Origin: Vulcanimicrobiaceae bacterium
GTDB taxonomy: Bacteria; Vulcanimicrobiota; Vulcanimicrobiia; Vulcanimicrobiales; Vulcanimicrobiaceae
Length of the DNA: 64,000 bases
Direction: 5' to 3'
Assembly: GCA_035938175.1 (NCBI GenBank)
Contig: DASZHD010000046.1
Location: 9,294-73,293, forward strand
In this document: one piece after another, positions 1 to 64,000 of the stretch
How the letters are laid out: each line of letters begins with the position of its first letter
How positions within the stretch are numbered: the stretch's first letter is position 1
Notes under the pieces: model-generated
Told to the model about the DNA's origin: nothing
Database searches by the model: none
What the model saw: the letters and a program-made list of their open reading frames with translations, nothing else
Made by a program: the position numbers and the translations under genes

Positions 1-169
1 GCCCCGTCTCGCGATGACGGGATGGGAGATGGCGCGATCTGAAACCAAGCCTCCTGCTCGGCTTTTGCGCGGCCGAGCGGGCGCCTAGACCAACGACTAC
101 AACGCCGCGTTTCGTAAGTGAATTGTGGTAGAGCGTGATCCTAGAAACATTTTTTCAGATGTCTCCCGC

Positions 170-829
170 TTACGGGATAACAGCCTTTATGTGCCAATCA
201 CATTCCGAGTTAACCTCAAGATAGATGTCGCCGCCATTGTGCAGGTGTGTGACGTCGCTACCGCCGCTTCCCAATTCGTTGACCGCTTCATTGGGTATAC
301 CGCTGGAGTCATAATACATGACGATGAAATTACCATGATTCTCAAAATTTGAGCAATCGTAGGTCCAATATAGATCCCAATCGTCGGGGACATTGAACCG
401 CTGAGTACTCTTAATTCCGCTTCCGGAAATATCAGCGACAACTTGCGCGTGATGAACTGGAGGAGGGGGTGCGGCGATTTGATGGACGGCATGTGATGAT
501 CCGCGACTTTGTGGCCGCTCGACAACTGCAGAGTGTTGTGTTGTCGAAGGCGCTAAAGCCCCAATAATCGCAGAAATGATAACAATCGCAACAACCGTTA
601 GACAGCCAATTGACCAACACCCTAAAGGTTTCTTCTGCTGTCCTGCAGTTTGAATTCCGGGCGCTGGAAACGAGGGGCCTGGCGTTCCAGCAGTCGGCAA
701 TACCTGCGATTGCTCGGGAGTCGTGTTGATCGGTGTATTGCGTGCTGCGCCACAACGCGAGCAGAATTGACCCTCAGGATTAAGCTGAGCACCGCACTGT
801 TGACAAAACATCAGTGGACGAACTCGCAT
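170..829 (-). CDS. zinc-ribbon, single-pass membrane protein of unknown function
   Basis: 219-aa ORF. The N-terminus has CxxC...CxxC (FCQQCGAQLNPEGQFCSRCG), followed by a Pro-rich linker, one hydrophobic helix (LTVVAIVIISAIIGAL) and a C-terminal domain of about 120 aa. Confidence 0.6.
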   Translation of the reverse strand: MRVRPLMFCQQCGAQLNPEGQFCSRCGAARNTPINTTPEQSQVLPTAGTPGPSFPAPGIQTAGQQKKPLGCWSIGCLTVVAIVIISAIIGALAPSTTQHSAVVERPQSRGSSHAVHQIAAPPPPVHHAQVVADISGSGIKSTQRFNVPDDWDLYWTYDCSNFENHGNFIVMYYDSSGIPNEAVNELGSGGSDVTHLHNGGDIYLEVNSECDWHIKAVIP

Positions 830-1057
830 CGATTCAATGTTGGCATACTAACAAGGCCTAGGAATTGCTCTTGAACTATTTAGGGCTCCTTTGTGGTCGC
901 TCTGCAACTTGAAAAACCGCGCCGAAACTCCTTTCTCGAAAATGCGACAAAATGCCTCATGGAAAGCCATGGTTCATTCGGACCATTGCGACGGGTGTAT
1001 ACAGTCGCCGCCCAAAAAGAGCGATAAAGAAGCCGCCAGAAAAGGAGTACAGAGCCT

Positions 1058-1240
1058 ATGCTACCGGAAATCGGATTGATAGTTGCAATCTACACAGTCG
1101 TTCGATTTATCCAATTCATTTCGGACCGAGCCGGCCATCCAATAGTCAAAGTAGTTTCCGGACTCGGACTGATCGCTACATTGTTTCTTGCATACGCGCT
1201 TGTGAGCTCTGGTTCACACATGCCCAATCCCGCTCCATAG
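1058..1240 (+). CDS. small two-helix membrane protein (hypothetical)
   Basis: 60-aa ORF with two hydrophobic segments (IGLIVAIYTVVRFI; GLGLIATLFLAYALV). No homology recognised. Confidence 0.3.
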   Translation: MLPEIGLIVAIYTVVRFIQFISDRAGHPIVKVVSGLGLIATLFLAYALVSSGSHMPNPAP

Positions 1241-1474
1241 TCGTCTAGACGTAGTGGACTGGTGACCAGGCGCACCAATCTCGAAGACCGCGAGGACACT
1301 CGCGCGGCCCGAGTGAGGAAAGGTGAAATTCAAGGAGTTCGGCAGAACGGCGTGCATTTCGTAATGGCGATTGAACAACTCATGGGCGCTCGACATTCTT
1401 AGATGACCGTAATGTGCAATACTAACCGATTGGAAATCCGCATCGCCGACGCGACGCTTTACGTCACTTGCTTG

Positions 1475-1678
1475 CTATCGCGTGAGTGGTCGCGTGCGCC
1501 ATGCCATGGCGGTGGCGAGAGCAATGCCCATGGTCCCACCCAAACCTACGGCACCGATAACGTCCGTCGTTCGAAAGTTGCCGTTTGCACCGGATGCCAA
1601 ACCTACCACTAAACCGGCGAGCGCGGCACAGCCAAAGATGCAACCGCCGATTAGGAGTAAACGCCCACTACCCGACAT
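1475..1678 (-). CDS. small Gly-rich membrane protein (hypothetical)
   Basis: 67-aa ORF with glycine-zipper-like hydrophobic segments (LLLIGGCIFGCAALAGLVVGLASG; GAVGLGGTMGIALATAMA). Confidence 0.35.
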   Translation of the reverse strand: MSGSGRLLLIGGCIFGCAALAGLVVGLASGANGNFRTTDVIGAVGLGGTMGIALATAMAWRTRPLTR

Positions 1679-1736
1679 GGTTTATGCGACCTCCGCTTTA
1701 ACAGCTGTGACGATCGATTTCACACAATAGGACGAT

Positions 1737-1846
1737 GCCCCTTCGATTCCTCCGGTGGTTCGATGCGCGAGCACGACGAGTTATGCCCTTCGATTCCTCA
1801 GGGTGCTTCGATACCTCAGCATGACAGGCGATTCCTCACCATGACA
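1737..1846 (-). repeat. 49-nt repeat family, 2-3 degenerate units in reverse orientation
   Basis: cccttcgattcctcagggtgcttcgatacctcagcatgac is the reverse complement of the unit seen at 13784, 20021 and 63595. The flanking copies are degenerate. Confidence 0.8.
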
Positions 1847-1854
1847 AGTGGAGG

Positions 1855-2634
1855 CTATTCGCCCGCTGGAATGATGTACGTCGGCGGCGGAACGACCGGC
1901 TCTCCTACTTCGAGCACGATCCCCTGATGCGCGCGTAGCGGAATTGCGCGCAGATCGCCGTCGTACGGCTGCCCGTTCACAAATGCGGTTACTTTGCCTT
2001 TGAACGGCCCTACTTGATCGCGGCTGAGCGGCTGTCCCCAGATGTCGAAGAACATGCCCACCGTGTACGGACCGCCGTTGGGTGCGTTGACGTCGCCGGC
2101 TTCAATGTGAATGATGCCGCTGGCATCATGCGTGTGCAGCCAGTACAAACAGCTGCCGTTCGGCGAGAGCGGCTGTAGCGCAAAGCCGATATACGGCGGA
2201 ATCTGCAAAGGCGAACCGTCGACCATGATCGCGAGGTGGCTGTGAACGTGCAGTTGGACCGCCTCGGTCGTGGCGCATGGAATGCCGTCGACGAGCTGTC
2301 CGTGTCCGCCGCTTGCGGTGTCGGGCAGAATGCCCTTTTGCGGATTCGGCGTCGGTAATCCGAAAATGGGTTTTCCGACGGGCTGGCCGTTCACGAGCGC
2401 GATCGGTTTGGTCGTCGGCTGCGGTCCCGGCGTCGGCGTGGAATAGTCGAACGCCAGCGCTTTCGCGCGAGTCTGATTCGAAATGAAATTGGATATGCCG
2501 AAGCCGGCGAGCACGAGCACGATCACGATGGCGAACCCGATGTAGATCGGCGTCATGGGATCGCGTTTGGCGGGCGGCGGCGTCGCGCCGCCGCGCGTGG
2601 TTCTGCGGCGCTCTGCGCGGCTTGGCTGGCTCAT
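1855..2634 (-). CDS. membrane-anchored exported protein, HTHD-motif family (paralog of 10047..11087)
   Basis: 259-aa ORF with an N-terminal TM anchor (IYIGFAIVIVLVLAGFGI). The C-terminal domain carries CLYWLHTHDASGIIHIE and FFDIWGQPL..QVGPFKGKVT, matching CFYELHTHDPSGAIHVE and FLALWGIPV..QFGPFNGPIT in the 10047 ORF. Confidence 0.65.
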   Translation of the reverse strand: MSQPSRAERRRTTRGGATPPPAKRDPMTPIYIGFAIVIVLVLAGFGISNFISNQTRAKALAFDYSTPTPGPQPTTKPIALVNGQPVGKPIFGLPTPNPQKGILPDTASGGHGQLVDGIPCATTEAVQLHVHSHLAIMVDGSPLQIPPYIGFALQPLSPNGSCLYWLHTHDASGIIHIEAGDVNAPNGGPYTVGMFFDIWGQPLSRDQVGPFKGKVTAFVNGQPYDGDLRAIPLRAHQGIVLEVGEPVVPPPTYIIPAGE

Positions 2635-2641
2635 GCGCCCG

Positions 2642-3661
2642 TTAGTTGACTGCGCCGGACATCGATGCCTGCGGGTCCAGCCGGCGATCCGGGATGAGAT
2701 AGTTGCGGACGTAATCGTCCACGGCGTCCGCGAGCGGCGTAATGGGCGCTGCGTATCCGGCTCGGCGCAGCCGGTCGATCGTCGCGCACGTGCAATATTG
2801 ATATTTGTCGCGCAGCGTCACCGGCATGTCGATGAACTCGATGCGCTCGGGCACGTCCATGGCGCGGAAGATCGGGCGGACCAAATCCAGCCACGTGTGC
2901 GGCGCGCCCGCACCCACGTTGTACAGACCGTACGCCTCGGACTGCGCGAGATGGAGCGTCATTGCGACCGCGTCCTTGACGTAGAGAAAATCGCGCTGCT
3001 GCTCGCCGTCGCGATACTCGCAACGATGGCTCTTGAATAGCCGGATGCCGCCGTTCTCGCGGATTTGATAGAACGCTTTGTCCACGAGACTGCGCATGTC
3101 GCCTTTGTGGTGCTCGTTGGGGCCGAAGATGTTGAAGTACTTCAGGCCGGTAATGCGATCCAGAAGGCCTTCGTCGCGGGCATATAAATCGAAACGGTGC
3201 TTCGAGTACGCGTACATGTTCAGCGGCCGCAGCGCATCCAAATCACCGTCGTCGCGCAGATCGCGTTCTAATCCGCCGTACGTCGCGGCAGACGATGCAT
3301 AGACGAAGCGGACTCCTTGCGTAACGCTCCAGCGCGCGAGCTGTTTGGTGTACTCGTAGTTGTTGCGCATCAGGTACGCGGCGTCGTTTTCGGTGGTGCT
3401 GGAGCAGGCACCCAAATGCAGGATCGTCGAGATGCCCGCGAGTGCGGGCGCGTTGGCTTGTACGAGCGCGAGAAAATCGTCCGCGTCTTGATAGTCGCGG
3501 TAGCGAAGCGGCACCAGGTTTTTCCATTTTTCCGTCGTGTCGAGACGGTCGACCACCAAGATGTTGTCGATGCCGCGCAGATTCAACGCCCAAACGAGCG
3601 CGCTGCCGATGAAACCGGCTCCGCCCGTGACGACGATCCGGCCCTGATTGAGCTGATGCAT
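2642..3661 (-). CDS. hldD: ADP-L-glycero-D-manno-heptose-6-epimerase
   Basis: 339 aa. Rossmann motif VTGGAGFIGS, then ACSSTTE, YASSAATYG, YAYSK and FNIFGPNEHHKG, collinear with E. coli HldD/RfaD as I recall it. Confidence 0.9.
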   Translation of the reverse strand: MHQLNQGRIVVTGGAGFIGSALVWALNLRGIDNILVVDRLDTTEKWKNLVPLRYRDYQDADDFLALVQANAPALAGISTILHLGACSSTTENDAAYLMRNNYEYTKQLARWSVTQGVRFVYASSAATYGGLERDLRDDGDLDALRPLNMYAYSKHRFDLYARDEGLLDRITGLKYFNIFGPNEHHKGDMRSLVDKAFYQIRENGGIRLFKSHRCEYRDGEQQRDFLYVKDAVAMTLHLAQSEAYGLYNVGAGAPHTWLDLVRPIFRAMDVPERIEFIDMPVTLRDKYQYCTCATIDRLRRAGYAAPITPLADAVDDYVRNYLIPDRRLDPQASMSGAVN

Positions 3662-3725
3662 ATTCCGGGGCGCAACGTTCCGGATAAGGCGGCGGACAAT
3701 CCTGCCCGCCGCCTTACCAGGCGTC

Positions 3726-6152
3726 TTAGAGCGGCGCCGTCATGCGGAACAGAATGCTCGCGCCTTGCGAGTACTGCGTCGTGTTGAAGCCGTTCGCGAT
3801 CTTGATGATGTAGCGATCGTTGAACAGATTCTGCACGTCCAGATCGAAGCCGACGCTCTTATCGCCGTTTCGGCCCGGATCGCGGCCGATCGAGAAGTCG
3901 GCAGTCAGGTGGGTGGGCAGCGTTCCGCTGAAGCCCACGGGTTGACCGTCCACGAAGCCCTCGAAATTCACCGGATACCCCGTGCCGTATTCGCCTTGCA
4001 GCGTCGCAAAGTACGCCTTGCGATCGCCGAAGCGGTGCGTGAACGCGGCATTCACCGCCACGGCCTGGCTGTGATCTTCCGGCGCGAGCTGACCGATGAG
4101 TTCCTGCGTCGTGCCGCCCGAGGAACCCGGCGGGAAGAGGAACGTCGATCCGGAGATTCCGGCCGCCAGCGATTGCGACCACGTCCCCGACAAGAACCAC
4201 GAATCCGAATCCGGCAGCGTTTCTTGCAGGCGCAGTTCGGTGCCGTGCGCGCGGCCGATCGAGTTATTGAACACGGCGAAGAGCGGCGTGTTCAGCAACT
4301 GCGTGGTGTCGAGCACGTTGCTGACGTTACGATTCCACTGGTTCAGATACCCGGTGAAACGCGGCGAGAACGTGTGCGCGAGGCCGAACTCCGAGTAAGA
4401 ATCCGTTTCGGGTTTCAGATCGTACACCGGCAGCGTGGAGCACCCTTGCAGCACGACGCAGGCGTTTCGCACGTCTTCGAGCTGCGGCGCAGCGTAGAAG
4501 CGTCCGTAGTACGCGTGTACGACGTTCTTGGAGTCCGCAGCGTAATTCACGCCGATACGCGGGCTGATTTGATCGCCGCCGACGTATCCCGTCGAGTGAT
4601 CGTAGCGAACGCCGTAGCTGAACGAGAGCTGTTGCGACGGAGTCCATTTGTCTTCCGCGTAGATTCCCACTTGCGTGCCGGCTTGGTCTTGCCCCGTCGT
4701 GTTCAGCGACAGCGACGTGGGTGGCGGCAGCGGATAAGTTCCGGTCAACGTCGCGCAGCTGGGATCGTAGCACGCGAACGTCTGCGAGGCTTTGAAGATC
4801 TCGCGGCTGGCGTCGACGCCGACTTTGAACGCGTGATGCTGCGTCGCGCGGAACTGCGATGCGCGCAGACCGACGTAGTTCGCCACACGATCTTGACTCA
4901 GGCCGATTCCGCTTTGATAGGCCGTCGCGTTCGGATTAGTGCAGAACGAGGGAACCGGATTCAAATTACCGCACGGCCCCAGATTCTGGAGCGCGAGCAC
5001 GTCGTTCGGCAGATCGCCGGCGTACGCAATGCGCGTGTAGCGCACCCACGGAATCAGTTGGAAGATTCCGTTGCCGTCTTTGGACGCGGAGGTAAAGTTC
5101 AAACTGGCGTAGCGGTCGTATTCGCGCTGCACGTCATCCGTTCCGGGAACCGCGAAAATGGGATTCGTCGCGTCGTTAGGATTCGTGTTGATCGGAATTT
5201 GGAACTGCGCGAGCTGATTCGAAAAGTCGAACGCCAGCGACTGCCGGTCGTTGAAGGTGGTGATCGTGCGCAGGAATTCGTCCGCCTGCGAGGAGTTGTC
5301 GTGACTTTGCACGATCGTCGGCGAATCGAGGCCGCGATCGGAGACTTGCGTGTTGGCGTTGAGGAACACTTCGGTCTTGCCGATCCTGGCGGCGTTGTCG
5401 AAGCTCTCCAGCAATTGCCCGTAGTTGCCGCTGCCGGCCGTGAAGTAACTTTGATAGGGAACGGTGAGATCGCTCGCGCGGTTGCTGATGATATTCACGA
5501 CCGCGCCCTGGCGGCTGCCGCCGTACTCCGCCGGCATTGCGCCGGTGAACACTTCGAGCGAATCGATGTTCTTGGGGTCGAGAAGTTCCGCGAAGTTGGA
5601 ACTGGTCGCCTGCGGCAGCGGCGCGCCGTCGATCTCGTACGTTACGCCGTGAAAACCATGCGCAACCGGTTCGTTATACGAGAATTTCACGATGCCGGGC
5701 ATCGTTTCGATGAGACTGTTCAAACTATTGTTTGCCGGCAGCGCCGCAATTTGCTGGCGCGTAACGTTGTTCACCGATACGGGGGTACCGGTAACGCCGG
5801 CGTGCGCGGTTACCTGCGCGCTGGCGATCGTCTTGACTTGACCCAGCGCGACGTTGAGCGTAAGCACCTGATCCGAAGCGACTTGGATCTGCTGGGATTG
5901 CTGCGGTACGCCGGGATACGACGCGGTCAGCGTATACGTACCGAACGGCACTTGCGAGAATACGTACGCACCCGTGTTGTCGGTCGTGCGTGAGAGCGTA
6001 GACCCCTCGCCGGTCAGCGTTACGGACGCGCCCGCGACGGGCTTACCGCTGACGGTAACCGTTCCGCGTACCAATCCGGTAGTTGCGGCGAATGCCGGGA
6101 CGGCTATGAATGTGATGAACGCGGCAAGCAGTGCCGCAAGAATTCGAGACAT
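3726..6152 (-). CDS. TonB-dependent receptor-like outer-membrane protein with N-terminal carboxypeptidase-regulatory-like domain
   Basis: 808 aa. Signal peptide (AFITFIAVPAFA), then a CarboxypepD_reg-like segment (GLVRGTVTVSGKPVAGASVTL...GTYTLTASYPG), a plug-like region (EIDGAPL, IDSLEVFTGAMPAEYGG) and a long beta-rich C-terminus ending in an aromatic-rich strand. Confidence 0.85.
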   Translation of the reverse strand: MSRILAALLAAFITFIAVPAFAATTGLVRGTVTVSGKPVAGASVTLTGEGSTLSRTTDNTGAYVFSQVPFGTYTLTASYPGVPQQSQQIQVASDQVLTLNVALGQVKTIASAQVTAHAGVTGTPVSVNNVTRQQIAALPANNSLNSLIETMPGIVKFSYNEPVAHGFHGVTYEIDGAPLPQATSSNFAELLDPKNIDSLEVFTGAMPAEYGGSRQGAVVNIISNRASDLTVPYQSYFTAGSGNYGQLLESFDNAARIGKTEVFLNANTQVSDRGLDSPTIVQSHDNSSQADEFLRTITTFNDRQSLAFDFSNQLAQFQIPINTNPNDATNPIFAVPGTDDVQREYDRYASLNFTSASKDGNGIFQLIPWVRYTRIAYAGDLPNDVLALQNLGPCGNLNPVPSFCTNPNATAYQSGIGLSQDRVANYVGLRASQFRATQHHAFKVGVDASREIFKASQTFACYDPSCATLTGTYPLPPPTSLSLNTTGQDQAGTQVGIYAEDKWTPSQQLSFSYGVRYDHSTGYVGGDQISPRIGVNYAADSKNVVHAYYGRFYAAPQLEDVRNACVVLQGCSTLPVYDLKPETDSYSEFGLAHTFSPRFTGYLNQWNRNVSNVLDTTQLLNTPLFAVFNNSIGRAHGTELRLQETLPDSDSWFLSGTWSQSLAAGISGSTFLFPPGSSGGTTQELIGQLAPEDHSQAVAVNAAFTHRFGDRKAYFATLQGEYGTGYPVNFEGFVDGQPVGFSGTLPTHLTADFSIGRDPGRNGDKSVGFDLDVQNLFNDRYIIKIANGFNTTQYSQGASILFRMTAPL

Positions 6153-6215
6153 GAATCTTTCCTTAAACGCAGTGAGATGGAAACGGAGAAAAGCGTCCGG
6201 ATGGACGCAGCGCGT

Positions 6216-6722
6216 TTAAGCGAAAGCCGGCGGAGGCCGGGAGAAGAGCCGAAGTGTGTGCGCGGTGGAACGCGAGGGCGCACACGTGTATGGAGCGCGA
6301 GAAGCCTGCCGTGGCGCAGGCGAAAAGACGCCTGTCAGAACTGCGACGATCGCGGCAAACGTTTGCGCGAATGCGAGCAACACGACGCGCACCAGCCAGG
6401 ACGCGAACGCGACCGCAACGGCCGCCGCTAAAAATGAAACGGCGTGAGACTGCTCGCACAGCTCGATGCCGGCAAACCATGCTGCCGCGCCGCCCGTCAT
6501 CGCGAGCAGATGGATCCGCGGCGATTTCCAGCGGCGAACCGCAGCAACGGCGGCCAAAAGCGTGGCGAAGAATGCGAACGACGTGCCGAGCGAGAGCGCG
6601 GCACCGTGCAAGGACCCGGCGAGCGTATGCTCGTTGCCGAACAACAGGACGTGCGCGAGCAGCGCTGCGGGCAATCCCAGCAACGCGGCGTAGCCGAACT
6701 TCCTGATGCTCGTCACTATCAC
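6216..6722 (-). CDS. polytopic membrane protein (hypothetical)
   Basis: 168-aa ORF with about 4 hydrophobic helices. Its start overlaps the stop of the upstream multicopper oxidase by 4 nt, which suggests an operon. Confidence 0.5.
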   Translation of the reverse strand: MIVTSIRKFGYAALLGLPAALLAHVLLFGNEHTLAGSLHGAALSLGTSFAFFATLLAAVAAVRRWKSPRIHLLAMTGGAAAWFAGIELCEQSHAVSFLAAAVAVAFASWLVRVVLLAFAQTFAAIVAVLTGVFSPAPRQASRAPYTCAPSRSTAHTLRLFSRPPPAFA

Positions 6723-8167
6723 GAGCGGTAAACGACCTCGGTTCGCATCCCGTCCATCATATGTATCTCGTTATGGCAATGCAACAGCCACCGTCCGGGC
6801 GGTGAATCCGCCGTAAAATGCCATGTTGCTGTCCCTCCATGCGCCCGCACCAGGGCCGTGTCCTTGGGGAGCGGCCTAAGCAGCGGTTTGCCGTCCACGC
6901 TCGTTAAACGAAAAACATGCCCGTGCAGATGCATCGGATGGTCCATATCCGTCGTGTTCTTGAAATGAATCGTCACGGCGTCGCCGCGTGTGACGAAAAT
7001 CTTCGGGGTGTGCGGATACGTTTTGCCGTTTATCGTCCACGCGTTGCTGCCGTAGGCGCCGCCCCCAAGTGTAAAGTTGTAGTCATGCTGAGGCGTCTTG
7101 TCATGCTGAGGCATCGAAGCACCCTGAGGCATCGAAGGGCCAACTCCCCCCGCCCCCTCGTACGTAAAGAACTCAACGCCTTCCAGGGTTTGCGGGCTCG
7201 CGGCGGGCGCCGCATTTTCGAAGCCCTCGGTATAAACGACGGCCGCCTGCTGATACGCGGTCGGTTCGCTGGAGAGACCTTGCAATAGCCAAGCACCGGG
7301 TTTTTGTACTTCGAACCACGCGTCGTACCGTTCGGCGACGCCTATACGCAACGCATCGACCGTCACGGGCGCTTCAAGACGGTTCCCGTCCGTGTGCGTT
7401 ACGGTCAGACGATGATCGGCCAGACGCACGTAACGCGTCTGCGTCGGGTTCGCATTGAGAACGCGCAAGCGCACGCGCTGTCCGACTTTCACGGGAAGTT
7501 TTTGCGTTGCCGGATACGACCGGCCGTTGATGCAATGCGCGACGTACGCAACTTCGTCGCCCATTTTATCGTTGGGCTCCATCTCGCGCATTTCCGGAGA
7601 ACCGATAGGATCCACCATCGGCGCGCCGCTTACGCCCATCATCGCCTGCTCGATCGTCGGCAAATTCGGCACGTCGTGAAAGACGAGCGCAAACTCCGCG
7701 TCGTAGTGCTCGTCGTTCGGATCTTCCACGACGATCAATCCGAAGAGCCCGCGCGGCAAGCCGCCGCCCACGTGATCGTGATACCAGCGCGTTCCGGCCG
7801 GCTGCGCGACGAAATCGTACAGAAACGAATCGCCGCTGGGCACCGGCGCCTGCGTAATATCTTCAACGCCGTCCATGCGGTTCGGAAGAATCATTCCGTG
7901 CCAGTGAACCGTAGCCGGTTTGCCGCTGGAGTTCACGAATTTCGCGCGCAACCGCTGCCCTTGCGCGACGCGAATGACCGGCCCCGGAATGCTGCCGTTG
8001 AACGCGAGGAGCGGATACTGCATGCCCGGCGCCGGCGAAAATGCAATCGGTGCTGCGGTTAGCGTGTAGTCCAGCGTGTCTTCGGCCAGCGCCCGCGCCG
8101 GCAGCCGCGGTACTGCGAGCGCGGCCATCACGCCCGCACTTCGCGCCAAGAAGACGCTGCGGCGCAT
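6719..8167 (-). CDS. Tat-exported multicopper oxidase
   Basis: All four copper-ligand motifs are present: HWHGM, WYHDHV, HPMHLHGH and HCHNEIHMMDGM. There is a twin-arginine leader (MRRSVFLARSAGVMAALAVP). I place the start at the internal ATG at 8167, where TAATG overlaps the upstream stop by 1 nt. Confidence 0.9.
   Translation of the reverse strand: MRRSVFLARSAGVMAALAVPRLPARALAEDTLDYTLTAAPIAFSPAPGMQYPLLAFNGSIPGPVIRVAQGQRLRAKFVNSSGKPATVHWHGMILPNRMDGVEDITQAPVPSGDSFLYDFVAQPAGTRWYHDHVGGGLPRGLFGLIVVEDPNDEHYDAEFALVFHDVPNLPTIEQAMMGVSGAPMVDPIGSPEMREMEPNDKMGDEVAYVAHCINGRSYPATQKLPVKVGQRVRLRVLNANPTQTRYVRLADHRLTVTHTDGNRLEAPVTVDALRIGVAERYDAWFEVQKPGAWLLQGLSSEPTAYQQAAVVYTEGFENAAPAASPQTLEGVEFFTYEGAGGVGPSMPQGASMPQHDKTPQHDYNFTLGGGAYGSNAWTINGKTYPHTPKIFVTRGDAVTIHFKNTTDMDHPMHLHGHVFRLTSVDGKPLLRPLPKDTALVRAHGGTATWHFTADSPPGRWLLHCHNEIHMMDGMRTEVVYRS
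7082..7142 (+). repeat. 49-nt repeat family copy inside the multicopper oxidase CDS
   Basis: gtcatgctgaggcgtcttgtcatgctgaggcatcgaagcaccctgaggcatcgaagggcc. It is read through in-frame on the minus strand as GPSMPQGASMPQHDKTPQHD. Confidence 0.8.
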
Positions 8168-9984
8168 TATTGCCCGACGTTCAGCGGCACAGTCATGGTT
8201 TGGCCGTCGTACTGAACGCGCACGGTCCACGGACCGCCCATCGAAAACACGACGCGTCCCGTGAACAGATGCGGATCGGAAGCGGATTGCGTGAGCGTCA
8301 CTTCGCGAGTCTGCATCGTGCTCGCACCCATTTGCATGATCGGAAGAACGCTGACGCTCTTCGGCGGAGTTCCTGGGAACCGGATCGATATCGTCGCCAT
8401 GTCGGTCGGCACGGCGGGATCGAACGTTACGACGGGCTTCGTGCCCGCCGAGCCGCCGTCCAAATTCGAGAGATACGTGACGATGCTCGAGACTTGATCG
8501 GTGGTGAAGCCGAAGTTCGGCATCGGCGGCTTAGGATTCACGATTGCATTTGCAATTTGCTCCGCGGTGAGCTTGTGCTCGATTCCGAAGAGCGCCGGAG
8601 CAACGCCGCCGCCGTGCAAACCCGCGCCGTGACAGCCTTCGCATCCGTTTGCCTGCACCAGCTTCGCACCCGCGTCAGCCGAAGCGGCGCCGGTTACGGC
8701 CTGCGGACTCGCCGACGGAACGGGCGCGGCACTTGGATCCGGGGGCGGTGCATTTGCTGCGAGCGTTTGGGCAGACGCCACGTGCAGGTTGGAAAGAAAG
8801 CGGCGGCCGTAGTCATACGGGCCGCCGTACGCCATTTGAAACGCGATCTGCGGACGCTGTCCCGGATATGTTGCCAGTTCGCCGATCAGCGCCAGGTTCG
8901 GTAAGACGTTATGCGCGACGTCCGCGACGACTTGCCGCGTCAGTGTGTCGCTCGAGGCAACGTCGTAGCGGAGTAACAGGTGGTTGCGCCATCCCAAATC
9001 GCGTTCCGCCTCGAAAAAGAATCCGTTCAACGGCACGTCGTACGCGCCGATATCCGGATTCGCGTCTTGCCCGTGATAGTACATCGATTGATAGTGCCAT
9101 GCGTCGGTTTGGTAAGCGAAATAGACGCCTTCGCGCGTGAAGGGCTGGGTGCCCAAGAACGCGCCGCTTGCCGGGTCGTTCAGCGGCGACCATCCGCGCA
9201 TGCCCACGAGCCCGACGCTCCAAGGAATGGACATGCCCCCGTACGACACGTTGAGGTCGATCGCGCGCGGATTGTTGGCCTGGTTGTAATCCAGTGCGTC
9301 GCCCGTGGAGCCGCTGCCCGTTAACCACGACACATTGTACATGAACTCGTTGGACATGCCGTTGAAGGCCGCGCCCCACCGCGCGTCATTGGGATTGAAC
9401 TGATTCTGGCCCGTGGTCTGAGCCGCGAGCAAATACGGGCTAATCGTCCACGCGTGGGCCGGCATAAACGGAAACGGGGTGTGAAATTTGCCGACCTGGA
9501 TCGAATTCGTGCCGTGCAGCAGGCCGTTCCAGGATATCCAGACCTGTTCGGTCTGCCCGATGACGCCGGAATCGATGACGTGCTGTTCGGCGTACCACGT
9601 AAAGTTGCGTCCCAAGAATCCGCCGCCCAGAAGCGAGAGGTCGGAAACCATCGTGCTTCCCGGATGATCTTTGTTTGCGAGGATCGATTGAATGTACAAG
9701 CGCGCTGAAATCGGGAGCGCGCGATCTTGCAGATGCCGGTTCAGGATTTGAAAATTCGACATCATGACCATCATGCCGTAGCGCGTCATTCCCGGAAACG
9801 TCGTGTGACAGGTTTCGCACGAAATGCCTTGCCCGTTGGCAAACACCGGAATAGCATCGGCGCGCTGCGCTGGAATGAATGCGAGAAGTGCGGCGGCGCC
9901 GAGTGCGCGCAGAACCGCAGCGTACGATGGGTGCATGGAGTGCCTCCGCGAGAATTCAGGCGCGTTCGCGTCGTAGGTTTCCAT
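8167..9984 (-). CDS. multidomain c-type cytochrome: N-terminal heme site, beta-barrel-like region, class-I cytochrome c domain, YtkA/FixH-like domain
   Basis: 605 aa. Signal peptide (ALLAFIPAQRADA) with CETCH directly after it. A region of about 380 aa rich in alternating aromatic/Gly strands follows, then a Pro/Ala linker. A second heme site CEGCHG has a downstream PPMP Met ligand region. The C-terminal Ig-like domain has a Met-rich segment (LPIMQMGASTM...GGPWTVRVQYDG). Confidence 0.75.
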   Translation of the reverse strand: METYDANAPEFSRRHSMHPSYAAVLRALGAAALLAFIPAQRADAIPVFANGQGISCETCHTTFPGMTRYGMMVMMSNFQILNRHLQDRALPISARLYIQSILANKDHPGSTMVSDLSLLGGGFLGRNFTWYAEQHVIDSGVIGQTEQVWISWNGLLHGTNSIQVGKFHTPFPFMPAHAWTISPYLLAAQTTGQNQFNPNDARWGAAFNGMSNEFMYNVSWLTGSGSTGDALDYNQANNPRAIDLNVSYGGMSIPWSVGLVGMRGWSPLNDPASGAFLGTQPFTREGVYFAYQTDAWHYQSMYYHGQDANPDIGAYDVPLNGFFFEAERDLGWRNHLLLRYDVASSDTLTRQVVADVAHNVLPNLALIGELATYPGQRPQIAFQMAYGGPYDYGRRFLSNLHVASAQTLAANAPPPDPSAAPVPSASPQAVTGAASADAGAKLVQANGCEGCHGAGLHGGGVAPALFGIEHKLTAEQIANAIVNPKPPMPNFGFTTDQVSSIVTYLSNLDGGSAGTKPVVTFDPAVPTDMATISIRFPGTPPKSVSVLPIMQMGASTMQTREVTLTQSASDPHLFTGRVVFSMGGPWTVRVQYDGQTMTVPLNVGQ

Positions 9985-10046
9985 GAAAAAGCGCTCCGTT
10001 CATTTCCGGAGCGCTTTTCGTGTCAACTACCGGGCATTCGAAGACG

Positions 10047-11087
10047 CTAATACTCGTCCCAGAATGCAACGTTAGGGAGCGATGCTCCGGTAGGATTGCC
10101 CGACCCGATCAGCACCCAAATCACTTCGTGCGAATACAACGGAATCTGCCGCATGTCGCCGTTCCAAACGGTATACAGGTTCGACGGTATCTCCGGCATG
10201 CCGTAATGCCCGCCGCGCCCCTGTTGGCCGGACGTGTACACGGTGATCGGTCCATTGAACGGGCCGAACTGCGACGGACCGACCGGAATGCCCCACAGCG
10301 CCAGAAAATCGCCGAGCGTATAGATCGTCCCGTCTTGCGAGACGCCGTTGGGGTTTGACGATTCGACGTGAATCGCGCCGCTTGGATCGTGGGTGTGCAG
10401 CTCGTAGAAGCAGCCCGGCTGTCCCGGATTTTGCGAGTTGTACGAATATTGCGTCCAGTTGGGGATGCCTTGATACGTGATGTCGCCTTGCGGATCGGCG
10501 ATCCCGACGCCGTCCGGCACCGCGATTTCGGAACCGTTGTAATAGACACCGAGGAACGCGTGCACGTGGTATCCCGGCGGTATCGGTCCGCTGTACATAC
10601 TCGAAAGACACGGAACGTTGTCCGGTCCGAACGTCGTGTTTATCGGACCCTGTCCGCCCGCAGGATAGTCTCCGTCTCCCGGATCTTTTCCGATTCCCTG
10701 CGTGAACAGGTCGTCGGTTCCGTTGACTTCACCGTGACCGTTTGTAACCGTCAGCGTGCCGTTCGGCGTCGGTGTTACGCCGGGCGTGGGTGTGGGCGTC
10801 GGCAGCGGCGTGGGCGTGACGACCGGTGTGGCGGTTGGAAGCGGCGTCGGCGTTACCGCCGGCGTTGCCGTGGGCGCGGGGCTTGCCGATCGCGCCGGCG
10901 TGGGACTGGATGCCGGCGAGGCGGACGTGCCCGGCGACGGGGTCGTCGAAGGACTTCCCGTCGGGCCTCCGCCAGGATTGGGAGACGGCCCGCCGACGGG
11001 CGGGCCGGTTCCGCCGCCTCCGCCGCACGCAGTAAGCAAAGCCAGAATAGCGCCAAGGGCGGCGCCGACGGTCACAGTACGACGCAT
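10047..11087 (-). CDS. lipoprotein with Pro/Thr-rich linker and HTHD-motif domain (paralog of 1855..2634)
   Basis: Lipoprotein signal with lipobox (MRRTVTVGAALGAILALLTAC) at the internal ATG at 11087. A long PT-rich linker (TPTPLPTATPVVTPTPLPTPTPTPG) follows. The C-terminal domain is shared with the 1855 ORF. Confidence 0.7.
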   Translation of the reverse strand: MRRTVTVGAALGAILALLTACGGGGGTGPPVGGPSPNPGGGPTGSPSTTPSPGTSASPASSPTPARSASPAPTATPAVTPTPLPTATPVVTPTPLPTPTPTPGVTPTPNGTLTVTNGHGEVNGTDDLFTQGIGKDPGDGDYPAGGQGPINTTFGPDNVPCLSSMYSGPIPPGYHVHAFLGVYYNGSEIAVPDGVGIADPQGDITYQGIPNWTQYSYNSQNPGQPGCFYELHTHDPSGAIHVESSNPNGVSQDGTIYTLGDFLALWGIPVGPSQFGPFNGPITVYTSGQQGRGGHYGMPEIPSNLYTVWNGDMRQIPLYSHEVIWVLIGSGNPTGASLPNVAFWDEY

Positions 11088-11309
11088 ACTAGCGTGATCG
11101 TAGCGGCGGCCTGTCAGAAAAAAGAGGTGCCGCGGGGGCGCCGCGGCTCCCCCAATCGACGGCCCTCCAGTGACCTTGGGCCCAATCGCGCGAACCCCGG
11201 AACCCGGGCTCTCGCGGCCGGGTCCAAAGGCGTGATAGAGAGACAAGGGGTGCACTTGCGCCCACGTCTAATATGGGGCGCCCACCCCCGAGAAAAGAGC
11301 TGACGCGTC

Positions 11310-11858
11310 ATGAGTGCCCGGTTGCCCGTCGAAAATAGCGATACCGTGAGTCTGGTTTGCGCGCTATTGGTGCGCTATCCGGAGATCGCGTCGATGCGCA
11401 GCGCCCCGGGTAACGGCACGCTCCGGTTTTCGTTCGCCGTCCAAAACCGCTTGGATCGCGCCACGCAGCGCGCGATCGTCGAGGAGATCGAGTCGCACGT
11501 TCACGCCTTTCTGTCGCTCTCGGGTGAGAACGGCGAAGTAAGCGTGGAGTGCGAATCCGACCGCGCGACGAGCTTCGTGCACGTCACGCGCGACCTCGAG
11601 ACGTTTTCTAAGGATGAGCTCGAGATGCTGACGGGGCTCTTTGCCGATCGATTCGGCGCGGCGCTCGTGCGCAACCCCGCGGCCGACGAGCATCCGGATG
11701 AAGATCCCGCGTGGCAAGACGAACTGGTCGAGGCGGCGATTGAAGCGCTGCGCGATCCGGAACAATCGAAAAGTCTCGTCGGATTCCGCGAAGAGAAACG
11801 GGTTCTCGTCTACTTCTTGAAATCTCAGAAGAAAGCGAAGGCTTCGGCTCGCAGGTAA
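11310..11858 (+). CDS. hypothetical acidic protein
   Basis: 182-aa ORF lying upstream of, and co-oriented with, ymdB. No motif recognised. Confidence 0.5.
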   Translation: MSARLPVENSDTVSLVCALLVRYPEIASMRSAPGNGTLRFSFAVQNRLDRATQRAIVEEIESHVHAFLSLSGENGEVSVECESDRATSFVHVTRDLETFSKDELEMLTGLFADRFGAALVRNPAADEHPDEDPAWQDELVEAAIEALRDPEQSKSLVGFREEKRVLVYFLKSQKKAKASARR

Positions 11859-11890
11859 CTAGCACGATTACACTCCTGCTGATCGGCGAC

Positions 11891-12652
11891 GTGGTTGGTT
11901 CGCCCGGCAGGGAGACGCTCAAGCGATGCGTTCCACTCGCCCGCGACCAGCATAACGTCGACCTTTGTATCGCCAACGGCGAAAACGCCGCCGGCGGTTT
12001 TGGATTGACCGTGCAAACCGCGCAAGAAATGTTCGAAGCGGGGGTCGACTTCATCACGAGCGGCAACCACATCTGGGACAAACGCGAGTTCCGCCAGCAT
12101 TTGGATACGAGCGACCGGATCATTCGGCCCGTGAACTATCCCCCCACGGCGCCGGGGCGCGGCTACGGCTATGCGCGGGCGAACGGCTCGACCGTTGGGA
12201 TCGTCAACGTGATGGGGCGCACGTTCATGCCGCCGGTGGACGATCCGTTCCGGGCGGTGGACGGCGCCGTCGACGATATGGCACTCCAGACGAAGCTGAT
12301 CGTGGTCGACGTCCACGCCGAGGCCACGAGCGAAAAAGTTGCATTAAGCCGGTTCCTTGACGGACGCGTCTCGGTAATCTACGGTACACATACGCACGTT
12401 CAAACGGCAGACGAACACATTTTGCCCGGCGGCACGGCGTATCTGACCGACGTGGGGATGACGGGCCCGACCGAAGGGGTGATCGGTATGGAAGCCGGTC
12501 CGGTGCTCGAGCGGTTCACGACCGGGTTTTCGGAGCGTTTCAGTGTGCAAAAGGCCGGAACCAAACAATTCTGCGCCGCTGTTGTTAGGATCGATGTGGA
12601 GTCCGGGCGCGCTACGGAAATCAAGCGCATCTTCCAGCGAGGCATAGCATGA
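11891..12652 (+). CDS. ymdB: YmdB-family metallophosphoesterase (2',3'-cyclic-nucleotide 2'-phosphodiesterase)
   Basis: LLIGDVVGSPGRE, NGENAAGGFG, TSGNHIWD and GTHTHVQTADE motifs. The family-typical LLLIGD lies just upstream of the GTG used by the ORF track, so the true start is probably a non-ATG codon near 11867. Confidence 0.85.
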   Translation: MVGSPGRETLKRCVPLARDQHNVDLCIANGENAAGGFGLTVQTAQEMFEAGVDFITSGNHIWDKREFRQHLDTSDRIIRPVNYPPTAPGRGYGYARANGSTVGIVNVMGRTFMPPVDDPFRAVDGAVDDMALQTKLIVVDVHAEATSEKVALSRFLDGRVSVIYGTHTHVQTADEHILPGGTAYLTDVGMTGPTEGVIGMEAGPVLERFTTGFSERFSVQKAGTKQFCAAVVRIDVESGRATEIKRIFQRGIA

Positions 12653-12945
12653 TACAGGATCCGGAAAAGCACATCACTACAAGCGTCCTCAAGGTCTCCG
12701 CGAAGAGCAATCCCAACTCCGTGGCCGGCGCTCTTGCCGCCGTACTGCGGGAGCGCGACTCAGCCGAACTACAGGCCGTCGGCGCCGGCGCCATCAATCA
12801 AGCGATCAAAGCGGTCGCAATAGCCCGAAGCTATTTGAAGACGAGCGGCATCGATCTGGTTTGCGTCCCTTCCTTTATAGATGTAGAAATCAACGGAAAC
12901 GAACGCACCGGGATTTCGCTGGCGATAGAACGCCGGATGGCATGA
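12649..12945 (+). CDS. spoVS: stage V sporulation protein S-like protein
   Basis: 98 aa. LKVSAKSNPNSVAGALAAVLRE...AVGAGAINQAIKAVAIAR is the SpoVS signature. An ATGA overlap with the ymdB stop reproduces the conserved ymdB-spoVS pair. Confidence 0.9.
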   Translation: MIQDPEKHITTSVLKVSAKSNPNSVAGALAAVLRERDSAELQAVGAGAINQAIKAVAIARSYLKTSGIDLVCVPSFIDVEINGNERTGISLAIERRMA

Positions 12946-12961
12946 TAGAACGTTAGGCGGC

Positions 12962-13765
12962 GTGATCGTCGATTTTCACTCCCACACCTGTGAGAGCGAC
13001 GGCACGCTGACACCCGCGGCGCTGTGCGAGTTCATGCGCGAGCGCGGGGTGCGCGTGTTCTCGATTACCGATCACGACACACTCGGCGCGTACGGCACGT
13101 TCGACGTGCCGGCTTCAATGCGCGTGGTGACCGGCATTGAGATAAACACGACGCACGCCGACAGCGAGGTGCACATCCTCGGCTACCGCTTGCCGACGTC
13201 GCACGCGGCGCTGCAAGAAGTGCTCGCTGGCAACCGCGCGGCGCGCCGTTCGCGCGTCGGAAAAATCGTCGCGCAGCTGCGCGAAGCGGGGCACGACATC
13301 TCGATGGCGCACGTGCAAGCCGAAGCCAACGAACGCGCTTCGCTCGGGCGGCCGCACGTCGGAAAGGCGCTAATCCGCCGCGGCATCGCGCCGGACATCG
13401 AAACGGCGTTCCGGAAATTTTTGCGCCGCGGAACGCCCGGATACGTTCCGTCGACGCACATGCGCCCGCACGACGCCATCGCGATCATCAAAGAGGCCGG
13501 CGGCGTACCCGTGCTCGCGCATCCCGGACGCCTGCGAGATTACGACATCATCGACGAGCTCGCGCAAGCCGGCTTGCGCGGATTAGAAGTCTTTTATCCC
13601 ACGCACGAGCCGATGCAAGTTCAGCATTTTCGCGATCGCGCGCACCGCCTCGGCTTGGTGATGACCGCCGGCTCGGATTTTCACGACATCCGCTATCACA
13701 AACGCGGCGTCGGCGTCGAGATCGACGAGGCGGACATTCGCCCTTTTCTGGATCTTGTGGCGTAG
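12962..13765 (+). CDS. PHP-domain phosphoesterase (TrpH/YciV-like)
   Basis: VDFHSHTCESDG at the N-terminus, ITDHDT, AHPGR and GSDFH motifs typical of PHP metal-dependent phosphatases. Confidence 0.85.
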   Translation: MIVDFHSHTCESDGTLTPAALCEFMRERGVRVFSITDHDTLGAYGTFDVPASMRVVTGIEINTTHADSEVHILGYRLPTSHAALQEVLAGNRAARRSRVGKIVAQLREAGHDISMAHVQAEANERASLGRPHVGKALIRRGIAPDIETAFRKFLRRGTPGYVPSTHMRPHDAIAIIKEAGGVPVLAHPGRLRDYDIIDELAQAGLRGLEVFYPTHEPMQVQHFRDRAHRLGLVMTAGSDFHDIRYHKRGVGVEIDEADIRPFLDLVA

Positions 13766-13768
13766 CTT

Positions 13769-13938
13769 GTCATGCTGCCGCGTGTCATGCTGAGGTATCG
13801 AAGCACTCTGAGGAATCGAAGGGCCCCGCATTGTCATGCTGAGGTATCGAAGCACCCTGAGGAATCGAAGGGCCCCGCATTGTCATGCTGAGGCATCGAA
13901 GCACCCTGAGGCAGCGAAGGGCCCCTCTCCCCTCGCAA
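13769..13938 (+). repeat. 49-nt repeat family, tandem array (one partial and three full units)
   Basis: Units start at 13769 (partial), 13784, 13833 and 13882, giving an exact 49-nt period. The consensus is gtcatgctgaggNatcgaagcaccctgaggaatcgaagggccccgcatt. Confidence 0.9.
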
Positions 13939-14087
13939 CCGCGCCCGACGTTTCGCATCCGTGCGAAACGCTGGCCTACTGAATTGAGCGCTTCACCCCA
14001 CATCCGTGTTTAGGCGCTCAATTCAGATGCTTGCGAGGGGAGAGGGGCCCTTCGCTGCCTCAGGGTGCTTCGATGCCTCAGCATGAC
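13882..14087. repeat. perfect 57-bp inverted repeat enclosing a 92-bp double-hairpin core (MITE-like or structured-RNA element)
   Basis: 13882..13938 is the exact reverse complement of 14031..14087. The core holds a 9-bp stem (13949-57 with 13962-70) and a 13-bp stem (13979-91 with 14014-26). Confidence 0.85.
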
Positions 14088-14155
14088 GAGCGATGCTGCA
14101 GCATGACAAGGGGCGGCGAGCCGAGAAGCAAGCGTCCCACAAGGAGACCCAAAGC

Positions 14156-16816
14156 GTGAAGCGCCTCGCCGCCGGTATACTCGCCGGCTTTTTGTTATCC
14201 AGTTCGGGTGTGATGGCGCAAACGGCGCCCGCACAAGACGGCAACGTCGTCCGCGAAACGCTCGCCAACGGCTTGCGCGTCGTCATCGTGCGCGATCGGC
14301 TTGCGCCGGTTGCCACCACGAATATTTCGTACGGCGTCGGATCCGACGACGACACGATGCCCGGCATCGCGCACGCGACCGAGCATATGATGTTCCGCGG
14401 GACGCACGACGTCACGCCCGGGCAGTTCACGATTATGACGGCGCGGGCGGGTGCGCAGTACAACGCCGGCACCGGCAACTACGCGACGCAGTACTATTTC
14501 AAACTTCCGTCGATGTACGTCGGGCTCGCGCTGCGTTTGGAAGCGGATCGCATGACCGGCGCACGGGAGCTCGCGTCGGACTGGAATACCGAGCGCGGCG
14601 CCATCGAACAAGAGGTTCGAGCTCATGAAAGCGTGCCAACCGCCAAGGTTTTGGGCAAAATGCGCCGGGCGGTTTTCGGCGACACGCCGTACGCGCAGGA
14701 CGGCGTCGGAACCGTCGCAAGCTTTGAAAAGATGCGCGCTTCGGATATCGCGCAGTTCTACCACACCTGGTACCACCCGAATAACGCGACGCTAATCGTC
14801 ACCGGCTACGTCGATCCAACGCAGATCCTTGCGCAAATTCACCGCTATTTCGATCCCATACCGAGTGTGCCGTTGCCGCAGCATCACAGCTACGCGTTCG
14901 GCGCGCTGGATGCCTCGACGCTTCGCGACACGATTGCGGAACTGCCGGTGCCGGTGGTGGCCGAAACGTACCGCATGCCTGCGCTGGGTGCGCCGGACTA
15001 TATGGCGGGACAAATTCTCTCGCTCGTGCTCAACAACGTGCGCGGCGGTTTCGGACAGTTGCAGACGAAAGGTCAGATTCTGGGTGCGGGCGCCGTCGCG
15101 GGTGCGTACTCGGACGTCGGCACGATGATCGTCGTCGGCTTCGGTCTACCGGGGACCCAGCCCGAGGGTACGCAAAGCGCCATCGACGGCGTGTTGGAGA
15201 CGTACCGCACCGGCGGCGTTCCCAGCGATCTGATCGAAACGGCGAAACTGCGGATGCTCAGCCAGCAGCAATACCAACGATCCTCGATCAGCGGGCTTGC
15301 AGACTGGTGGTCGAACGCGCTCTCGCTCGGATACGATTCTCCCGACGACATCCTCAGCAAAGTCGCCGCCGTCACACCGGCCGACGTGGATCGCGTTTTC
15401 CGGCAGTACATCGATCCCAAGCATGCGGTGTCGATGCTGCTGCAGCCGAAGTCGGTGACGTCGCTGCCGCACGTGGATCCCAACGCAAACAAAGAAGACG
15501 TACAATATCCGGTAGACAAAGACGAACCGCTGCCGCCGTGGGCAAAAGCCTATTTTACGGCGCCGCTCACGGTGCCGGCAGAGGACGGCGCCGCTTCGGC
15601 GTTCACGCTTCCCAACGGCCTGCGCCTCACCGTCCAGCGAGAGCCGTTCGCGCCTACCGTTGCGCTCGAGGGAACGATCCGGATGAGTTCGCAGCTGTAC
15701 GAGCCCAAAGGCAAAGACGGCGTGAGCGATATCACCGCGACGCTGTTGCAATGGGGAACCTCGACCTACGATCGAGCGGCGTTCCAAGCGCAGCTGGATG
15801 CAATTGCGTCCTCGGTAAGCTTGGGATCGTCGTTCGGGCTGGAATCGCAAAGCGCGAATCTGGACCGTTCGCTGCAGTTGCTCGCCGACGGGATGCTGCA
15901 TCCGGCGTTCGCGGATGCCTCGTTCGAAGTGGTGAAGGGCAACACCGAACGGACGCTCGCAGCGGTGGAGCATCTGCCTTCGACGCAGGCCGCAATCGCC
16001 CAAACCAACGCGCTGTATCCCATCGGCGATCCGCGCCGCCGGCGCGCAACGGCCGCGACCGTCGCTTCGGTGACGCTGCAGGACGTGAAAAAGTGGTACG
16101 CGTTTGCGTACCGGCCGGATTTGACGACGATCGCCATCGTCGGCGACGTCTCTCCCGCCGAAGCGAAAGCGGCGGTCGAACGGTATTTCGGCCAATGGCA
16201 CGCACACGGGCCACGACCGCCGTTCATCTTCCCGCGCTTGAAGTCGCACGCGAGCCGGTCGGTGACGGTCACTTCGAGCACGAGCACGCAATCGCAAGTC
16301 ACGCTCACGCAGATTATCAACGTCCATCGCGGCGATCCCGATTACATTCCGCTGCAGCTCGCCGACACGATTCTTTCGGGCGAAGGCACCGGGTCGATGC
16401 TGTTCCAGGATCTGCGCGAGAAGAACGGCTACGTGTATGACGTCAGTTCCGAGATGGATATCGGCTTGTCCAGCTCCACGTTCTCGATCGATTTTGCATC
16501 GGATCCGAAAAACGTCGAACGCGCGCAAGCCGCGGCGGTGGCGGACATTCGCCGCTTGCAGACCGCGTTGATTCCGACGGAGCAATTGCAACGCGCGAAG
16601 GCCCTGTTGCTGGCGGAACGCGTCTTACCGCTGGACAGTTACGAGGGCATCGCCGGGGACATTTTGGAAGCGGCGCGGAGCGGCATCAGCAGCGCCGAAG
16701 ACGCCGCCTTCTGGAACGCGCTGCTGCATACGACGCCGGATCAAGTGCGCGCGGCGATGCGCCGGTGGGTGAAGCCCGAAGGATTTACGCGCGTTATGGT
16801 GGCGCCGGGATCATGA
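14156..16816 (+). CDS. tandem-module M16 (pitrilysin/insulinase) family zinc peptidase, secreted
   Basis: HxxEH zinc motif (HATEHMMFRG) and two M16 active/inactive domain pairs. I place the start at GTG 14156, preceded by AAGGAG, which yields a signal peptide (KRLAAGILAGFLLSSSGVMAQ). The longer ORF-track start lies inside repeat DNA. Confidence 0.85.
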   Translation: MKRLAAGILAGFLLSSSGVMAQTAPAQDGNVVRETLANGLRVVIVRDRLAPVATTNISYGVGSDDDTMPGIAHATEHMMFRGTHDVTPGQFTIMTARAGAQYNAGTGNYATQYYFKLPSMYVGLALRLEADRMTGARELASDWNTERGAIEQEVRAHESVPTAKVLGKMRRAVFGDTPYAQDGVGTVASFEKMRASDIAQFYHTWYHPNNATLIVTGYVDPTQILAQIHRYFDPIPSVPLPQHHSYAFGALDASTLRDTIAELPVPVVAETYRMPALGAPDYMAGQILSLVLNNVRGGFGQLQTKGQILGAGAVAGAYSDVGTMIVVGFGLPGTQPEGTQSAIDGVLETYRTGGVPSDLIETAKLRMLSQQQYQRSSISGLADWWSNALSLGYDSPDDILSKVAAVTPADVDRVFRQYIDPKHAVSMLLQPKSVTSLPHVDPNANKEDVQYPVDKDEPLPPWAKAYFTAPLTVPAEDGAASAFTLPNGLRLTVQREPFAPTVALEGTIRMSSQLYEPKGKDGVSDITATLLQWGTSTYDRAAFQAQLDAIASSVSLGSSFGLESQSANLDRSLQLLADGMLHPAFADASFEVVKGNTERTLAAVEHLPSTQAAIAQTNALYPIGDPRRRRATAATVASVTLQDVKKWYAFAYRPDLTTIAIVGDVSPAEAKAAVERYFGQWHAHGPRPPFIFPRLKSHASRSVTVTSSTSTQSQVTLTQIINVHRGDPDYIPLQLADTILSGEGTGSMLFQDLREKNGYVYDVSSEMDIGLSSSTFSIDFASDPKNVERAQAAAVADIRRLQTALIPTEQLQRAKALLLAERVLPLDSYEGIAGDILEAARSGISSAEDAAFWNALLHTTPDQVRAAMRRWVKPEGFTRVMVAPGS

Positions 16817-17395
16817 CAGCGAGGCGTTGACCGAGTCGCGCAGCGATTTCAACGCTTCGGCCGCTTTACGCCGCAACTCGTCGAGCTCGGCGGATTGCGT
16901 TCGAATCGCGTCTTCGTCTTTCATGAACTTGTGATTGATCCGCACGTTGTACGCGCACGCTTCGAGTGCGGCATAGCCGAATTCGGCGGCGCACCCGACG
17001 TCACTGATCAAATTCGCATTCTGCAAGCTCAGCGCAACCGCGGCGAGTTCGAGAACGCGTAAAGCGGCTCGCGCGCCTTCCAGCGGAACGGAAGCCGCCG
17101 CGTGCAGCGCTCGTTGCATTGCCGCTTTGTCGCCGCGCGCTGCCACGACGGCGGCGTATGCGCGTTCGTCCTGCGCTCGCAGTACCATCGTCTGCTCGCG
17201 TAAACCGTCGGCATCCGCAACGAGCCGGCGGGCGGCCTCGTGAACGCCGGAGTACTTCGGACTCGACGCGCAAATTCGCGCGACCATAGCGACCAAGCTG
17301 CAGCCTGCTGCCGCGACCACCATTGCCGCGCTGCCGCCCCCGGGAGCGGGTTCTTCGGACGCCAGCTGTGTGAGATAGTCGTTAAGAGTGAGCAC
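16811..17395 (-). CDS. cyclodeaminase/cyclohydrolase family protein (FTCD C-terminal-like, methenyl-THF cyclohydrolase-like)
   Basis: LASEEPAPGGGSAAMVVAAAGCSLVAMVARI is typical of the formiminotransferase-cyclodeaminase C-domain family. I prefer the GTG at 17395, because the 17485 start would leave only 22 bp to the divergent ahcY. Confidence 0.75.
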   Translation of the reverse strand: MLTLNDYLTQLASEEPAPGGGSAAMVVAAAGCSLVAMVARICASSPKYSGVHEAARRLVADADGLREQTMVLRAQDERAYAAVVAARGDKAAMQRALHAAASVPLEGARAALRVLELAAVALSLQNANLISDVGCAAEFGYAALEACAYNVRINHKFMKDEDAIRTQSAELDELRRKAAEALKSLRDSVNASLS

Positions 17396-17405
17396 GCCAG
17401 GGTGA

Positions 17406-18785
<1,380 letters not shown>

Positions 18786-18790
18786 CGCGC

Positions 18791-20014
18791 ATGGCCTACC
18801 GCAGACTGTTCACCAGCGAATCCGTTACCGAAGGGCATCCCGACAAGATCGCGGATCAAATTTCGGACGCCGTATTGGACGCCATTCTCAAAGACGATCC
18901 GAACGGGCGCGTGGCATGCGAGACGTTTGCCATCACCGGGCAAATTCACATCGCGGGCGAGATCACGACGACGACGTACGTCGATATTCCGCGCATCTGT
19001 CGCGAAGTCATTAAAGACATCGGCTATACCAAGTCCGCCGTCGGTTTCGATGCCGAGACGTGCGGCGTCAGCGTTTCGGTCGACGAGCAGTCGCCCGACA
19101 TTGCGATGGGCGTCGACAAGTCGCTGGAAGCCAAGGCCGGCGAACACCCCGACGACAAGTACGAACGCATCGGCGCGGGCGACCAGGGCATGATGTTCGG
19201 CTACGCGTGCCGCGACACCGAAGAATTGATGCCGCTGCCGATCGTCCTTGCGCACAATCTCACGCGTCATCTTTCCGCGGTCCGCAAGAACGGAGACATT
19301 CCGTACCTACGGCCCGACGGCAAGTCGCAGGTGACGGTCGAGTATGAAAACGACAAGCCCGTACGCGTGGAAGCTGTCGTCATTTCGACGCAGCACGATC
19401 CGGATATTCCGCTCGAAACCATTCGCGCGGAGATCACCGAAAAAGTGATCAATCACGTGATTCCGGAATCGCTGCGCGACGAGCGTACGCGCATTTACGT
19501 CAACCCGACCGGCCGCTTCGTCATCGGCGGTCCCAAGGGCGACGCCGGATTGACCGGCCGCAAGATCATTGCCGACACCTACGGCGGCATGGCGCGGCAC
19601 GGCGGCGGCGCGTTTTCGGGCAAGGATCCGACTAAGGTCGATCGTTCGGCCGCGTATGCGGCGCGTCACGTCGCAAAGAACGTCGTCGCCGCGGGACTCG
19701 CGGAGCGGTGCGAAGTGCAGGTTGCGTATGCAATCGGCGTCGCGCATCCGGTGAGCGTGCTCGTGGAAACATTCGGCACCGCGAAACTTCCGGAAGAACA
19801 GATCGCGGAACTCGTCAAGAAAATCTTCGACCTGCGGCCTGCCGCAATTATCGAGCGGCTGGATCTGCGCCGTCCGATTTACCGTCAGACCGCGTCGTAC
19901 GGTCACTTCGGACGGCCGGATTTGGATTTGCCGTGGGAACGCTTGGATAAGGTCGAGGCGTTGCGCACGGCCGCCGGCTTGGACGCGCTGAAAGTTCCGA
20001 GCTTCGCCAAGTAA
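18791..20014 (+). CDS. metK: S-adenosylmethionine synthase
   Basis: [53 protein letters not shown] use the internal ATG at 18791, just after the ahcY stop. Confidence 0.95.
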
Positions 20015-20020
20015 GCTTTC

Positions 20021-20105
20021 GTCATCCCGAGGTATCAGCGTGTCATCCCGAGGTATCCGCTTGTCATCCTGAGGTATCGAAGGACCCTGAGGTATCGAAG
20101 GGACC
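20021..20105 (+). repeat. 49-nt repeat family, divergent copies
   Basis: gtcatcccgaggtatc is repeated three times and ends in ctgaggtatcgaaggaccctgaggtatcgaagggacc, directly after the metK stop. Confidence 0.8.
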
Positions 20106-20235
20106 AACCATCATAAGCAGGGGGCCCGGTGCAACGCATCGGACCCCCTTTTCGTTATCTACAGCAGCAGGCTCACAAACGTGGGTAACATGGGACCGAC
20201 TCCACGGTTCCGCAAAGAAAGATTAAGGAGAACGC

Positions 20236-20829
20236 ATGACCCTGAGAAGCAGAATCCCGGCGCTGGCGATGATCGCGGCTTTTCTGATGCCTATCGCGGC
20301 CCTCGCGCAGACGGTTACGCTGTCGCAAGGCCAGACGCTCAACGTGCAATTCCAGAGTACGCTGAATTCCGGCAGCGCGTACGCGGGGGAGCACTTCGCC
20401 GCCCGCGTCGTGACGCCGTTCCCGAATGACGATCCGACGTTCGCAAACGCCGTGGTCAACGGCACGGTGATCAAAGTGGTACAGGCCGGCCAAGGCCGCA
20501 ACCCCGAGCTGCATCTGTCGTGGGACTCGGTCACACTGCAGAACGGCGCGACGTATCCCCTGAACGCCGAAATGACCAGCGGCGGCCCGAAACAGCAAAA
20601 CCGTAACGGCGGACACGTCGCCCTGACGACGATCGGCGGCATGATCGCCGGCAACATCATCGGCAAGACGATCTTCCACACGAGTGCGGGCGGCGCAATC
20701 GGTGCGGTCGGCGGCTTCTTGACCGGCTACAACAAGAAGTCGAACATTCAAGTAAGCCAAGGCGACCAGGTTCAGCTCACGCTCACGCGTCCGCTGATGG
20801 TTCGCCGCCAGGCATCGCGTCCGTACTAA
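20236..20829 (+). CDS. secreted protein with C-terminal glycine-zipper segment
   Basis: Signal peptide (IPALAMIAAFLMPIAALAQ). The C-terminus has GGMIAGNIIGK...AGGAIGAVGGFLTG. Confidence 0.6.
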   Translation: MTLRSRIPALAMIAAFLMPIAALAQTVTLSQGQTLNVQFQSTLNSGSAYAGEHFAARVVTPFPNDDPTFANAVVNGTVIKVVQAGQGRNPELHLSWDSVTLQNGATYPLNAEMTSGGPKQQNRNGGHVALTTIGGMIAGNIIGKTIFHTSAGGAIGAVGGFLTGYNKKSNIQVSQGDQVQLTLTRPLMVRRQASRPY

Positions 20830-20854
20830 CGGTCCGGTAACCGGCAAAAACGCA

Positions 20855-20888
20855 ACGGCTCTCCCGAATGGGAGGGCCGTTGTCGTTT
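20855..20888. terminator. bidirectional intrinsic terminator between convergent genes
   Basis: 11-bp stem (acggctctccc / gggagggccgt, with one G-U pair) and a GAAT loop. It has an A-run upstream and a T-rich tract downstream, and sits between the stops at 20829 (+) and 20887 (-). Confidence 0.5.
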
Positions 20889-22113
20889 AGCGGCGCTCTT
20901 GCCGAATCGCGGGCGAGGCAATCGCGGCGAACGCGAGCACCAAGTACCCGAACGCCGAGATTTCCATGGCGCGATGCGCGCCCCATTTGTCCGCGATGGT
21001 GCCGAACGCGATCACACCGGGCGCAATGCCGAACAACACGATCAGGCGTACCACACCGAACACGCGGCCGACCAGCTCTTCGGGAATCACGCGAAGCCGA
21101 AATCCCACGATTTGCGCAACTTCGAACTGCGCGCACGCATTGCCGATCGCCCAGAAGACGCCCGCGATCCACATGTTCTTGGTCAGGATTACCGGCAAGA
21201 ACAGCACCGCGTCGATCGCATACGCAACGCACAACGCGTATCCGAACGGCCAACGCGAGGCGAACTTTCCGGCAACTAGCGAGCCGCACACCGCTCCGCA
21301 TGCCGAGATCCCCAGAAATATTCCCACCTGCGCATCGGTCGCGTGAAAGCCGCCCTTTAAGAACGGAATCAGTACCGCGTAAGCGCCGAAACCGATCGTG
21401 TTCAGCGCAAAGCTGAAGAAGGTTTGGGCGCGCAGTCCGCGATCGGCCAGCAGCACCGAAAACCCAAGCCGCACGTCCTGCGTCACGTGACGCAGCGACG
21501 GAACGCCGTGCGTTTCGTGCGGACCCAGCGTCGGGATGCGCGCAAGCGAGAGCTGCGAGAGCAGATATGTCAGCGCGTTCGCCGCGAGCGCCGGGAACGG
21601 TCCGAAAATACTGAATAACGCGCCGCCGGCGACGGGCGTGATCAAGTTCGACGTATTCTCCGCCGCCGCCAGCGCCGCCACGGCTTGCGTCCCGCGATCG
21701 CGGCCCAAGAGGAACGGAATGCTGGATGCCTGACCGCCCATGAAGACGGCGGCGCAAATCGAGAGCAGCACGAGTCCGCCGTAGAGCATCGGAATCGTGA
21801 GCGCGTGCCGCGCGTAGAGCAGCGCAAAGAGTGCCATGATCGCGCAGCGCACCGCGTCCGTCCCGATCATCAGCGTGCGGCGATCCAGACGGTCCGCCAG
21901 CGAACCGCCGATTAAGCCGAAGACTGCAAACGGCGCGATTTCGCAGATGTACGAAACGCCCGTCGATAGCGCGGAACCCGTCAGCCGGTAGACTAGCAGC
22001 GGCACGGCCAGCGTGCGCAGGCCGTCGCCAATCAAGCTGAGCGTTTGTCCGGCGTAATATTGTCGAAAGCTGCGGGACGAAAAGATCCCCGGCGCAGCTC
22101 TTTGGGAAACCAT
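20887..22113 (-). CDS. MFS transporter
   Basis: 408 aa with about 12 hydrophobic helices. An MFS loop 2-3 motif-like segment is present (GGSLADRLDRR). Confidence 0.85.
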   Translation of the reverse strand: MVSQRAAPGIFSSRSFRQYYAGQTLSLIGDGLRTLAVPLLVYRLTGSALSTGVSYICEIAPFAVFGLIGGSLADRLDRRTLMIGTDAVRCAIMALFALLYARHALTIPMLYGGLVLLSICAAVFMGGQASSIPFLLGRDRGTQAVAALAAAENTSNLITPVAGGALFSIFGPFPALAANALTYLLSQLSLARIPTLGPHETHGVPSLRHVTQDVRLGFSVLLADRGLRAQTFFSFALNTIGFGAYAVLIPFLKGGFHATDAQVGIFLGISACGAVCGSLVAGKFASRWPFGYALCVAYAIDAVLFLPVILTKNMWIAGVFWAIGNACAQFEVAQIVGFRLRVIPEELVGRVFGVVRLIVLFGIAPGVIAFGTIADKWGAHRAMEISAFGYLVLAFAAIASPAIRQERR

Positions 22114-22145
22114 TGGACTACTCCAATTGCACTTTGGCCGCCGGT

Positions 22146-22185
22146 AAAAACGAAGAACCCCCGCGCGCGCGAGGGTTCTTAAAAA
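22146..22185 (-). terminator. intrinsic terminator downstream of the substrate-binding-protein gene
   Basis: On the minus strand, a GC-rich hairpin (aagaaccc...gggttctt, stems at 22153-60 and 22173-80) is followed by cgttttta. Confidence 0.55.
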
Positions 22186-22312
22186 ACCTCACTTGCGTGC
22201 TGCGATACGCGCTTCAACGTTCCGGATAGGACCGGACTCGTTGTTGAAGACGAACGCTGCTAACGCATAGTGACGGTGATTGTACCCTTTGTTGTAAAGG
22301 TTGTCAAACGCG

Positions 22313-23875
22313 CTATAGCGACCACTGCCAGACGTTGGCATATGGTGAAGTGGGCGAGGGCCGGAAATCGTGCAACTGTTTTGGCACGATGTAGATTGGA
22401 TTGTTCGCCCACAGCGCAAGCAGCGGTGATTGCTCCGCGAGGCGATGCTGCACGATCGATGCAAATCGCTTGCGCGAGTTGGCGTCGTACGTTTTAAGAT
22501 CCGCGTCTTCGGCGCGCTCGACGACCGGATCGCAGAAGCGCGCCGTGTTAAAACCGTTCGGTGGGGCGTACGCGCACGAGAGAACCCACTGCGTGTTCGG
22601 ATCGACGGTATTGTAGAGCTCGATGAATGCCAGCTGAAATTTTCCGCCGAAAAACGGGCCGCCCGCAACGGCGGGAGCACGAAACATTTGCGGTGTGTAC
22701 GCATGGAGCGTAACCTCGACGCCCGCGTCCTGTAATTGGCGCTGGATTTGTACGGCGACGGATGCGGACGTCGCAATGCCCGACTCGTAGATGAACGTCA
22801 GCGATCGAATGCCGGCGGCTTGGAGCGCGGTACGCGCACGATCGACATCGTACGGCGGCGGCGTGGCCGACGGATCGTATGCCCAACTGAAAAGCCCGCG
22901 GTTCGCGTCTTTGGCGGATTGTGTGCCTTTCGTGGCGTCGCGGACGAGAACCGGAACGTTCAGCGCTTGGACGACGGCGCGGCGAATCGCCGCACTTTTC
23001 ATGGTGGGATCGGACGTATTGAAAATTAGAACGCCGAACCCGGCAAACGGCGCCCTTACGACCTGTACTTGCGGGATCGATTCATACTCGGAGATATGCA
23101 CCGGATCCGCAAAGAAATATGCTTGCACTTCGCGCGTGCGGAGCTGATTGAGAATCGTGTTCGAGTTAGCGATGAATTTGAGCGTGATCGTCGCTATGGC
23201 GGGTCTGCCCCGGAAATAGGCGTCATTACGCGTCAGCGTCAAGTGATCGCCGCGCGCCCACTGCGTGACGCGATACGGCCCGGAGCCGACGGGCATTGCA
23301 TTAAACGGGGTTTCGTTCAAATCGGCATAGTTGCGCAGCAGGTGCTCGGGCAATATTCCGTAGTTCTGATCCGGCGCGAAGAAATTACTGAGAATCGGCG
23401 AGTACGGAGCGCGCAGTCGAACGCGGACCGTGTACGGATCGATGGCCGTGACGCTTTGTACGCGTTCGTAGCCGTATCGCGATAAGACGTTATTCCGCCG
23501 GTTCATGATTGCGCGATACGTAAAGACTACATCGCGTGCCGTCACCGGCGCGCCGTCTTGCCACTTGGCGTTCGTTCGCAGATGATAGGTGATCGACAGT
23601 CCATCGGGCGAGACGCCGCCGTTGCGGCGTGACGGAACGACCGACGCGAGGTCCGGCACGAAATTTCCGCGTTCGTCATAGCCGAGCAGGTAGGAGTAGA
23701 TCAGCGGGTCCAGCGTCGTTGCAGCGGGCCCTTCCACCAAGATCGTGTTGAGCGTTCGCGGCTCGCGCGGTTCGGCGATCGTCAGCCCACCGCCGCCGGC
23801 GGTGGATTGCTGCGCTGCCGAGTGGCATGCCGTGAGTAAGCAAGTGAGGATAAGCGCAATCGCAGAGCGTCGCAA
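22313..23875 (-). CDS. ABC transporter substrate-binding lipoprotein, family 5 (peptide/nickel type)
   Basis: 520 aa with a lipobox (LILTCLLTAC). SBP_bac_5-like features (WQDGAPVTARDVVFTY; NPIYIVPKQL). No permease or ATPase gene lies adjacent, so it is an orphan. Confidence 0.85.
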   Translation of the reverse strand: MRRSAIALILTCLLTACHSAAQQSTAGGGGLTIAEPREPRTLNTILVEGPAATTLDPLIYSYLLGYDERGNFVPDLASVVPSRRNGGVSPDGLSITYHLRTNAKWQDGAPVTARDVVFTYRAIMNRRNNVLSRYGYERVQSVTAIDPYTVRVRLRAPYSPILSNFFAPDQNYGILPEHLLRNYADLNETPFNAMPVGSGPYRVTQWARGDHLTLTRNDAYFRGRPAIATITLKFIANSNTILNQLRTREVQAYFFADPVHISEYESIPQVQVVRAPFAGFGVLIFNTSDPTMKSAAIRRAVVQALNVPVLVRDATKGTQSAKDANRGLFSWAYDPSATPPPYDVDRARTALQAAGIRSLTFIYESGIATSASVAVQIQRQLQDAGVEVTLHAYTPQMFRAPAVAGGPFFGGKFQLAFIELYNTVDPNTQWVLSCAYAPPNGFNTARFCDPVVERAEDADLKTYDANSRKRFASIVQHRLAEQSPLLALWANNPIYIVPKQLHDFRPSPTSPYANVWQWSL

Positions 23876-24014
23876 AGGTGCCCCTTCCGTGCTGAGTGCG
23901 GCGGTATTCGGCTTCGCGCAGGGATCCCCGCGCTCGGTAAAATTCCGGTCAGGCGGCGGGTAAAGACCGGAGGAGGCCCGCTTGGGATGGCCAATATCCG
24001 CGGGTCGCCGACGT

Positions 24015-24090
24015 TCCGGATTAGCTCAGTTGGTAGAGCAGCTGACTGTTAATCAGCGGGTCGCTGGTTCGAGTCCAGCATCCGGAGCCA
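24015..24090 (+). tRNA. tRNA-Asn (anticodon GTT)
   Basis: 76 nt. Acceptor stem tccggat/atccgga, D-loop agctcagttggtagagc, anticodon loop ctGTTaa, T-arm ggttcgagtcc, encoded CCA. Confidence 0.95.
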
Positions 24091-24093
24091 TTG

Positions 24094-24130
24094 AAGCAGA
24101 AGCCCTCGCAATGCGGGGGCTTCTGCTTTT
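24094..24130 (+). terminator. intrinsic terminator after tRNA-Asn
   Basis: 12-bp perfect stem (aagcagaagccc at 24094-105 with gggcttctgctt at 24117-128) followed by a T-run. Confidence 0.7.
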
Positions 24131-24435
24131 ATCGTTGCGATGCTCGGACGTAGAAACCGTCAGGGTGAGCAGCGCTGCGTGGCAGCGCGTGTCGAACCAA
24201 GAGTCCATCATCCTCCACTCACGGCGGTGCCGTTTTTGGCTTGGCGCAGCGCCGCCGCCTTTCTGTTGCACGGGTAGCGGGGATTTGCGCACGGGAAGCT
24301 GCCAAATCGTTCGCGATTCTAAGTTATCCTACTGCATTTTGAGATTGACACTGTCCCTTACTTTGTACGCAATCGGCTAGCCGCACGCGTGGAAATATAA
24401 TTTCGTCTTACAGTGTAGTCCTCGCGCCTTTACAC

Positions 24436-24756
24436 TTACGGACCATACTGTGCTTTCGCCCTTTTCGGGTGAATAGGCGCGCACAGCACAATAGAACACG
24501 ATGAGTGCTGTTGCAGCAGATCACCCCAATCAAGACCCGAAAGGAAATATTTCCGACCGATACGATGTATCAAAGGCCTACTTGTATGCAACAAGCGTTC
24601 GAACGACTCCGAATCACCAGTTCTTGCATGCCCGATTAGCCGGTACGTTTCGTAAAGCGCTTGGAATGCGCGGCGGTCACTTGCCCGACTTCCGAGTAAG
24701 TGCAAAGTCGCGTCAATGGTGGATGATGCAAATTGCGAGTACGTAGTGTTGTTCAC
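24436..24756 (-). pseudogene. truncated sigma-70-family factor (region 2 fragment only)
   Basis: HARTGDSESFERLLHTSRPLIHRIGRKYFLSGLDWGDLLQQ resembles sigma region 2.1-2.2 (GD..AFE.L....RPL......KYF..G.D.EDLIQEG). The ORF ends about 20 codons later, without regions 2.4, 3 or 4. Confidence 0.4.
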
Positions 24757-25016
24757 ATGCTTTTCGCAACCGTCTTGAGCGACGACCAGTCCCGTTCTCG
24801 CAGCTTCAGCGGCAACTACTCGGCTCTACAGCCACATCGTCCGGTAACTTCCGGTTGCTCATCCTATGATGGGCATTCGTGGCTTGGATTTGGCGCAGTC
24901 ACGGTCGTTTTTCGGCGGCCGCTCGCTTTGCAGGTCAACGTCTCTGAGGTTTGCTCGCGACCCGGTAGGGTTGCTATTTTTCGAGAAGTATATCAAATGC
25001 GTTTCAGCATAGTACA

Positions 25017-25418
25017 ATGAACCGGTCCGAAAACATGCGGCGGATTCGAAGTCGCAATACCGTACCCGAGCTGATGCTCCGAAAGGCGCTTTACGCGCGA
25101 GGGTTGCGCTATCGGTGTCACGTTAGGTCACTTCCGGGCAGTCCAGATATCGTATTCGCTCGGCAGCGCACTGCGCTATTCGTGCATGGATGTTTTTGGC
25201 ACCGCCATCCGGGTTGCCGAGCTTGCACGACACCTCGGACGAATTCGGACTTCTGGAACGCAAAGTTTAGAGAGAATGTTGCCCGCGATCAACGAGACCT
25301 CGCTTTACTTGCTGCATCAGGTTGGAAAGTTATGATCGTGTGGGAGTGCGAGATCGCTTCGCGGCCATTTGCGTGCGCCGATAGGATCATCGAAGAACTC
25401 CTTCGTCGAGAACCGTAG
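25017..25418 (+). CDS. vsr: very-short-patch repair endonuclease
   Basis: 133 aa. NMRRIRSRNTVPELMLRKAL, PGSPDIVF, ALFVHGCFWHRH, NSDFWNAKF..N..RD and IVWECE are classic Vsr motifs. Confidence 0.9.
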   Translation: MNRSENMRRIRSRNTVPELMLRKALYARGLRYRCHVRSLPGSPDIVFARQRTALFVHGCFWHRHPGCRACTTPRTNSDFWNAKFRENVARDQRDLALLAASGWKVMIVWECEIASRPFACADRIIEELLRREP

Positions 25419-25811
25419 CTCATAAAGCGCACCTCAGGTGCCCTGCGTTATGAGCGGCACGCACAAGGAGCATGGTAGCGATTACCGAACTACGTCAGCT
25501 CGGCGCCACTTGTAAGGCGGCGCTGAATCGCGGCGTGTTCGTGGCTGAGGAATTCACATTGTATTTCTACCGTCACGCGGGGAGTGCTCTGCGATCTGTT
25601 TTACGGATCGTTGTTGAACCGCGTAACGCTGTCGAAGGGACCGCATCTGAATTTCAGTGTGTTCGGCGGCACGAATGGGATCGGTGTAATAACAGCTGGC
25701 GATGAAGGCGCCTTCGCTCAAGCATGAAGCAATCCAAGAGCGTAATACGCTGAACATAAATGCTTTGCGGCATGCCAGCCGTATGGCACACTTCCGCGCT
25801 AGCCTTGGGAT

Positions 25812-27257
25812 ATGAAGGTGCCATCTAACGCGACGGGCTTATCGCTGCTGGGCGATCGGGCTGAGGCAGATCGCATCATCGAACAGGCCGTCCGGTCGTG
25901 CCAGACCACACGGGGCAATGGTTCGTATGATCCGCGCGATGCGGAACGCGTCTATTTTCGCATGACTCGTCGGCCGGGCCATCCCCGGTCCATAGGACGA
26001 GCGTTAACTCAAATAGCTCGTCGTTTTTGCAAAGAAGCTGAAATCTCGTGTGCCGCGTGTCCTATTCGCCAGTTTTGCGAAACGGGCCGCTCGAATAGCA
26101 ATGAGCATCCCGCTGTCCCTTTCATCGACCTCTTTTGCGGTGCAGGGGGGTTTTCTTTAGGTTTTGAGGCGCTTGGATTTACGCCAGCGCTCTCAATTGA
26201 CCACGACCCATCGGCTGTGAGGACGTATAACTTTAATCGCCTGACGTCCGGCGGTCACGGCATACTTGCTGACATAGAAGACGTCGCTTACGACACAAGT
26301 CTTAGAGGCTTGGCGCCGCTAATCATAGGCGGTCCACCCTGTCAGCCATTCAGCATGGCAAATCGACAGCGCGCAGCATCCGATCAACGTGATCGCTTAA
26401 TCGATGTTTTCCTGCACGCAACTATGACGTCTCAAGCGAAAGTCTTCGTAATTGAGAATGTTGCGGGCGTAAGGCAACGCGAAGAAGTGATCAAGTCCTT
26501 CGGCGAGCGGGTCGGGTATGTCATCTTTCAGCGCGAAATTAATGCTAGTGATGTCGGTGTTCCGCAAAACCGCAACCGTACGTTTATTTTTGGCGTCAAA
26601 GCAAAAACGTGCGCTCAGCATAGCGAAGTAGAGGCGACATTTCTAAGGTTACTTTCCGAGCAGAGGCTGCTCCTAAAGACAGCACTGCGCGATGCCATAC
26701 GTGACCTCCCGGCGTTGAGAGCACCTTATCAGAGTAATGCGACAGTAGCTGATTCCGAGACGGTGGGCTTTGCCGTGGCGCCGTTTCATGGCGGCACGTT
26801 GTCGCAATACACCGAGATGTTGAATGGCGGCAAAAATCCTCAATTTCTTTTTAATCACCGGGCGAAGTATTTGAACGGCCGTGACCGAGAGATATACCGG
26901 CTGTTACGCCCTGGAGAGAAATCTGACGCGGATAGCATAGCACATATAATGCCGTACAAGCATCGCGCGCATCTATTTCGCGATAAATTTTATCGACTTA
27001 AGTGGACCGACGTGAGTAAGACGATCACTGCGCATATGTACTACGATTGCCACATGTATATTCATCCGACTCAAGCGCGCGGCCTAACACCTCGTGAGGC
27101 CGCGAGGATACAGGGCTTCCCTGATTCATACTTCTTTGTGGGTCGTCCAAATGAGTGGTATCGGCAGATTGGGAATGCTGTAAGCCCGATCGTTGCGGGG
27201 GAGGTTGCTCGCATTGCGCATGGGCTACTTGCGCTTTTCGGGGAAACTGATCGTTAA
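25812..27257 (+). CDS. DNA (cytosine-5)-methyltransferase with ~100-aa N-terminal extension carrying an EndoIII-type Cys loop
   Basis: Motif I FIDLFCGAGGFSLG, motif IV GGPPCQPFS, motif VI ENV, motif VIII QNRNRTFIFG, TPREAARIQGFPD, and motif X QIGNAVSP. The N-terminus carries CKEAEISCAACPIRQFC. Confidence 0.9.
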   Translation: MKVPSNATGLSLLGDRAEADRIIEQAVRSCQTTRGNGSYDPRDAERVYFRMTRRPGHPRSIGRALTQIARRFCKEAEISCAACPIRQFCETGRSNSNEHPAVPFIDLFCGAGGFSLGFEALGFTPALSIDHDPSAVRTYNFNRLTSGGHGILADIEDVAYDTSLRGLAPLIIGGPPCQPFSMANRQRAASDQRDRLIDVFLHATMTSQAKVFVIENVAGVRQREEVIKSFGERVGYVIFQREINASDVGVPQNRNRTFIFGVKAKTCAQHSEVEATFLRLLSEQRLLLKTALRDAIRDLPALRAPYQSNATVADSETVGFAVAPFHGGTLSQYTEMLNGGKNPQFLFNHRAKYLNGRDREIYRLLRPGEKSDADSIAHIMPYKHRAHLFRDKFYRLKWTDVSKTITAHMYYDCHMYIHPTQARGLTPREAARIQGFPDSYFFVGRPNEWYRQIGNAVSPIVAGEVARIAHGLLALFGETDR

Positions 27258-28255
27258 TGCGAGCATTCGACGCATTCTCAGGAATCGGAGGGTTTCACGA
27301 GGCACTCCGTAGCTCGCGCAATCTCAAAGGCGTTATGGTGCGCGCAGCGGTAGATTCTGATCCCGCATGCAAATTGGTATATCAACGTTCATTCGGTGAA
27401 CACGGCATTTTTTTTAACGATATATTCGACATCGGTATAGGAGACCGTGAGGGTCGCGACTTGGGCGCTGTTGATTTGATAATGGCCGGTTTTCCGTGCC
27501 AACCGTTCGCGAACATTGGGAGGAGGGGCGGGATGGATGACCCTCGGGCGCGGACGTTCCTTCATCTCGTGGACATTCTAAAGACGTATCAACCGAAGTA
27601 TGCCGTGCTAGAGAACGTCCAAAAACTCTCGAGTTTTGACAGTGGCGGAACGTATCGGGCAGTTTTGACCGCTTTAACTGCTGCCGGCTATCACGTGGAG
27701 CCTTTGGATCTTTGTGCGTCGGATTTCGGTGTTCCGCAACAGCGTAGGCGACTGTATTTTGCCTGCGTTCATAAGCGTTTTAGAAAACTACCCTTTAAGC
27801 ATCGGCTTCCTCGGCGCCATGGCCGGTTTCGCACTACGTGGCATCTATTGGAAAAAACTATGCCTGACCAGCATATTGTACCGCCTATGACTAGCCGCAC
27901 CGTTTTCAAGCGGAACACGCGATGGCAAGGTGACTTGCAGATAGATCGTGTGATCGCCCGGCCGATATGCGCCACGATGGGCAAGTGGCATCGTGCAAAT
28001 CAAGACAATTACTACTCCGAATCTTACGTCTTCGGTCCACAACCAACGGGTTGGGGAGGTGGCCGTGATTACAGGCACGGCGAGCCAGTGCGCCGTATAA
28101 CGCCGCTTGAAGGCTTGCGACTCCAAGGGTTTCAAGACGATTTCCTACGCGCATTCGAGGGAATATCAAATACAACGGCCTATCGACTTATCGGGAACGC
28201 CGTAGCGGTCCCCGTAGCGCAATCTGTGCTTGAATGGCTGCTCGCCAATGACTAG
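27257..28255 (+). CDS. DNA (cytosine-5)-methyltransferase (second, shorter)
   Basis: AFDAFSGIGGF, GFPCQPFA, ENV, QQRRRLYF, TPLEGLRLQGFQDDF and LIGNAVAVPV. TAATG start/stop overlap with the upstream methyltransferase. Confidence 0.9.
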   Translation: MRAFDAFSGIGGFHEALRSSRNLKGVMVRAAVDSDPACKLVYQRSFGEHGIFFNDIFDIGIGDREGRDLGAVDLIMAGFPCQPFANIGRRGGMDDPRARTFLHLVDILKTYQPKYAVLENVQKLSSFDSGGTYRAVLTALTAAGYHVEPLDLCASDFGVPQQRRRLYFACVHKRFRKLPFKHRLPRRHGRFRTTWHLLEKTMPDQHIVPPMTSRTVFKRNTRWQGDLQIDRVIARPICATMGKWHRANQDNYYSESYVFGPQPTGWGGGRDYRHGEPVRRITPLEGLRLQGFQDDFLRAFEGISNTTAYRLIGNAVAVPVAQSVLEWLLAND

Positions 28256-28276
28256 CTTGGAATTGCTCATAGTACG

Positions 28277-29743
28277 ATGGACGTTGTAGAGACAAGCGCC
28301 GGCTTCGACATCGCCCTTGCTCGGTTACGGGCGGCAAATTCCAATGTAGAAGATGAAACCTTCAAATGGGATGACGTTCGCGAAATTCTATGGCTTCAGC
28401 TCACAAACACGGATGTCGTGGCTTCCCGCAAGACCACGGATAGGAGTCACGCTACATCCATCGAGATAACAGACGGCGCAAATACTTCCCCGAACAAGGT
28501 TCGCGATTTCTTCCCAGCTCTCGCATTCAGCGAGAGATACCCTGAGCGACGAACCGCCGTACCGATTCGTTGGCGGCGCGAAAACGTAACCGGGCTGACG
28601 GAGCGTTTTGGCCAACCGAAGAGCGAGGAACCTGGTTGGGATTTAGGCACATGTCAGATACGTCGTACAAGGAACCGCAACGAGACCCAGAACCCCGGGT
28701 TGATGATCGCATACGAAAACGATATGCACGATCTTCGCGCTGCTCTACAAGAACACGACGCGCTTGTATTTGTACGGCGCGGCGGTGTACTCTCTTATGA
28801 GGTGTTCGGAATTGCACCTGAGCCACCATTCGACCCCATTCTAAACGGCAAACGGATCTTCGTTCGTGATCCGAGTCCAGGCGATCGCCGACAAGTATGG
28901 ACTTACAAAGATGCAAGGTTGCGATCGCTGGTCTCGTTCCTGGAGCAACCGGCCGGCCCGCAGGCGCAATCTCAAATTGATCGGGTTGTCGCAATCGCGA
29001 AAGAGCATGGGTCCACTGCAATTATCGCTCTCGCTGGCGTACCAGGTACCGGGAAGACGTACGTTTCCGAGCGAGCGGCAATCGCTATAGCGGGCGACCG
29101 GAGCCGGGTAGAAGTTGTGCAGTTTCATGCCGCATACGCGTATGAGGAATTTGTAGAAGGCATTACCTTTGAAGGCGAGCCGAAGAGCGGGTTGCTTCTA
29201 AGGCTAAATGAAAAGGCTGCACAAGACCTTAGCAATACGTACGTACTTGTCATTGAAGAGCTAACTCGCGCCGATCTCAGCGCGGTGTTAGGCGAGCTCC
29301 TGACGTACATTGAGTATCGCGACCGCTTCGTGACGCTTCCGTACAGCGGTAAAAAGTTTCGGTTGGCGCCCAACGTTATAGTGCTTGCGACCTATAACCC
29401 CACGGATCGTTCGGCCCTTGAGGTGGACGCAGCACTGCTGCGCCGGCTACGCATCATAGACTTTTTGCCGTCGTACGATCTTGCGTTTGAGATACTGAAG
29501 TTTAATGGCGTCGATGACGAAACCGCCACGAAAGCAGCTTCCGTCATGCTGGTGCAGAAGGCTGACCCTCGGTGGGCTTTTAGAATGCCCTTTGGGCATG
29601 GAATTTACGCGGACGTTCGTGGCGTTAACGACCTACAAGACCTTTGGGAGCAACGTATCAGCCGGTTCTTGCATGGGCCGTGGGAAGATCATCCGTATGC
29701 CGCCGATATCACTGCCGCTTATCCGTGGCGTAAAAATGCATGA
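28277..29743 (+). CDS. McrB-like AAA+ (GTPase-type) restriction subunit with uncharacterised ~230-aa N-terminal domain
   Basis: Walker A AGVPGTGKTY, Walker B/McrB-type VLVIEELTRAD, VIVLATYNPTDRS..VDAALLRR (AAA_5/McrB signature). Confidence 0.85.
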   Translation: MDVVETSAGFDIALARLRAANSNVEDETFKWDDVREILWLQLTNTDVVASRKTTDRSHATSIEITDGANTSPNKVRDFFPALAFSERYPERRTAVPIRWRRENVTGLTERFGQPKSEEPGWDLGTCQIRRTRNRNETQNPGLMIAYENDMHDLRAALQEHDALVFVRRGGVLSYEVFGIAPEPPFDPILNGKRIFVRDPSPGDRRQVWTYKDARLRSLVSFLEQPAGPQAQSQIDRVVAIAKEHGSTAIIALAGVPGTGKTYVSERAAIAIAGDRSRVEVVQFHAAYAYEEFVEGITFEGEPKSGLLLRLNEKAAQDLSNTYVLVIEELTRADLSAVLGELLTYIEYRDRFVTLPYSGKKFRLAPNVIVLATYNPTDRSALEVDAALLRRLRIIDFLPSYDLAFEILKFNGVDDETATKAASVMLVQKADPRWAFRMPFGHGIYADVRGVNDLQDLWEQRISRFLHGPWEDHPYAADITAAYPWRKNA

Positions 29744-30980
29744 CCAAGAATTGCCTAAAGCTGTGTTGCAGATGCGGGAGTGGGGACGGCGCGATATATC
29801 GACTGCCGACGCATTAACTTTTATTTCCGATGGCGCGTTCGGGCTATTATCTTCGCAAAATGTGTTGCAGGTTGTACGCGATCGGCGTGGCATCGCTTTG
29901 CGGGCATTCAGCTATGTGGGTCGATGTGACATCAACGACAAAAAGATCATAGTTGAACCGCGACTTTCCTGCAGCTACGACCCGCTTATCAAAGAGCTTG
30001 ACGCGTTAGATGCAAAGGCGGTCAATGGAGTACTCGAGCAGCTTTCGCTCGGTAGTACCGGCCGGTCTTTCATTGAAGCATTCATTTCAGCGGCTCAAAG
30101 CTATTTCAGCATTGGGCGGCTGAATCGCTACACTGCGGTGGATGAAGCTAGCCGGTTCGCGAGAGGAAAGATAATTACTCCGGCTACAATACGGCTTCGA
30201 GCCCGCGGGCGGAGCAACGTTGTCGTTACGCGGCGACGGACCCTGTCCCCCCCGACGCTGGCTCATAGTGCGCTGCGTCAGGCGCTTCTCTTGGCTGAGC
30301 AGCAGTTACTGAATCATGACAACCAAGATTCTCGCATCATAGAGCTGCGATCTCTAAGCCGGCTGTTGCCGATCGCGATGCCTACGTCGCTGAACCTTTT
30401 GCTGGACGCATGCGATGAAGCTCAAAAAGCATCCGCACCGTACATACGCGATCTTTTTAAGATCGTAAAGATAATTTTGCTGGGCGGTGCCGACAGTTCT
30501 CTCTCGGTACCGATCATCCAACTTGATCGCGCCATGTTCTTCGACATGGCGAAAGTAATAGAAAATGCGGTGCGCAGAATAGTAGCTCGTTCACTCTCAT
30601 CCCATCGCGTGTTGGATGGTAACGTGCATAAGCAGCCTTTCTTGCAGAATCCCATCAGTCTGGGGGAACCAGATATCGTTATCTATGATAGATCTAGGCT
30701 TATTGCCTTGATGGATGTAAAAGATAAGATCGTGGTGTCGGCGTCACGGGACGATGTATATCAGATATTTAGCCACTGTGTAGGTGCCGGTGCGAACCTT
30801 GGAGTCCTGATATTCATTGGCGAGGATTATGAAAGCCCCAAGCTAATTGGCGCGTGGGACTCACGGATATCCCTATTGCAAACCACCATTCGTCCCAACG
30901 AACCGGAGCGAGATCTGCGTCTAATGCTTTCGCAGCTAGCTATCGCGCGCGAAGAATCCTTTGCCACTAATAGGGCCTAG
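29736..30980 (+). CDS. McrC-like PD-(D/E)xK nuclease subunit
   Basis: McrC N-domain pattern (SYVGRCDINDKKIIVEPR), RGKI, and a C-terminal nuclease core GEPDIVIY...LMDVKDK...DDVYQIFSH. I use the ATG at 29736, which overlaps the McrB-like stop by 8 nt. The longer ORF-track start lies inside the upstream gene. Confidence 0.8.
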   Translation: MHDQELPKAVLQMREWGRRDISTADALTFISDGAFGLLSSQNVLQVVRDRRGIALRAFSYVGRCDINDKKIIVEPRLSCSYDPLIKELDALDAKAVNGVLEQLSLGSTGRSFIEAFISAAQSYFSIGRLNRYTAVDEASRFARGKIITPATIRLRARGRSNVVVTRRRTLSPPTLAHSALRQALLLAEQQLLNHDNQDSRIIELRSLSRLLPIAMPTSLNLLLDACDEAQKASAPYIRDLFKIVKIILLGGADSSLSVPIIQLDRAMFFDMAKVIENAVRRIVARSLSSHRVLDGNVHKQPFLQNPISLGEPDIVIYDRSRLIALMDVKDKIVVSASRDDVYQIFSHCVGAGANLGVLIFIGEDYESPKLIGAWDSRISLLQTTIRPNEPERDLRLMLSQLAIAREESFATNRA

Positions 30981-31510
30981 AGCGCTCATCGTTCATAAGG
31001 CCACTGACTTAAGGATTAGTCGCTCTGGGTGGCTCGGAACCAGGTCTATCGCGATAGCAACGGCCATCGATTTATTCATGAATGCGCGCAGAAACCGCTT
31101 TCCGCACGATGGGCGTTAACGCGCAGCCCGTACAGCTATTAGTATCAGATGATGCGAGCAAATTAACTAGCAACGCGTTTAAGTTCAAGTAGTTTGTGTG
31201 TGGCTGAGCTAATACGGAGTCCTCTGAGCGGCATCATTATGCCGTTTACCACAACGAGAAAACGTTCGCCGAAGGCACGACATGCGTGGGCGAGATCAGC
31301 CGATATGGCTGCCACTTCGTTCATCAGGATCCCCAAATCATCACGAACGCGTCTCCGTAGCGGAATCGGCGCGTACGTCGGCTCAAGCGGCAAAGTTCGC
31401 CATCGAATACCGGCGATGCGGAGTCTGTCATCCGCGCCGCCGGACGCGATCAGGTCCGCCAATGCTTTTGTGTGCGTCGAATGGGGATGCTGCAGGCTGA
31501 CGTCTCCCCA

Positions 31511-31686
31511 TGAGTGCCCCCGCTGATATGTGGAATCTGGGGCGTGAGCGTCGAAAGGAAAACCACATGCGCAAGTCCCAATTCACCGAAGCTCGGGTCG
31601 TCGGCCTTCTCGCAAAATCGACAGACCTTAAAATATTCCACCTTCCGTGCGATGGGATCTCCTACGCTGATGGCTACCGTCGGTAA
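31511..31686 (+). mobile_element. decayed IS3-family (IS407-like) left end with truncated orfA
   Basis: A 39-codon ORF at 31567..31686 encodes MRKSQFTEARVVGLLAKSTDLKIFHLPCDGISYADGYRR, resembling the HTH N-terminus of IS3/IS407 OrfA (MRKSRFTEEQI.G.L.........DLCRKHGIS.ATFY.W). The upstream tgagtgcccccgctg begins with the TG(A) typical of IS3 inverted repeats. No orfB follows. Confidence 0.45.
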
Positions 31687-32018
31687 ATTGTTCCCGAGGC
31701 TGGTGTGTGCCTTTGCCCCAGCCCGTGTTCTTTCCAGTATCGACTAGTGTGAGAGTCGTCCAAACGCCGGGACATCAGCGCACAGCGAACGCGTTGACAC
31801 TTCCAACTCATCGGATACGAACGGTCAGGTCTGTAGGAAGATCGGGCATGCGGAGGACTCGCGGCCTTGGCCAAGCATGCCAGTCAACAAAAGTGCAGTC
31901 GTCAATGGCGTTTTGGTAAGATTCGTTAGCGTTGTTACAACCTCCGCGATTCGTGAGTAACAGCCAACGTATAATGGTCTGATAACGATGTTGGTCTCTT
32001 TGGATCATAGCGAGACGG

Positions 32019-35000
32019 TCACTTCTTTTCGGCCTCTTGCACGTACGCACAGAGAAGATTAACGAGGGCCATCTGCTCGGGAGTACGGCAACGAATTTGC
32101 AGTAGACGCGGTGAGCAGAAGAGCACGCTTAGACATTGCGCGCGCGAGATGGCGACGTTGAAGCGGTTCTTCTCGAAGAGAAATTCCATATTGCGCGGCA
32201 GATCTTCACCGCTCGACGTCGCCATGGAGTACAGCACAATTGGGGCCTGAAGCCCCTGGAATTTGTCGACCGTGCCGACCGCGATATGTCCGAAGCCTGC
32301 CGCTCGAAGGCGCTGCTTGATTAAGACGCGCTGTGCGTTGTAGGGCGACACGATGAGAATGCTTGACTCGGTAATTGGGCGCCCGGATTCGGTACGCGTT
32401 TTGTAGGTGCCGCGCATGAGCAGCCTCACCTCTCTTACGATCGCTGCGGCTTCCTCGACAGAGGACCGGCGGTTGCCTTCGTGATCGATCGGTCTCCAAC
32501 GCAGCCCACTTCCCGCAAGACCGGGCGAAGTAACTGCATTAATCTCGTTCCCCTCGGCCGGCCTAAGACGGCCTTCATAGACTGCGTCAGAGATGAAGCC
32601 GCAAATCGACGGATGCATCCGCCAGGAGTGCAGCAAAAAGATGCCGCGGTCTTCAGGAATAGTCGCATGATCGCCCAAGAGATGCTGAAGAATGGACCGG
32701 CTGATGCCTGGCGGATGCTTTCCTTGTGAGACTTGTGCAAGCTGGAGAGGGTCACCGAGTAGCACGACACTTCTCGCGGCCCGTGCGCAGGCGATCGCGT
32801 CGGCGATAGGAAGTTGACCGGCCTCGTCGATTATCAACACATCGAAGGCGTTCGCCGCATTGCCCAATGCGAAAAGCCAGGGCGTACCCGAAACCAGTTC
32901 ATACTGCTCCTTGAGAGCATCGTCTGACTTCTTTTGATTAACGACTAACGCTCTTTCCCCGAGCGCCGACACGTATTGATCCTCGTCGTCGGTGTATTTG
33001 TGTGCGCCCCGGAAAACGTGTGAATCCTCGACCGCCGCTTTTTCCACGGCGGCTACGAGGTTGTGCGCTGCCTTGTGGCTGCGCGCCAGCACGCCAACAC
33101 GCTTACCGGCTTTCAAGAGCTCTACGATCGCGCGACCGCCCGTCGTACTCTTCCCAGTTCCGGGCGGTCCTTGTACGACGAGATAGCTGGAATCGAGTTC
33201 GAGAACTGCCTTCGCGAGGGATTGCCCATCGACGTGCGCCGGCTGAATGGTAGTGCCTGGCTGGTGGCCCTTCATCCGAGGAAATGCCATAAGCAGCATA
33301 TCCACGATTGCTGGGTGCTCGTTTTGGAGTCTACCGTCGATATAGAGCCGTGCGATATCGGCGAGAGCCTGGCGTTGGGGACCGCCGTCAAACGGTTTGG
33401 GAACCAGGGCGCGTAGCGCTGCATGATCCTCTTGCGGCCACCGGCGAAGTTGGAGTGTCCGAGTCTCATCATCGAGACTGACGAGCTCCCCGGCGCTCTT
33501 CATGGTATCTGGATCGTGAACGTGGGACCCGACGACGATGCCGTGCTGTTGTTCCGGAAAAGAAAACGTGTACGTCAACTTACGTTTGCCGGCCACCTTG
33601 ATGGGTTCAATTTCCGGGCACCAGTTGAGTTCGCCGATACATTCGTGATCAAATTCCGCGAGTTCGTCGGCGTTGCGACAGCGATGGAAGTACTCCCACC
33701 ACGATGGCTTCGCTTCGCTGCGATGGTAGTCGATTAGGTTTGCAAGATACCAGCGAAGTCGTTCGTCATCTGATAGCGCCCCCAGAGCAGCGAGATCGGC
33801 AGGCGGTTCTAGTCCAGCCAGAATCTGCTCGCGAAGCTCGCGCGTCGCGGCATTCTCTGCGCGTTTTTCCTCGCTCGGCGGCTTAGAGGCGTCGGGTACG
33901 AACCAGGGAAGATCGATTTTTTGGTCACGCTGCAATTGTTCGCGTCGTTCGAGAAGCCAATTGTGGAGGTGAAATGTCGAGCGGCAATCCTCATCGTTGT
34001 AGTGTCGGATCATCTCTAGGATCGAAGCGTCTCGGCGGTCTAGCCACTCTTCGAACAAGAGAATCGAGTCATCGCCGCGCTTAAGGTCTGCCGTACGATG
34101 GAAGTCGTAGAATGGCTCCAACTTCTTGATCGAGTAGCTCTCTTGTGAGATGCGAAGGCCTTGGCGCACTACCGTATAGAGATCCACAAAGACCTGAGCG
34201 CGCAGAAGGTCGTCGAATTCGTCAACGAGCGTGTTGTAACGAGTCGTAAGACGGCCTAAGGCCGTCTTTTCGTAGCTCGCATAGTGATAGACATGCATAT
34301 TGGGATATTTCTCGCGCCATTCCATGACGAAGGCAAGAAAGTCGGTTACTGCCCCTCTCTGCTCGACGAGCGAATGCGCCCAATAGGCGACGTACCGATC
34401 CTCTGCCGGCATGTAGACGCCGAACAAATACTCCAGGCCGGTCTCGGGTGCGTAGTAGGGGTCCCCCTCCATATCAAAGTAGAGATCGCCCTCGTCGCGC
34501 TCTGGAAGGAGCGAGAACCCGCGCTTTGGATCGCTCGGAAGGATCCTGAAATGGTACGCATCTTTTCCGGTTACGCCGGCCTCGATGGACTTGCGTTGCA
34601 GCACTTGTAGTTGGGCTTGCTGCGCCAAGTTATCAAAGGTGCCTGGATTGAAGCCGGTTGGTCGTGTTCCATTGGCATTGGCGAGCTGCGCAACCGTCGT
34701 GATTCCATCGGCATTGAGTTTGGCGATCTGATCGCGGCGCATCCAGGCGACAAGGCTGAGATGGTCGTCCTTGCGTCGTCGTTGGTCACAAACCGGGTCC
34801 CACTCACAGAGTAAGCAGTGCTCAACCTTGTCCGGATAGGCTTGGAGGACTTCGATATTCTGCAAGAACCATTTCCGTAGATGACGGTAATACGCCAAAT
34901 AGTCGTGTATGGCAAAGGACCGCTCCTCACCGCTTCCGAGCGCGACCATCATGTGTCTGGGAAGAAGCCCGTCTTGGAGGCGGCTGAGGTGCTCGCTGTA

Positions 35001-35465
35001 CGAGCAGAGTTGAATAAGGAAATACGCCTTCGCTGAGCGCGCGAGCTTCGTGTCGATGACTTCGTAGCTGAAACCCGAGGGGGTCCGTTCATCTTGAATT
35101 CGTCGAAGAAAATCAGCGCGCCCGAGAAATGCACCGTCAAAGAAAGTGGGCTGATAGATATAGGAAACGCCGCCTTCCATCGCTCGGCGTGTAGCTTGAT
35201 CGGCCGCGATCAGACCGTTGATGGATCGATCCGCAAGACGGGCAGGGAACTCGTGCACCGAGGCGTCGCTGCGCTTGAGCCGATCCAAGAATCGTTGCTC
35301 GTGTTCTTCGCCTTTGCGTCCTAGCAGGTCCGACGTCGGATCGGATGGTGGCGCCGTCAATCCACCCAATGCGACCTGACGCTGAAGCTCGCTGAGGTGG
35401 GGACACTCCAGAAAATTGTTGAGGTCCGTCGCTGAAAAGATCAGTCGACCATCGGCCCGCTGCAG
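32019..35465 (-). CDS. fused Cas4/RecB-like PD-(D/E)xK nuclease + RNase-H-like domain + SF1 (DNA2/Upf1-type) helicase
   Basis: Nuclease core GRADFL...YEVIDTKLA...YFLIQLCSY with a Cys cluster CLLCEWDPVC. An RNase-H-like segment follows (YFDMEGDPYY...HVYHYASYEKTAL). The helicase has Walker A QGPPGTGKST, VLIIDEAGQL, LLGDPLQL, SPYNAQR, VDKFQGLQAPIV and NVAISRA. The 5' end is extended past the ORF-track TTG (35369) to include the in-frame DLNNFLECPH. Confidence 0.85.
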   Translation of the reverse strand: MQRADGRLIFSATDLNNFLECPHLSELQRQVALGGLTAPPSDPTSDLLGRKGEEHEQRFLDRLKRSDASVHEFPARLADRSINGLIAADQATRRAMEGGVSYIYQPTFFDGAFLGRADFLRRIQDERTPSGFSYEVIDTKLARSAKAYFLIQLCSYSEHLSRLQDGLLPRHMMVALGSGEERSFAIHDYLAYYRHLRKWFLQNIEVLQAYPDKVEHCLLCEWDPVCDQRRRKDDHLSLVAWMRRDQIAKLNADGITTVAQLANANGTRPTGFNPGTFDNLAQQAQLQVLQRKSIEAGVTGKDAYHFRILPSDPKRGFSLLPERDEGDLYFDMEGDPYYAPETGLEYLFGVYMPAEDRYVAYWAHSLVEQRGAVTDFLAFVMEWREKYPNMHVYHYASYEKTALGRLTTRYNTLVDEFDDLLRAQVFVDLYTVVRQGLRISQESYSIKKLEPFYDFHRTADLKRGDDSILLFEEWLDRRDASILEMIRHYNDEDCRSTFHLHNWLLERREQLQRDQKIDLPWFVPDASKPPSEEKRAENAATRELREQILAGLEPPADLAALGALSDDERLRWYLANLIDYHRSEAKPSWWEYFHRCRNADELAEFDHECIGELNWCPEIEPIKVAGKRKLTYTFSFPEQQHGIVVGSHVHDPDTMKSAGELVSLDDETRTLQLRRWPQEDHAALRALVPKPFDGGPQRQALADIARLYIDGRLQNEHPAIVDMLLMAFPRMKGHQPGTTIQPAHVDGQSLAKAVLELDSSYLVVQGPPGTGKSTTGGRAIVELLKAGKRVGVLARSHKAAHNLVAAVEKAAVEDSHVFRGAHKYTDDEDQYVSALGERALVVNQKKSDDALKEQYELVSGTPWLFALGNAANAFDVLIIDEAGQLPIADAIACARAARSVVLLGDPLQLAQVSQGKHPPGISRSILQHLLGDHATIPEDRGIFLLHSWRMHPSICGFISDAVYEGRLRPAEGNEINAVTSPGLAGSGLRWRPIDHEGNRRSSVEEAAAIVREVRLLMRGTYKTRTESGRPITESSILIVSPYNAQRVLIKQRLRAAGFGHIAVGTVDKFQGLQAPIVLYSMATSSGEDLPRNMEFLFEKNRFNVAISRAQCLSVLFCSPRLLQIRCRTPEQMALVNLLCAYVQEAEKK

Positions 35466-35499
35466 AAGATGCTCCTTTCACCCACGCTATTTGTCGGAC

Positions 35500-35754
35500 T
35501 CATCGTATCCTACTCTTTGCTTCCGCCAACCGTGTGACACTCGGGCAGCGATAATCGTCCCTTTGGGCATACGAGACTATTCCGAGGATGCCGCTCGGTA
35601 TCCGTGTGATGGTCGGAGAGTATACGACGACTCGCGATAGAACGTCGATGTCACGGCCCAGGGTTGTAACGGCGTGTTGCTGGTTGCCCATCAGGCCTGC
35701 ATCCATTAGTAGGAGTGAGCCATAAACCTGTGGTGACACGGATTCGCCATTCAT
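35500..35754 (-). CDS. hypothetical small protein immediately upstream of the nuclease-helicase
   Basis: 84 codons from the internal ATG, on the same strand as the helicase and ending about 35 nt before its putative start. No motif recognised, so coding status is uncertain. Confidence 0.25.
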   Translation of the reverse strand: MNGESVSPQVYGSLLLMDAGLMGNQQHAVTTLGRDIDVLSRVVVYSPTITRIPSGILGIVSYAQRDDYRCPSVTRLAEAKSRIR

Positions 35755-36183
35755 CGGTGTCTCCCAGGTCCATGGGTCGCGTAGTGTACTGCGCATGACA
35801 CTTGTGACTCATTGTTACACAGTGGCGATGCCCGCTATTTCCAGTAGTGGACTGCACGCTCGCAGAACATACCGCCGCATCAGGCGATTTGCATGGCAAC
35901 TCCGCAGCAGCGGTTATGGACGCTGGCCGCCAAGGCCATTCCGCCCTCACCAAAGACGCCGCGCACTGCTGCTGGTTACGAAGGGGCTCGCGCTGAAGTG
36001 TAACGTCTACTGCGCGCGCCAACGAGTGCGGCCGGCTTCGAATATCTTACAAACGCCCTCGTCGAATCGCGACGTAGTCGGACGCACCGAAAAACGCGAT
36101 TTTGCATGGTTTCACCGCGCGGCACGTCCGGTGTAACCTCCCGCCGCCAACCCTCTGACACCACCGCATGCCAAAATATCCTC

Positions 36184-36672
36184 ATGGAAGAAGACAATGC
36201 CCGCAACCGGCGGGCGCTCAAAGCGCTTATCAATGCCGGTGGCTTCATGGCGCATCGCTTTGGCGAATCCGGCTTCGTGATGCCGTTCAGCGGTAGACTG
36301 CGCGACTGGCATATTCGCGCGAACCTTTGCGGTGGGTGGCTCGCAATGAGCACGTATGTTATGGAGTTACCCGACAAAGGCCCGACGCGCTCCGGACTCC
36401 TGGAGCGGATGCTCGAACTCAACGACGTCATCAGCGTCGGAAAATTTAGCAAGCACGAGCAAGCGCTGCATCTCGACGTGGAGTACCGCCAAGAACATGT
36501 GGACGCAAGCGCGTTTAGCGGTCTTGTCGGTCTCGTGCACTCGGTTTGCGAGCAGTACTATCCCGAACTCGTCCGCATCGCAACGGGCGATACTGCGCTG
36601 CAGCAACTGGAGGTGGCGTTCCAGCGGCCCGCGCTCGGCGCCGAATCAAAGGAGCGCCGGAAAGCGGACTAA
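36184..36672 (+). CDS. hypothetical protein (possibly YbjN / type-III-chaperone-like fold)
   Basis: About 162 aa from the internal ATG. The general pattern (LLERMLELND...GKFS...ALHLDVEY) is reminiscent of the YbjN family. It is convergent with the WYL regulator and overlaps it by 4 nt. Confidence 0.4.
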   Translation: MEEDNARNRRALKALINAGGFMAHRFGESGFVMPFSGRLRDWHIRANLCGGWLAMSTYVMELPDKGPTRSGLLERMLELNDVISVGKFSKHEQALHLDVEYRQEHVDASAFSGLVGLVHSVCEQYYPELVRIATGDTALQQLEVAFQRPALGAESKERRKAD

Positions 36673-37628
36673 CGGTACTCCGCGCAAATCTTCTCCGCGA
36701 TCGCTCGCGCGTGCTCAACCGCCTGAGGCGGCGCACACACCTTCGCGTCCGCGCCAAAGCCAAAAGCCCACCGCACCACCTCGCCGACGTCGCTAACGGT
36801 AAACGTCATCGTGGCGGAGCCGTCGTCGTGCAACTGCGTTTCCTGCGCCCGCTGCCATTCGCGCGACGTGGCCGAAGGCGCAATCGCCGGCGATAGCCAC
36901 ACCGAGACGCGCTGCTCGCTCTTGCCCTGAATGAAGCCGAGCACGTCGTCGTTCAAATACTTCTGCGGAATCGGCTGCGGCGAAAATGATCCGGCTCGTT
37001 TTATCGCACCCTGGATCGCGTCCAACGCGTAGTATTTCCAGTCGCGCGTGCCGCCCGCATCGCGAGCGAGCAAATAGTAGCGTCCCGAACGCATCACCGC
37101 GCATCCCGGCTCGACGCGCCGCTCTTTGCCCGAGTAACGGAATGTTACGCGCGCGTTGTTCGCCCATGCCGCCTGCAGCTCGTCGAAGGCCTCGGCCACG
37201 TGCGTTCCCTCGCGCAGCGCGGGCTGCAGAAAATGCAGGAACCGGCGTTCCTCGCGCGGCTCGTCGGCCTGGATCGACTGCAACTGCGCCTCCACCGGTG
37301 CTCCCAATGCGCGCCCGGCGTCGCGAATCAGCGTCTGCAGCGCGCGGCTGCTCTTGTCGATCCCGGTCGGGCGCTGGTCGAAATCCAGCAGGCGCACGCG
37401 GTCGTGTTCGCTCTTCTCGGCAATGCGAAAGCCGGCGCGCTCGCCGATTTTCCGCAATTCCTGAAGGTCGCGCAGAACCGTGCGTTCCGATGTCCCGTAT
37501 TCTTCGCACATGCGCTCGAGCCGGATAAATTTGTTGCGCACCAGTTCCAGCAGAATGCGGATTTTGCGCTCCGTCGCCGTGCTCGGCTCCCCCGATGGCC
37601 GGCCTTTGCCCGAGATCTTCTTTGCCAT
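36669..37628 (-). CDS. WYL-domain transcriptional regulator (HTH + WYL + WCX-like C-terminus)
   Basis: N-terminal wHTH (ERMCEEYGTSERTVLRDLQELRKIG) and a WYL domain (VTFRYSGKERRVEPGCAVMRSGRYYLLARDAGGTRDWKYYALDAI). I prefer the start MAKKISGKG at 37628. Confidence 0.8.
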   Translation of the reverse strand: MAKKISGKGRPSGEPSTATERKIRILLELVRNKFIRLERMCEEYGTSERTVLRDLQELRKIGERAGFRIAEKSEHDRVRLLDFDQRPTGIDKSSRALQTLIRDAGRALGAPVEAQLQSIQADEPREERRFLHFLQPALREGTHVAEAFDELQAAWANNARVTFRYSGKERRVEPGCAVMRSGRYYLLARDAGGTRDWKYYALDAIQGAIKRAGSFSPQPIPQKYLNDDVLGFIQGKSEQRVSVWLSPAIAPSATSREWQRAQETQLHDDGSATMTFTVSDVGEVVRWAFGFGADAKVCAPPQAVEHARAIAEKICAEYR

Positions 37629-37691
37629 GTGCGGGTATTGAACTCGCGCTCGCGCCAAGCCTACGGCACGCGCGCACGGTAGGCTCGCCCT

Positions 37692-37940
37692 ATGACACTC
37701 TTGATCGTTGGCCTAACGCTTTGGTTGGCCGGAAAACTGCTCGTCAAAGCGTTCGGCGCCGATCGGCCGCATTTCATCTGCCGGCACTGTGCGCGCATCA
37801 GCAGAGGCCACGATTACTGCGTGGATTGCCGGGACCTTCGGAGCACGGAATATACCGTGGGCGATTCGAACAAAGCCAAAACTGAGGGAGATCGAGGATG
37901 CCTTCAATCTTCGGGAATTTTGTATTTGCCGCGCCCCTGA
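37692..37940 (+). CDS. small membrane-anchored zinc-ribbon protein (hypothetical)
   Basis: 82 aa with an N-terminal TM (LLIVGLTLWLAGKLLV) then CRHC...CVDC. GC3-rich in the first ~55 codons. It is divergent from the WYL regulator across a 63-bp intergenic region. Confidence 0.35.
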   Translation: MTLLIVGLTLWLAGKLLVKAFGADRPHFICRHCARISRGHDYCVDCRDLRSTEYTVGDSNKAKTEGDRGCLQSSGILYLPRP

Positions 37941-37968
37941 ACGTTCGCGCTTTGACTTTGGCAGCGTC

Positions 37969-38790
37969 ATGCCCAAGAAACTGAAGCCTCGCCAGAAGCG
38001 CAAACCGCGCAGCGAGCGAATCTGCGGCTTACCGGTCTCTGACCGTGCGGATTATCGCGTCATTACGGCAATCGGCGATCTGCTCCGAGCCGTCGGGCGA
38101 TGCCGCGCGCAACTCTTCGCCGGCGAACCGCGAACCGAACAAGAGTGCGTGAGCGCGATGCTGGGGCACGTGTATGACGCAGCCGCGTCAGCCGTCACCG
38201 GTGTGTCGATGCTGCTCAGTCACGGCGGACGTATCGCACCGTACATGATGGGCCGGCTCTGTTTCGAGTACATGGTGCGTGCCGAATACTGCGCCGCGCA
38301 TCCCGACTACGCGCAGTGGGCGCTCCGCCTGCAGTTCCTGCGCAGCAATCTGCGCTACAACGATGCGATCCTCTCGAACAAAGACAAGCGTATCATGGGC
38401 GATCGGCTGCGTCGCGAAGAGCGCTGCCTGCCCAAACTCAGCCCGCACGCGCGAGAAGAAGCGGGTCTCGTGCCGTTTCACCAGATTACGTTCACCGACA
38501 TGATGCTCGACGTGCTGGATACGCACGACCCCGAAGCCTATCGCCGCCAGAGTATGCTGATGCACGCCGATCCGTATGCGATTGCCACGCTCGACGAGGT
38601 CGACGTTGCCGCCGTCAACCGCGAACTGGTCGAGGCATGCGTCGCGCTGGCGCGTATTGGTACGCTGATATACGAACGCGTGACGCTCGGGGCCATCGCC
38701 GAAGAGGAATTTCGTGCAGCGTGTGCGCGGATTGATGATCTTTCGACAGTTTACGGAAACCTAGGCGTATTGGACAAAGCTGCATCGTGA
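37969..38790 (+). CDS. hypothetical all-alpha protein
   Basis: 273 aa from the internal ATG (MPKKLKPRQKRKPR...). The sequence is helical and Arg/Ala-rich. No catalytic motif was recognised with confidence. The alternative start at 37789 overlaps the preceding small ORF. Confidence 0.5.
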   Translation: MPKKLKPRQKRKPRSERICGLPVSDRADYRVITAIGDLLRAVGRCRAQLFAGEPRTEQECVSAMLGHVYDAAASAVTGVSMLLSHGGRIAPYMMGRLCFEYMVRAEYCAAHPDYAQWALRLQFLRSNLRYNDAILSNKDKRIMGDRLRREERCLPKLSPHAREEAGLVPFHQITFTDMMLDVLDTHDPEAYRRQSMLMHADPYAIATLDEVDVAAVNRELVEACVALARIGTLIYERVTLGAIAEEEFRAACARIDDLSTVYGNLGVLDKAAS

Positions 38791-38905
38791 CGATCAAAGC
38801 AGGGAAACGACTATGAACGCGACTTCTGACTGGCAATACGAAATGGCCGTCGCTGAGTTCGTCCGCACTGGAGCACAGCTTATTCCAACCGAAGCCGATA
38901 CCGAC

Positions 38906-39976
38906 TCACTGGGCAGGTTTAATCAAGTAGTTTCCGTTTGGCCCCGATGCGACGAAGTCACCATCCGAGCTCACACCTTGATACGCGTTGCTGTAGTTGC
39001 CCGATGGAGAAATATACTTCGATAGATTAGGAACGAGAGTGCCGTTGAAATAACCGAAAACTGATTGGCTTAATTTCGGGGAACTATAATTGCCAATGAC
39101 TCGGTTCGAGTCGTCAATACCCACCGGGGTGATGAAGTCTTTTGTGGAATTCATGCCTTTGATTATGGTAAGGCTGCCGTTATTGTCTAGATATCCTTCA
39201 GCCCAGTCGCCAACCATACCGTCGCCGTGATATATTGCGCCAGTTACGATACCCATATCGTTTATCCAAACGGCATCTGTTGTATTTCGCTTTGGCAGCA
39301 GTGCCGTAACCGATTGACCGTGTCCGGTGAATGCGGCGCGCGCAATGTAGCCGAACTCTGCTTCGGTAAAGGCATAACGCCCCAAAGCGTTGACGCTATC
39401 GACGCCCGGAAAGCCGGTTTCGGGTCCGAATATCTTCGCAGGGGTTCCGTCTTTGTAAAAGCGAGCCAAGTACGGATTCGGGACATTGTTCGGTCCACCG
39501 ACGCCATAAATGTCTCCGGCTTCGCTAATGCCTGTAGCAATGGAAAAGAAATTCGGTTGACCGGCCTGAGGTCGTGGAGACGCGAGTACTTTAACAAGCC
39601 CGTTCGCCCAATACAGTGCGACGCTGCTGCCGCACCAGCCAACGGCCTCACCGTGCGAGTTTGAGCCGAGGACAGATGCGCCGGTTGTACAGCCCGAACT
39701 TGCCGGCAGTATTTGCACCTTCCCGTCTTTATAGATCGCCCCATTATTACCGGACGACCCAACAACGTCGCCGTCCCTCATCATCGCGGACGGAGTGAAG
39801 GACGTAGGCAAAAGTGTAGCAGTATAGCGCGGGATGGCAGACGTGATGATGTTGCTGAACTGATGGCTTGACCGGAGGGTGCTGGGCTCCGGCGCAAAGA
39901 CCGTAGTAGAGCTTGCGCATGCAGACAAAACACACGCTAGAACGGTCGTCGTAATGAGTACCAGACGGAGACACAT
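38906..39976 (-). CDS. secreted lipoprotein with HAF-like extracellular repeats
   Basis: Lipobox (VLACVLSAC) followed by about 6 repeats of the type G(I/V)(N/S/D)..G.(I/V)(V/T)G. Examples are GSNSHGEAVGW, GISEAGDIYGV, WINDMGIVTGA, GIDDSNRVIGN and GVSSDGDFVAS. The region is noticeably lower in GC. Confidence 0.55.
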   Translation of the reverse strand: MCLRLVLITTTVLACVLSACASSTTVFAPEPSTLRSSHQFSNIITSAIPRYTATLLPTSFTPSAMMRDGDVVGSSGNNGAIYKDGKVQILPASSGCTTGASVLGSNSHGEAVGWCGSSVALYWANGLVKVLASPRPQAGQPNFFSIATGISEAGDIYGVGGPNNVPNPYLARFYKDGTPAKIFGPETGFPGVDSVNALGRYAFTEAEFGYIARAAFTGHGQSVTALLPKRNTTDAVWINDMGIVTGAIYHGDGMVGDWAEGYLDNNGSLTIIKGMNSTKDFITPVGIDDSNRVIGNYSSPKLSQSVFGYFNGTLVPNLSKYISPSGNYSNAYQGVSSDGDFVASGPNGNYLIKPAQ

Positions 39977-40311
39977 ACGTTTAACCTCGCAGTACTGTTC
40001 GTCAGCGCCCCTGGGGAATATGCCTAATACGAATGCTTTCTAAAGCCACGTAGCGCGGTGCGCCTTACATCGGTGCGCAGAACGTAAGCGCGGTGTCCGA
40101 TGACAGAGGTCGGCGACTAGAGACACCTCGACTCTAAGGGCGTGGACATTCCCATCGTAACACGTTTGGCCTCTGCTCAATATGGGACTTCCGAAACTCT
40201 TCGAAATGGGGGTTGGGCTCCGGCGATGGAGTGAGTCAGACCTCCCCCGTTCGTTTCCCGCGTTTTTCTCACAGGCCGCGTACCGTTAAGGCACGACGCA
40301 AGAGGTAAAAC

Positions 40312-40971
40312 ATGCGTAACAGTCTTATCCCTGTGGCCCTCTCGGTGGCAGCATATGCCGCATTCGTGCGTCCGCGCATCCTGCGATGGGGCGCTACCGA
40401 TGAAGAAGTGAACGCGCCGTTCCCGGGCGCGGATCTCGTGCCGGCCGGCGTGCGCGGTGCAACCATGGCGACGACGATCGATGCTCCGCCGGCGAAAGTC
40501 TGGCCGTGGCTCGTCCAGATGGGTTACGGACGCGCAGGTTGGTACAGCTGGGATTACCTCGACAACCTTGGACGGCACAGCGCGCAAACGATGCACCCGG
40601 AATGGCAGAACGTCAAAACCGGCGAGTATCTTTCCGGACCGAACGTCAGCGAACCCGAGCGTACGGCGTGGGAAGTTGCGGCCCTGGAACCGCAGCGGTT
40701 CCTCGGCCTTCGATCGCGTATTCGCGGCAGTGAATCATTATGGGCGTTTTGGCTGAAGGAACTTCCCGGCAAGAAAACGCGTCTGATCGTAAGCGGCTAT
40801 TGGCGAACCGATCCCGCATGGCTGCGTCCGGTTCTCAGTTTTGCATTTCTCGAGTGGGCACATTGGATAATGCAGATGAAGCAGTTCGCCGAGATAAAGC
40901 AGCGCGTCGCGAAGTCGACCACAGTCCAGGAAATCTCAAGCGAGACGCTCGCGTTCACCCTCCCTCGATGA
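40312..40971 (+). CDS. SRPBCC-family (polyketide cyclase/START-like) protein
   Basis: IDAPPAKVWPWLVQMGYGRAGWYSWDYLDNLG is typical of an SRPBCC subfamily. Confidence 0.7.
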   Translation: MRNSLIPVALSVAAYAAFVRPRILRWGATDEEVNAPFPGADLVPAGVRGATMATTIDAPPAKVWPWLVQMGYGRAGWYSWDYLDNLGRHSAQTMHPEWQNVKTGEYLSGPNVSEPERTAWEVAALEPQRFLGLRSRIRGSESLWAFWLKELPGKKTRLIVSGYWRTDPAWLRPVLSFAFLEWAHWIMQMKQFAEIKQRVAKSTTVQEISSETLAFTLPR

Positions 40972-41719
40972 GCCTGCGAATCTGTTCTGCATACGCCCGG
41001 CTCGAATTCAGCTTAGTTCCGTTCCGCAAGACGATTACGTACTCGCCGTGAGTCCACGGTTCCAATCTGAAAATCCGGTCGGCATTGATCACGACCGATC
41101 GATGTACGCGGATAAATCCGTGAGGCGACAACCGTTCCTCAAAAGCTGTGAGCGCCTCACGCGTGCGCAGCGTCGCAGTTCCGCTGTGAATGACGGTATA
41201 ATTCCCGTCGGCCTGCAGCCAATCGATTTCGGATGCACCGATGAAACGCACGCCTTCTTGCGTTTTCACCGCAAGGCGTTCGGCCCCGGCGTTTCGGGCG
41301 GCCACCGCCCGAAGTAACCCTTCGATGTCGTACGGCGCGGAGGCGGGATCGGCAAGCCGTTCTCGTGCGCGATTGAGCGCACTGCCGAACCGCTCGGCCG
41401 AGTACGGTTTCAGCAAATAATCGATCGCGTTTACGTCAAACGCGCGAATCGCATACGCATCGTACGCCGTGACGAAAATGATGCCGCGAGGCCGTTCGTC
41501 GGCGCTCAGCGCTTCAAGCACGCCGAAGCCGTCGAGTTCCGGCATTTGAATGTCCAGAAACAGCAAAGCCGGATGCTCGCGCCGTATGTGCTCGACTGCG
41601 CCGCGCCCCTCCGACGCTTCGAAGACGACGTCCACGTCGTCGAACGCTTGCAGCAAATCCCGGACGCGCGCGCGTGCCGGCTCTTCATCGTCAACGATCC
41701 CGGCACGAAGCGTCCGCAT
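40955..41719 (-). CDS. LytR/AlgR-family response regulator (REC + LytTR)
   Basis: REC domain (IVDDEEPAR...LLFLDIQMPELDG...IFVTAYDAYA) and LytTR domain (IDWLQADGNYTVIH...HRSVVIN). Start at the ATG at 41719, one nt after the kinase stop. Confidence 0.9.
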   Translation of the reverse strand: MRTLRAGIVDDEEPARARVRDLLQAFDDVDVVFEASEGRGAVEHIRREHPALLFLDIQMPELDGFGVLEALSADERPRGIIFVTAYDAYAIRAFDVNAIDYLLKPYSAERFGSALNRARERLADPASAPYDIEGLLRAVAARNAGAERLAVKTQEGVRFIGASEIDWLQADGNYTVIHSGTATLRTREALTAFEERLSPHGFIRVHRSVVINADRIFRLEPWTHGEYVIVLRNGTKLNSSRAYAEQIRRLIEGG

Positions 41720-41720
41720 T

Positions 41721-42809
41721 CTATGAAGCGGCGGATGCCGGAGCCGCGAGCCCGATGCGCCGGGGAATTCGCACGGTGACTTCCGTGCCGCCGCCCTCGA
41801 CATCGCGCAGTTGCAGGCTTGCGGCCTCGCCGTAGAGTTGCAAGAGCCGCTTGCGGATATTCGATAATCCGAGTCCCTCGCGGAACTCGGCGCGCGGTGG
41901 AAGGCCGCGCCCATTGTCGGCGACGCGCAGCACCAGCATATCGTCTTGCGCCGCCGCGGTGATGCGCACGTTCGTCGTCTTCGACGATTCGTTCAGTCCA
42001 TGCCGTACCGTGTTTTCAACCAGCGGCTGCAACACGAAACTGGGCACGCGCTCGCCGAGCAGCGCGGCATCGACGTCGACGTTCGCCGCCAGGCGATCGC
42101 CGAATCGCGCCCGCATGATCTCCAAATACGCCTCGAGCATTCGGATCTCCGAATCCAAGCGGGCTTCTTGACTGCCGTCGTTGGCCAGCGTGAGGCGAAG
42201 CATATCGCTCAGCCGTTCCAACATTCGCTGCGCGGCGGAGACGTCGCGCTGCATGAGCGAGCTGATGCTGTTGAGTGTATTGAACAAAAAGTGCGGATGG
42301 ATCTGCGCGCGCAACGCATCGAGCTGCGCGTGCGAGAGTTGCGCCTCCAGCTGTGTCGCCTGAAGCTCGCGCGCACGCGCGATCCGGTAGTATTCCATCG
42401 CATAAAGAAGTACGACGAATGAAAGCTGGCCGATAAAAACCCCGAACACCTCGTCGATCACGGTTTTCGCGAACGTCCAGTGGGTGCCGAAGATCGCGTT
42501 TTCCAGCGGAATCCAGATCGCGTATTTCGGAACGACTGAAAACACCAAAATGACCGCATACAGTAAGACTTTTGCGGGCAAGTGCGGACGCACCAGCGGC
42601 ACCCGTCGTACGAGCCAAATGTACATGGGCGTGAGCAATCCGCACGACCACCAATTCAATAGCCCGGTTCCAAGGGCGTAACCCATCGTGACGGGATGGC
42701 CGGCGGCGCCGGCAGAGGCGTAGGACTGTACACCGTCCAGCAGCCCGATGACCGTGAAAAGGGTGCCGTAAAGCGCAAAATCGCTCCGCAAGCGCGCCGC
42801 GCGGTTCAT
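41721..42809 (-). CDS. LytS/YehU-type sensor histidine kinase
   Basis: Membrane N-terminus, His_kinase motif QIHPHFLFNTLNSISSL, and HATPase (VENTVRHG...DNGRGL). I prefer the start MNRAARL at 42809. Confidence 0.85.
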   Translation of the reverse strand: MNRAARLRSDFALYGTLFTVIGLLDGVQSYASAGAAGHPVTMGYALGTGLLNWWSCGLLTPMYIWLVRRVPLVRPHLPAKVLLYAVILVFSVVPKYAIWIPLENAIFGTHWTFAKTVIDEVFGVFIGQLSFVVLLYAMEYYRIARARELQATQLEAQLSHAQLDALRAQIHPHFLFNTLNSISSLMQRDVSAAQRMLERLSDMLRLTLANDGSQEARLDSEIRMLEAYLEIMRARFGDRLAANVDVDAALLGERVPSFVLQPLVENTVRHGLNESSKTTNVRITAAAQDDMLVLRVADNGRGLPPRAEFREGLGLSNIRKRLLQLYGEAASLQLRDVEGGGTEVTVRIPRRIGLAAPASAAS

Positions 42810-42941
42810 TACACAAGTGTATCCGTTCCGGGCGTGCGGGAAAAGCGGCGCCGTCACGCGGTGCCGGCGTCTCGCAACCGCTTGCGTCCCTTCCGCCCCA
42901 GACTCGTGGCCCAAGCCGGTCGACCGCACTATTCTGGCGCC

Positions 42942-44999
42942 ATGAATCGCCGCGCCGGGCTCCTCTTCACTGCATGTGCAGCATACGCCGTTCTCACGTG
43001 TACGGCTGCACAAGCCATCGGCCTTCGCATACCCAAAGCCCTAGCGGCACCGCACGTCGACGGGACGCTTCGCGATCCCGAGTGGACCCGAGGGACGCGC
43101 GTGACCCTGGACTACAACCTGCGCACGCATACGGCAGCGCCCGAAGCGACGACTGCCTATGTCATGAGCGACGACAGCTTTGTGTACGTTGCCTTCGAAG
43201 CCAATCAACGCGCACCGATTCGAGTTTCGCAATACACCAACAACGTCGGGTGCTGCGTGGACGATTCGGTTCAAATCGACTTGTGGCCGAACGGCCCCAG
43301 CGGATTCCGTTATCTGTTCATCGCGACGCCCATCGGCACGCGGTATCAGTATTCGAGTGAAAACAACGTCTACGAGCCGGACTGGTCCGCCGTTGGAAAG
43401 CTCGTGCCGGGCGGCTATGTCGTGACGATGAAAATTCCGCTCGCGGTAATGCATGGAACCGGATCGGGTGCTTGGCGCGTGCAGTTTGCGCGCGTCGTTC
43501 AAGCCACCAACGACGACATCGTGTGGAGCTACGGACCGCCGCAGCAAAACCACAACGACGTAAACTACGCCGCGCCTGCGCAAGGTTTGCCGCTTCTGGC
43601 GGCGCATCGCCCAAAGCCGCGCGCCGGCGTATACACGTTGGGGCAAGCCGGATCGAGTTTCGCAGGCGGGGTGAAGGCACGCGGCGGTGCGGACATCTCG
43701 TTCCCGGTGCTTCCGGGTACGTCGCTCGTCGCCGCAATCCATCCCGATTTCTCGGACGTGGAAGTGGATCAGCAAAGCATCGCGCCGACCGCATTTGTCC
43801 GGCAAGTAAATGAAGTGCGTCCGTTCTTCACCCAGGGAGCGAATTTCTACAACACGACGCCGTATTGTCCGCAATGCCCGGGCTCGCAGCTCTACACGCC
43901 CGGCATACCGACGCCGCAGAACGGTTTTGCGCTTGAGGGTCAGCGCGGATTGTTCAGCTACGCTGCATTCGATGCGCTCGGCACCGATCGCGACGATACC
44001 GCCCAAGTGCTGAATTACACTTCGCCAAATCAAGAAAATCGTCTTACCGCTCAGCGCGGAAGCACCAGTATGCCGAACCTCAACGACGTGACGCTCGGAG
44101 CCTCGTACACGCACGATAACTTGAAGAACTTTGCGCAGTGGATTCGGTATGGTACCGACAGCGGTACGAATGTTCTCGCGGGCGATCGTGCTCAGCGGTA
44201 CGAAGCCGGCGCATCGGCGTATACACCGACCAGCGCGCTTTCCGTAACGTTGCGAAAGATCGGCGCGTATTATAATCCGGTTGACGGATACGTCAACAAT
44301 CCGGACATCGCCGGATACGACGTCGCAGCCAACAAAACGTGGAGACTCAGCGGGACGTCCTCATTCAAAGAGTTCGACCTCAGCGGCAACCTCGACCGCT
44401 ACCATGGCTATCGCGATGGGCTCAGCCAGAGCGATCAATATCTGCTTGCGCAAGCCACGACGAAAAACAATTGGAGCATCGCCGCTTCGACCGGCTCGTC
44501 GTACTTGCGCTTGAACGATGGCGTGTTCTCGCCCGTCACCGGGAGCCAGGGAGTCGCCGTGTACTACAACTACGGTGCGGCAACGCAGTCGTTCGTGCAA
44601 TTCGAAACCGGCCGCTTCGGGCCCGGCCGCCTGAATTCGTGGACGCGCGTTGCAGCGCTCCGTCTGGGCGCGCGGGGAACGCTAGGACTGGATCTCGACA
44701 ATACGCAGCAAGGCACGCTCTCGACGACCTATTCGCAATGGCTGGAGCGCGTTTCGTTCAATCTCCAAAGCGGTCCCGACGAGTCGTTTGGCGTCGGAGT
44801 GCGCCGGATAATCGGTACGCCGCCGATGCTCGATACGGTGCCCCAATTTCAAAACGGCTCCAACATCGCGATTTCCTATCACCGCAAAATGAGCGCGGGG
44901 GAACTTTACGCGGTATACGGTGACGCTGCTGCGTTCTCGACAGTGCCCGCGTTTTTGGTAAAGTTTATCCGTTACGTGGGCGGACAGAAGGGGACGTAG
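42942..44999 (+). CDS. secreted CBM9/DOMON-like N-terminal domain protein with large beta-rich C-terminus
   Basis: Signal peptide (LLFTACAAYAVLTCTAAQA) at the internal ATG at 42942. APHVDGTLRDPEW...YVMSDDSFVYVAFEA resembles carbohydrate-binding family 9-like domains. The family assignment is tentative. Confidence 0.6.
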   Translation: MNRRAGLLFTACAAYAVLTCTAAQAIGLRIPKALAAPHVDGTLRDPEWTRGTRVTLDYNLRTHTAAPEATTAYVMSDDSFVYVAFEANQRAPIRVSQYTNNVGCCVDDSVQIDLWPNGPSGFRYLFIATPIGTRYQYSSENNVYEPDWSAVGKLVPGGYVVTMKIPLAVMHGTGSGAWRVQFARVVQATNDDIVWSYGPPQQNHNDVNYAAPAQGLPLLAAHRPKPRAGVYTLGQAGSSFAGGVKARGGADISFPVLPGTSLVAAIHPDFSDVEVDQQSIAPTAFVRQVNEVRPFFTQGANFYNTTPYCPQCPGSQLYTPGIPTPQNGFALEGQRGLFSYAAFDALGTDRDDTAQVLNYTSPNQENRLTAQRGSTSMPNLNDVTLGASYTHDNLKNFAQWIRYGTDSGTNVLAGDRAQRYEAGASAYTPTSALSVTLRKIGAYYNPVDGYVNNPDIAGYDVAANKTWRLSGTSSFKEFDLSGNLDRYHGYRDGLSQSDQYLLAQATTKNNWSIAASTGSSYLRLNDGVFSPVTGSQGVAVYYNYGAATQSFVQFETGRFGPGRLNSWTRVAALRLGARGTLGLDLDNTQQGTLSTTYSQWLERVSFNLQSGPDESFGVGVRRIIGTPPMLDTVPQFQNGSNIAISYHRKMSAGELYAVYGDAAAFSTVPAFLVKFIRYVGGQKGT

Positions 45000-45043
45000 C
45001 CGCCCGGGCAGGCCTGATAGCGACCTGCTCGAAACCCGCGCCG

Positions 45044-46162
45044 ATGGTGCGTGAAAGATTGCCGTTCGCCGGTACATTTCGAGCGGCGGCGACTTTTTGC
45101 GTCGTGTGTTACCACGTGTGGCTTGCGGACATTGCTGTTAAACACGTTCAAGGCCCCGCATTTTTGACGATTCTGGGTGCATTCGCAGTTGCGTGCTTTT
45201 TCGCACTGAGCGGATTCTTGCTCGCTCTGCCGTACGTCGCGGCATTTGTGGAAGGGCGGAAGCTGCCGGCTTGGACGGCATTCGCGCGCGACCGTTTCCT
45301 GCGAATTTATCCGTTGTACGCGTTCGCCGTGATTACGCTCGTACTGCTCAACGTGCCGAACCCGGGCATCCATCCGGGCGATGCGCACGACGTCATTTCG
45401 CACCTGACCTTTACGTTCGTCTTCAATCACGAGTCGGCGCTTACGATCGACCCGCCGATGTGGACCATGGCAACCGACGTGCAATTTTACGTGCTGCTTC
45501 CCGTGTTGTTTGCAGCGGTCGCCTTTTTCGATCGCAAGCGCCGGCTCGCCGTGCTCGCAGCATCCGTCGTCGTGCTCGTTGCCGCTTCGATCGTGTGGCG
45601 CCTTGCCCACGCGTCTGCAGCGGACGCAGCCTTGCAAGATTTCGCCCTGAAGGTCATCATCTTCGAACAACTTCCCGCCATGTTCACCGCTTTCGGTGGC
45701 GGAATACTCGGCGCGATCGCATGGTATAAGGCTCCGCGCGAACGGCGAACCCTTCTTGGAATCGCAGCACTGCTCTTCGCGCTTCCGTTCTTGTATTACG
45801 GACTCAACAATCTCGTGCCGTATATCGTAATGAACGACGTCTTTTGCGGTGCCGGCGCCGCGGGTGTGCTCGTTGCGGGTTGCGCGCTGCTGCCGAACCG
45901 GCTGTTCGAAAGCAAGCCGGTTATGTGGGCCGAGCGGCTTTCATACGGCGTGTACCTGTTTCACTTTTTCGTCGTTGACTACGTTCGGCAGTTCACTGCG
46001 CCGTTGCCGCCCTGGCCGTATTTTTTCGCGACGGCGGCACTGGCATACGTCGCGACGTCCGTGCTGGTATTGCCGATGTATCTCTGGATCGAGCGCCCGT
46101 TCTTGGTGCTAAAATCCGTACTGAACAAGCGCGCGGAGCATTACTTGGAACCGGCGGCATAG
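45044..46162 (+). CDS. acyltransferase family 3 membrane protein
   Basis: 372 aa with about 10 TM helices. FRAAATFCVVCYHVW and RDRFLRIYPLY are typical of acyltransferase_3. Confidence 0.8.
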   Translation: MVRERLPFAGTFRAAATFCVVCYHVWLADIAVKHVQGPAFLTILGAFAVACFFALSGFLLALPYVAAFVEGRKLPAWTAFARDRFLRIYPLYAFAVITLVLLNVPNPGIHPGDAHDVISHLTFTFVFNHESALTIDPPMWTMATDVQFYVLLPVLFAAVAFFDRKRRLAVLAASVVVLVAASIVWRLAHASAADAALQDFALKVIIFEQLPAMFTAFGGGILGAIAWYKAPRERRTLLGIAALLFALPFLYYGLNNLVPYIVMNDVFCGAGAAGVLVAGCALLPNRLFESKPVMWAERLSYGVYLFHFFVVDYVRQFTAPLPPWPYFFATAALAYVATSVLVLPMYLWIERPFLVLKSVLNKRAEHYLEPAA

Positions 46163-46190
46163 TGGTACCGCCTGAAATGCGGCCGCTGTT

Positions 46191-46730
46191 GTGAACGTCG
46201 ATATTCGAGTTGCGCGCCCCGAAGATGCGGCCGACATCGCTCGCATTTATTCGTATTACGTGACGGAGACCGTCATCTCGTTCGAGGAGAAGCCGCCGAC
46301 CGAAACCGAGATGCGCGAGCGAATCGTGCGCACGCTCGAGTTTACGCCGTGGCTCGTCGCGTCGGTATCGAATAGCGTTATAGCGTACGCCTATGCGCAG
46401 CGCCACCGCGAACGCGCCGGTTACCGGTGGGCCGTGGACGTGTCGGTCTACGTCGATCGTGGGTACCAGCGCCGCGGTCTCGGCAAGCAGCTGTATGACG
46501 AGCTCTTTAAAATTTTGGCGCGTCAGGGGTTTCGGCGCGTATGCGCGGGCTTGACGTATCCGAACGACGCCAGCGAAGGTCTGCACCGTTCCGCCGGCTT
46601 TACGCCGGTGGGAATCTATCGCCGCATTGGCTGGAAGCTCGGAGCGTGGCGCGACACGCTGTGGCTGCAGCGCGAGATCGGCGGTGACGGCGAGCCGCCG
46701 CCGGAACCGATCCCATTTTCACGCTTATAG
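46191..46730 (+). CDS. GNAT N-acetyltransferase (phosphinothricin-acetyltransferase-like)
   Basis: IRVARPEDAADIARIYSYYV..T.ISFEE.PP...EM and the acetyl-CoA motif QRRGLGKQLY. Confidence 0.85.
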   Translation: MNVDIRVARPEDAADIARIYSYYVTETVISFEEKPPTETEMRERIVRTLEFTPWLVASVSNSVIAYAYAQRHRERAGYRWAVDVSVYVDRGYQRRGLGKQLYDELFKILARQGFRRVCAGLTYPNDASEGLHRSAGFTPVGIYRRIGWKLGAWRDTLWLQREIGGDGEPPPEPIPFSRL

Positions 46731-46824
46731 CCATCCCTGCGCTCGCGGATTGACATTGCGCGGGCAGTATGTGAAATTAGCCATATGGCTAATCAACGAA
46801 TAGCGGAACGCTGAAATAAGCGGC

Positions 46825-47724
46825 ATGGAATATCCCTACTATCTCGTCGACGTCTTTACGACGACGCCGCTTGAAGGCAATGCACTTGCCGTATTTCCGG
46901 ATGCCTCCGGCCTTGACAAACCGCGCATGCAGCGCATCGCCCGCGAACTGAACTTATCCGAAACGACGTTCGTCTTCCCGGCGGAATCTGTCGAAGGCGC
47001 GACGCGCGTCCGGATCTTTACTCCTACGTACGAAATGACGTTCGCCGGACACCCCACGATCGGAACGGCGTTTGTCCTGCGCGAATCGGGAATCGTCGAT
47101 CGCAATGCGCCGGCGCTGTTTTTGGACGAGAACATCGGCCGAGTACGGGTTCGCGTCGACGAACGGGACGAACTTCTCTGGTTGACGACGCCGCCGATCC
47201 GCAAAATTGCGGAGTTTCCGCGCGAGCGTTGCGCCGCGGCGCTCTCACTTGGCGACTCCGATCTGATTCCGGACGTCCCGTGTGAACTGCTCTCCGCCGG
47301 AAATCCCACGATCTTCGTTCCGCTGAAGAGTCGCGGCTTGGTCGACCGCGTTTCCGTGAACGTATCCGCGTTTGAAGAGTTGACTCGAACTTGCGACGAG
47401 CCGGTCTGTCTTTTCCCGTTTGCGCCGGTGGAAACCGGTGCGTTTTCGCGCATGTTTTCACCGGAACTAGGGATCGTCGAGGATCCCGCGACGGGCAGCG
47501 CGACCGGGCCGCTGGCAAGATTCATGATGACGTACGGGCTTGCTCCGCGCGCCGGCGGCTCGCGGTTCGTCAGCGAGCAAGGTGTGAAGATGGGCCGGCG
47601 CAGCGTGCTGCATATTCTCGTGCACGGCGAGGACGGCGCCGATGGCATCGAAGTCGGCGGCAATGTGACGCCGGTAGGACGCGGAACGCTAACGGTTTCG
47701 TCCGGAAACTCCCCAAACGGGTAG
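46825..47724 (+). CDS. PhzF-family isomerase
   Basis: YYLVDVFTTTPLEGNALAVF...ARELNLSETTFV...FAGHPTIG...EDPATGSATGPLA. Confidence 0.9.
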   Translation: MEYPYYLVDVFTTTPLEGNALAVFPDASGLDKPRMQRIARELNLSETTFVFPAESVEGATRVRIFTPTYEMTFAGHPTIGTAFVLRESGIVDRNAPALFLDENIGRVRVRVDERDELLWLTTPPIRKIAEFPRERCAAALSLGDSDLIPDVPCELLSAGNPTIFVPLKSRGLVDRVSVNVSAFEELTRTCDEPVCLFPFAPVETGAFSRMFSPELGIVEDPATGSATGPLARFMMTYGLAPRAGGSRFVSEQGVKMGRRSVLHILVHGEDGADGIEVGGNVTPVGRGTLTVSSGNSPNG

Positions 47725-47756
47725 AACCTCGATACGCTTTTACGAAAGGATTCAGA

Positions 47757-48131
47757 ATGTCAGCTGCCGTTCGCTCGCTTCTTGCTTCCGCTGCAGTTCT
47801 GATCGCAATCGGCACGCCGATTGCAACGTGCGCAACGGGGCCCGGTAATGGACCGCCCGGCGGTAAGTATCGCGACTGCCATGGATACGTGCGGCACGTA
47901 TCGCTCGAGAACGTCCGCGTTCACTGCATCGACGGGACGCCTGCCGACGTCTCATTCTTAGCGTGGCCGAAATTCGTGGAGATGCCCAGCGGTAAAACGA
48001 TGGAATCGAAAGATCTGAAGCCGGGAACTCCCGTTCACGTCATTTTCACGCAATCGCTCGGCGTGCGCCACGCGTACAAGGTGTATCTGGCCGATCCCAA
48101 AGGACGCGGCCTCTTCGGCTTCAAGACGTAA
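47757..48131 (+). CDS. small secreted protein (paralog of 49083..49424)
   Basis: Signal peptide at the internal ATG (MSAAVRSLLASAAVLIAIGTPIATCA). YVRHVSLENVRVHC...SFLAWPKF...DLKPGTPVHVIF...GVRHAYKVYL aligns with the 49083 ORF. Confidence 0.55.
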   Translation: MSAAVRSLLASAAVLIAIGTPIATCATGPGNGPPGGKYRDCHGYVRHVSLENVRVHCIDGTPADVSFLAWPKFVEMPSGKTMESKDLKPGTPVHVIFTQSLGVRHAYKVYLADPKGRGLFGFKT

Positions 48132-48198
48132 CCGTCGCAAGATTCTCCGCCGTTCGTAGAAAACGAAATGCAGCTCGTGCGCTGCGTAGGAGTTTACG

Positions 48199-48615
48199 TT
48201 GGACGGCTTAGCCTTCGTGCAGAATCTTCCCAAACACGATCCTATGCCGATGGCGCGGCATTTCGACTTGAAGATCCTTGATGTCCAGCGCGGTTCCGTC
48301 GTCGCAACTGCCGCGCCGGACGAACGTCACGAAAATCCGTTTCGCGTGGTTCAGGGCGGATTTGCCGCGACGGTGCTGGATATCGTGCTCGGCCTGGTGT
48401 CGATTACCGAATTGACCGGCGATATGCAATCGGTCGCGACGACGGACCTAAGCGTCCGGTACATCCGCGCAATTCGCGAAGATACCGGTCTGGTTACCGT
48501 TCGCGGCCGGACGATTCATGCCGGTAACCGCGTCGTGGTTGCCGAGTGCCGTCTGGAAAACGCAGAAGGTAACCTGTGCGCGATCGCCCAGTCGACCAGC
48601 CTGATCGGTCGATAG
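48199..48615 (+). CDS. PaaI-family hotdog thioesterase
   Basis: ENPFRVVQGGFAATVLDIVLG, followed by a GR.IHAGNRVVVAEC.L pattern. Confidence 0.8.
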   Translation: MDGLAFVQNLPKHDPMPMARHFDLKILDVQRGSVVATAAPDERHENPFRVVQGGFAATVLDIVLGLVSITELTGDMQSVATTDLSVRYIRAIREDTGLVTVRGRTIHAGNRVVVAECRLENAEGNLCAIAQSTSLIGR

Positions 48616-48624
48616 TGGAAAATG

Positions 48625-48981
48625 CTACGAAACTAGCAGCATCGGGAATTCGTCGACCGTGGAAGCGTCGCGAACCGCGTCTTCTTGACGATCGTAAAAC
48701 GCAAAGGCCGAGGCTAGTCCCGTTACTTCCAGGAGCCGTCGCGGGCGTTTGGTCATCGCCACCAGACGCACGGGATCCGGAACCTCGGGGCGAGCGCGTT
48801 TCTTTAATTGCAGCAAGAACCGCAGAAAGGTCGTATCGGCGAAATCGACGTGACGCAGGTCCAGCACGATCACGTCGTAGGAGGAGAAAGACGCACAGAG
48901 CCGCGCCAGCATGGGCGTCGAGGAGAAATCGATATCGCCGCCTAGCGCGACAATACGCGCCCGGAGATCGGTATGGGGCAT
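48625..48981 (-). CDS. STAS-domain protein (anti-sigma-factor antagonist-like)
   Basis: LGGDIDFSS...VIVLDLRHVDFADTTFLRFLLQLKK. No partner kinase or sigma factor lies nearby. Confidence 0.7.
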   Translation of the reverse strand: MPHTDLRARIVALGGDIDFSSTPMLARLCASFSSYDVIVLDLRHVDFADTTFLRFLLQLKKRARPEVPDPVRLVAMTKRPRRLLEVTGLASAFAFYDRQEDAVRDASTVDEFPMLLVS

Positions 48982-49082
48982 GTCCGAAGCATAACCGGGC
49001 TATCTTAGCGTAGACTTAGAGCGCTGTACGGCCTTTCGACCGCCGGTGACAGAGGGCCGCCGGTTTTGGGTAACTGCGGGTC

Positions 49083-49424
49083 ATGAAAACGTTGAGAACC
49101 ATCGTCGCATCGGCCGTTGCCGCGGGCCTTTTCCTGGCCCCGCATGCGGCATTCGCCGCTTCGACCTTCTATGGCATCGTTCAGCACATGTCCGTGCAAA
49201 ATATCAAGGTGTACAATCCCAAGTCCCATCAGGCACTCAGTTTCCTTTTGGTGCCGAAGTTCGACCAGATTTTCTCCGCCGACGGGAAGACGACGTATCA
49301 GATGAAGGACGTTAAGCCCGGGCGGTACGTCGGCATCATTTACGATCAAAAAGCCCTCGGCGCCCGCCACGCCGACAAGATCTATCTCTTGACGAACGCC
49401 AATCAGAAGATCGGCGAGCAATAG
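49083..49424 (+). CDS. small secreted protein (paralog of 47757..48131)
   Basis: Signal peptide (AVAAGLFLAPHAAFA). IVQHMSVQNIKVYN...SFLLVPKF...DVKPGRYVGIIY...GARHADKIYL. Confidence 0.6.
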   Translation: MKTLRTIVASAVAAGLFLAPHAAFAASTFYGIVQHMSVQNIKVYNPKSHQALSFLLVPKFDQIFSADGKTTYQMKDVKPGRYVGIIYDQKALGARHADKIYLLTNANQKIGEQ

Positions 49425-49461
49425 CCGTCCTTGTGAGGGCCGCCGGGGGATTGCACGCGTC

Positions 49462-49674
49462 GTGATCGTCCATTTTTCAAAACACGACCTCATCGCGCGC
49501 CTGGGAGAGCCGGCCGAAGAAAACGTGCGGCCGGATCCCTCGCAGAGCGGGAAAATGCTCTCGGTTCTGCGTTGGGACTGCGGGTGCGGCGCGATGAAAT
49601 CGCAGGACGATCAGCTCTGGGAATGGGAACCCGGCGACTGCACGCAGCATCGAGACGGGCTGCACGAATCGTAG
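49462..49674 (+). CDS. hypothetical small protein
   Basis: 70-aa ORF with a GTG start, ending just before a strong terminator. No motif recognised. Confidence 0.3.
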   Translation: MIVHFSKHDLIARLGEPAEENVRPDPSQSGKMLSVLRWDCGCGAMKSQDDQLWEWEPGDCTQHRDGLHES

Positions 49675-49694
49675 CCCCGCAATAATAAAAGAAG

Positions 49695-49725
49695 AAGAGC
49701 GGCGATTGTGCGCCGCTCTTTTTTA
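49695..49725. terminator. bidirectional intrinsic terminator
   Basis: Perfect 10-bp stem (aagagcggcg at 49695-704 with cgccgctctt at 49711-720) and a 6-nt loop. There is a T-run on the plus strand and a T-rich tract on the minus strand. It sits between convergent stops at 49674 and 49739. Confidence 0.75.
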
Positions 49726-49738
49726 ACCGGTTACGGCT

Positions 49739-50137
49739 TTACGCCGCTTTCTTTTTGCGTCCGCCTTTTTTGCGGCCGCCCTTTTTGCGTCCGGCCTTCT
49801 TGCGTCCGCCTGCGGATGCTGCTGATTTCTTGCGTCCGCCCTTTTTGCGTCCGGCTTTCTTACGACCGCCCGCGGCTTTCTTGCGTCCGCCCTTCTTGCG
49901 TCCGCCCGTCGATTTCTTGCGTCCGCCTTTCTTGCGTCCGCCGGTCGATTTCTTACGTCCGCCTTTGCGTGCACCGGTCGATTTCTTGCGTCCGCCTTTG
50001 CGTGCGCCCGTCGATTTCTTGCGGCCGCCCGCGGCTTTACGGCCCGCGGATTTCTTACGGCCGCCTTTGCGGCGCCCGCCACGACGTCCCGATGATTCTT
50101 CCATCGTTCCGCCGTTTTGCATCATGTCGGAATCCAT
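49739..50137 (-). CDS. highly basic GGRKK-repeat protein (histone H1 / Hc1 / AlgP-like)
   Basis: 132 aa with a short acidic N-terminus (MDSDMMQNGGTMEESS) followed by about 20 repeats of GGRKK(S/A)(T/A)G. Lys+Arg exceed 40% of residues. The underlying DNA is tandemly repetitive. Confidence 0.7.
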   Translation of the reverse strand: MDSDMMQNGGTMEESSGRRGGRRKGGRKKSAGRKAAGGRKKSTGARKGGRKKSTGARKGGRKKSTGGRKKGGRKKSTGGRKKGGRKKAAGGRKKAGRKKGGRKKSAASAGGRKKAGRKKGGRKKGGRKKKAA

Positions 50138-50341
50138 TCTTCCTCCCTTCGTCCCCGGGGACGAACTCGAGATGGTGGACAGCGCAATTTAGCGCTTTGT
50201 GCGCATCATAAGTAATTTTCGCAAGAATTGCAAATCGAGGGTGTATTTGCTGTTGACGAAGACTTCACAAATGGTGTATCGCGCGCACGCGCGTTGTCCT
50301 CAATTTGCCCCCGGCTTGACCGCGGGGGTATACTAGGGCCC

Positions 50342-52480
50342 GTGAAAAAGCCCGTGATTATCGTGGAATCGCCGACCAAGGCACGCACGATAAAGAAGTT
50401 TCTGCCGCCGAGGTACGTGGTCAAAGCATCGGTCGGACACGTTCGCGATCTTCCGAAGAGCACGCTCGGCGTGGACGTGGAGCACGGGTTTGCGCCGAAG
50501 TACCTGACCATCAAAGGCAAGGGCGAGGTCATCAAAGATCTCAAGTCGGCGGTCAAAGGCGCGAGCGATGTCTACCTGGCCACCGACCCCGATCGCGAAG
50601 GCGAGGCAATCGCCTGGCATTTGGCCGAGCTGCTGAAACTGGAAGATCCTAAGCGCATCGAGCTGCACGAGATCACCAAAGAAGCGGCGCTGGCGGCGCT
50701 CAAAAATCCGCATCCCATCGATATCGATCGGGTCAACGCTCAGCAAGCGCGGCGGATTCTCGACCGTCTCGTGGGCTACAAAATCTCACCGCTGCTGTGG
50801 GCGAAAGTGCGCGGCGGCCTTTCGGCCGGGCGCGTGCAGTCCGTCGCGGTTCGGCTCATCGTCGATCGGGAACGCGAAATCGCCGCGTTCGTACCCCGCG
50901 AATATTGGACCATTACGGCGCAATTGGCCACCCGGCGCGAACCGTCGCTGGTCTTCCCCGCCGATCTGCTGCTGCGCTCGGGCGAGAAATTCGTACCGGA
51001 GAACAAAGCGCAAGCCGACGCGGTCCTTGCCGATTTGGAAGGCGCGCAGTATCGCGTTGCTTCCATAAAACAGCGCGAGGTCAAACGCAATGCCACGGCC
51101 CCGTTTACCACCTCGACGCTGCAGCAAGAAGCCTCGCGTAAGCTCAAATTGCGCGTCCGCCGTACCATGCAGATCGCGCAGGCGTTGTACGAGGGCGTCG
51201 ATTTAGGTGCCGAGGGCACCGTCGGTCTCATCACCTACATGCGCACCGACTCCACGCGCATTTCCGATCAGGCTCGCGAAAATGCGCGCGAGTACATCGT
51301 CGAGACGTACGGCGAGGCGTTTCACGGCGGCCGCGCTCACCGGGTCCGGGAAGGCGCGCAGGACGCGCACGAAGCGATACGGCCTACCTCGGTCCACCGC
51401 ACGCCCGAGCAGATGGCGCATGTGCTCAAGCGTGACGAACTCCGTCTGTATACGCTTATTTGGAACCGTTTCGTGGCCTCGCAGATGTCGGCGGCGGTGT
51501 TCGATCAAACCACCGTGGATATCGCAGCCAAGCAGTATACGTTCCGCGCCACCGGCAGCGTTCTGAAGTTCGCCGGTTTCACCAAGATCTACGAGGAAGG
51601 GCGCGACGACGCCGCCGCGGCTGCCCAGCCGGGCGCCGAAGGCGACGATATGGCAAAGCGCCGCCTTCCCAAACTCGAAGCCGATCAGGATTTGGACCTG
51701 CACAAACTCGAGCCCAAGCAGCATTTCACCGAGCCGCCGCCGCGCTATACCGAAGCGTCGCTGGTGCGCGCGCTGGAAGAGAACCGCATCGGCCGGCCGT
51801 CGACGTACAGCACGATTGTCGAGACAATCCAAGCCCGCGGCTACGTCACGCAAGTCGACCGCCGTTTCCAACCCACCGAAATCGGGATCGCCGTCAACGA
51901 TTTGCTGGCCGAGCACTTTCCGGATATCGTCGATCTCAATTTCACGGCGCAAATGGAAGGCGACTTGGATAAGGTCGCCGAGGGCGGCGAAGATTGGGTG
52001 CGGCTGCTGGACCGCTTCTACGGGCCGTTCGTCAAAGAACTCGACGAAGCGGAAAAGAAACTGCCGCGGCTAGAGATCAAGGACGAGCCGACGGATGAAA
52101 TTTGTCCGAACTGCGGCCGGCCGATGGTCATCAAGACGGGCCGCTTCGGGCGCTTTATCTCGTGCACGGGGTATCCGGAGTGCAAGACGACGCGTCCGAT
52201 TCTCAAAGACACGGGCGCGAAATGTCCCAAAGACGGCGGCATGATCGTCGAGCGCAAATCCCGCAAAGGCCGCGTGTTCTACGGGTGCGCAAATTATCCG
52301 AAGTGCGATTTCGTCTCTTGGGATCGCGTCGTTCCGCAGCCGTGTCCGGTATGCGGTTCGTACGTCGTGGCCAAAACGCGGCGCGGCGGCAACACGATTT
52401 TAGAATGCAGTGCGAACAAAGAACACGACGTGAGCGCACTGGCGACCCAGGAAGCCGAACCCGAACTCGTTTCATCTTAA
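50342..52480 (+). CDS. topA: DNA topoisomerase I
   Basis: Toprim N-terminus (VIIVESPTKARTI..FL, ATDPDREGEAIAWH), the active-site region (ITYMRTDSTR), and three C-terminal Zn ribbons (CPNCG...CTGYPEC, etc.). I prefer the GTG at 50342 (VKKPVIIVES). Confidence 0.95.
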   Translation: MKKPVIIVESPTKARTIKKFLPPRYVVKASVGHVRDLPKSTLGVDVEHGFAPKYLTIKGKGEVIKDLKSAVKGASDVYLATDPDREGEAIAWHLAELLKLEDPKRIELHEITKEAALAALKNPHPIDIDRVNAQQARRILDRLVGYKISPLLWAKVRGGLSAGRVQSVAVRLIVDREREIAAFVPREYWTITAQLATRREPSLVFPADLLLRSGEKFVPENKAQADAVLADLEGAQYRVASIKQREVKRNATAPFTTSTLQQEASRKLKLRVRRTMQIAQALYEGVDLGAEGTVGLITYMRTDSTRISDQARENAREYIVETYGEAFHGGRAHRVREGAQDAHEAIRPTSVHRTPEQMAHVLKRDELRLYTLIWNRFVASQMSAAVFDQTTVDIAAKQYTFRATGSVLKFAGFTKIYEEGRDDAAAAAQPGAEGDDMAKRRLPKLEADQDLDLHKLEPKQHFTEPPPRYTEASLVRALEENRIGRPSTYSTIVETIQARGYVTQVDRRFQPTEIGIAVNDLLAEHFPDIVDLNFTAQMEGDLDKVAEGGEDWVRLLDRFYGPFVKELDEAEKKLPRLEIKDEPTDEICPNCGRPMVIKTGRFGRFISCTGYPECKTTRPILKDTGAKCPKDGGMIVERKSRKGRVFYGCANYPKCDFVSWDRVVPQPCPVCGSYVVAKTRRGGNTILECSANKEHDVSALATQEAEPELVSS

Positions 52481-52502
52481 ACTTTCGGAAGGTTCACCGA
52501 TC

Positions 52503-53936
52503 TTGTCAAAGCGTCTAACCGTTATCGGCGCGGGCCTTGCCGGAAGCGAGGCCGCTTGGCAAGCGGCGCTATGCGGCGTTGCCGTCGATCTCTACGAAAT
52601 GCGCCCGCAGAAAAGCGGTCCCGCCCATCACACGGGAAATTTTGCCGAGCTGGTCTGCAGTAATTCATTTCGCGGCGCCGCGCTCGAGAATGCCGTCGGT
52701 TTGTTGAAAGCGGAACTGGAACTTCTCGATTCGCTCGTGATGGCGTCGGCGCGCGATGCCGCGGTGCCGGCCGGCGGCGCCTTGGCGGTGGATCGCGACC
52801 GCTTTTCGCAAGCCGTACAAGCACGAATCGAATCGCAGCCGCTGATCGCGGTGCATCGCGAAGAAGTGCTGACGATTCCGCTCGACCGTCCCGCGATCGT
52901 TGCGTGCGGGCCGCTGCCGAGTACGGAGTTTTTGGGGGAGATTGATGGGGTGTTGGGGAGGGTGGACCCTTCGATGCCTCAGGGTGGTTCGATTCCTCAC
53001 CATGACAAATCGAGGCTGCACTACTACGATGCCGCCTCGCCGATCGTCGCCGCCGATTCGATCGACGAACGTCCCATGTATCGCAAATCGCGATACGAAA
53101 AAGGCGACGGCGACGACTACCTCAATATTCCCCTAACGAAAGAGCAGTATCTTCAACTGCTCGCGGATTTGCGCACGCTGCCGCGGCACGAAACCAAAGC
53201 GTTCGAAGATGCAAAATATTTTGAAGGCTGTCTTCCGATCGAAGAGATGGCCGATCGCGGCGACGACGTGCTGCGCTTCGGACCCATGAAGCCCGTCGGA
53301 CTGCGCGATCCGCGCACCGGAAAAACGCCGTACGCGGTCGTGCAGTTGCGCAAAGAAAACGTCGCGGGCACGGCGTTCAATTTGGTCGGTTTTCAAACTC
53401 GTCTCACCTGGCCGTCGCAAAAGGAAGCGTTCCAAAAACTTCCCGGGTTGGAACGCGCGGAATGGCTGCGCTTGGGCGTTATGCACCGCAACACGTTCAT
53501 CGACTCGCCGCACCTGTTGGGGCCGGACCTGCGTTTGCGCGGAACGCCGTCGCTGTATTTTGCCGGACAGATCACCGGAGCCGAAGGGTACGTCGAGGCC
53601 GCCGCTTGCGGCGCCATGACCGGCATCCACGCCGCGCGCCAAATCCTGGAACTGCCCGCGGTGGAGTTTCCGGATACGAGCGCGTTCGGCGCGATCGTCG
53701 CGCACCTGCAGAACACCCAGACGCCGGACTTTCAGCCCGCAAATGTCACATGGGCGCCGTTTCCGCCGCTTGATCCGCAGACCGTTGCGAGCCTCGGAAA
53801 GCGCCCAGACAAAAAGGTGCGGCGGCGGATGCTTGCGGAACGCTCGCTGGCCGCAATGAACTTATTTGCCCGCGCGTTGAGGAGACATGATGATCGCAAC
53901 CCCTCCCACCACCTACTCGCCGCCCCGGCTCGTTAG
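52503..53936 (+). CDS. trmFO: methylenetetrahydrofolate--tRNA-(uracil-5)-methyltransferase
   Basis: LTVIGAGLAGSEAAWQ (FAD site), ELVCSNSFR, MHRNTFI, YFAGQITGAEGYVE. It contains an in-frame repeat-derived insertion (see findings). Confidence 0.9.
   Translation: MSKRLTVIGAGLAGSEAAWQAALCGVAVDLYEMRPQKSGPAHHTGNFAELVCSNSFRGAALENAVGLLKAELELLDSLVMASARDAAVPAGGALAVDRDRFSQAVQARIESQPLIAVHREEVLTIPLDRPAIVACGPLPSTEFLGEIDGVLGRVDPSMPQGGSIPHHDKSRLHYYDAASPIVAADSIDERPMYRKSRYEKGDGDDYLNIPLTKEQYLQLLADLRTLPRHETKAFEDAKYFEGCLPIEEMADRGDDVLRFGPMKPVGLRDPRTGKTPYAVVQLRKENVAGTAFNLVGFQTRLTWPSQKEAFQKLPGLERAEWLRLGVMHRNTFIDSPHLLGPDLRLRGTPSLYFAGQITGAEGYVEAAACGAMTGIHAARQILELPAVEFPDTSAFGAIVAHLQNTQTPDFQPANVTWAPFPPLDPQTVASLGKRPDKKVRRRMLAERSLAAMNLFARALRRHDDRNPSHHLLAAPAR
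52967..53006 (-). repeat. 49-nt repeat family copy inside trmFO
   Basis: cccttcgatgcctcagggtggttcgattcctcaccatgac (reverse orientation), read through in-frame as PSMPQGGSIPHHD. Confidence 0.8.
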
Positions 53937-55200
53937 CCGCGCCGCAAACGTCGTCGAACCGAAGGGAGCCGGCCACGTGCTGGTTCAGGTTCAGGTGAAC
54001 GCGGACGGTTCGTTCAAAGTCTTGCGCGTCATCCGTTCCAGCAATCCGGCCGACAATGCAGCCGCCCTGGACATCGCTTCGCATTCCAAGTACGCACCGG
54101 CGTTGAAAAACGGCGCGCCCGTCCGCTCGCTCTTCGATTTCGACGTCGTGTTCGGTCAAGAAGCGGTCAGCGGAGCGGCAGCGCAGATCGCCGCAATGCT
54201 GCACAAGAACGATTTCAACGGCGCCAAAGCGGCGGCTGAATCGGCGCTGACGCAAAATTCGAACAACCAGCTCGTGCAGGCGCAGCTCGGCGTTGCCGAC
54301 GCATTCTTGCACGACATCAGCGGAGCGGTTGCGGCATTCGACAAAGCCGGAACGATTCCGGAGATGTATCAAAACGTTGCGATGCAAGCGTATTCGCTCA
54401 ACGCCACGTCCCTTGCCGGCACGCAGCCGCAAGTCGCGCTCGCGCAAGCGCAAAGGGCCGTTTCGCTGAACGGTGACTACGGCGCCTACTATGCGCTCGG
54501 CGTTGCGCAGCAGGCTAACAAAAACAGCACGGCCGCATTGAGCGCGCTGGAGAAGGCCGAAAGCATGGCGCAAGGCGCGCATCCGCCCGCCGATGCCTCG
54601 AGTATGGCCAACATTTATCAAGCCATGCTTACCGCGGCGCAGGCGTCCGGCGACAAAGCGACCGTCGATCGCGTTTCTGCTCAAATCAACAAGTTGGATC
54701 CCGCGGCCGGCGGCAAGACGCTTGCTTACAATCTCGATTCGCAGGCAGCGGCAAAAGAACAGCAGCGCGATTTCTCCGCAGCCGTGGCTCTCTACGAAAA
54801 AGCCGCTCAAGCCTCTCCGCAATGGGCCGGTCCGCCCGAATACACGAAGGCCGCGATCGTCCTCGCAACCGAATCGCTGCCGAACTATCCCGCGGCGCGG
54901 ATCGAGGCCGAAAAAGCGATCGCCATAAATCCGAACTACGCGCCCGCGTATTATGTCAGTGCGGTGGCTATGGGGCAGGACGCGCTCGGCAACGGAAACA
55001 TGGACGAACTGCAGCGCGCCACGGACAATGCCTACAAGGCTGCCGATCTCGCTCAAAAAGTGGGAGACACGCAACTTGCTACGTCGGCACGATACTTTGC
55101 CAAGAACCATCAGCTCGATCAAAACCTGCAACAGTGGTCCACCGGCCTATCCACCAACTCGCGATACATGTCGAACAACGGGTACCAGCCCAACACGTAA
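53887..55200 (+). CDS. TonB-C-terminal-like domain + TPR-like repeat protein, no recognisable signal or anchor
   Basis: The N-terminal ~90 aa (GAGHVLVQVQVNADGSFKVLRVIRSSNPADNAAALDIASHSKYAPALKNGAPV) match the TonB_C pattern. The remainder is Ala-rich helical repeats. GAGGAG RBS before the ATG. Confidence 0.7.
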   Translation: MMIATPPTTYSPPRLVSRAANVVEPKGAGHVLVQVQVNADGSFKVLRVIRSSNPADNAAALDIASHSKYAPALKNGAPVRSLFDFDVVFGQEAVSGAAAQIAAMLHKNDFNGAKAAAESALTQNSNNQLVQAQLGVADAFLHDISGAVAAFDKAGTIPEMYQNVAMQAYSLNATSLAGTQPQVALAQAQRAVSLNGDYGAYYALGVAQQANKNSTAALSALEKAESMAQGAHPPADASSMANIYQAMLTAAQASGDKATVDRVSAQINKLDPAAGGKTLAYNLDSQAAAKEQQRDFSAAVALYEKAAQASPQWAGPPEYTKAAIVLATESLPNYPAARIEAEKAIAINPNYAPAYYVSAVAMGQDALGNGNMDELQRATDNAYKAADLAQKVGDTQLATSARYFAKNHQLDQNLQQWSTGLSTNSRYMSNNGYQPNT

Positions 55201-55225
55201 ATTGAAAATTCAGAGGTAAAGCACC

Positions 55226-56536
55226 ATGATGCTTGCCGCGCCTCCCCCGAGTTTCATCGCCCCCAAAGTTCTTAGCCGCGGTCCGAGCGTCGTCGAACCT
55301 CACGGCGCCGGACGCGTACTGGTTCAAGTTCAAGTCAACGCCGATGGTTCGTTTAAAGTGTTGCGTGTCGAACGCTCGACGAACAACGGCGACAATGCAG
55401 CGGCAATGGACGTCGCGGCGCATTCGACGTATTCACCCGGTATTCGCAACGGAAAACCGGTGGCGTCGATCCTGGATTTTCAAATCGTGTTCGGCGATCA
55501 AGCCGTTAGCGGGTCCGCCTCGAAAATCGACACGCTCTTGCACGATAACGACTTCGCAGCAGCCAAGGCTGCCGCGGAGGCCGCTCTGGCGCAGAGCCCC
55601 GAAAACCATTTGGTGCAAGCGCAACTCGGCGTAGCCGATGCATTTATGCACGACATTGCCGGTGCAGTGGCCGCATTCGATCGCGCCGGCTCGATACCGG
55701 ATGCATACACGGACGTTGCAATGCAGGCGTATGCAATGCATTCGCTTTCCATCGCCGGCACGCAGCCGCGGACAGCATACGTAGAAGCGCAGCACGCGAT
55801 GTCGCTGGGCGGCGATTATCGCGCATATTACGCGCTCGGCGTTGCGGAACAAGCCAACAAAGACAATTCAAGCGCCCTGGGCGATTTACGCAAAGCGCAA
55901 ACGCTGGCACAGGGCGCCAATCCGCCGCCCGATCAGCAAACGCTGGCGGGCATCGACCAGGCGTTGCTCTCCGCCGCGCAAACCGCCGGCGACAAAGCCA
56001 CGGCGGACCGCGTCAGCGCGGACATCGCCAAGATGGATCCGGGCGGGGCGGGGCGTACGGCCGCGTACAACTTCGACGTCCAGGGTTCGCAGGCGGCCTC
56101 GCGTCACGATTACACCGGCGCGGTCGCGTTCTACGAAAAAGGGGCAGCCGCCGCACCCGACTGGGCGGGACCGGTAGAGTATACGAAGGCGGCGATCATC
56201 TTGGCGACCGAACCGCTTCCGAACTATCAGGCGGCGCGCCTCGAAGCGGAAAAAGCAATAAACGCCAACGACCAGTATGCGCTTGCTTACTATGTCGATG
56301 CTGTCGCAATGGGGCAGGACGCACTCGGCAGCGGGAATATGGACGAGCTGTCGCGCGCCACGGACAGCGCGTACAAAGCGTCGACGCTGGCCCAAAAGGC
56401 CGGGGATGCAAAGCTCGCCGCGTCGGCCGCATACTTCGCGAAGTACCATCAGGTCGACATGAACCTGCAGGTCTGGTCCACCGGGCTTTCCATTAACCCG
56501 CGGTACTCAAATCAGATGCACACCCCCAACCAATAG
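55226..56536 (+). CDS. TonB-C-terminal-like domain + TPR-like repeat protein (tandem paralog)
   Basis: Collinear with the 53887 ORF along its whole length and of equal length (436 vs 437 aa). Example: GAGRVLVQVQVNADGSFKVLRVERSTNNGDNAAAMDVAAHSTYSPGIRNGKPV. Confidence 0.7.
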   Translation: MMLAAPPPSFIAPKVLSRGPSVVEPHGAGRVLVQVQVNADGSFKVLRVERSTNNGDNAAAMDVAAHSTYSPGIRNGKPVASILDFQIVFGDQAVSGSASKIDTLLHDNDFAAAKAAAEAALAQSPENHLVQAQLGVADAFMHDIAGAVAAFDRAGSIPDAYTDVAMQAYAMHSLSIAGTQPRTAYVEAQHAMSLGGDYRAYYALGVAEQANKDNSSALGDLRKAQTLAQGANPPPDQQTLAGIDQALLSAAQTAGDKATADRVSADIAKMDPGGAGRTAAYNFDVQGSQAASRHDYTGAVAFYEKGAAAAPDWAGPVEYTKAAIILATEPLPNYQAARLEAEKAINANDQYALAYYVDAVAMGQDALGSGNMDELSRATDSAYKASTLAQKAGDAKLAASAAYFAKYHQVDMNLQVWSTGLSINPRYSNQMHTPNQ

Positions 56537-56715
56537 TGCGCTTTTCCGGCCCCAACATTAAAAGGAGGCTAAGGAGGGTCTTAGCCGATTCCACATAATT
56601 CGTCCGGTTGGGTTCGGTCCGTACCCGCGAGTTTGGTATGTTCGAAACAAGGAACAGGGCGTAGCAAACCGCAGGCGGCCGCAAACCCCACTCACACAAC
56701 ATGTGGAGGAAAGCT

Positions 56716-59700
56716 ATGCGGTTTTCACTCGCGAAAGCGTGGACGAGGTTCACGCGCGCGATGCTCTGCGTCGCTGTGTCCCTTTCGTTTGTGTTTTCCA
56801 TGGCAGCCCCGTCCTATGCGGCCGGCGGCGTCCAAGGAAACCTGACGGGAACGGTACAGGACGCGAGTACCGGCAAGCCCCTCGCAGACGTCCATGTGAC
56901 GGCGACTTCGCCGTCAGGGAACTTTACGGGTTCCACGGATGCGGGCGGGCATTTCACCCTGCTGGGTCTTCCGGCCGACACGTACACCGTGTCGTTCACG
57001 AAGAACGGCTATGACTCTATCTCGCAACCCGGCGTAGCGGTCTTCGGCGACGAAACCGACAGCGTCGGAGTCATTCGCATGAACGCTTCTCTTCGGACCA
57101 TCGTCCACGTCAACGCCCGGGCGCGCAGCGGCGCGTATCAACCGACGCAGACGCAGGACGTGACGACGATCAGCGGACAGCGCATCACGCAAGCGCTCGG
57201 AAGCGCTACCAGCAAGAACGAGACGAACCTGATCCTCGCTGCCCCGGGCGCAATGCAGGATTCGCAGGGCAACATTACGGTTCGCGGTTCGCTCAACGTC
57301 GAGCTGGGTTACCAATACGACGGCGTCAACTTCACCAACCCGTTCTTCGACGGCAACGCGGGATCGGGTTATAACGAAACCGGCAGCGGTTACCTCGGCA
57401 ACATCACCGGCGGCTCCGGCGGCTCACTGCAAGTCGTCTCGGGTTCCGGCGATGCAACGCAAGGCAACATCGGCGCCGGCGTGATCAACATCGTCCCGCC
57501 ACGCGGAACCTATCCCGCGTCGGGCCTTTTGAGCGCCGCCGTTTCGGAACCGTTTTACGGTCACGACTTCGACGTCAACTACGCTTGGGCAACGCCCAAC
57601 AACCGGTTCTCGGATTTCTTCTCCTATGACGGAATCCGCAGCGTGCCGCAGTATGCGCCGTACGGTGTGGATGCTTCGACGATCGGCCAGTACTATGGCC
57701 TCAGTTCCGTCACGCACGACGACATCCAGAACAACTTCGTCTTCCGCTTCGGCCACAACAACAACATGGCGTTCCAGTGGCTGAACCGGAGCTCGGACGA
57801 ACGCCAATACGGTAACTACGGCGGTCTGCAACAAGCCACGTACTATCCGTACAATCCGATCGCAGCGGCGCCGTACGTTCAAGCGTGCGGATTCATCGGC
57901 GGCGGACCGTGCTTCCCCGGCGTCACCGATGCCAGCGGAAACGTGCTCCAAACGCCTGCACAGGAATACGCGGCAACGACGTTCCTGTTCCCGGGGGTTC
58001 CGTCTACCAACATCCTGCCAACGCAGGATGAAGAGGTTGCGGACACACCGCTCGCGTTCAACAAGCTCGGTTACACGTGGAACATCAATCCCACGACGTT
58101 CCTGAACTTGAACTACGCGAATCTGTACAACCAAAACATCGCCCACGGCTATACCAACGGCAGCTTCACGCCGTTCCTCATCGAGAACGGCGGACAGCGC
58201 GTGTTCGGCGACATGGAACTGACGCATCAATTCGGTCAGAACCACACGACCACGCTCGCGGTTCGTTATGAAGACGATCTGCCGCGCTGGCATCAAGAAG
58301 GGTACTTCCAACTCGACACGATGGGGCTGGGATCGCTCTATAACGCCGTGGCTGGAATCGGTTATCCGTCAGCCGACGACTTCTACGTTCCGCCGAACCA
58401 GGGTCAACCGGTAAGCGCCGCCAACCCGTGCCCGACCGTTCCGTTCCTCGGAACGCCCGGTTCGTGTTACGTCTACAGCTACATGCTCGCGCATGGCCTG
58501 TGGAACGGTTTGGCGTCGATGCCGCGCATCCCGACGCAAGGACTCGACTACCATCACACGATCTTCCACGAGTCCGGAATCGGCTTACGCGATCAGTGGA
58601 CGGTCAATTCGCGCCTGCATTTAGACTACGGTCTCCGTTTGGATGCAGACAACCTGGACTGGGGTGCGAACCCGTACAACACCTCGCCGACGGCTCTCTC
58701 GAACCCGAGTGACGTCAATCCGTCGGGATTGAACAACGACTTCCTGCGTCCGCGCATCTTCCAACCGCGCTTCGCAGCGTCGTATCAGCTGAGCGCGAGC
58801 GATGCGTTGCGGTTCTCGTACGGCCGTTCCGTCGAGTTCTTCTTCGCACAAACCGCCGGCACGCCGTTCGATCTCGCGAACGTGCCGTCGTTCTTCTTCC
58901 AGATGCCGGCCAAGGATACGGCGGCAGTTCCGGCTTGCGGAAGCGGCTGGAATCCCGATCAGCCCAAGACGATTAACTCGCCCAACGGCGGTCCGGGATA
59001 TCTCTGGAAGTGTCCGAACTACGCAGTTTCTTGGTACTGGCTCGGCGACCAGTTCTTCGACGCGCCCGACTTGGGCGGCGGCATCGGACCGCCGATCTAC
59101 AACAACTGGGATCTGCAATGGTCGCACCAGTTCACCAAGGGTATCGTGAACGGCTTCGGCATGAAACTGACCGGCTTCTATCGCCGCGGTTACGATGTCG
59201 AAGAGAACACGCTGCTCTCGAATGCTCCGCCGAACCCGATTACCGGCCAAACGTCGGCCTCGGTGTTCTCGACGCGTAACAACGGCGTCGAAAAGACCTC
59301 GGGTATCGAGTTCATGCTGACGTCTCCGGATCGTCCGACCGGCTTCAGCGGATTCTTGACGATGAACTACATCTCGTCGTTCACGTCCAATCCGCCGGTC
59401 GATCAGGCCGAAGTCGGCGGCAGCTCGAACTTCGCCAACGACCAGCTGCCGATTCTGTTCCAGTACGAATTCAACGCTGGACAGCTCTATCGCAGCGCGT
59501 TCCTGCCTCCGTTCCAAGGCCGCTTGGGACTTGAATACAAGACTGCCAACGGTTGGAAGATCAATCCGATCTTCGCATTCGACGGCGGCTATCCGACAGG
59601 CGTCGGATCGCAAACCTACGGCGCCGTCAACGGTGCGTATGTCTGGATTCCGGAAACGAACTTCGGCGCAGGGTCGCCGCTGGGCGGTCCGAACGGCCCC

Positions 59701-60129
59701 GGTAATCCGTACAACGCCTCGTTCTTCGTCGATCCCGCAAACCCGGGCAACTACCTGTCTCCGAATATCGCCGCATCGCGCGGTTATCCGGAACCGGCAC
59801 TTCCCGGCAATGCATTGACGAAGGCGCACGGAAACTTGGATCTCGATCTGGAGTACGCGCCGCCGGGCTCGCCCTGGACGGTGGGTGCTTACGTCGCGAA
59901 CCTGTTCAATAACCACTACGGCCTGTGGTATCCGAACCAGCAATACCAGCCCGTCGCAACGGGCGTTTCGGGTCCACAGACAGGAACGTTTGCAACCGCG
60001 TATCCGGGATCGCCTTTCTGGCAAAACGGCGTACGCGACAACTTCCTTGGCACATACGCGAACGGTCCGTTCCAAGTACCGTACAACGCCGGTACGAACA
60101 TTCAGTTCTACCTGCAGCGTCGGCTTTAG
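56716..60129 (+). CDS. large TonB-dependent-receptor-like outer-membrane protein with carboxypeptidase-regulatory-like domain
   Basis: GGAGGA RBS then ATG 56716. Signal peptide (LCVAVSLSFVFSMAAPSYA), a CarboxypepD_reg-like segment (NLTGTVQDASTGKPLADVHVTA...DTYTVSF), a plug-like segment (GNITVRGSLNVELGYQYDGVNF), and about 900 aa of beta-rich sequence ending ..NIQFYLQRRL. Confidence 0.8.
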   Translation: MRFSLAKAWTRFTRAMLCVAVSLSFVFSMAAPSYAAGGVQGNLTGTVQDASTGKPLADVHVTATSPSGNFTGSTDAGGHFTLLGLPADTYTVSFTKNGYDSISQPGVAVFGDETDSVGVIRMNASLRTIVHVNARARSGAYQPTQTQDVTTISGQRITQALGSATSKNETNLILAAPGAMQDSQGNITVRGSLNVELGYQYDGVNFTNPFFDGNAGSGYNETGSGYLGNITGGSGGSLQVVSGSGDATQGNIGAGVINIVPPRGTYPASGLLSAAVSEPFYGHDFDVNYAWATPNNRFSDFFSYDGIRSVPQYAPYGVDASTIGQYYGLSSVTHDDIQNNFVFRFGHNNNMAFQWLNRSSDERQYGNYGGLQQATYYPYNPIAAAPYVQACGFIGGGPCFPGVTDASGNVLQTPAQEYAATTFLFPGVPSTNILPTQDEEVADTPLAFNKLGYTWNINPTTFLNLNYANLYNQNIAHGYTNGSFTPFLIENGGQRVFGDMELTHQFGQNHTTTLAVRYEDDLPRWHQEGYFQLDTMGLGSLYNAVAGIGYPSADDFYVPPNQGQPVSAANPCPTVPFLGTPGSCYVYSYMLAHGLWNGLASMPRIPTQGLDYHHTIFHESGIGLRDQWTVNSRLHLDYGLRLDADNLDWGANPYNTSPTALSNPSDVNPSGLNNDFLRPRIFQPRFAASYQLSASDALRFSYGRSVEFFFAQTAGTPFDLANVPSFFFQMPAKDTAAVPACGSGWNPDQPKTINSPNGGPGYLWKCPNYAVSWYWLGDQFFDAPDLGGGIGPPIYNNWDLQWSHQFTKGIVNGFGMKLTGFYRRGYDVEENTLLSNAPPNPITGQTSASVFSTRNNGVEKTSGIEFMLTSPDRPTGFSGFLTMNYISSFTSNPPVDQAEVGGSSNFANDQLPILFQYEFNAGQLYRSAFLPPFQGRLGLEYKTANGWKINPIFAFDGGYPTGVGSQTYGAVNGAYVWIPETNFGAGSPLGGPNGPGNPYNASFFVDPANPGNYLSPNIAASRGYPEPALPGNALTKAHGNLDLDLEYAPPGSPWTVGAYVANLFNNHYGLWYPNQQYQPVATGVSGPQTGTFATAYPGSPFWQNGVRDNFLGTYANGPFQVPYNAGTNIQFYLQRRL

Positions 60130-60144
60130 GACTAGGAGGAGCAC

Positions 60145-61530
60145 TTGAATAAACTCAATTCGCTCCTTGCGCTGGCGGCGGTGAGCTCTTTGCTCACCGC
60201 CTGCAGCCAAGGAAATTCAGCACCGCCGGCGGTTACCACCGTTCCGGTCGGAAGCCCGAGCTACAGTAAGCTGCAGCTTGCGGTCGGTAACGCAACGTTG
60301 CCCGGCGGTTTTGGAGTAAATATCGTATCGACGCTGCGTCAGCCGAACGGTCTTAGCGCCGTGCTGCTCGACACGCCGTCGATCTCCGGTCCGTGGACGT
60401 TGCCGGCGGCAGCGCCTGCGGGTGGCGGTCCCGATGCGTATGCCACCATCAATGATGGTGGTCCCAGCATGGCGGATTTTGCCAGCAACGCTCTAACGGG
60501 GACGCCGCTGACGGTTCATCTCGGTGCACCGGCTTGCGACACCGCGGGCGTTGCCCCGGCCGGTTTCTCACAATGTCCGGCGGGCGTGACGCCGGATACG
60601 ACGACGTTCGGTCAGAGCGGCGGCGTATTCGGGATGGGTTTGCAACCGGCAAACTCGACGACGAACACGACCGCGACATCGTACGTTCCGTATGGTCAAC
60701 CGATCTTTGCCACTGCCGCGATGGTCGCAGCACTGACGGGACCGGCTACAGGCGGCGCGACGGCAATCCCGGGCGCACCCTTTACCACGTTCGGCGGTCC
60801 GCCGTCGTTCCATGACAGCACCAGCAACATGGGATGGCGCGACGGTCTCCATAACCTCGGTTCGGGTGTCCTTGGATGGGACGAAGGCATTAACGTAGTT
60901 CAGCTACCGGCCGCATCCGCTACCGGTACGTATACGATGAACGTAGCGATTCCCACGGGGCAGAACAGCCAAGGGCAATCGTCGTTTGCCACCGTCACCG
61001 CAAGCGCTCATCTGGGCGGCACCGTGTTGCCGGCAATCCCGGCCGCGCCGGTCCTTGCACTGGATGGTGCGGGCGGCGGAACGGTCACCGCGACGTTGCC
61101 CGCGGGCGCAACCGAGGGCTACGTCCAGATTGTCGATTGGGGCCCGAACGGCCATGCCGGAGCCTCGGATGGTTCCGGTGCCAATTGCCAAGGCGCGTTG
61201 GGCACGGCGGCGTTTCCGGTCTACTACACGATTCGTATAGTACCGGGTACGACGACGTACACGCTGCCGGACACCGACGGTCCGAATACCACGCAAAACG
61301 GCCCGTCGGCTCTTACGCCAAGCCCGTCCATCTGCACGGCGGCGCAAAACGCCAAAGCCGTAGCAACCGGGACGCCTGGCGACACGTTCACGACCCAAGA
61401 GTTTGCGGTGGATTATCCGCTTTTCGAAGCGTCATATCCGAACACCACCTCGCAGGCTCCGGCGCTGACCGGCACGGCCGGCCAAGCGGACATCTCGATC
61501 TCTCCGAACGCGACGTCAGCTTCGCCGTAG
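60145..61530 (+). CDS. lipoprotein of unknown function
   Basis: AGGAGGA RBS, TTG start, lipobox (LAAVSSLLTAC). 461 aa, rich in Thr/Gly/Pro/Ala. It lies immediately downstream of the receptor, in a SusD-like position, but I saw no sequence similarity. Confidence 0.6.
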   Translation: MNKLNSLLALAAVSSLLTACSQGNSAPPAVTTVPVGSPSYSKLQLAVGNATLPGGFGVNIVSTLRQPNGLSAVLLDTPSISGPWTLPAAAPAGGGPDAYATINDGGPSMADFASNALTGTPLTVHLGAPACDTAGVAPAGFSQCPAGVTPDTTTFGQSGGVFGMGLQPANSTTNTTATSYVPYGQPIFATAAMVAALTGPATGGATAIPGAPFTTFGGPPSFHDSTSNMGWRDGLHNLGSGVLGWDEGINVVQLPAASATGTYTMNVAIPTGQNSQGQSSFATVTASAHLGGTVLPAIPAAPVLALDGAGGGTVTATLPAGATEGYVQIVDWGPNGHAGASDGSGANCQGALGTAAFPVYYTIRIVPGTTTYTLPDTDGPNTTQNGPSALTPSPSICTAAQNAKAVATGTPGDTFTTQEFAVDYPLFEASYPNTTSQAPALTGTAGQADISISPNATSASP

Positions 61531-61624
61531 TTCCTTCGGGACGAAAGCAAAAAACGAGGGTGGAGCAATCCACCCTCGTTTTTCATTTGCAACCCGGTAC
61601 GCGTTGTGTGAATATGCATGAGAT

Positions 61625-62152
61625 ATGAGAATTCGCTCAACCACGATTCTGGCGGTGCGCCGGGACGGAAAGCTCGCCGTAGCAGGCGACGGGCAAGTTA
61701 CCTTCGATAAAACGGTCATGAAGCACGGTGCGCGCAAAGTGCGGCGCATCGCGGGCGGTAAAGTCATTGCCGGCTTTGCGGGATCGGCAGCGGACGGCAT
61801 TACCTTGCTCGAAAAATTCGAAGGCAAATACAACGAGTACAAAGACATCATGCGCGCGTCGGTCGAGCTCGCGAAAGAGTGGCGTCAGGACCGCGCCCTG
61901 CGCCGTCTCGAGGCGCTGCTGATCGTCGGAAATGCGGATCATTTGCTGGTACTCAGCGGAAACGGCGACGTAATCGAACCGGACGAGGGCGTCGCTGCAA
62001 TCGGCAGCGGCGGACCGTACGCGCAGGCGGCAGCAGCCGCACTGGTTCGAAACACCGCCATGCCGGCCGAAGAGATAGCGCGCAAGGCGTTGGAGATCGC
62101 CTCGGAAATCTGCATTTACACGAACGACAGTATCATCGTGGAGAGCCTCTAG
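61625..62152 (+). CDS. hslV: ATP-dependent protease subunit HslV
   Basis: [22 protein letters not shown] (N-terminal Thr nucleophile after processing), [15 protein letters not shown]. Confidence 0.95.
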
Positions 62153-62169
62153 TGGCAGGCGGGAACGAC

Positions 62170-63591
62170 ATGATTCAGCTCACGCCGCGCGCCATCGTTG
62201 CCGAGCTCGATAAGTACATCGTCGGCCAGGCAAACGCAAAACGTGCCGTAGCCATCGCCATGCGCAACCGGTATCGCCGCGAAAATGTGCGCGAAGACTT
62301 GCGGGCCGAGATCATTCCGAAGAACATTTTGATGATCGGGCCTACCGGCGTTGGCAAAACCGAGATCGCGCGCCGCTTGGCCGCGCTCTCCGGCGCCCCG
62401 TTCGTGAAAGTCGAGGCTACGAAATATACCGAGGTCGGCTACGTTGGCCGCGACGTCGAGTCGATGGTTCGCGACTTGGTCGAACACGCGGTGCGCATGG
62501 TCACCGACGAACGCCGTGAAGAAGTGAAAGATCTCGCGGAGAAAATGGCAGTGGATCGTATCATCGATCTGCTTCATCCCGAGACGCGTCCGCCCGCGCC
62601 TCCGGGACAGCAGAATCCGTTTGCGGCGACGCTGGGATCGATCTTCGGCGGTCAATACGCGCAACAGCAACAGCAGCAGGCGCCGCCGCCACCGCCACAG
62701 AGTCCCGACACGGCTCGCGTGCGCGATCAAGCGCGGGCAGACGTCGAGCGCGGATTCTACGACGTGCGCCTGGTCGAAATCGAGACCGAAGAAGCGCCGA
62801 ACGTTCCGATCGGCGTTATCGGCGGCGGGTTCGATCAGGGCGGCGGCGTTGGAGACATCGGTGAAATGCTCGGCGGGATCTTGCCGAAGAAGCACATTAA
62901 AAAGCGGGTGACGGTGCAAGAAGCCCGCCGAATTTTCGCGCAGGAAGAAGCCAACAAACTGATCGACATGGATGCGGTCAAGCGCGAAGCGTTGCGGCGC
63001 GCGGGCGAAAACGGCATCATCTTCATCGACGAGATCGACAAAGTCGCGGGAAGAGAAGGCGGCCGCGGCCCCGACGTCTCGCGCGAAGGCGTGCAGCGCG
63101 ATATCCTGCCGATTGTCGAAGGCAGCACGGTCAACACCAAATACGGCACGATCAAAACCGATCATATCTTGTTCATCGCGGCCGGCGCATTTCACATCAG
63201 CAAACCGTCGGACCTGATTCCCGAACTGCAGGGCCGCTTCCCGATACGCGTGGAGCTCGATTCGCTGACGGCAGAAGACTTCAAAACGATTCTTACACAG
63301 CCGAAGAACGCGCTAACCGAGCAGTATAAAGCGCTGCTTGCCACCGAAAACGTGACGCTGGACTTTCAGCCGGACGGCATCGAGCAGCTCGCGCAATTCG
63401 CGATGCAAGTCAACGAGCAGAGCGAGAACATCGGCGCGCGACGGCTGCATACGGTGCTCGAGCGGCTTCTGGACGAGGTGAGCTTCGGAGCGCCCGAGCA
63501 AGGGGGAACTGTGGTCATCGACGCCGCGTACGTCAAGCAGAAGCTGCAAGACGTGGTCACGAACGCGGACTTGAGCAGTTACATTTTATAA
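62170..63591 (+). CDS. hslU: ATP-dependent protease ATPase subunit HslU
   Basis: [27 protein letters not shown], Walker [50 protein letters not shown] use the ATG at 62170; the ORF-track start lies inside hslV. Confidence 0.95.
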
Positions 63592-63594
63592 TCT

Positions 63595-63830
63595 TGTCAT
63601 GCTGAGGAATCGAAGCACCCTGAGGAATCGAAGGGCCACGCATTGTCATGCTGAGGAATCGAAGCACCCTGAGGAATCGAAGGGTAACGTATTGTCATGC
63701 TGAGGCATCGAAGCACCCTGAGGAATCGAAGAGTCACGCCGTTGTCATGCTGAGGCATCGAAGCACCCTGAGGAATCGAAGGGTCACGCGTCGTCATGGT
63801 GAGGTATCGAACCACGCCGAGGCATCGAGG
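63595..63830 (+). repeat. 49-nt repeat family, tandem array of five units
   Basis: Units start at 63595, 63644, 63693, 63744 and 63793 (period 49-51 nt). The last unit is degenerate. The array begins 4 nt after the hslU stop. Confidence 0.9.
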
Positions 63831-63838
63831 CGATTTGG

Positions 63839-64000
63839 CTACCCCGCCTGCGCAGCAGTCATCTTCCGCCGCTTGCGGTCGTACATACGCTCGTCCGCCG
63901 TGCGAATGAGCCCAGGCAAATCGGCGGCATCTCCGGGGAACACGCTCGTGCCGACCGTTGCGCCGACATCCGGTAATCCATCCGCATCGCTAAACGGCGC
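63839..64000 (-). CDS. C-terminal end of a GGDEF-domain protein (partial, runs off the window)
   Basis: Minus-strand translation gives ...DVGATVGTSVFPGDAADLPGLIRTADERMYDRKRRKMTAAQAG-stop. The RTADERMYDRKR tail is typical of diguanylate cyclase domains (ADeAMY.AK). Confidence 0.6.
   Translation of the reverse strand, partial: APFSDADGLPDVGATVGTSVFPGDAADLPGLIRTADERMYDRKRRKMTAAQAG

Follow-up and report, generated by a model that had tools for sequence, protein, structure and literature searches.

Does a porin-like barrel fused to cytochrome c domains work together with the multicopper oxidase (MCO) encoded directly behind it, and if so, in what process? This question is raised by three minus-strand genes in a 64,000-nt window of DNA from a soil bacterium that belongs to the uncultured phylum Eremiobacterota. 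The three genes encode a cytochrome-porin, an MCO, and a small membrane protein, and are enclosed by hairpins on both sides. A GC-rich hairpin read in the sequence (GCGCTCCG, an 8-nt loop, and CGGAGCGC) and followed by TTTTT (9986..10014, minus strand; the hairpin was also picked up on the plus strand) lies at the end of the upstream gene and is the upstream boundary of the three-gene unit. A terminator-like hairpin with a T-run (6193..6208, minus strand), located 3' of the small membrane-protein gene, is its downstream boundary.

The cytochrome-porin gene lies within a 605-aa ORF (8167..9984, minus strand). The upstream hairpin and its T-run stop just short of the first ATG of this ORF, GGAGG is found 7 nt 5' of the ATG at 9936, and a public record of 589 aa (P0005) is 100% identical to the cytochrome-porin. 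For these reasons, the true start was assigned to M17 (9936) rather than to 9984; the 605-aa protein of the initial annotation is thus present as an ORF, but the actual protein contains 589 aa (8167..9936, minus strand) and combines Cyc2-like, cytochrome c, and YtkA-like regions. The two gene overlaps described in the same annotation were both read directly in the sequence: the cytochrome-porin stop overlaps the ATG of the MCO gene (TAATG), and the MCO stop overlaps the GTG start of the membrane-protein gene (GTGA).

From N- to C-terminus, the cytochrome-porin comprises four parts: a signal peptide with CETCH, a 16-strand barrel, a cytochrome c domain of class I, and a domain of Ig-like fold. 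The Sec signal peptide (MHPSYAAVLRALGAAALLAFIPAQRADA; 9853..9936, minus strand), identified by sequence reading and kept in position in 40 orthologues, terminates in RADA. CETCH, the haem-1 site (9805..9819, minus strand), starts 12 residues into the mature protein, close to the approximately 10 residues first estimated. The surrounding haem-1 region (IPVFANGQGISCETCHTTFPGMTRYG; 9775..9852, minus strand) carries a variant Cyc2 motif (AxPxFA plus NGQ, CxxCH, and PGM) that is unchanged in 40 orthologues; AlphaFold2 confidence for the N-terminal haem region is low (pLDDT <50). Residues 76–372 of the 589 (8821..9711, minus strand) were predicted by AlphaFold2 with 40 orthologues to form an outer-membrane barrel of 16 beta strands (pLDDT mostly 70–90), as also indicated by hhalign (see below) and Foldseek. 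The best PDB matches in Foldseek were the 16-strand porins OmpU, Omp32, PorB, OmpF, and OprP, with E-values down to 1e-11, and the middle region, initially described as porin-like, is therefore predicted to be a porin and not a soluble fold. The host genome encodes BamA, indicating that the host has an outer membrane. Because the strand number is even, the polypeptide should re-enter the periplasm after the barrel, as in OmpA-type proteins. We infer both haem attachment and this topology.

The class-I cytochrome c domain, predicted to be periplasmic (8470..8682, minus strand), matches Pfam PF13442 (E 1e-10) and is modelled with a pLDDT of ~90, in line with the second cytochrome domain recognized in the initial annotation. 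The C-terminal extension matches c550/c551-type cytochrome c in NCBIfam (E 1e-10 to 1e-11). In the haem-2 motif CEGCH (8629..8643, minus strand), both cysteines and the histidine are invariant, as is a PMP sequence; across 40 orthologues, both CxxCH motifs of the protein and the PMP Met, the likely distal ligand of haem 2, are invariant. The last ~90 residues (8170..8439, minus strand) form a confidently modelled Ig-like beta-sandwich (pLDDT ~90, AlphaFold2) of YtkA/CtaK-like type with three invariant Met (PIMQMG and FSMGGPW). Its Pfam YtkA match falls short of the 25.9-bit cut-off (19.9 bits; E 1.2e-3) and recurs in 16 of 38 orthologues, and Foldseek returned only generic Ig matches plus the copper protein CrdA at E ~1e-3. 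Of the Met-rich YtkA/FixH-like domain originally proposed, the Ig-like fold and a weak YtkA match are retained, but 'Met-rich' is a generous term for three invariant Met.

Over their whole length, the first ~370 residues share homology with proteins bearing the canonical Cyc2 motif. An hhalign comparison of the family with 24 canonical-motif proteins gave a probability of 100% and an E-value of 1.3e-38 (columns 2–371 versus 7–427), the match taking in both cytochrome and barrel. A phmmer search of 1.8 billion representative proteins reached ~30 proteins with the full PxFAR[QK][TY] motif, the best canonical-motif match being P0149 (E 2.4e-17). Under the strict motif definition (PMC8406198), however, the family has AxPxFA-NGQ in place of AxPxFAR[QK][TY], and PGM in place of PxL. 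Because the signature differs, the protein is referred to as 'divergent Cyc2-like' and not as a strict Cyc2; the Cyc2-type layout noted at the outset stands by homology but lacks the strict signature. These comparisons place the cytochrome-porin, at the level of sequence homology, within the Cyc2 superfamily of fused cytochrome-porins as a divergent member. One published Cyc2 tree (PMC8357290) includes among its leaves a paralogue that shares the FANGQG variant (contig k99_46640, locus L068). With the Cyc2 iron oxidases of Acidithiobacillus ferrooxidans and Mariprofundus ferrooxydans (Cyc2PV-1, haem potential +208 mV; Keffer et al. 2021, PMC8406198), the cytochrome-porin shares a signal peptide, one CxxCH ~12 residues from the start of the mature protein with AxPxFA before it at identical spacing, and a 16-strand porin resembling OprO/OprP-type and general porins. 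Besides the motif replacements, it differs from them in a Met-rich helix (YGMMVMM) after the haem motif, in ~200 extra C-terminal residues comprising the second haem domain and the Ig-like domain, and in its conserved partner gene, which encodes an MCO rather than rusticyanin, Cyc1, or a haem-copper oxidase.

This partner is a three-domain Tat-exported MCO of 482 aa (6719..8167, minus strand). As first described, it carries a twin-arginine signal (MRRSVFL) and all four copper motifs; the copper ligands are all invariant among 38 orthologues, with the type-1 and trinuclear copper sites intact. A Met-rich loop at approximately residues 175–205 is conserved as APMxDPxGSxEMxxMxPxDKMGDE. The best matches of the MCO are small bacterial laccase-like enzymes, its nearest solved relatives include the Met-rich Thermus MCO 2xu9, and its top NCBIfam match is copper_res_A (TIGR01480; E 1.3e-56, 192 bits versus a 479-bit cut-off). 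A genome-specific insert (including SMPQGASMPQHDKTPQHD; 7082..7142, minus strand) is absent from 37 aligned orthologues and lies outside the conserved machinery.

The linkage between cytochrome and oxidase is retained in related genomes: the MCO gene adjoins the cytochrome gene, 3–20 nt past it, in 46 of the 47 orthologous loci with downstream sequence (50–80% identity). Neither outcome that the initial annotation named as refuting it, a soluble middle region or a lack of conserved linkage, was observed. In a sister clade (family Eremiobacteraceae, 34–37% identical), the next gene after a barrel with two cytochrome c domains and no YtkA-like domain encodes a two-domain MCO; this order holds in three genomic contexts unrelated to one another, in two of which the genes overlap by 4 nt. 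Barrel-less genes for cytochrome c plus a YtkA-like domain adjoin the MCO gene in 16 of 16 sampled genomes; the barrel-less loci L083 and L084 contain deletion scars of the barrel and have the same synteny as the window. At least 4–5 times in the MCO tree, barrel-less forms branch from within fused ones. A survey of the phylum found no cytochrome match in ~25 of 89 genomes with an MCO orthologue, and no CxxCH gene was found near the MCO in 10 of 12 genomes sampled from these. The MCO is the constant part, the barrel having been lost in various lineages and the whole cytochrome in some. Many of the relatives are from peat, palsa, and fen metagenomes, as labelled in the records.

The small polytopic membrane protein (168 aa; 6216..6722, minus strand), for which no family match was found in Pfam or NCBIfam, is present in ~17 related loci and is an accessory part. 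Downstream, a TonB-dependent receptor with a CarboxypepD_reg N-terminal domain (3726..6152, minus strand) is linked in only about a third of the relatives (~17 loci). It was set apart from the three genes because the terminator-like hairpin intervenes, and is probably a neighbour in a separate transcription unit. Both genes are optional neighbours. The initial annotation had included the receptor in a metal oxidation and uptake unit; it is indeed a same-strand neighbour, but the 'uptake' half of that proposal is unsupported, because neither gene is core and the receptor lies behind the hairpin.

No description of a cytochrome-porin/MCO arrangement was found in the searched literature, in agreement with its initial designation as an undescribed system, and the sequence features suggest a candidate undescribed route from extracellular electrons to O2. 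We favour, at about an even chance, a chain from an external metal via the barrel haem and cytochrome c to the MCO and O2. A dissolved reduced metal (most likely Fe2+, by homology to Cyc2) would give electrons to the barrel haem, from which they would hop to the fused periplasmic haem and pass to the type-1 copper of the MCO; the MCO would then reduce periplasmic O2 to water. Either docking of the cytochrome on the MCO or supply of Cu(I) to the MCO might be the task of the YtkA-like domain. A downhill order of haem, class-I cytochrome c, type-1 copper, and O2 is plausible for these cofactor classes. To our knowledge, Fe(II) oxidation has been demonstrated for only a few canonical Cyc2 proteins, and the transfer of the Fe(II) substrate by homology is therefore weak. 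The departure from the strict Cyc2 signature and the genomes with an MCO but no cytochrome match also count against this reading, as does the fact that MCOs can work without a protein as electron donor. If this reading is correct, the locus would encode a complete metal-to-oxygen chain outside the cytoplasmic membrane. Periplasmic O2 reduction conserves no energy, and such a chain would suit detoxification, O2/proton consumption, or iron conditioning better than energy conservation.

In A. ferrooxidans, the rus-operon chain leads from Cyc2 to rusticyanin, Cyc1, and an aa3 oxidase. The chain proposed here would likewise connect an outer-membrane Cyc2-type haem through periplasmic copper and cytochrome c carriers to O2, and the other Cyc2-like genes of the host genome also have genes for redox-active copper proteins next to them, namely a cupredoxin of CuA type and a plastocyanin-like protein. 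In P0142, a Cyc2-like barrel and a CuA cupredoxin form a single polypeptide. In our case, however, barrel and cytochrome c carrier belong to one covalent chain, and the proposed O2 reducer is a soluble MCO instead of a proton-pumping membrane oxidase. The extension, with its c550/c551 match, weak YtkA match, and conserved Met, also resembles Bacillus subtilis c550/c551 and CtaK (YtkA), a copper chaperone with conserved His and Met (PMC9145763), but here both modules reside in one polypeptide on an outer-membrane barrel, the YtkA match is under the Pfam cut-off, and an MCO takes the place of the caa3 oxidase as partner.

The main rival, which we consider possible but doubtful, is a copper-homeostasis module like CopAB/PcoABC, in which the MCO would oxidise cuprous ions in the periplasm and receive Cu(I) from the YtkA-like Met domain, much as PcoA does from PcoC. 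The haem-barrel would take the place of PcoB, with copper export or surface oxidation of Cu(I) as its task, and the haems would provide an additional electron sink or a sensor. Copper, not iron, is what the Met-rich loop conserved in the MCO, the Met residues of the YtkA-like domain, and the MxxM-rich linkers of the relatives point to; the copper_res_A match, the similarity to 2xu9, the CrdA match, and the chaperone role of CtaK/YtkA are in keeping with this. In addition, the MCO outlasts loss of the cytochrome. An outer-membrane barrel gene next to one for a Tat-exported, Met-rich periplasmic MCO of closest match to the CopA subfamily is, moreover, the known PcoAB/CopAB layout, itself also proposed as a 'porin-periplasmic MCO' candidate for iron oxidation (He et al. 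2017, PMC5566968). Against this, the TIGR01480 score is far under the cut-off, and no CopB/PcoB, CopC, or CopD family was found in these proteins by Pfam. The barrel, homologous by hhalign to Cyc2 and not to PcoB, has 16 strands and a haem (versus 10–12 strands in PcoB), is fused to cytochrome c, and is encoded first, and known Cop/Pco systems offer no role for two invariant haem sites. In the sister clade, the MCO and two cytochrome c domains are retained without the YtkA-like domain, so the haem, not the copper domain, is the constant partner.

It is unlikely that the same electron wire serves another donor, such as Mn(II), phenolic or humic compounds, or some other reduced species common in acidic peat or soil, with the MCO or haem-barrel oxidising Mn or phenols. 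In Ca. Manganitrophus, a part in Mn(II) lithotrophy has been proposed for Cyc2 homologues (PMC9040806), MCO and cytochrome gene pairs (MofA with MofC) are known in Mn oxidisers (PMC5566968), and the peat, palsa, and fen origin of many relatives would fit such donors. These MofA-MofC/OmpB-type pairs, from metal-transforming bacteria, also link an MCO gene to a haem-motif gene, but lack a porin fusion, and their MCOs are large extracellular enzymes of another family; the searches run here found no sequence relationship between them and the MCO unit, and no particular similarity of the compact 482-aa MCO to MnxG, MofA, or MoxA. From general redox chemistry, a monohaem of about +0.2 to +0.3 V would hardly oxidise Mn(II), which also argues against Mn. 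We assign an equally low probability to the cytochrome c plus YtkA-like extension being an accessory that matures or regulates the MCO (through copper loading or redox poising) instead of a substrate-derived electron donor, with the barrel merely an outer-membrane anchor. Barrel-less forms are common, the MCO is also found solitary, and CtaK/YtkA works in copper-centre assembly; however, whenever a barrel is present its haem motif does not vary, a conserved Cyc2-type haem would be needless for a mere anchor, and the YtkA-like domain is missing from the sister clade. That the adjacency reflects inherited gene order without functional coupling is highly improbable: although a single phylum supplies all orthologues and synteny often extends to the epimerase and orf259 genes nearby, the start and stop codons of the cytochrome and MCO genes overlap or lie ≤20 nt apart, the pair recurs in the three unrelated sister-clade contexts and persists while the TonB receptor and small membrane-protein genes come and go, and a surviving cytochrome gene adjoins the MCO in every sampled locus.

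Four genes are arranged head to tail on the minus strand of the window: a cytochrome-barrel fusion (605-aa ORF; 8167..9984), a multicopper oxidase (MCO; 6719..8167), a small hydrophobic membrane protein of 168 aa (6216..6722), and a TonB-dependent receptor of 808 aa (3726..6152). As described in the initial annotation, the stop codon of the fusion gene overlaps the MCO start codon (ATG) by a single base (caaTAATGcgc), and the GTG start of the small membrane protein gene overlaps the MCO stop codon (tcGTGAtag). A GC-rich hairpin followed by TTTTT lies just 5' of the first ATG of the fusion ORF (10014..9986, minus strand), and a second terminator-like hairpin (6208..6193, minus strand) separates the small membrane protein gene from the receptor gene; the transcription unit was thus read as comprising three genes, with the receptor as a neighbour. 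The second in-frame ATG of the fusion ORF (M17, at 9936) is preceded by GGAGG and is the position at which the public copy of the protein (P0005, 589 aa) begins, and it was therefore taken as the true start. The source genome (3.7 Mb, 95% complete), which named homologues assign to Eremiobacterota/Baltobacteraceae, encodes BamA, so that an outer membrane is expected in this organism.

The small membrane protein and the TonB-dependent receptor were found in only ~17 orthologous loci. Because of this limited distribution and the hairpin preceding the receptor gene, both were ruled out as core parts, and the inclusion of the receptor in a metal-oxidation and uptake unit, as originally suggested, was not borne out. 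The cluster is flanked by two paralogous exported proteins without a family match, encoded at 10047..11255 and 1855..2634 (both on the minus strand), which share ~30% identity across the C-terminal ~200 aa and a His/Asp-rich HTHD motif. They recur at equivalent relative positions in many related loci and may be part of a larger metal-related neighbourhood.

The fusion protein begins with a signal peptide (positively charged N-region, hydrophobic core, and RADA preceding IPVFA) that, by inspection, is kept in 40 orthologues. The sole CxxCH motif of the Cyc2-like part (CETCH) is located 12 residues after the predicted cleavage site, a second is present in the added C-terminal domain, and both are invariant in the 40 orthologues. 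AlphaFold2 modelling with these orthologues yielded 16 antiparallel strands in residues 76-372 (pLDDT mostly 70-90), and the top Foldseek matches to the barrel were the 16-strand porins OmpU, Omp32, PorB, OmpF, OprP (2o4v), and OprO (4rjw), with E-values down to 1e-11; OprP and OprO are also the structures named for Cyc2 (PMC8406198). The middle region is thus predicted to be a barrel, as had been proposed, and not a soluble fold. No family in Pfam or NCBIfam covers the barrel region (Pfam gave no match in residues 45-425), and no match to the Pfam CopB family, which would indicate PcoB/CopB membership, was found for it. When the full-length protein was compared with PDB sequences, the only matches were cytochrome c fragments, none of them covering the barrel.

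According to Keffer et al. (PMC8406198), Cyc2 proteins are at least 365 aa long and combine a signal peptide and a 16-strand porin with a single CxxCH, which is preceded by the motif AxPxFAR[Q/K][T/Y] and followed four residues later by PxL. The window protein shares with Cyc2 the signal peptide, the N-terminal CxxCH, the 16-strand porin, and a length of at least 365 aa. Its haem region reads ADA-IPVFANGQGIS-CETCH-TTF-PGM, in which A-I-P-V-F-A corresponds to AxPxFA at the right spacing, with six residues between FA and Cys. However, R[QK][TY] is replaced by N-G-Q, and PxL by P-G-M with the Pro in the right position; both replacements are invariant across the family of orthologues. Paralogues sharing the FANGQG variant do carry PxL, and one of them, 31% identical, resides on contig k99_46640 of 'MAG 15', a leaf name in the Cyc2 tree of Grettenberger and Hamilton (PMC8357290).

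An exhaustive phmmer search with residues 17-425 retrieved 207 representative proteins, mostly 370-450 aa long, ~30 of which carry the full canonical Cyc2 motif (best, P0149; E 2.4e-17). The clusters of distant relatives are all named 'hypothetical protein' or unnamed. In the profile comparison with Cyc2, hhalign aligned the family to 24 canonical-motif proteins from the signal peptide through the last strand (probability 100%, E 1.3e-38, 367 columns). Because of this strong homology, the N-terminal 370 residues are regarded as a divergent Cyc2-like cytochrome-porin. The Cyc2-type layout noticed initially therefore stands with respect to homology, the 16-strand barrel, and the N-terminal haem, but the protein was not classified as a strict Cyc2 because R[QK][TY] and PxL are both missing.

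The only Pfam domain detected in the window protein is the second class-I cytochrome c domain already recognized in the initial annotation (PF13442, E 1e-10, residues 435-505 of the 605-aa ORF), of which the PMP methionine is invariant in the orthologues. When modelled separately (pLDDT 90), the last 178 residues folded into two parts, a small helical cytochrome and, C-terminal to it, an Ig-like sandwich of seven strands. The YtkA family (PF13115) matched the sandwich with 19.9 bits (E 1.2e-3), below the gathering score of 25.9, and matches at E <0.01 recurred in 16 of 38 orthologues (best, 1.1e-4). Three Met residues of the sandwich are invariant in the orthologues. Foldseek searches with the C-terminal model returned generic Ig-fold matches only (PD-1 and similar); the copper protein CrdA was among them, but at E ~1e-3 this match is too weak to decide function. 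The YtkA-like Met domain proposed earlier is a candidate assignment, with a score below the Pfam cut-off and a generic Ig-like fold. In one related locus, L038, the module of cytochrome c and YtkA-like domain occurs twice on one contig, the extra copy (1326..1823) being located upstream of the fused gene.

The MCO carries a Tat signal (MRRSVFL, conserved as RRxFL) and three cupredoxin domains (PF07732, PF00394, and PF07731). The four copper motifs that had been reported were all recovered (HWHG, HDH, HPMHLHGH, and HCHxxxHxxxxM, with the axial Met), and none of their ligands varies among 38 orthologues. Also conserved is a Met-rich loop, APMxDPxGSxEMxxMxPxDKMGDE. The best family match is the CopA subfamily (TIGR01480), with a score of 192 bits against a cut-off of 479, and among solved structures the protein is closest to small laccase-like MCOs of bacteria, one of them a Thermus enzyme. 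An insert of ~9 codons at 7082..7142 (minus strand) encodes SMPQGASMPQH (..GASMPQHDKTPQHD..). It is missing from 37 aligned orthologues and was found only in this genome, and it was therefore dropped as a candidate copper-binding repeat.

A scan of one genome per species yielded 69 loci, 68 of which are labelled Eremiobacterota/Vulcanimicrobiota or just 'bacterium'. The linkage between cytochrome and oxidase, as originally proposed, is conserved: among 51 orthologous loci in which the 3' end of the cytochrome gene is covered, 46 have the MCO gene 3-20 nt downstream. Four of the remaining five loci stop at a contig edge, and one (L040, 3198..5076), the only one with downstream room, genuinely lacks the MCO and contains an epimerase gene directly after the cytochrome gene. 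In a sister clade from Eremiobacteraceae, the homologous proteins (34-37% identical) consist of a barrel and two cytochrome c domains without the YtkA-like domain, and the next gene encodes a two-domain relative of the window MCO; at two of the three sites the genes overlap by 4 nt. The flanking genes differ wholly among the three sites, one of which adjoins aa3 oxidase genes, and the pair therefore moves as a unit. One sister-clade gene call (P0306, 854 aa) contains cytochrome c and Cu-oxidase Pfam domains together, and represents either a genuine fusion of cytochrome-porin and MCO or two genes joined in one call across their 4-nt overlap.

Among 301 species genomes of the phylum, the fusion was found in ~39, and ~25 carry only a protein of 200-240 aa corresponding to the C-terminal cytochrome c and sandwich; this short cytochrome gene adjoins an MCO gene in all 16 sampled cases. 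In two barrel-less loci (L083, 6364..6870; L084, 6111..6641), the flanking genes are the same as in the window, and remnants of the lost part, namely a signal peptide with APVFA (..SA-APVFA..) or ..H-ATFPGMTPY.., are joined directly to the pre-cytochrome linker. Both are clean natural in-frame barrel deletions of ~1.1 kb. MCO orthologues are present in 89 of the 301 genomes, and of 12 sampled genomes that gave no cytochrome match, 10 have no CxxCH gene near the MCO. In total, a cytochrome gene adjoins the MCO in all but one (L040) of the 62 sampled loci having a cytochrome gene and downstream sequence. In the MCO tree, barrel-less forms fall within the fused forms in at least 4-5 separate places, and MCO-only forms constitute one clade and a singleton. 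From this distribution, the cytochrome-barrel fusion is probably ancestral, with the MCO as the constant element and the cytochrome-porin as an optional input. The module appears to have been dismantled repeatedly in different lineages, with the barrel lost first and the cytochrome next.

The source genome contains three more Cyc2-like genes, in L075 (6982..8525, minus strand; contig C30), L076 (7653..9343, plus strand; C53), and L077 (5670..9266, minus strand; C59). They encode proteins of 393, 372, and 379 aa in which AxPxFA is followed by KAY, HQY, or QRY. One of the genes adjoins a gene for a CuA-type cupredoxin, another a gene for a plastocyanin-like protein, beyond which lies a two-component system, and the third a gene for a YceI-like protein. 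Elsewhere in the superfamily, barrels are fused to one or two cytochromes (P0128, P0131, and P0139) or to a C-terminal CuA-type cupredoxin domain (P0142, 513 aa; HCAILCGAGHENM). In Cyc2-like proteins, the barrel is thus recurrently attached to periplasmic redox carriers, which supports an electron-transfer role for the extension of the window protein. In P0142, the CuA site stands without the catalytic part of an oxidase or N2O reductase.

The cytochrome-porin/MCO arrangement is a real, conserved, and undescribed variant, and an electron-transfer function is plausible for the pair. Since the predicted barrel has an even number of strands, the fused cytochrome c should be periplasmic; its partner is a dedicated periplasmic MCO whose gene is translationally coupled to it. 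A dissolved reduced metal, most likely Fe2+ given the homology with Cyc2 (the haem potential of Cyc2PV-1 is +208 mV; PMC8406198), would donate electrons to the barrel haem, and the electrons would then pass via the second haem to the type-1 copper of the MCO and on to O2. The pair might accordingly form a self-contained extracytoplasmic metal:oxygen oxidoreductase fed by external Fe2+, in which the MCO serves as a soluble cytochrome c oxidase for the Cyc2-type haem and fused cytochrome c, a reading we advance only tentatively. The main competing explanation is a copper-handling system of the Cop/Pco type, which is favoured by the Met-rich loop of the MCO, by the linkers of relatives, also rich in Met, and by the ability of MCOs to work without a protein electron donor; against it, the sister clade keeps the haems and the MCO without the copper chaperone-like domain. 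In the electron-transfer scheme, the YtkA-like domain may dock the cytochrome on the MCO or deliver Cu(I) to it; CtaK/YtkA is a chaperone for copper in which His and Met residues are conserved (PMC9145763). Copper handling, if true, would also be new, representing a haem-bearing counterpart of PcoB. Iron oxidation by the pair, if true, would assign a terminal-oxidase role to an MCO and constitute a new branch of microbial iron oxidation that is independent of membrane potential.

Cyc2 is the chief marker for predicting iron oxidation in metagenomes. Hits in Eremiobacterota have already been reported, and members of this phylum (Baltobacteraceae) were recently called iron oxidizers on the basis of Cyc2 alone (PMC8357290, PMC13594681); a porin with a periplasmic MCO (PcoAB) was proposed by He et al. 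as one candidate for iron oxidation (PMC5566968). Neither the fusion of a Cyc2-like barrel with cytochrome c and YtkA-like domains nor a conserved Cyc2-MCO operon was encountered in the searched literature. The present locus shows that the Cyc2-like proteins of this phylum differ in architecture, carrying a periplasmic electron acceptor as a fused domain, and that the family of the window protein is hard-wired to an MCO, not to a respiratory oxidase. Should electrons follow the proposed route, predictions of lithotrophic growth based on Cyc2 would be wrong for these organisms, as those electrons would be burnt in the periplasm. The locus also offers a compact three-cofactor system (haem, haem, and four coppers) for studying electron hand-over from Cyc2, with the natural barrel-deletion variants as ready-made controls.

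Two further types of Cyc2-like protein were observed. P0250 and P0263 (~1040 aa) join a methyl-accepting-chemotaxis-type signalling protein to a C-terminal Cyc2-like haem-barrel, and may be true fusions or merged gene calls. A second Eremiobacterota family (L053-L068) combines a FANGQGG-type barrel with linkers rich in MxxM (MAGMPGMAGMPGM) and a C-terminal cytochrome domain of another kind. No conserved partner gene was found near these loci, the recurring 'clusters' being mostly spurious overlapping ORFs. The 'Cyc2' that has been reported from acid mine drainage for this phylum probably corresponds to this family.

Follow-up and report, generated by a model that had tools for sequence, protein, structure and literature searches.

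An in-frame copy of a dispersed repeat occupies the hypervariable loop of a multicopper oxidase from Eremiobacterota

The gene for a multicopper oxidase (MCO) in a 64-kb stretch of bacterial DNA, referred to here as the window, contains in frame a 60-nt segment that is a genuine member of the dispersed repeat family of the same genome. It is most probably a passenger that the enzyme tolerates, copied from a mobile or recombinogenic repeat and lying antisense in a loop of the oxidase. Because related bacteria carry other versions of the repeat in the same loop, this is a new example of the "selfish DNA inside proteins" that is known from Rickettsia. The Rickettsia palindromic elements (RPEs; Ogata et al. 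2000, 2002, as summarised in PMC10969869 and PMC3184786) are dispersed non-coding repeats that are also found in-frame inside unrelated housekeeping genes; the copies preserve the open reading frame and occupy positions compatible with the protein fold, and between roughly a quarter and a half of the loci are intragenic. In-frame selfish DNA in working genes has hitherto been regarded as mostly a Rickettsia curiosity, apart from a few other cases, and the same phenomenon is now seen in an uncultured phylum of soil bacteria, where the repeat is far shorter and non-palindromic.

Results

The host gene and the repeat copy within it

The features of the oxidase gene are as follows.

6719-8167, minus strand: multicopper oxidase CDS, 482 amino acids plus stop (from the ORF, Pfam and orthologue synteny)
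7895-7906, minus strand: copper motif 1, HWHG, residues 88-91
7772-7780, minus strand: copper motif 2, HDH, residues 130-132
7145-7171, minus strand: conserved block FFTYEGAGG, N-terminal of the variable loop (from orthologue alignments)
7100-7141, plus strand: core unit of the dispersed repeat, 42 nt, with its GTCATG head on the plus strand; the antisense reading is GPSMPQGASMPQHD
7082-7099, plus strand: "leader" module, head-only, 18 nt, GTCATGCTGAGGCGTCTT, which the gene reads as KTPQHD
7058-7081, minus strand: conserved block YNFTLGGG, C-terminal of the variable loop (from orthologue alignments and the model)
6917-6940, minus strand: copper motif 3, HPMHLHGH, residues 410-417
6746-6781, minus strand: copper motif 4, HCHNEIHMMDGM, residues 463-474

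The MCO matches the Pfam domains Cu-oxidase_3 (1.1e-38), Cu-oxidase (3.1e-23) and Cu-oxidase_2 (2.1e-31), all above their cut-offs, and its three cupredoxin domains are present both by Pfam and in the structure model. At the N-terminus, MRRSVFLARSAGVMAALAVPRLPARALA resembles a twin-arginine signal, and the ORF's first codon overlaps with the stop codon of the cytochrome c gene upstream. More than 100 orthologues with 64-77% identity share the conserved gene order of cytochrome c, MCO, a small protein, a TonB-dependent receptor and an epimerase. All four copper-motif patterns (HxHG, HxH, HxxHxH and HCHxxxHxxxxM) are present, and the ligand histidines and cysteine show at least 90% conservation, up to invariance, across 117 orthologues, which together with the 482-aa ORF bears out an earlier observation that the reading frame and the four copper-binding motifs are intact. 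An AlphaFold model of the protein has a mean pLDDT of 92.2, with the T. thermophilus laccase (6w2k, 2xu9; E = 6e-37, TM 0.67-0.73) as the best Foldseek matches. The protein is probably made and active.

Read on the minus strand, the repeat-derived segment (7082-7141; 60 nt, 20 codons) encodes GPSMPQGASMPQHDKTPQHD, residues 343-362 of the ORF that runs from the ATG at 8167 to the stop at 6719. The reverse complement is GGC CCT TCG ATG CCT CAG GGT GCT TCG ATG CCT, followed by CAG CAT GAC AAG ACG CCT CAG CAT GAC. On the plus strand, the stretch 7100-7141 agrees with the family consensus GTCATGCTGAGGnATCGAAGCACCCTGAGGnATCGAAGGGCC in all 42 positions; the copy is 96% identical to that at 63592-63638 and 96% complementary to that at 14046-14090. 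Its leader-plus-core architecture recurs in intergenic copies, with leaders of 15, 20 and 21 nt, and for the in-CDS copies of orthologues the leader period is 18 or 21 nt. The initial annotation had described an in-frame insertion of about 1.3 repeat units at 7082-7142. The repeat unit is indeed there in a continuous ORF, and 1.3 units is an accurate description of one 18-nt head-only module plus the 42-nt core; the start is also correct, and only the end was placed one base too far, the true end being 7141. The insert is a hydrophilic 20-residue peptide with two Met, two His and two Asp, and the tryptic peptides predicted across it from the sequence include TPQHDYNFTLGGGAYGSNAWTINGK and another ending in ...GASMPQHDK.

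The loop that holds the copy

In the alignment of 117 orthologues the repeat segment falls between the FFTYExAGG and YxFTLGGG blocks, and this interval is the only hypervariable, indel-rich part of the MCO alignment. The YNFTLGGG block opens a beta-strand of domain 3 (E360-369 in the model). Residues 341-359 of the model, to which the segment maps, are coil with pLDDT falling to 73-77, and the suggestion that the insertion lies in a surface loop is thus supported both by the model and by the alignment. By hhalign (99.7% probability) the loop is anchored between LEGL...QLSM and NKINGQAF of CueO, that is, at the position of the CueO methionine-rich segment, for which PDB entries 6im7 and 6im8 are listed (the segment or engineered grafts). 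In CueO this segment caps the T1/sCu site and aids Cu(I) recruitment, and it withstands deletion and peptide grafting (PMC6497955, PMC11494321). The repeat-bearing loop may be the counterpart of this cap over the T1 copper, and an effect of the insert on substrate access is conceivable because the two match in position; we nevertheless assume that the insert is strictly neutral.

The repeat family in the window

The family comprises 13 full units at 7 loci of the 64-kb window, mostly as 49-nt tandem arrays just 3' of stop codons, at distances of 3-21 nt. A 15-mer from the MCO copy has 21 matches with at most 3 mismatches, where 1.5 would be expected and none of 100 shuffles gave more than 5. 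Besides the MCO copy, the following elements were delimited.

1784-1855, minus strand: intergenic copy, leader plus unit, 9 nt past the stop of the ORF at 1855-2634 (minus strand)
13769-13925, plus strand: intergenic array, leader plus 3 units with a period of 49 nt (TRF: 2.9 copies, 95% matches)
13878-14092, unstranded: MITE-like composite, two perfect 57-nt inverted arms (100% complementary) around 92 nt
20021-20104, plus strand: intergenic copy, two 21-nt leaders and one unit of a related subfamily
52962-53012, minus strand (head): second in-frame copy, in the TrmFO/Gid CDS (52503-53936, plus strand), 3 mismatches to the consensus
63596-63834, plus strand: intergenic array, 5 units with a period of 49-50 nt

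Each unit is made up of two half-repeats in direct orientation, CTGAGGnATCGAAG, with (T)GTCATG as its head. The array at 13769 begins 3 nt past the stop of a PHP-domain gene (12962-13765), the copy at 20021 starts 6 nt past the S-adenosylmethionine synthetase stop codon, and the array at 63596 starts 4 nt past the stop of an AAA+ ATPase gene (61879-63591). At the counterpart of 1784-1855 a syntenic metagenome contig, L093, has 3 full units. On another contig, L097, a ClpP-like ORF terminates at the TGA of the repeat element itself.

Each arm of the composite is one repeat unit plus CCTCTCCCCTCGCAA, and the MCO copy corresponds to one arm-type unit. The 92-nt centre forms two internal hairpins, the whole element folds as DNA at -113 kcal/mol (z = -19.9), and its central module recurs in L093. 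The hairpin signal is limited to this inverted doublet. We considered whether the unit itself is a REP- or RPE-like hairpin and rejected this: on both strands, shuffled sequences fold as well as the MCO copy, one unit or a three-unit array do (z of +0.3, +1.2, +0.5 and -0.6 for the unit and the MCO copy; RNA folds up to +2.4).

Rfam at the gathering threshold returned one tRNA and no repeat family; matches by E-value (generic long-hairpin miRNA models, and Acido-1 with 20.7 bits against a 50-bit cut-off) were taken as chance. No match was obtained with the concatenated repeat peptide as a protein-search query or with the repeat array in a plasmid database. The window-type subfamily is rare, since the metagenome scan yielded the exact unit in 8 contigs only. 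No target-site duplication was evident at the MCO copy or at the composite, and no transposase or RAYT (Y1_Tnp) gene was found among the annotated genes of the fetched loci or in the part of the window's ORFs that was covered. Since neither was identified, the case for mobility draws on the distribution of the copies and on array differences such as that between L093 and 1784-1855, which suggest that the repeat moves.

A second in-frame copy in TrmFO

The copy in the TrmFO/Gid gene reads VDPSMPQGGSIPHHDKS, the same peptide frame as is used in the MCO, and makes this the second intragenic locus among the seven of the window. Repeat-type peptides are found at the same site in 27 of 120 TrmFO orthologues, with slightly shifted insertion codons, and about 30 of the 120 are without an insert there, as is the solved T. 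thermophilus TrmFO (3G5Q), which has no repeat segment. In the TrmFO model the repeat segment is coil, with pLDDT below 50 at residues 161-177.

The MCO copy as a derived state

A neighbour-joining tree of 117 MCO orthologues, built with the loop masked, places the window sequence with P0002, P0003, P0004 and P0012 (75-77% identity). The antisense window-type copy is absent from all four, and the outgroup MCOs L002 and L003, at whose loci no repeat was found, have unrelated loops of 17-20 aa. The orthologue alignment thus identifies the segment as an insertion, as had been proposed, and a homologous segment at repeat-free loci, which would have spoken against one, was not found. Since the nearest orthologues are without the copy and the loops at repeat-free loci are unrelated, the window copy is, on this comparison, the derived state.

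The loop measures 12-16 aa in most orthologues and 23 aa in the window, a net gain of only 7-11 aa, though 20 residues are repeat-derived. A deletion of the old loop or an overwriting of an earlier copy is therefore needed, and the older loop was largely replaced or overwritten by the copy, not simply extended. To compare baseline loops with the family, loop DNA was aligned by Smith-Waterman to five family consensus sequences, with other segments of the same CDS as the control. The loops of L088 and L083 scored 6-7.5, with control maxima of 8.5-11 and a score of 42 for the window loop. The Rubrimentiphilum-type loop GSVMPAQGAKH bears a slight resemblance to PSMPQGAS, but the idea that every orthologue loop is a decayed repeat copy found no support: L083, L088, L090, L001 and L006 all scored 6-7.5, no better than the CDS controls. 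A cluster look-up for strain-level variants with and without the insert returned the same sequences only. A profile scan of genome contigs for the MCO yielded mostly distant MCOs, with two Eremiobacterota genomes among the matches listed.

Repeated colonisation of the same loop

In-loop repeat copies analogous to that of the window were found in seven independent assemblies. At the DNA level, the MCO loop of L081 holds the repeat peptide CCCTTCGACAGGCTCAGGATGAC in two copies (ALRQAQDDNALRKAQDH) and that of L084 a window-type repeat (PLQGAQGASIPQHD). The repeat is read in a different frame in L082 and L085 (HFDRLSVT, HFDKLSVTNRLSVT) and lies in the opposite orientation in L086 and L089 (VMVSPSN, SHPEPVEGP). 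These variants, scattered over the tree, imply that related repeats entered the same MCO loop independently at least four times in other Eremiobacterota. In both the MCO and the TrmFO families, repeat-type peptides occur almost only at these loop columns. The generic family motif was absent from 75 non-Eremiobacterota MCO loci (~1.4 Mb), and among the sequences searched the repeat was found only in those of Eremiobacterota type.

Discussion

Proposed origin of the insert

We propose that a recent 60-nt copy of the dispersed repeat, an 18-nt leader with a 42-nt core, entered the MCO gene antisense and landed in the one hypervariable loop, with which cupredoxin domain 3 begins; by position this loop corresponds to the deletable and graft-tolerant methionine-rich segment of CueO. 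The repeat would be a non-autonomous mobile or recombinogenic element, because it occurs as single copies after stop codons, as 49-nt arrays and as the inverted arms of a ~215-nt hairpin element; copying was presumably by transposition or recombination. The copy would have survived because its length is divisible by three, its frame is stop-free (one of the four of the unit) and the loop is structurally permissive. The peptide itself is probably neutral.

Alternative explanations

It is hardly credible that the segment is not an insertion but resembles the repeat by chance, is native to the loop or stems from an assembly error that fused repeat-containing reads. The contig does come from a metagenome assembly, in which repeats may yield chimeras, but such an origin would have to account for a 42/42 consensus match with a typical leader module, for a length of exactly 20 codons flanked on either side by uninterrupted MCO sequence, for a TrmFO copy that is identical in a second public record (a 76-kb contig) and for comparable in-loop copies in the seven independent assemblies. 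We also regard it as very unlikely that the Met/His/Asp peptide SMPQGASMPQHDKTPQHD was recruited as an adaptive loop for copper binding or substrate gating over T1. Its alignment with the CueO methionine-rich segment and its two Met, two His and two Asp speak in favour of such recruitment; the same peptide frame is, however, used in TrmFO, a cytoplasmic flavoenzyme without copper chemistry, and the orthologues hold LRQAQDD, FDKLSVT, VMVSPSN, HPEPVEG or short Met-poor loops in its place. Two Met in 20 residues is far below the CueO segment, and there is no sign of coding-driven divergence because the insert DNA is identical to the non-coding consensus. The initial annotation had left the choice between a tolerated and a selected insertion. 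Tolerance agrees with the intact ORF and the permissive loop; no evidence of selection for the peptide was found, and selection is unsupported because TrmFO shares the frame and the orthologue MCO loops carry different peptides. With other variants of the family in the orthologue loops, a passenger rather than an adaptation is the best reading of these sequences.

How the copy came to lie in this loop is a separate matter. Turnover by recombination or gene conversion, in which a dispersed copy overwrote an older resident repeat, is compatible with the passenger origin proposed here and is a possibility, though a doubtful one. It would explain why 20 repeat-derived residues gave a net gain of 7-11 aa, and recent conversion predicts a copy identical to the consensus; the site is occupied in the sister P0003/L089 by a sense copy that belongs to another subfamily, and in the sister lineages L081 and L084 by further subfamilies, there in the same frame. 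Simple conversion cannot, however, yield a window copy opposite in orientation to that of P0003, and the baseline loops of L083, L088, L090, L001 and L006, which have no detectable residual similarity to the family, give no sign of an older resident copy. Site-specific targeting, in which the insertion machinery recognises local DNA (G-rich glycine codons by the tail, or CCTTC microhomology), we consider unlikely. The tail end does adjoin G-runs (GGGGCGGGGGGA, GGGGTGTTGGGGAGG) in the window MCO, L081, L084 and the window TrmFO, these runs resemble the CCTCTCCCC module 3' of the unit in the composite, the native empty TrmFO site contains CGC CTT CAT, which is similar to the element end CCTTCGA, and repeat-type peptides are nearly confined to the two loop sites. 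Yet the G-run is absent from the junctions of L100 and L101 (TrmFO) and of L082 and L085 (MCO), insertion points in the TrmFO loop lie about two codons apart between lineages, and both orientations are seen. Moreover, the loops are the sole indel-tolerant regions of both proteins, and the recurrence pattern is therefore predicted without targeting; it probably reflects selective filtering through few permissive sites. A broader version, which we hold to be similarly improbable, is that a phylum-wide, non-palindromic Eremiobacterota repeat superfamily (generic core CTTCGA-N3-5-CTCAG-NN-TGAC) enters specific enzyme loops repeatedly and by preference, through sequence-directed insertion or recombination and not by selective filtering alone, as a natural form of loop diversification. 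The loops named in that reading are the MCO domain-3 cap loop and the TrmFO loop and C-terminal linker, and if it were true, length and sequence polymorphism would arise at places like a copper oxidase's substrate-access cap.

Relation to known repeats and implications

The passenger copy in the MCO resembles the RPEs in that a dispersed repeat lies in-frame in functional protein genes, here MCO and TrmFO (two of seven loci). RPEs are ~105-150 bp and palindromic (PMC10969869, PMC3184786), whereas the unit described here is 42-49 nt, with a copy of up to 60 nt, and is non-palindromic, with two direct half-repeats and no stable hairpin (z = +0.3 to +2.4). The sequences are unrelated, the host phylum is Eremiobacterota and not that of Rickettsia, and here one loop was colonised independently in several lineages. 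BRE of Bordetella, RUP, BOX and SPRITE of pneumococcus and intragenic ERIC are likewise short intergenic repeats that sometimes lie within CDSs or extend genes at the 3' end; they differ in sequence, size and host and are mostly stem-loop or TIR-bearing, and no description of recurrent use of one loop across orthologues was found for them in the literature consulted (review PMC3184786). REP/REPIN elements, which are associated with RAYT transposases (PMC3733652), are also short, abundant extragenic repeats near gene 3' ends that form clusters and inverted doublets, and here a perfect inverted doublet was found at 13882-14087 and a further inverted pair in L091. Unlike REP, in which it spans 20-40 nt, the window unit is not an imperfect palindrome, and it has no GTAG/CGTC tag.

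The CueO segment occupies the same topological position as the insert, after the first strand of domain 3 and before the xxINGxxF/Y strand, and foreign-peptide insertion, replacement or deletion there keeps activity (PMC6497955, PMC11494321). It is, however, a 45-residue Met-rich helix-loop, whereas the loop described here, which originated from non-coding repeat DNA, is 23 residues long and has 2 Met; the window loop is not a long Met-rich insert of the CueO type, and the orthologue loops are Met-poor. A permissive oxidase loop agrees with the protein-engineering results on CueO. The loops of two unrelated enzymes took varied repeats in both orientations and several frames, which amounts to a natural replication experiment, and this independent acceptance marks the MCO and TrmFO loops as natural permissive sites. 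The system can be used to study how new loop sequence enters proteins, and targeting versus selection in that process. For annotation, peptides such as PSMPQG..., LRQAQDD, FDKLSVT and VMVSPSN inside genuine Eremiobacterota genes are to be expected and are not errors.

The multicopper oxidase gene

The multicopper oxidase (MCO) open reading frame lies on the minus strand, from an ATG at 8167 to 6719 (482 aa), and matches the Pfam domains Cu-oxidase_3 (1.1e-38), Cu-oxidase (3.1e-23) and Cu-oxidase_2 (2.1e-31). The reverse complement of 7082-7141 is translated within it as GPSMPQGASMPQHDKTPQHD, residues 343-362, which bears out the initial annotation of an in-frame repeat copy within an intact oxidase. 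The four copper-binding motifs are intact, as had been claimed; all were located, and their ligand residues are invariant or near-invariant in 117 orthologues.

Copper-binding motifs of the MCO (minus strand)
7895-7906, HWHG
7772-7780, HDH
6917-6940, HPMHLHGH
6746-6781, HCHNEIHMMDGM

The N-terminus (MRRSVFL...ARALA) looks like a predicted twin-arginine signal. The start codon overlaps the stop codon of a 605-aa cytochrome c gene (8167-8170), and because this one-base overlap is also present in orthologous loci, it suggests possible translational coupling of the cytochrome c and MCO pair, which stands beside a TonB-dependent receptor. SCO1/SenC genes occur near the MCO in orthologous loci.

The repeat family and its habitat

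Tandem Repeats Finder and a repeat finder identified a dispersed family with a 49-nt period in the window.

Repeat copies in the window
13783-13925, array of 2.9 copies, 49-nt period
63594-63828, array of 4.8 copies, 49-nt period
1784-1855, single or partial copy
7078-7142, single or partial copy
14046-14117, single or partial copy
20021-20105, single or partial copy
52955-53027, single or partial copy

Thirteen units match the consensus GTCATGCTGAGGnATCGAAGCACCCTGAGGnATCGAAGGGCC in a fuzzy search of the window, the unit at 7100-7141 with 0 mismatches, and a 15-mer taken from the MCO segment matches at 21 places where 1.5 would be expected. Elements are built of at least one head-only "leader" module (GTCATGCTGAGG plus 3-9 nt) followed by a full unit, a pattern that the MCO copy shares: its leader of 18 nt and core of 42 nt make up exactly 20 codons. 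The unit consists of two direct half-repeats, is non-palindromic, and is open in 4 of its 6 reading frames; it gives no hairpin signal, folding no better than shuffled sequence on either strand, and no Rfam family corresponds to it.

In the window and a few metagenome contigs with exact units, arrays typically follow a co-oriented gene and begin 3-21 nt past its stop codon. About 10 of some 24 intergenic arrays do so (for example 13769, 20021, 63596 and 1855 in the window and loci L096, L098 and L081), which suggests that the repeat lives or functions in 3' UTRs. In metagenome contig L097 a ClpP-like ORF terminates at the TGA of the repeat element itself. Contig L093 (Ga0070735_10080780) is syntenic with 1784-1880, with identical flank, and holds three full units and a composite centre against a single unit with its leader in the window; array content thus differs from one close relative to another.

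This centre is the central module of a perfect 215-nt hairpin at 13878-14092, in which 57-nt inverted arms, each one repeat unit plus CCTCTCCCCTCGCAA, enclose two internal hairpins. The composite looks MITE- or REPIN-like and could be the form in which the repeat moves. No transposase was identified for the repeat in the window and compared loci, nor any target-site duplication at its copies.

Orthologues and structure of the MCO loop

The organism is placed in Eremiobacterota by its best MCO homologues (64-77% identity), which bear the names Candidatus Baltobacteraceae, Vulcanimicrobiaceae or Rubrimentiphilum. Conserved synteny (cytochrome c, MCO, small protein, TonB-dependent receptor, epimerase) indicates that the compared MCOs are true orthologues. 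Their alignment puts the segment after the conserved block FFTYExAGG and before the likewise conserved YxFTLGGG, within the one part of the protein that is hypervariable and rich in indels, a loop of 12-16 residues in most orthologues versus 23 in the window MCO. In a neighbour-joining tree with the loop masked, the window MCO clusters with P0002, P0003, P0004 and P0012, all of which lack the antisense window-type copy. A homologous segment was sought in loci without the repeat and was not found; MCOs of Proteobacteria-labelled MAGs have unrelated loops of 17-20 residues. Because of these sister and repeat-free loops, the copy is, on the alignments, derived in the window's lineage, and it occupies and lengthens a pre-existing loop that it did not create. 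The proposal that the segment is an insertion thus holds for the repeat copy, which sister MCOs lack, and not for the loop, which was already there and was only extended.

The AlphaFold model of the MCO (pLDDT 92.2, pTM 0.91) shows the segment as a low-confidence loop in an otherwise confident structure: residues 341-359 are coil, with block-mean pLDDT of 73-77 versus 86-98 for almost every other block past the signal peptide, and the final repeat-encoded residues enter strand E360-369. Among solved structures, laccases of bacteria and fungi come closest in fold, Thermus thermophilus laccase first. In a profile comparison with the E. coli oxidase CueO (probability 99.7%), the loop is bracketed by a stretch ending in LEGLTVRKLQLSM and NKINGQAF, opposite the methionine-rich segment of CueO, with low alignment confidence inside the loop, an unalignable region. 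That segment caps the T1/substrate copper site, and its deletion, replacement or grafting with foreign peptides keeps activity (PMC6497955, PMC11494321), so that the natural insertion falls at a position that is highly compliant by experiment. By homology with CueO, the MCO loop is also placed near the substrate entrance.

Repeated colonisation of the loop

Peptides typical of the repeat superfamily, confirmed in DNA, are found in the MCO loops of orthologues.

Repeat copies in the MCO loops of compared loci
L081, GCCCTTCGACAGGCTCAGGATGACAAT then GCCCTTCGAAAGGCTCAGGATCAC, read as ALRQAQDDNALRKAQDH
L084, window-type copy, PLQGAQGASIPQHD
L082 and L085, CACTTCGACA(G/A)GCTCAGTGTGAC, other frame, HFDRLSVT, HFDKLSVTNRLSVT
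L086, GTCATGGTGAGCCCGTCGAAC, opposite orientation, VMVSPSN
L089 (sister of the window), GTCATCCTGAGCCTGTCGAAGGAC, opposite orientation, yet another frame, SHPEPVEGP

Local alignment scores against the family consensus sequences are 22-42 for repeat-bearing loops, no more than 11 for segments elsewhere in those genes and 6-7.5 for five baseline loops. Repeat-bearing loops are dispersed across the tree, and because two orientations and several frames are represented, the sequences imply at least four independent events. Counts of the generic motif are 11 for the window, 7 for L081 and 1 each for L082 and L001, and 75 MCO loci from other phyla have none.

A second in-frame copy lies in the TrmFO/Gid gene (52503-53936, plus strand; GIDA 4.8e-88), where GRVDPSMPQGGSIPHHDKSRLHYYDA at 52962-53012 is a repeat-unit copy in the peptide frame of the MCO, VDPSMPQGGSIPHHDKS. 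The site is empty (IDGLV-GKRLHYYDA) in about 30 of 120 orthologues and in the solved T. thermophilus TrmFO. Repeat-type peptides (LRQAQDDT/N/K, SFDSAQDD, SLSKDPE, CHSERSE and others) occupy it in 27 of the 120; in a few more orthologues they lie in the C-terminal linker, and the rest of the protein is free of them. DNA of L099, where the site is empty, and of L100 and L101, where it is filled, shows the copies of other lineages offset by two codons from that of the window and with 21-nt, frame-preserving leader modules. The insert is modelled as coil, with pLDDT below 50 at residues 161-177. The linker is a second variable region of TrmFO: at L099 1899-1917 (orthologue P0126) a sense copy, GTCACGCTGAGCCGGTCGAAGCGC, is read in frame as DVTLSRSKR, and similar peptides occur in P0208, P0229 and P0231.

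Origin and retention of the MCO copy

The best-supported reading is that the MCO segment was copied recently from a mobile or recombinogenic repeat and is tolerated as a passenger, which would have been kept since its length is a multiple of three, the frame used is free of stops and the loop is permissive. The small net gain in length and the different resident copies of sister lineages suggest turnover at the loop, by insertion and deletion or by overwriting through recombination. The position of the loop leaves room for an adaptive, copper-binding peptide, but the same peptide is present in TrmFO and the loops of orthologues hold quite different ones, which makes such a role unlikely; of the earlier alternatives "tolerated, or selected", we therefore retain the former. 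Recurrence of repeat copies at the same loops may reflect targeting of insertion or selective filtering; G-rich glycine codons flank several copy junctions, though not all.

For the Rickettsia palindromic elements (RPEs) and a handful of others, in-frame insertion into functional genes is established (PMC10969869, PMC3184786). The Eremiobacterota repeat works in the same way, but it is non-palindromic, much shorter, unrelated in sequence and from another phylum, and falls outside those families. We found no literature on repeats in Eremiobacterota. What it adds to the known cases is the independent, repeated colonisation of the same loops.

Other features of the window

A 132-aa ORF at 49739-50137 (minus strand) consists almost entirely of GGRKK(S/A)(T/A)G repeats, its DNA being tandemly repeated with a period of 15, 36 or 51 nt, and its predicted product is an extremely basic Gly/Arg/Lys-rich protein. 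Neighbouring ORFs of about 436 aa at 53887-55200 and 55226-56536 share 73-74% DNA identity along runs 150-230 nt long (families D5 and D7), and look like a tandem gene duplication.

Follow-up and report, generated by a model that had tools for sequence, protein, structure and literature searches.

The 206-bp palindrome lying between a PHP-domain gene and an M16 peptidase gene in the window (the whole stretch of 64,000 nt analyzed here, from the genome of a Vulcanimicrobiaceae bacterium) is one copy of a dispersed hairpin element of about 200 bp, of which this genome carries approximately 25-30. The element constitutes an unannotated new lineage of TwoAYGGAY-like structured repeat with mobile-like behavior. 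The best explanation of all observations is considered to be a multi-copy, TwoAYGGAY-like structured element of the Eremiobacterota, the working form of which would be a minus-strand RNA, and a probability of about 0.5 is assigned to this reading as a whole. The identity of the element family and its mobile-like behavior are very likely, and a function of the minus strand in single-stranded form is somewhat favored. Each member consists of a conserved core of ~90 nt, comprising a three-way junction with two hairpins, closed by a long stalk, and the minus-strand RNA would display two A(N)GGA hairpin loops, which are sites of the kind bound by CsrA. The family multiplies within genomes and turns over between genomes in the manner of a small non-autonomous mobile element, and its insertion sites lie shortly after stop codons. 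The outer stalk is built, in this species, from the genome's own REP-like double mini-hairpin unit. The features of the locus are listed in Table 1.

In a repeat search of the 64-kb window, the two arms (13882-13938 and 14031-14087; 57 nt each, spaced by 92 nt) were complementary at 57 of 57 positions, in agreement with the initial annotation, which had been made from the sequence alone. The chance expectation for a perfect inverted repeat of this length within a few hundred bases in a window of 64 kb is ~1e-27 (own arithmetic). Both hairpins previously described in the 92-nt core were also recovered, the perfect 13-bp stem by the repeat search and the 9-bp stem by sequence and folding. In single-sequence folds, both strands of the palindrome formed a stalk with two hairpins (plus strand, -177.5 kcal/mol, z = -24.9; minus strand, -179 kcal/mol, z = -20.4), and for neither strand was any shuffled sequence as good. 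The arms are built from repeat units, as had been noted, the outer left arm being the third copy of a 49-nt tandem unit. The gap between the two genes amounts to 390 nt and is mostly occupied by the element, which ends 68 nt before the GTG start of the peptidase gene (about 70 nt in the initial annotation) and 53 nt before its AAGGAG sequence. Alignment with the sister genome G002 identified this GTG as the true start. The longest M16 open reading frame begins at an ATG at 14093, within repeat fragments, and gene callers may be misled into adding 21 repeat-encoded codons to the protein. Other copies of the repeat unit in the window are located at 1803-1825 (minus strand), 7100-7122, 20063-20085, 52984-53006 (minus strand), and 63596-63815; these include an array of five repeat units at the window end.

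Table 1. Features of the palindrome and its surroundings in the window, and sites of subfamily 2 elsewhere in the same genome (given as contig:position).
Feature	Position	Strand	Description
PHP-domain gene	12962-13765	+	TAG stop codon
Truncated repeat-unit head (CTTGTCATGCTG...)	13766-13782	+	Immediately 3' of the TAG stop codon of the PHP-domain gene
Two tandem 49-nt units	13783-13880	+	Copies at 13783-13831 and 13832-13880; each a double mini-hairpin (4-bp covarying stem and loop GAGGNATCGA, twice)
Outer left arm (third unit)	13882-13921	+	Third tandem copy at 13881-13929, 17-nt inner stalk next; mini-hairpin 1 at 13886-13903, mini-hairpin 2 at 13904-13921
Mini-hairpin 2 of the outer left arm	13904-13921	+	Private loop variant GAGGCAGCGA
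Inner stalk, 5' half on the plus strand (CCCCTCTCCCCTCGCAA)	13922-13938	+	Always adjacent to the core in this genome
Conserved core (three-way-junction strands and two hairpins)	13939-14030	-	Minus strand is the likely working strand; TwoAYGGAY-like layout
Hairpin P2 (9-bp stem CGTTTCGCA/TGCGAAACG)	13949-13970	-	Stem 13949-13957/13962-13970; minus-strand tip GCACGGAUGC (ACGGAU = AYGGAY)
Hairpin P3 (13-bp stem)	13979-14026	-	Stem 13979-13991/14014-14026; apical mini-hairpin 13999-14008, minus-strand CACGGAUGUG (ACGGAU = AYGGAY)
Inner stalk, 3' half on the plus strand	14031-14047	+	Exact complement of 13922-13938
Outer right arm	14048-14087	-	Inverted copy of the unit at 13882-13921, same private loop variant
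Further inverted unit, fragments	14088-14110	-	20-nt direct repeat 14071-14090/14091-14110
Ribosome-binding site and start codon of the M16 peptidase gene	14141-14158	+	AAGGAG at 14141-14146, GTG at 14156
Subfamily 2, larger P3 (outside the window)	C60:23947-24058, C60:10547-10658		
Subfamily 2, larger P3 (outside the window), further sites	C52:70887, C52:107472, C56:61751, C56:83845, C53:85373, C4:19128		

A core unique to this locus had been named as an observation that would speak against the element. Instead, the 92-nt core gave 31 matches in its own genome (3.73 Mb, 62 contigs, 61% G+C), including about 20 complete copies with identities of 88-100%; the remaining matches were broken by contig ends. 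The relatives of the YmdB gene place this MAG in the Eremiobacterota (WPS-2). Inverted arms were present in every complete copy, usually with a length of 57-63 nt and bounded by GTCAT...ATGAC. All 17 copies scorable with a crude GC3-based gene call were intergenic (neighbors convergent for 10 and co-directional for 7, with no copy in a divergent gap), and copies sit 3-50 nt past stop codons in both orientations. Relative to co-directional neighbors, orientation was unbiased, with ratios of 5:2 in this genome and 11:10 in other genomes. Alignment of 20 copies with three from G002 yielded the stalk P1 and the hairpins P2 and P3, with two-sided changes in 23 of 40 pairs. Within the genome, stalk and P3 loop had diverged equally fast (mean pairwise divergence 0.21 and 0.22), compared with 0.03 in the P2/P3 stems and 0.04-0.065 in the junctions. 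The core, which had been called unrelated to the repeat unit, proves to be the most ancient and best conserved part of the element and resembles a known RNA motif, TwoAYGGAY. A second subfamily with a larger P3 (Table 1) contained two young copies, 97% identical, with arms of the REP-like unit; these two differ by a 4-nt stalk block that is mirrored in both arms. The older copies of subfamily 2 have perfect arms of 22-56 bp with unique sequence.

With a first covariance model, built from this alignment of 20 plus three copies, the element was matched at full length in 22 of the 151 genomes from the host's family. With a second model (R2), built from the matches of the first, the same three-way junction was recovered from 153 of the 301 genomes that had been sampled from the phylum and from 44 of 100 genera, at most 10 candidates being scored per genome; many phylum genomes carry at least 10 copies of the element. 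Among 30 elements from other genomes, 93.2% of cells were paired and two-sided changes occurred at 39 of 40 pairs, and the covariation score was 0.746 (0.155 when shuffled, ~0.12 with slid partners), in an alignment that was fitted to the covariance model and thereby favors the structure. The covariance analysis that the initial annotation had proposed indicated a conserved structured single-stranded nucleic acid, as did strand-specific wobble pairs. Elements of other genomes have near-perfect arms of 18-48 bp around a center of 84-105 nt. Arm sequences are unrelated between genomes, and in subfamily 2 also between copies of one genome; they are related within subfamily 1 of the window's genome and within another carrier, G006. 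The core is conserved, and the stalk is free in sequence while its pairing is retained. In some members, one of the loops is without GGA (ATCGTG variants). Further, one G006 copy (L022:1470-1700) has ~100 extra nt between P2 and the remaining core, so the center tolerates insertions.

On the minus strand, the window copy shows ACGGAU at both hairpin tips (GCACGGAUGC and CACGGAUGUG). Of 50 elements, 40 had minus-strand AYGGAY at one or both tips, 17 of them at both, compared with a single element having AYGGAY on the plus strand. Elements without the motif carry the near variants AAGGAU, CAGGAU, or AUGGAG, and rarely none. The TwoAYGGAY model of Rfam (RF01731) gave full-length (positions 1-168) sub-threshold matches at 12 places in the window's genome, the best scoring 41.3 bits against a gathering score of 43 and the others 18-34 bits. 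Eleven of the 12 overlapped mapped elements, including seven subfamily-1 copies, and the strand of these matches was always opposite to the core orientation used, that is, the AYGGAY strand. A G006 copy scored 31.8 bits. When the loops were aligned to the model, ACACGGAUGU corresponded to aCAuGGAUGu and CCACGGACGG to CCaUGGAuGG. The window copy itself had no RF01731 match at E <= 10, the element had no match in Rfam at gathering score, and none of 20 loci from relatives reached the gathering score of RF01731; because it lies below the Rfam threshold in the Eremiobacterota, the element goes unannotated. Part of these covariance-model scores comes from any long stem, and membership in TwoAYGGAY is therefore treated as unproven; plant miRNA-precursor models matched the same element copies likewise. 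MIR537, mir-642, Acido-1, and similar Rfam families were dismissed as generic long-hairpin matches below threshold.

The element shares with TwoAYGGAY (RF01731; Weinberg et al. 2010, PMC2864571) a basal stem with two sequential hairpins, AYGGAY (here ACGGAU) in both terminal loops of one strand, a long and poorly conserved outer stem, tens of copies per genome, an association with REP-type repeats, and divergent doublets. It differs in its occurrence in Eremiobacterota rather than in Gammaproteobacteria and Clostridia, in a longer P3 with an internal loop, in a stalk of up to 57 bp that is made of another repeat family, and in REP-like units that flank both sides in mirror without a fixed downstream position. 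This likeness is compatible with homology and with convergence. TwoAYGGAY is a long-known orphan RNA motif, and only recently was it shown in Pseudomonas to be multi-copy, tied to REP arrays, arranged in divergent doublets, and mobile-like (preprint 10.64898/2026.09.22.753630). Four close doublets were found here, and all four were divergent on the AYGGAY strand.

Mismatches in the stalk were distributed asymmetrically between the strands. Read on the AYGGAY strand, the ratio of G·U to A·C was 28:9 in 27 elements of other genomes, 13:7 in the copies of the window's genome, and 16:6 in 19 subfamily-2 elements that were oriented only by their GGA loops. The summed ratio was 57:22 (binomial p ~1e-4, own arithmetic; some elements are orthologues and not fully independent). 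This bias opposes the strand preference of the covariance model, so it was not created by the strand assignment. Over all helices of alignment A3, the ratio was 34:19 (p = 0.053), with P3 reversed; G·U pairs are rare overall, Watson-Crick pairs making up 91.5% of cells. The G·U asymmetry speaks for selection acting on a single strand in its single-stranded state. The simplest reading is RNA, and single-stranded DNA is also compatible. At the locus in the window, transcripts of the AYGGAY strand would be antisense to the PHP and the M16 gene alike. Sequence scans showed no sigma-70-like promoter and no terminator within the element. Since the orientation relative to neighboring genes is unbiased, read-through would produce the proposed working strand in approximately half of the copies. 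TwoAYGGAY has been proposed as a CsrA binder (PMC4333381). The window's genome has a csrA gene, as do 127 of the 151 genomes from the host's family; with the gene near-universal there, its presence is compatible with CsrA binding and does not discriminate. Binding of CsrA by the element is regarded as tentative and rather unlikely.

In the relatives that keep this gene order, 6-123 nt separate the PHP gene from the M16 gene. In G002, the same M16 GTG start lies 37 nt past the PHP stop codon, compared with 390 nt between the genes in the window. Because relatives keep the two genes this close, the repeat block of ~345 nt (13766-14110) is recognized as an insertion placed right after the stop codon, which pushed apart two genes adjacent in relatives. 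An influence on peptidase expression, which had been suggested from the position of the palindrome, is plausible in view of this insertion between genes that are adjacent in relatives. Among the element sites of G002, one is empty in the window's genome and another is occupied there by a different subfamily, again with unit arms.

The arms of the window copy carry a trace of recent copying. A variant CAGCG of the loop of the second mini-hairpin (CCTGAGGCAGCGAAGGG) was found in 2 of 231 units genome-wide, one in each arm of this copy. Since the loop bases of the mini-hairpin need not pair, one mutation copied across the arms is more economical than two, and one arm was copied from the other. 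The private variant in both arms, together with the near-neutral rate of a stalk that nevertheless stays paired, favors arm-to-arm copying by template switching, a process known both to generate hairpins and to preserve them (PMC8794818, PMC7202029). The arms were copied from one another recently at the DNA level, by template switching or by conversion within the palindrome, which explains the 57/57 match.

Such copying would also suit a purely selfish DNA palindrome, to which we give an appreciable but minor probability. It would form the three-way junction in the single-stranded DNA of one strand and be recognized and copied to new sites by a host or mobile-element enzyme, without any RNA function; the conserved core would serve transposition competence, and template switching would keep the stalk paired. 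A multi-copy family with turnover between sister genomes, an orientation unbiased with respect to transcription, a paired stalk with a near-neutral rate, and almost purely Watson-Crick pairing are all in accordance with this alternative, and the 57:22 asymmetry fits too, since single-stranded DNA tolerates G·T wobble. However, no candidate enzyme was found. The Y1/RAYT transposase (PF01797) gave no matches in the window's genome (95.5% complete), while control genomes did match, and was absent from G006, which has more than 16 element copies; in the host's family, it occurred in 7 of 151 genomes, unlinked to element carriage. No transposase was found between the flanking repeat clusters. A REPtron-like cognate gene was likewise rejected, the genes between the repeat clusters being ordinary (a ValRS fragment and membrane proteins; in another genome, a PemK-like toxin), and a non-exhaustive search turned up no insertion sequence sharing the element ends. 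Replication-strand bias was also absent (19:14 in G001 and G006, with replichores assigned by dnaA, which only approximates the origin). Target-site duplications, which the initial annotation had expected to be checked, were not seen: direct repeats immediately outside GTCAT...ATGAC were absent in all full copies of the window's genome. Defined ends were not found, and in sister genomes the unoccupied sites have diverged too far to reveal the element boundaries. Moreover, the loop motif and layout match a motif that has been described as RNA.

Besides the minus-strand RNA that we prefer, a host cis-acting hairpin at gene 3' ends was considered. Regardless of how it arose, it would act through a very stable stem in either orientation, as an mRNA 3'-end stabilizer, an RNase III site, or an insulator; at this locus, its effect would be to uncouple the peptidase gene from the PHP gene. 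The location of copies just past stop codons in both orientations, the enrichment of convergent pairs with absence of divergent ones, and the fold of -177 kcal/mol agree with such a role, and REPs and bacterial MITEs are reported to stabilize or destabilize mRNAs (PMC3733652). This explanation, however, leaves the strand asymmetry and the conservation of junction and loop sequences in 44 genera unexplained, and the relatives manage without a spacer at the PHP/M16 locus. An intrinsic terminator was rejected, since no T-run follows 14087 and none was found in the element scan. A role confined to that of a 3'-end hairpin is considered very unlikely.

An assembly artefact, in which the palindrome would result from mis-joined repeat copies, is practically negligible: at least 12 contig ends fall inside element copies in the 62-contig assembly, indicating that the assembler struggles with them, but the same architecture recurs in about 20 copies internal to contigs and in numerous other assemblies, single-contig genomes among them. 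The element family is a main cause of fragmentation in this assembly, and elements of this type disrupt short-read assemblies. Contig ends within the element were found for C4, C7, C13, C25, C27 (both ends), C31, C33, C39, C42, C45, C58, C59, and C61. The end of C25 and the start of C58 have identical core and stalk for the whole extent of C25, and may represent one locus.

The outer 40 nt of each arm form a double mini-hairpin, each half of which consists of a 4-bp stem and the loop GAGGNATCGA. Approximately 660-710 such mini-hairpins are present genome-wide, with ~95% of stem positions paired and with stem positions 2 and 3 alternating between C-G and G-C. The double unit occurs 259 times in the window's genome and was absent from 60 relatives. 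In addition to 49-nt tandem arrays, it forms 48 short inverted doublets with a conserved spacer of 17-19 nt (consensus CAGCCGATCGCAAACG) in either orientation. Examples of these short REPIN-like doublets, in a genome lacking RAYT, are located at C51:11179-11318 and C52:96159-96299. In the long elements, the outer mini-hairpin stem differed between the left and right arms in 11 of 28 comparisons, and both versions were self-complementary in 7 of the 11, which marks the local mini-hairpin as an independent unit. As arm stems often differ, the window copy is unusual in its perfect 57/57 match.

Extra units outside the arms were mirror-symmetric, 18 of 19 on the left being forward and 15 of 16 on the right being reverse, and this mirrored distribution (18 left and 15 right) excluded a placement solely downstream as in the REP arrays of Pseudomonas. 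An origin of the 48 short doublets by deletion from the long element was rejected, because their 17-nt spacers resembled its inner part no more than shuffled spacers did (mean score 12.6, compared with 11.3). Insertion of the core into pre-existing hairpins, which would make the arms local DNA, was also rejected, because every inner stalk in this genome is accompanied by the core and the arms are homologous within it and within G006; for the old subfamily-2 copies with unique arms, such an insertion could have taken place. Within the loop GAGGNATCGA (13886-13903 and all other units), tandem G·A/A·G pairs together with one G-C pair might lengthen the stem and leave GNAU as a tetraloop. Tandem G·A pairs have been reported within a TwoAYGGAY stem (PMC4333381).

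The outer arms correspond to an inverted doublet of REP units that folds as a hairpin, the arrangement by which REPINs are recognized. As in REPINs and REPs (Bertels and Rainey 2011, PMC3116915; Di Nocera et al. 2013, PMC3733652), inverted short hairpin repeats flank a spacer and fold into a long hairpin, stems show compensatory changes, arrangements are tandem and clustered, and extragenic copies follow genes and are enriched between convergent genes; the 48 short doublets with a 17-nt spacer are a further likeness. Unlike REPIN-RAYT systems, the window's genome has no RAYT/Y1 transposase. Moreover, the units start with (T)GTCAT rather than with GTAG or CGTC, the center rather than the ends is conserved across the wider element family, and the "spacer" is a 126-nt structured module (92-nt core and 17 nt of inner stalk on each side). 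Assignment to REP/RAYT or IS200/IS605 elements was rejected, given the absence of Y1 transposase here and in many-copy carriers and the lack of replication-strand bias.

The initial annotation had compared the palindrome to a MITE with terminal inverted repeats. The element is indeed dispersed in multiple copies and non-coding, but neither target-site duplications nor an autonomous partner were found, and its conserved part is the center while the arms vary, which is the reverse of a MITE defined by its terminal repeats. A classical MITE was thus rejected; the label fits only loosely, and the structured RNA given as an alternative in the same annotation fits better. RNA-folding MITEs such as Correia/NEMIS, ERIC, RUP, and Bcr1 (listed in PMC3733652) are similar in being palindromic, non-coding, dispersed, gene-adjacent sequences of 100-300 bp that can form stable RNA hairpins affecting neighboring genes. 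The present element differs from them in the absence of target-site duplications, in arms that are unconserved family-wide, and in that no related insertion sequence with the same ends turned up. Integron attC sites were rejected as well, since the copies are single, dispersed among core genes in both orientations, and end in GTCAT/ATGAC, not in RYYYAAC/GTTRRRY.

With these results, the TwoAYGGAY architecture is found in about half of the sampled genomes of the Eremiobacterota, an uncultured soil phylum, and the REP-like stalk in this genome suggests that the link between the RNA motif and REP repeats is general. A bolder and improbable extension would be that the element is a mobile CsrA sponge, a self-propagating regulatory RNA gene in which the three-way junction serves both as a CsrA-titrating RNA and as a DNA self-copying signal. 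If so, the stalk would have no fixed sequence, would be rewritten by template switching and would absorb other repeats, here the REP-like unit, and the Csr regulon would be tuned through copy number. REP-type repeats would then be one half, and TwoAYGGAY-type RNAs the other half, of one widespread system in several phyla. The strand prediction from G·U pairs, the two defined GGA loops, and the naturally filled and empty sites offer experimental handles. In one genome of the phylum (L159:908-1267, on G159:C6), an open reading frame of 119 aa is located between divergently oriented elements at 40947-41077 and 41733-41860; judged by eye, its product resembles a PemK/MazF-type toxin, and its presence there is probably incidental.

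Follow-up and report, generated by a model that had tools for sequence, protein, structure and literature searches.

A probable mosaic of horizontally acquired modules in a defence region beside a tRNA-Asn gene of an Eremiobacterota genome

Background

Among described systems, the closest counterpart of the locus examined here is LlaJI, carried by plasmid pNP40 of Lactococcus lactis, whose architecture and properties we take from O'Driscoll et al. (2006, PMC1459862). It comprises four co-oriented genes, two for 5mC methyltransferases followed by R1 and R2; R1 joins a unique amino-terminal half to a McrB-type GTPase carboxy-terminal half, and R2 carries a PD...(D/E)xK centre. A second point of reference is the Type IV system McrBC of Escherichia coli, a stand-alone, methylation-dependent pair made of an AAA+ GTPase bearing the Walker A, Walker B and NxxD motifs and of a PD-DxK partner of the McrC family. 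Branches of McrBC that are linked to methyltransferases have also been described (bioRxiv 10.1101/2023.07.31.551357). As for chromosomal context, tRNA-linked genomic or defence islands and tRNA-integrated restriction-modification units (Furuta et al. 2010, PMC2853133) lie on the 3' side of a tRNA gene, with a foreign composition, a defence cargo and att-type sequences; when integrase-borne, they have a recombinase at one end and a distal attR. Restriction-modification units can also enter a genome with no integrase involved, through duplication of the target or through substitution (PMC2853133).

In this report, we analyze a stretch of 64,000 nucleotides (the window, to which all coordinates refer) from the genome of a member of the family Candidatus Baltobacteraceae, which belongs to the Eremiobacterota, a poorly studied, uncultured soil phylum. 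We describe the composition of the region that follows its tRNA-Asn gene, its gene content and catalytic motifs, its distribution among relatives, the limits of synteny and an att-type relic. A preliminary description of the same DNA had seen there a single old island, decayed and immobilized. Our main finding is that the low-GC block is a mosaic and not one old decayed element. This stretch of about 12 kb, a defence island of a known and ordinary kind gained by horizontal transfer rather than a new type of element, suggests that defence genes are gained in this phylum in the usual way, at a tRNA hot spot. Its practical value is modest, but it offers a well-delimited case of what is probably recent horizontal transfer in an Eremiobacterota lineage.

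Results and discussion

A low-GC block of foreign composition

Likelihood segmentation detected two change points, one near 24295 and the other near 35870, with gains of 10 to 33 compared to a null maximum of 6.9. The block that they delimit (about 24.3-35.9 kb) starts within some 200 nt of the tRNA-Asn terminator and has a GC content of 54.3%, versus 61.2% for the genome; taken as a 12-kb segment (GC 0.546, SD of such segments 0.014) it ranks second-lowest in the 3.7 Mb genome, under 99.9% of them. GC computed along the sequence is 0.51-0.57 over 24.0-36.0 kb and 0.59-0.64 in the flanks, and the tetranucleotide L1 distance from the genome doubles, from 0.14-0.18 elsewhere to 0.33-0.38 in the block. 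The drop in GC past the terminator that the preliminary description had noticed is therefore borne out by both the GC profile and the segmentation, and its view of the segment as accessory, defence-type and of foreign composition stands; its figure of 62-65% for the flanks was right in that they are richer, but slightly high. Atypical composition is here combined with absence from relatives (see below), as is usual for genomic islands.

The block is not homogeneous. GC at third codon positions (GC3) is 0.53-0.56 in the restriction-modification genes and 0.64 in the nuclease-helicase gene, compared to 0.67-0.79 in host and flank genes. We think it likely that this core holds at least two independently acquired modules, a restriction-modification module and a second-copy nuclease-helicase (Table 1).

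Table 1. Features of the variable region and its two anchors
Feature	Coordinates	Strand	Evidence and remarks
tRNA-Asn (anticodon GTT)	24015..24090	+	ARAGORN; Rfam tRNA 71.8 bits; left anchor of the variable region
Intrinsic terminator of tRNA-Asn	24094..24133	+	GC-rich hairpin GCAGAAGCCC...GGGCTTCTGC, then TTTTAT; inverted repeat I2
Att-type repeat unit, surviving as a degenerate relic	24138..24213	+	Spacer plus duplicate of the final ~20 nt of tRNA-Asn (GAGTCCATCATCC, 24201-24213)
Possible sigma-70 family fragment (N-terminal, region 2 only)	24436..24825	-	NCBIfam sigma models, E 7e-4 to 5e-3, residues 54-106; GC 0.52
Vsr very-short-patch-repair endonuclease, intact	25017..25418	+	Pfam Vsr 8e-28; TIGR00632 139.5 bits (cut-off 97.85); PADLOC Vsr
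M1, C5-cytosine DNA methyltransferase, 481 aa	25812..27257	+	PF00145 5e-54
M2, second C5-cytosine DNA methyltransferase, 332 aa	27257..28255	+	PF00145 5e-54; motifs intact
R1, McrB-like AAA+ GTPase	28277..29743	+	AAA_5 4e-17; GTPase at residues ~245-470
R2, McrC-like PD-(D/E)xK nuclease subunit, 414 aa	29736..30980	+	PF10117 McrBC 5e-11
About 1 kb without credible gene	30981..32018	.	No Pfam match in any frame, no plasmid blastn match, no Rfam match
TM0106-type RecB-like nuclease, RNase-H-like domain and SF1 (Upf1/Dna2-like) helicase, intact	32019..35465	-	TIGR03491 2e-67, RNase_H_2, AAA_11/12/30
Accessory genes of host-like GC	36106..38790	.	188-aa ORF (+), WYL/WCX regulator, divergent ORF with weak DUF5677 match (+); GC3 0.68-0.79
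WYL/WCX regulator	36669..37658	-	Pfam WYL and WCX
Secreted lipoprotein-like repeat protein, separate low-GC gene (0.53)	38906..39976	-	Signal peptide and lipobox seen in the translated sequence
LytTR response regulator and histidine kinase	40955..43013	-	Pfam; right anchor

An intact restriction-modification cassette related to LlaJI

The intact restriction-modification part (25.0-31.0 kb) consists of Vsr and an LlaJI-type operon, M1-M2-R1-R2. Genes overlap as expected for one operon: the M1 stop and M2 start share ATGA, and R2, whose start we re-set to an ATG that overlaps the R1 stop, shares 8 nt with R1. M1 possesses the motifs FxGxG, PCQ, ENV, QxRxR and GNAV, preceded by an amino-terminal extension of about 100 aa with the pattern C-x6-C-x2-C-x5-C, whose four cysteines are kept without change in homologues that are 60% and 39% identical. 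In R1, the GTPase part matches E. coli McrB chains (E 2e-23) and displays GVPGTGKT as Walker A, IEELTRA as Walker B and the signature NPTD; the AF2 model matches McrB with a TM of 0.72. Its amino-terminal domain of about 240 aa has no Pfam match and no detectable similarity; AF2 renders it beta-rich but at a pLDDT of 40-75, too low to rely on the model, the fold search being dominated by the AAA+ domain, and it presumably reads DNA. In systems of the LlaJI type, this domain is expected to adopt a B3-like fold and to bind a specific unmethylated site. The R2 motif P312-D313...D327-V-K329 (PD...DxK) is invariant in homologues, and the only Pfam family matched is PF10117, RE_LlaJI giving no match even at E<=10. 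The gene identities proposed at the outset (Vsr, two Dcm-type methyltransferases, McrBC-like genes and, further on, a nuclease-helicase and a WYL regulator) are all confirmed.

Number, orientation and order of the genes, the two-part R1 and the nuclease centre of R2 are those of LlaJI. The cassette departs from it in several respects: R2 belongs to the McrBC family instead of RE_LlaJI, the amino-terminal domain of R1 is dissimilar, M1 bears a Cys4 loop, a vsr gene lies upstream, and the host replicon is an Eremiobacterota chromosome instead of a lactococcal plasmid. With E. coli McrBC, the R1-R2 pair shares the GTPase, all three motifs included, and a PD-DxK partner of the McrC family; unlike it, the pair has another DNA-binding domain and, far from standing alone, shares an overlapping operon with two methyltransferases. 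Its substrate is most likely unmethylated rather than methylated DNA. From the operon architecture alone, we infer site-specific cleavage that methylation blocks. M1 and M2 would share the methylation of an asymmetric site, with one strand each; R1, through its private amino-terminal domain, would bind unmethylated sites, and would then power and recruit R2 to cut foreign DNA. Vsr would repair the T:G mismatches that arise when 5-methylcytosine is deaminated. The cassette provides a clean sequence set for a little-studied, methyltransferase-associated McrBC branch, and a candidate methylation motif for metagenomic methylomes, which may aid binning and host-linking.

The R2 gene is present in 0 of 150 other genomes of the family (78 genera), an indication that it was gained recently. 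The cassette is a conserved unit, as two unrelated metagenome contigs have the four genes in the same order, M1-M2-R1-R2: in L067, of GC 0.53, the proteins are 60, 71, 64 and 53% identical to those described here, and L068 has Vsr as well. The sequence most similar to the restriction-modification block is a contig whose source organism has a GC of about 53%. All this is consistent with a module that is fully intact and was probably acquired recently.

An additional nuclease-helicase gene of foreign origin

The nuclease-helicase gene, probably starting at a CTG (35465) located 6 nt after AAGGAG, has probably had a separate history. Its product is 49% identical to the genome's own copy on contig C51, and the latter shares 69% identity with the orthologue of the same genus. 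The closest matches of the island-borne protein, at 60% (G011) and 54% (G008), are in other genera of the same family. It is a foreign second copy of a gene that is common in the family, and the vertically inherited copy is that of C51. The intermediate GC3 of the second copy may be due to another donor or to a longer time in residence. A functional link with the WYL regulator was considered and dropped: only in G007 are they neighbours, and they lie apart in G008, G011 and G001, and at the C51 copy.

Two short pieces had been taken for decayed genes. The truncated sigma factor keeps NCBIfam matches of E ~1e-3 over about 50 residues, weak and not accompanied by any Pfam match. The IS3 remnant, situated in the gene-free kilobase, comes down to a likeness of 24 codons (about 31540-31611, + strand) to the OrfA amino terminus of the genome's own IS3, 46% identical over 24 aa with a tblastx E of ~2-4e-4 in a tiny search space; HTH_Tnp_1, rve or any other Pfam domain was not detected there in any frame, nor was a blastn match found among 72,556 plasmids.

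A variable region wider than the low-GC block

With the closest relative, G002 (about 70% nucleotide identity), collinearity extends over 9.3 kb as far as the tRNA terminator; the G002 contig there ends 168 bp past tRNA-Asn. Collinearity returns from 40992 onward, positions 5978-7641 of G002:C363 aligning with 40992-42659 of the window at 70%. Synteny therefore resumes at about 40.95 kb, and the variable region, of about 16.8 kb, exceeds the low-GC block. The far boundary, already called unclear in the preliminary description, is indeed ambiguous, since low GC ends near 35.9 kb and synteny returns some 5 kb later. Between these limits, the accessory genes of host-like GC belong to the stretch that is not syntenic with G002, and have homologues elsewhere in G001 (76% nucleotide identity) and in G007. 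The lipoprotein-like protein has no family match; a paralogue on C59 is 30% identical. Taken as a whole, the stretch from about 24.13 to 40.95 kb is probably a variable accessory region, assembled by horizontal transfer at a tRNA that the family uses for integration, and immobile in its content.

None of G001, G003, G007 and G013 shows a dip to GC 0.51-0.55 beside tRNA-Asn, G007 being mildly low (0.56-0.59), and in G001 synteny is absent on both sides of the region. Searches for a closer relative with an empty site gave at best 37% for the flanking SBP protein in species genomes and metagenome contigs, and nothing above 71% in a large protein search, and no collection yielded a relative above about 70% identity; the reads of two soil runs that carry the island contained no joint skipping it.

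Traces of integration at tRNA-Asn

The terminator hairpin is kept in G002 and G003, and homology with both stops at about 24121; the terminator is the host's and not the island's. Just beyond it, the att-type relic aligns with a repeat unit of G007 at a local score of 56-60, compared to 14 +/- 2.3 (maximum 24) for shuffles. The unit is present once here and in five copies around a 20.7-kb island at tRNA-Asn of G007; since it contains the tRNA-Asn 3' end and brackets that island, tRNA-Asn serves the family as a site of integration. Partial tRNA-Asn 3' repeats are also found in G005, G011 and G017. The G007 island resembles the present region by its target tRNA, by the homologous unit past the terminator and by its defence- and mobility-type cargo (Type III res/mod fragments, AbiEi-like and TraI-like genes). 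It differs in keeping a 43-nt distal tRNA repeat along with its five units, where the present genome has one degenerate unit and no distal one, and the two regions have no cargo gene in common. Across 23-42 kb, Rfam detected no non-coding RNA other than tRNA-Asn.

Phage_integrase (PF00589), Resolvase (PF00239) and rve (PF00665) domains were absent from the whole 76-kb contig C46 in six-frame searches. A distal repeat of the tRNA 3' end was sought from 24.15 to 47 kb with exact and 3-mismatch patterns, k-mer matches of at least 11 nt, and blastn-short with shuffled controls; none was above chance, the best match scoring below the controls. Both absences agree with what had been reported at first reading, and leave the region without the recombinase and distal direct repeat of the tRNA-linked islands that it otherwise resembles (tRNA 3' side, composition, cargo, att-type relic), and with a content that is mosaic. 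Because the distal att copy is absent, integration at this tRNA-Asn is proposed by analogy with G007; the degenerate unit would be the sole remaining trace of site-specific integration. With no recombinase today and only this unit left, the current content appears fixed in place. As to the order of events, which we infer, the relic might be older than the present cargo and have no connection with it.

Origin of the region

These traces lend some credit to the scenario of the preliminary description, a single island of 24.1-36.1 kb that entered by integrase at the tRNA-Asn 3' end, lost integrase and distal att, and is now decaying. Position right past tRNA-Asn, the relic, the lack of recombinase, the two possible remnants of genes and the kilobase devoid of genes would all fit, as would the example of G007, whose bracketed island has mobility and defence genes in decay. 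We nevertheless consider this scenario unlikely. An old island is at odds with the unameliorated composition of the restriction-modification genes and with the absence of R2 from the 150 other genomes of the family; decay is at odds with the intact state of the five restriction-modification genes and the helicase and with catalytic motifs that are all preserved in the cassette, and would concern only the two very short, weakly matched fragments. A single entry is at odds with the GC3 split between modules and with their nearest relatives, an organism of about 53% GC for one and genomes of the same family for the other. What remains of that first interpretation is a foreign, defence-type accessory segment, and a mosaic of modules accounts better for it.

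A bolder proposal, which is improbable, would add novelty to the mosaic. The cassette and its two metagenomic relatives could form an uncharacterized clade of methyltransferase-linked McrBC systems, with an EndoIII/MutY-type [4Fe-4S] loop (the four invariant cysteines) in M1 and an undescribed DNA-reading fold in R1; if true, restriction-modification mechanism or regulation would differ from that of LlaJI. Separately, the units of about 74-129 nt derived from the tRNA-Asn 3' end, in this genome and in G007, could be the signature of integrative elements that form a family of their own, restricted to Eremiobacterota.

Less probable still is a selfish mode of spread in which site-specific recombination played no part. 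Having come in by transformation, for instance, the cassette would have recombined illegitimately or through homology of its flanks, and would have landed in an intergenic region that was already variable, its closeness to the tRNA being incidental. Insertion of this kind is documented for restriction-modification units, the cassette occurs elsewhere in different contexts, and neither att pair nor recombinase is found here. Yet no direct or inverted repeats of any length flank the cassette above chance, a general repeat search over 23.5-42.5 kb returned chance-level pairs only, and traces of tRNA-Asn 3' integration exist in four genomes of the family, in addition to the homologous relic of this one.

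It is hardly credible that the region is not foreign, being either native DNA of unusual composition or a chimeric join of metagenome assembly or binning: the genome is metagenome-assembled, in 62 contigs, and Logan contigs break at the tRNA, but they do so because this conserved sequence is very deep in the metagenome (about 3,400x), R2 is absent from relatives, synteny breaks here, and a 141.5-kb JGI contig crosses both junctions at 100% identity. The region is not an assembly artefact. A Logan contig is likewise 100% identical across junctions, read depth is equivalent in the island (9.19) and in the flanks (9.49), and the island is also present in a run from a second study.

The DNA downstream of tRNA-Asn was acquired horizontally; it is of defence type, lies at a tRNA hot spot and has neither a recombinase nor a distal att site. 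Its low-GC block is a mosaic in which the main cargo is intact. All components are of known kinds: a tRNA-linked island, a LlaJI-type or methyltransferase-linked McrBC system, Vsr and an SF1 nuclease-helicase. Of the old, immobilised island proposed in the preliminary description, the acquisition, the defence character, the tRNA linkage and the lack of recombinase and att hold, whereas the block proves to be a mosaic with intact cargo that is probably recent.

A low-GC block inside a larger variable region

In 1-kb windows, GC content falls from 0.59-0.64 upstream to 0.51-0.57 across 24.0-36.0 kb; beyond the block it is 0.61-0.65 at 36-38 kb, 0.53 at 38.5-40 kb and then 0.58-0.63. Measured against the whole 3.73-Mb assembly (GC 0.612, standard deviation of 12-kb windows 0.014), the interval 24091-36100 has a GC of 0.546, and only one other 12-kb window of the genome lies lower; in tetranucleotide usage it is about twice as distant from the genome as the flanks are. 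Likelihood segmentation located the change points near 24295 and 35870, with gains of 10-33 that exceed those of block shuffles of host-like sequence (never above 6.9); the limits of 24091-36100 given in the preliminary description are therefore accurate. The segmentation also flagged another low-GC stretch (0.512) at the start of the window, 1-1440.

G002, which belongs to the same genus and has about 70-80% nucleotide identity, is the closest relative. It stays collinear with the window for the 9.3 kb that end at the tRNA terminator (14833-24121); past it the G002 contig carries unrelated sequence and ends 168 bp later. Collinearity is back at 40992, within the 3' end of a LytTR response-regulator gene, which in G002 has other genes in front of it (for a GH26 enzyme, a hypothetical protein and an AcrB transporter). 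The variable region thus spans about 24.13-40.95 kb (16.8 kb) and exceeds the low-GC block. The far boundary had been considered unclear, with low GC returning near 39 kb: a low-GC gene is indeed present at 38906-39976; by synteny with G002 the variable region reaches about 40.95 kb. G001, also of this genus, has no synteny on either side, and no closer relatives turned up: in a set of 5.8 billion proteins, the SBP of the flank is matched at 71% protein identity at best. A GC dip to 0.51-0.55 beside tRNA-Asn is absent in G001, G003, G007 and G013; G007 has a mild one (0.56-0.59).

The island is not an assembly artefact. Over 18277-39743 the window has 100% identity to a 141.5-kb JGI contig, and over 24034-39743 to a 25.9-kb Logan contig. 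Depth in run X1 is the same in the island (9.19) as in the left flank (9.49). Pieces of the island, free of differences, are also present in a run from another study, and there is no joint that skips it. Contigs break at the tRNA because its conserved sequence reaches about 3,400-fold depth in the metagenome.

Features of the variable region and its left edge
Feature	Position	Strand	Remarks
tRNA-Asn(GTT)	24015-24090	+	ARAGORN, Rfam; sole tRNA in window
Terminator	~24094-24133		GC-rich hairpin with T-run, directly after tRNA-Asn
Vsr	25017-25418		Above TIGR00632 cut-off
M1, C5-cytosine methyltransferase	25812-27257
M2, C5-cytosine methyltransferase	27257-28255
R1, McrB-like AAA+ protein	28277-29743
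R2, McrC-family protein	from 29736		Start re-set to ATG; 8-nt overlap with R1 stop
Nuclease-helicase	32019-35369	-	1,100 aa, by ORF call
WYL/WCX regulator	36669-37658	-	Beyond block
Secreted lipoprotein-like repeat protein	38906-39976	-	356 aa; isolated low-GC gene, GC 0.53

tRNA-Asn as a recurrent integration site

Six-frame searches of the whole genome for Phage_integrase, Resolvase and rve gave zero matches on the 76-kb contig carrying the window, and no copy of the 3' part of the tRNA exists in 24.15-47 kb, where the best blastn-short match (20.3 bits) lies below the shuffled mean (21.8). The recombinase and the direct repeat are thus missing, as the preliminary description had stated. Just past the terminator, positions 24138-24213 align with a repeat unit of G007, from another genus of the family, at a local score of 56-60 (shuffle controls 14 +/- 2.3, maximum 24), and terminate in GAGTCCATCATCC, a degenerate version of the tRNA 3' end. 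In G007, a 20.7-kb segment (G007:C1:722672-743774, loci L085 and L086) comes after tRNA-Asn. Its far end is marked by a 43-nt direct repeat of the tRNA, from anticodon loop to acceptor end, and its cargo consists of fragments of TraI-like helicase and Type III res/mod genes plus an AbiEi-like gene. Five tandem copies of the unit (about 74-129 nt; terminator hairpin, spacer and the final 21 nt of the tRNA) are distributed over both ends of this segment; our genome has a single copy. G011 also has partial tRNA-Asn 3' repeats, at three places, and G017 and G005 have such repeats 1-2 kb away from the tRNA. Together, the bracketed G007 island, these partial repeats and the alignment at 24138-24213 indicate that tRNA-Asn is a recurrent integration site in the family. 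Judged by its homology to the G007 unit, 24138-24213 appears to be a relic of site-specific integration kept at the proximal edge; it supports the view that the tRNA-linked location is not accidental, and provides no link between that integration event and the present cargo.

An intact restriction-modification module

The vsr gene, the two methyltransferases and the McrBC-like pair noted earlier are all confirmed. M1-M2-R1-R2 share one orientation and overlap or nearly abut. No diagnostic motif is missing. Both methyltransferases possess the FxGxG, PCQ, ENV, QxRxR and GNAV motifs; in R1, Walker A reads GVPGTGKT, Walker B IEELTRA and the McrB signature NPTD (NxxD). R1 can be aligned to E. coli McrB at 2e-23, and its AAA+ part, modelled with AF2, has a TM of 0.72 to McrB structures. 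The N-terminal 240 residues of R1 match nothing and have a low-confidence AF2 fold. R2 displays a P-D...D-V-K catalytic motif.

In LlaJI, two 5mC methyltransferases serve an asymmetric site, R1 joins a unique N-terminal half to a McrB-type GTPase half, R2 has a PD...(D/E)xK centre, and both R subunits are needed (PMC1459862). The window module has the same architecture, but its R2 falls in Pfam McrBC and not in RE_LlaJI, and the R1 N-terminal part has no match, so that membership by sequence is partial. In a census of McrBC systems, some branches are regularly methyltransferase-linked (bioRxiv 10.1101/2023.07.31.551357). From these two parallels, we infer that the module would be a site-specific, methylation-blocked restriction system working like LlaJI; Vsr, from the same architecture, would correct mismatches arising from m5C deamination.

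The same gene order occurs on two unrelated metagenome contigs: L067 (GC 0.53; M1/M2/R1/R2 identities 60/71/64/53%) and L068 (R1 36% identical; vsr adjoins). GC3 of Vsr, M1, M2, R1 and R2 is 0.53-0.56 versus 0.67-0.79 in flanking host genes, and 150 further genomes of the family, covering 78 genera, contain no R2 homologue (E<=1e-5). These values, the approximately 53% GC of the contig with the nearest cassette and the intactness of the genes argue against an old island; the cargo is foreign, and was probably acquired recently instead of being old and decayed.

The N-terminal extension of M1 (residues 1-103, window 25812-26120) contains C73-x6-C80-x2-C83-x5-C89, spaced as in the [4Fe-4S] cluster loop of EndoIII/MutY. 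Homologues at 60% and 39% identity keep each of the four cysteines; residues 57-99 match NCBIfam mutY weakly, and Pfam does not detect the loop. This loop and the putative DNA-reading domain of R1 may merit separate study.

A nuclease-helicase of different history

The nuclease-helicase, also confirmed, combines a TM0106-type RecB-like nuclease, an RNase-H-like domain and an SF1 helicase. Translation probably begins at CTG 35465, 6 nt past a perfect AAGGAG (35463-35477, minus strand): this start restores an N-terminus present in the paralogue, and no ATG, GTG or TTG lies upstream of that conserved N-terminus. The family is found in most genomes of the bacterial family, usually in single copy, and our genome has two. 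The copy on contig C51 is the vertical one, given its host-like GC and its identity to the G001 orthologue (69%) and G002 fragments (69-74%). The island copy (GC3 0.64, intermediate) is only 49% identical to these and closest to copies in two other genera (G011, 60%; G008, 54%), which marks it as an extra, laterally acquired copy whose history differs from that of the restriction-modification genes.

It lies about 1 kb from the WYL regulator on the same strand (32019-37658), as in G007 (G007:C1:1111480-1116597); this adjacency is found neither in G008, G011 and G001 nor beside the C51 copy. Separately, a lower-GC accessory stretch of G001 (locus L033, G001:C1:2076919-2096093) holds a stop-interrupted extra nuclease-helicase copy, a homologue of the 188-aa ORF (60% amino acid), a prim-pol gene and a WYL homologue (76% nucleotide), loosely paralleling window 32-38 kb.

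Other genes in and beside the block

Two proposed remnants fared less well. The truncated sigma factor matches NCBIfam at E ~1e-3 across about 50 residues, but no Pfam family. For the IS3 remnant, what is left is a tblastx match over 24 codons, at 46% identity, to the N-terminal end of an IS3-type OrfA of this genome; there is no Pfam match in any frame, no six-frame HTH_Tnp_1 or rve match and no blastn match against plasmids. No credible gene or Rfam match occurs in 30981-32018. Beyond 35.9 kb, the 188-aa ORF, the WYL regulator – rightly described as host-like – and its divergent neighbour have GC3 of 0.68-0.79; their homologues in G001 and G007 are located elsewhere in those genomes. The 38906-39976 protein matches no family; a 30%-identical paralogue lies on C59, in another low-GC region.

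Elsewhere in the genome, C60:136000-157200 contains the lowest-GC 12-kb window (0.544), a second vsr (49% identical) beside a C5-methyltransferase, and a tyrosine integrase about 9 kb off; it is probably another restriction-modification island.
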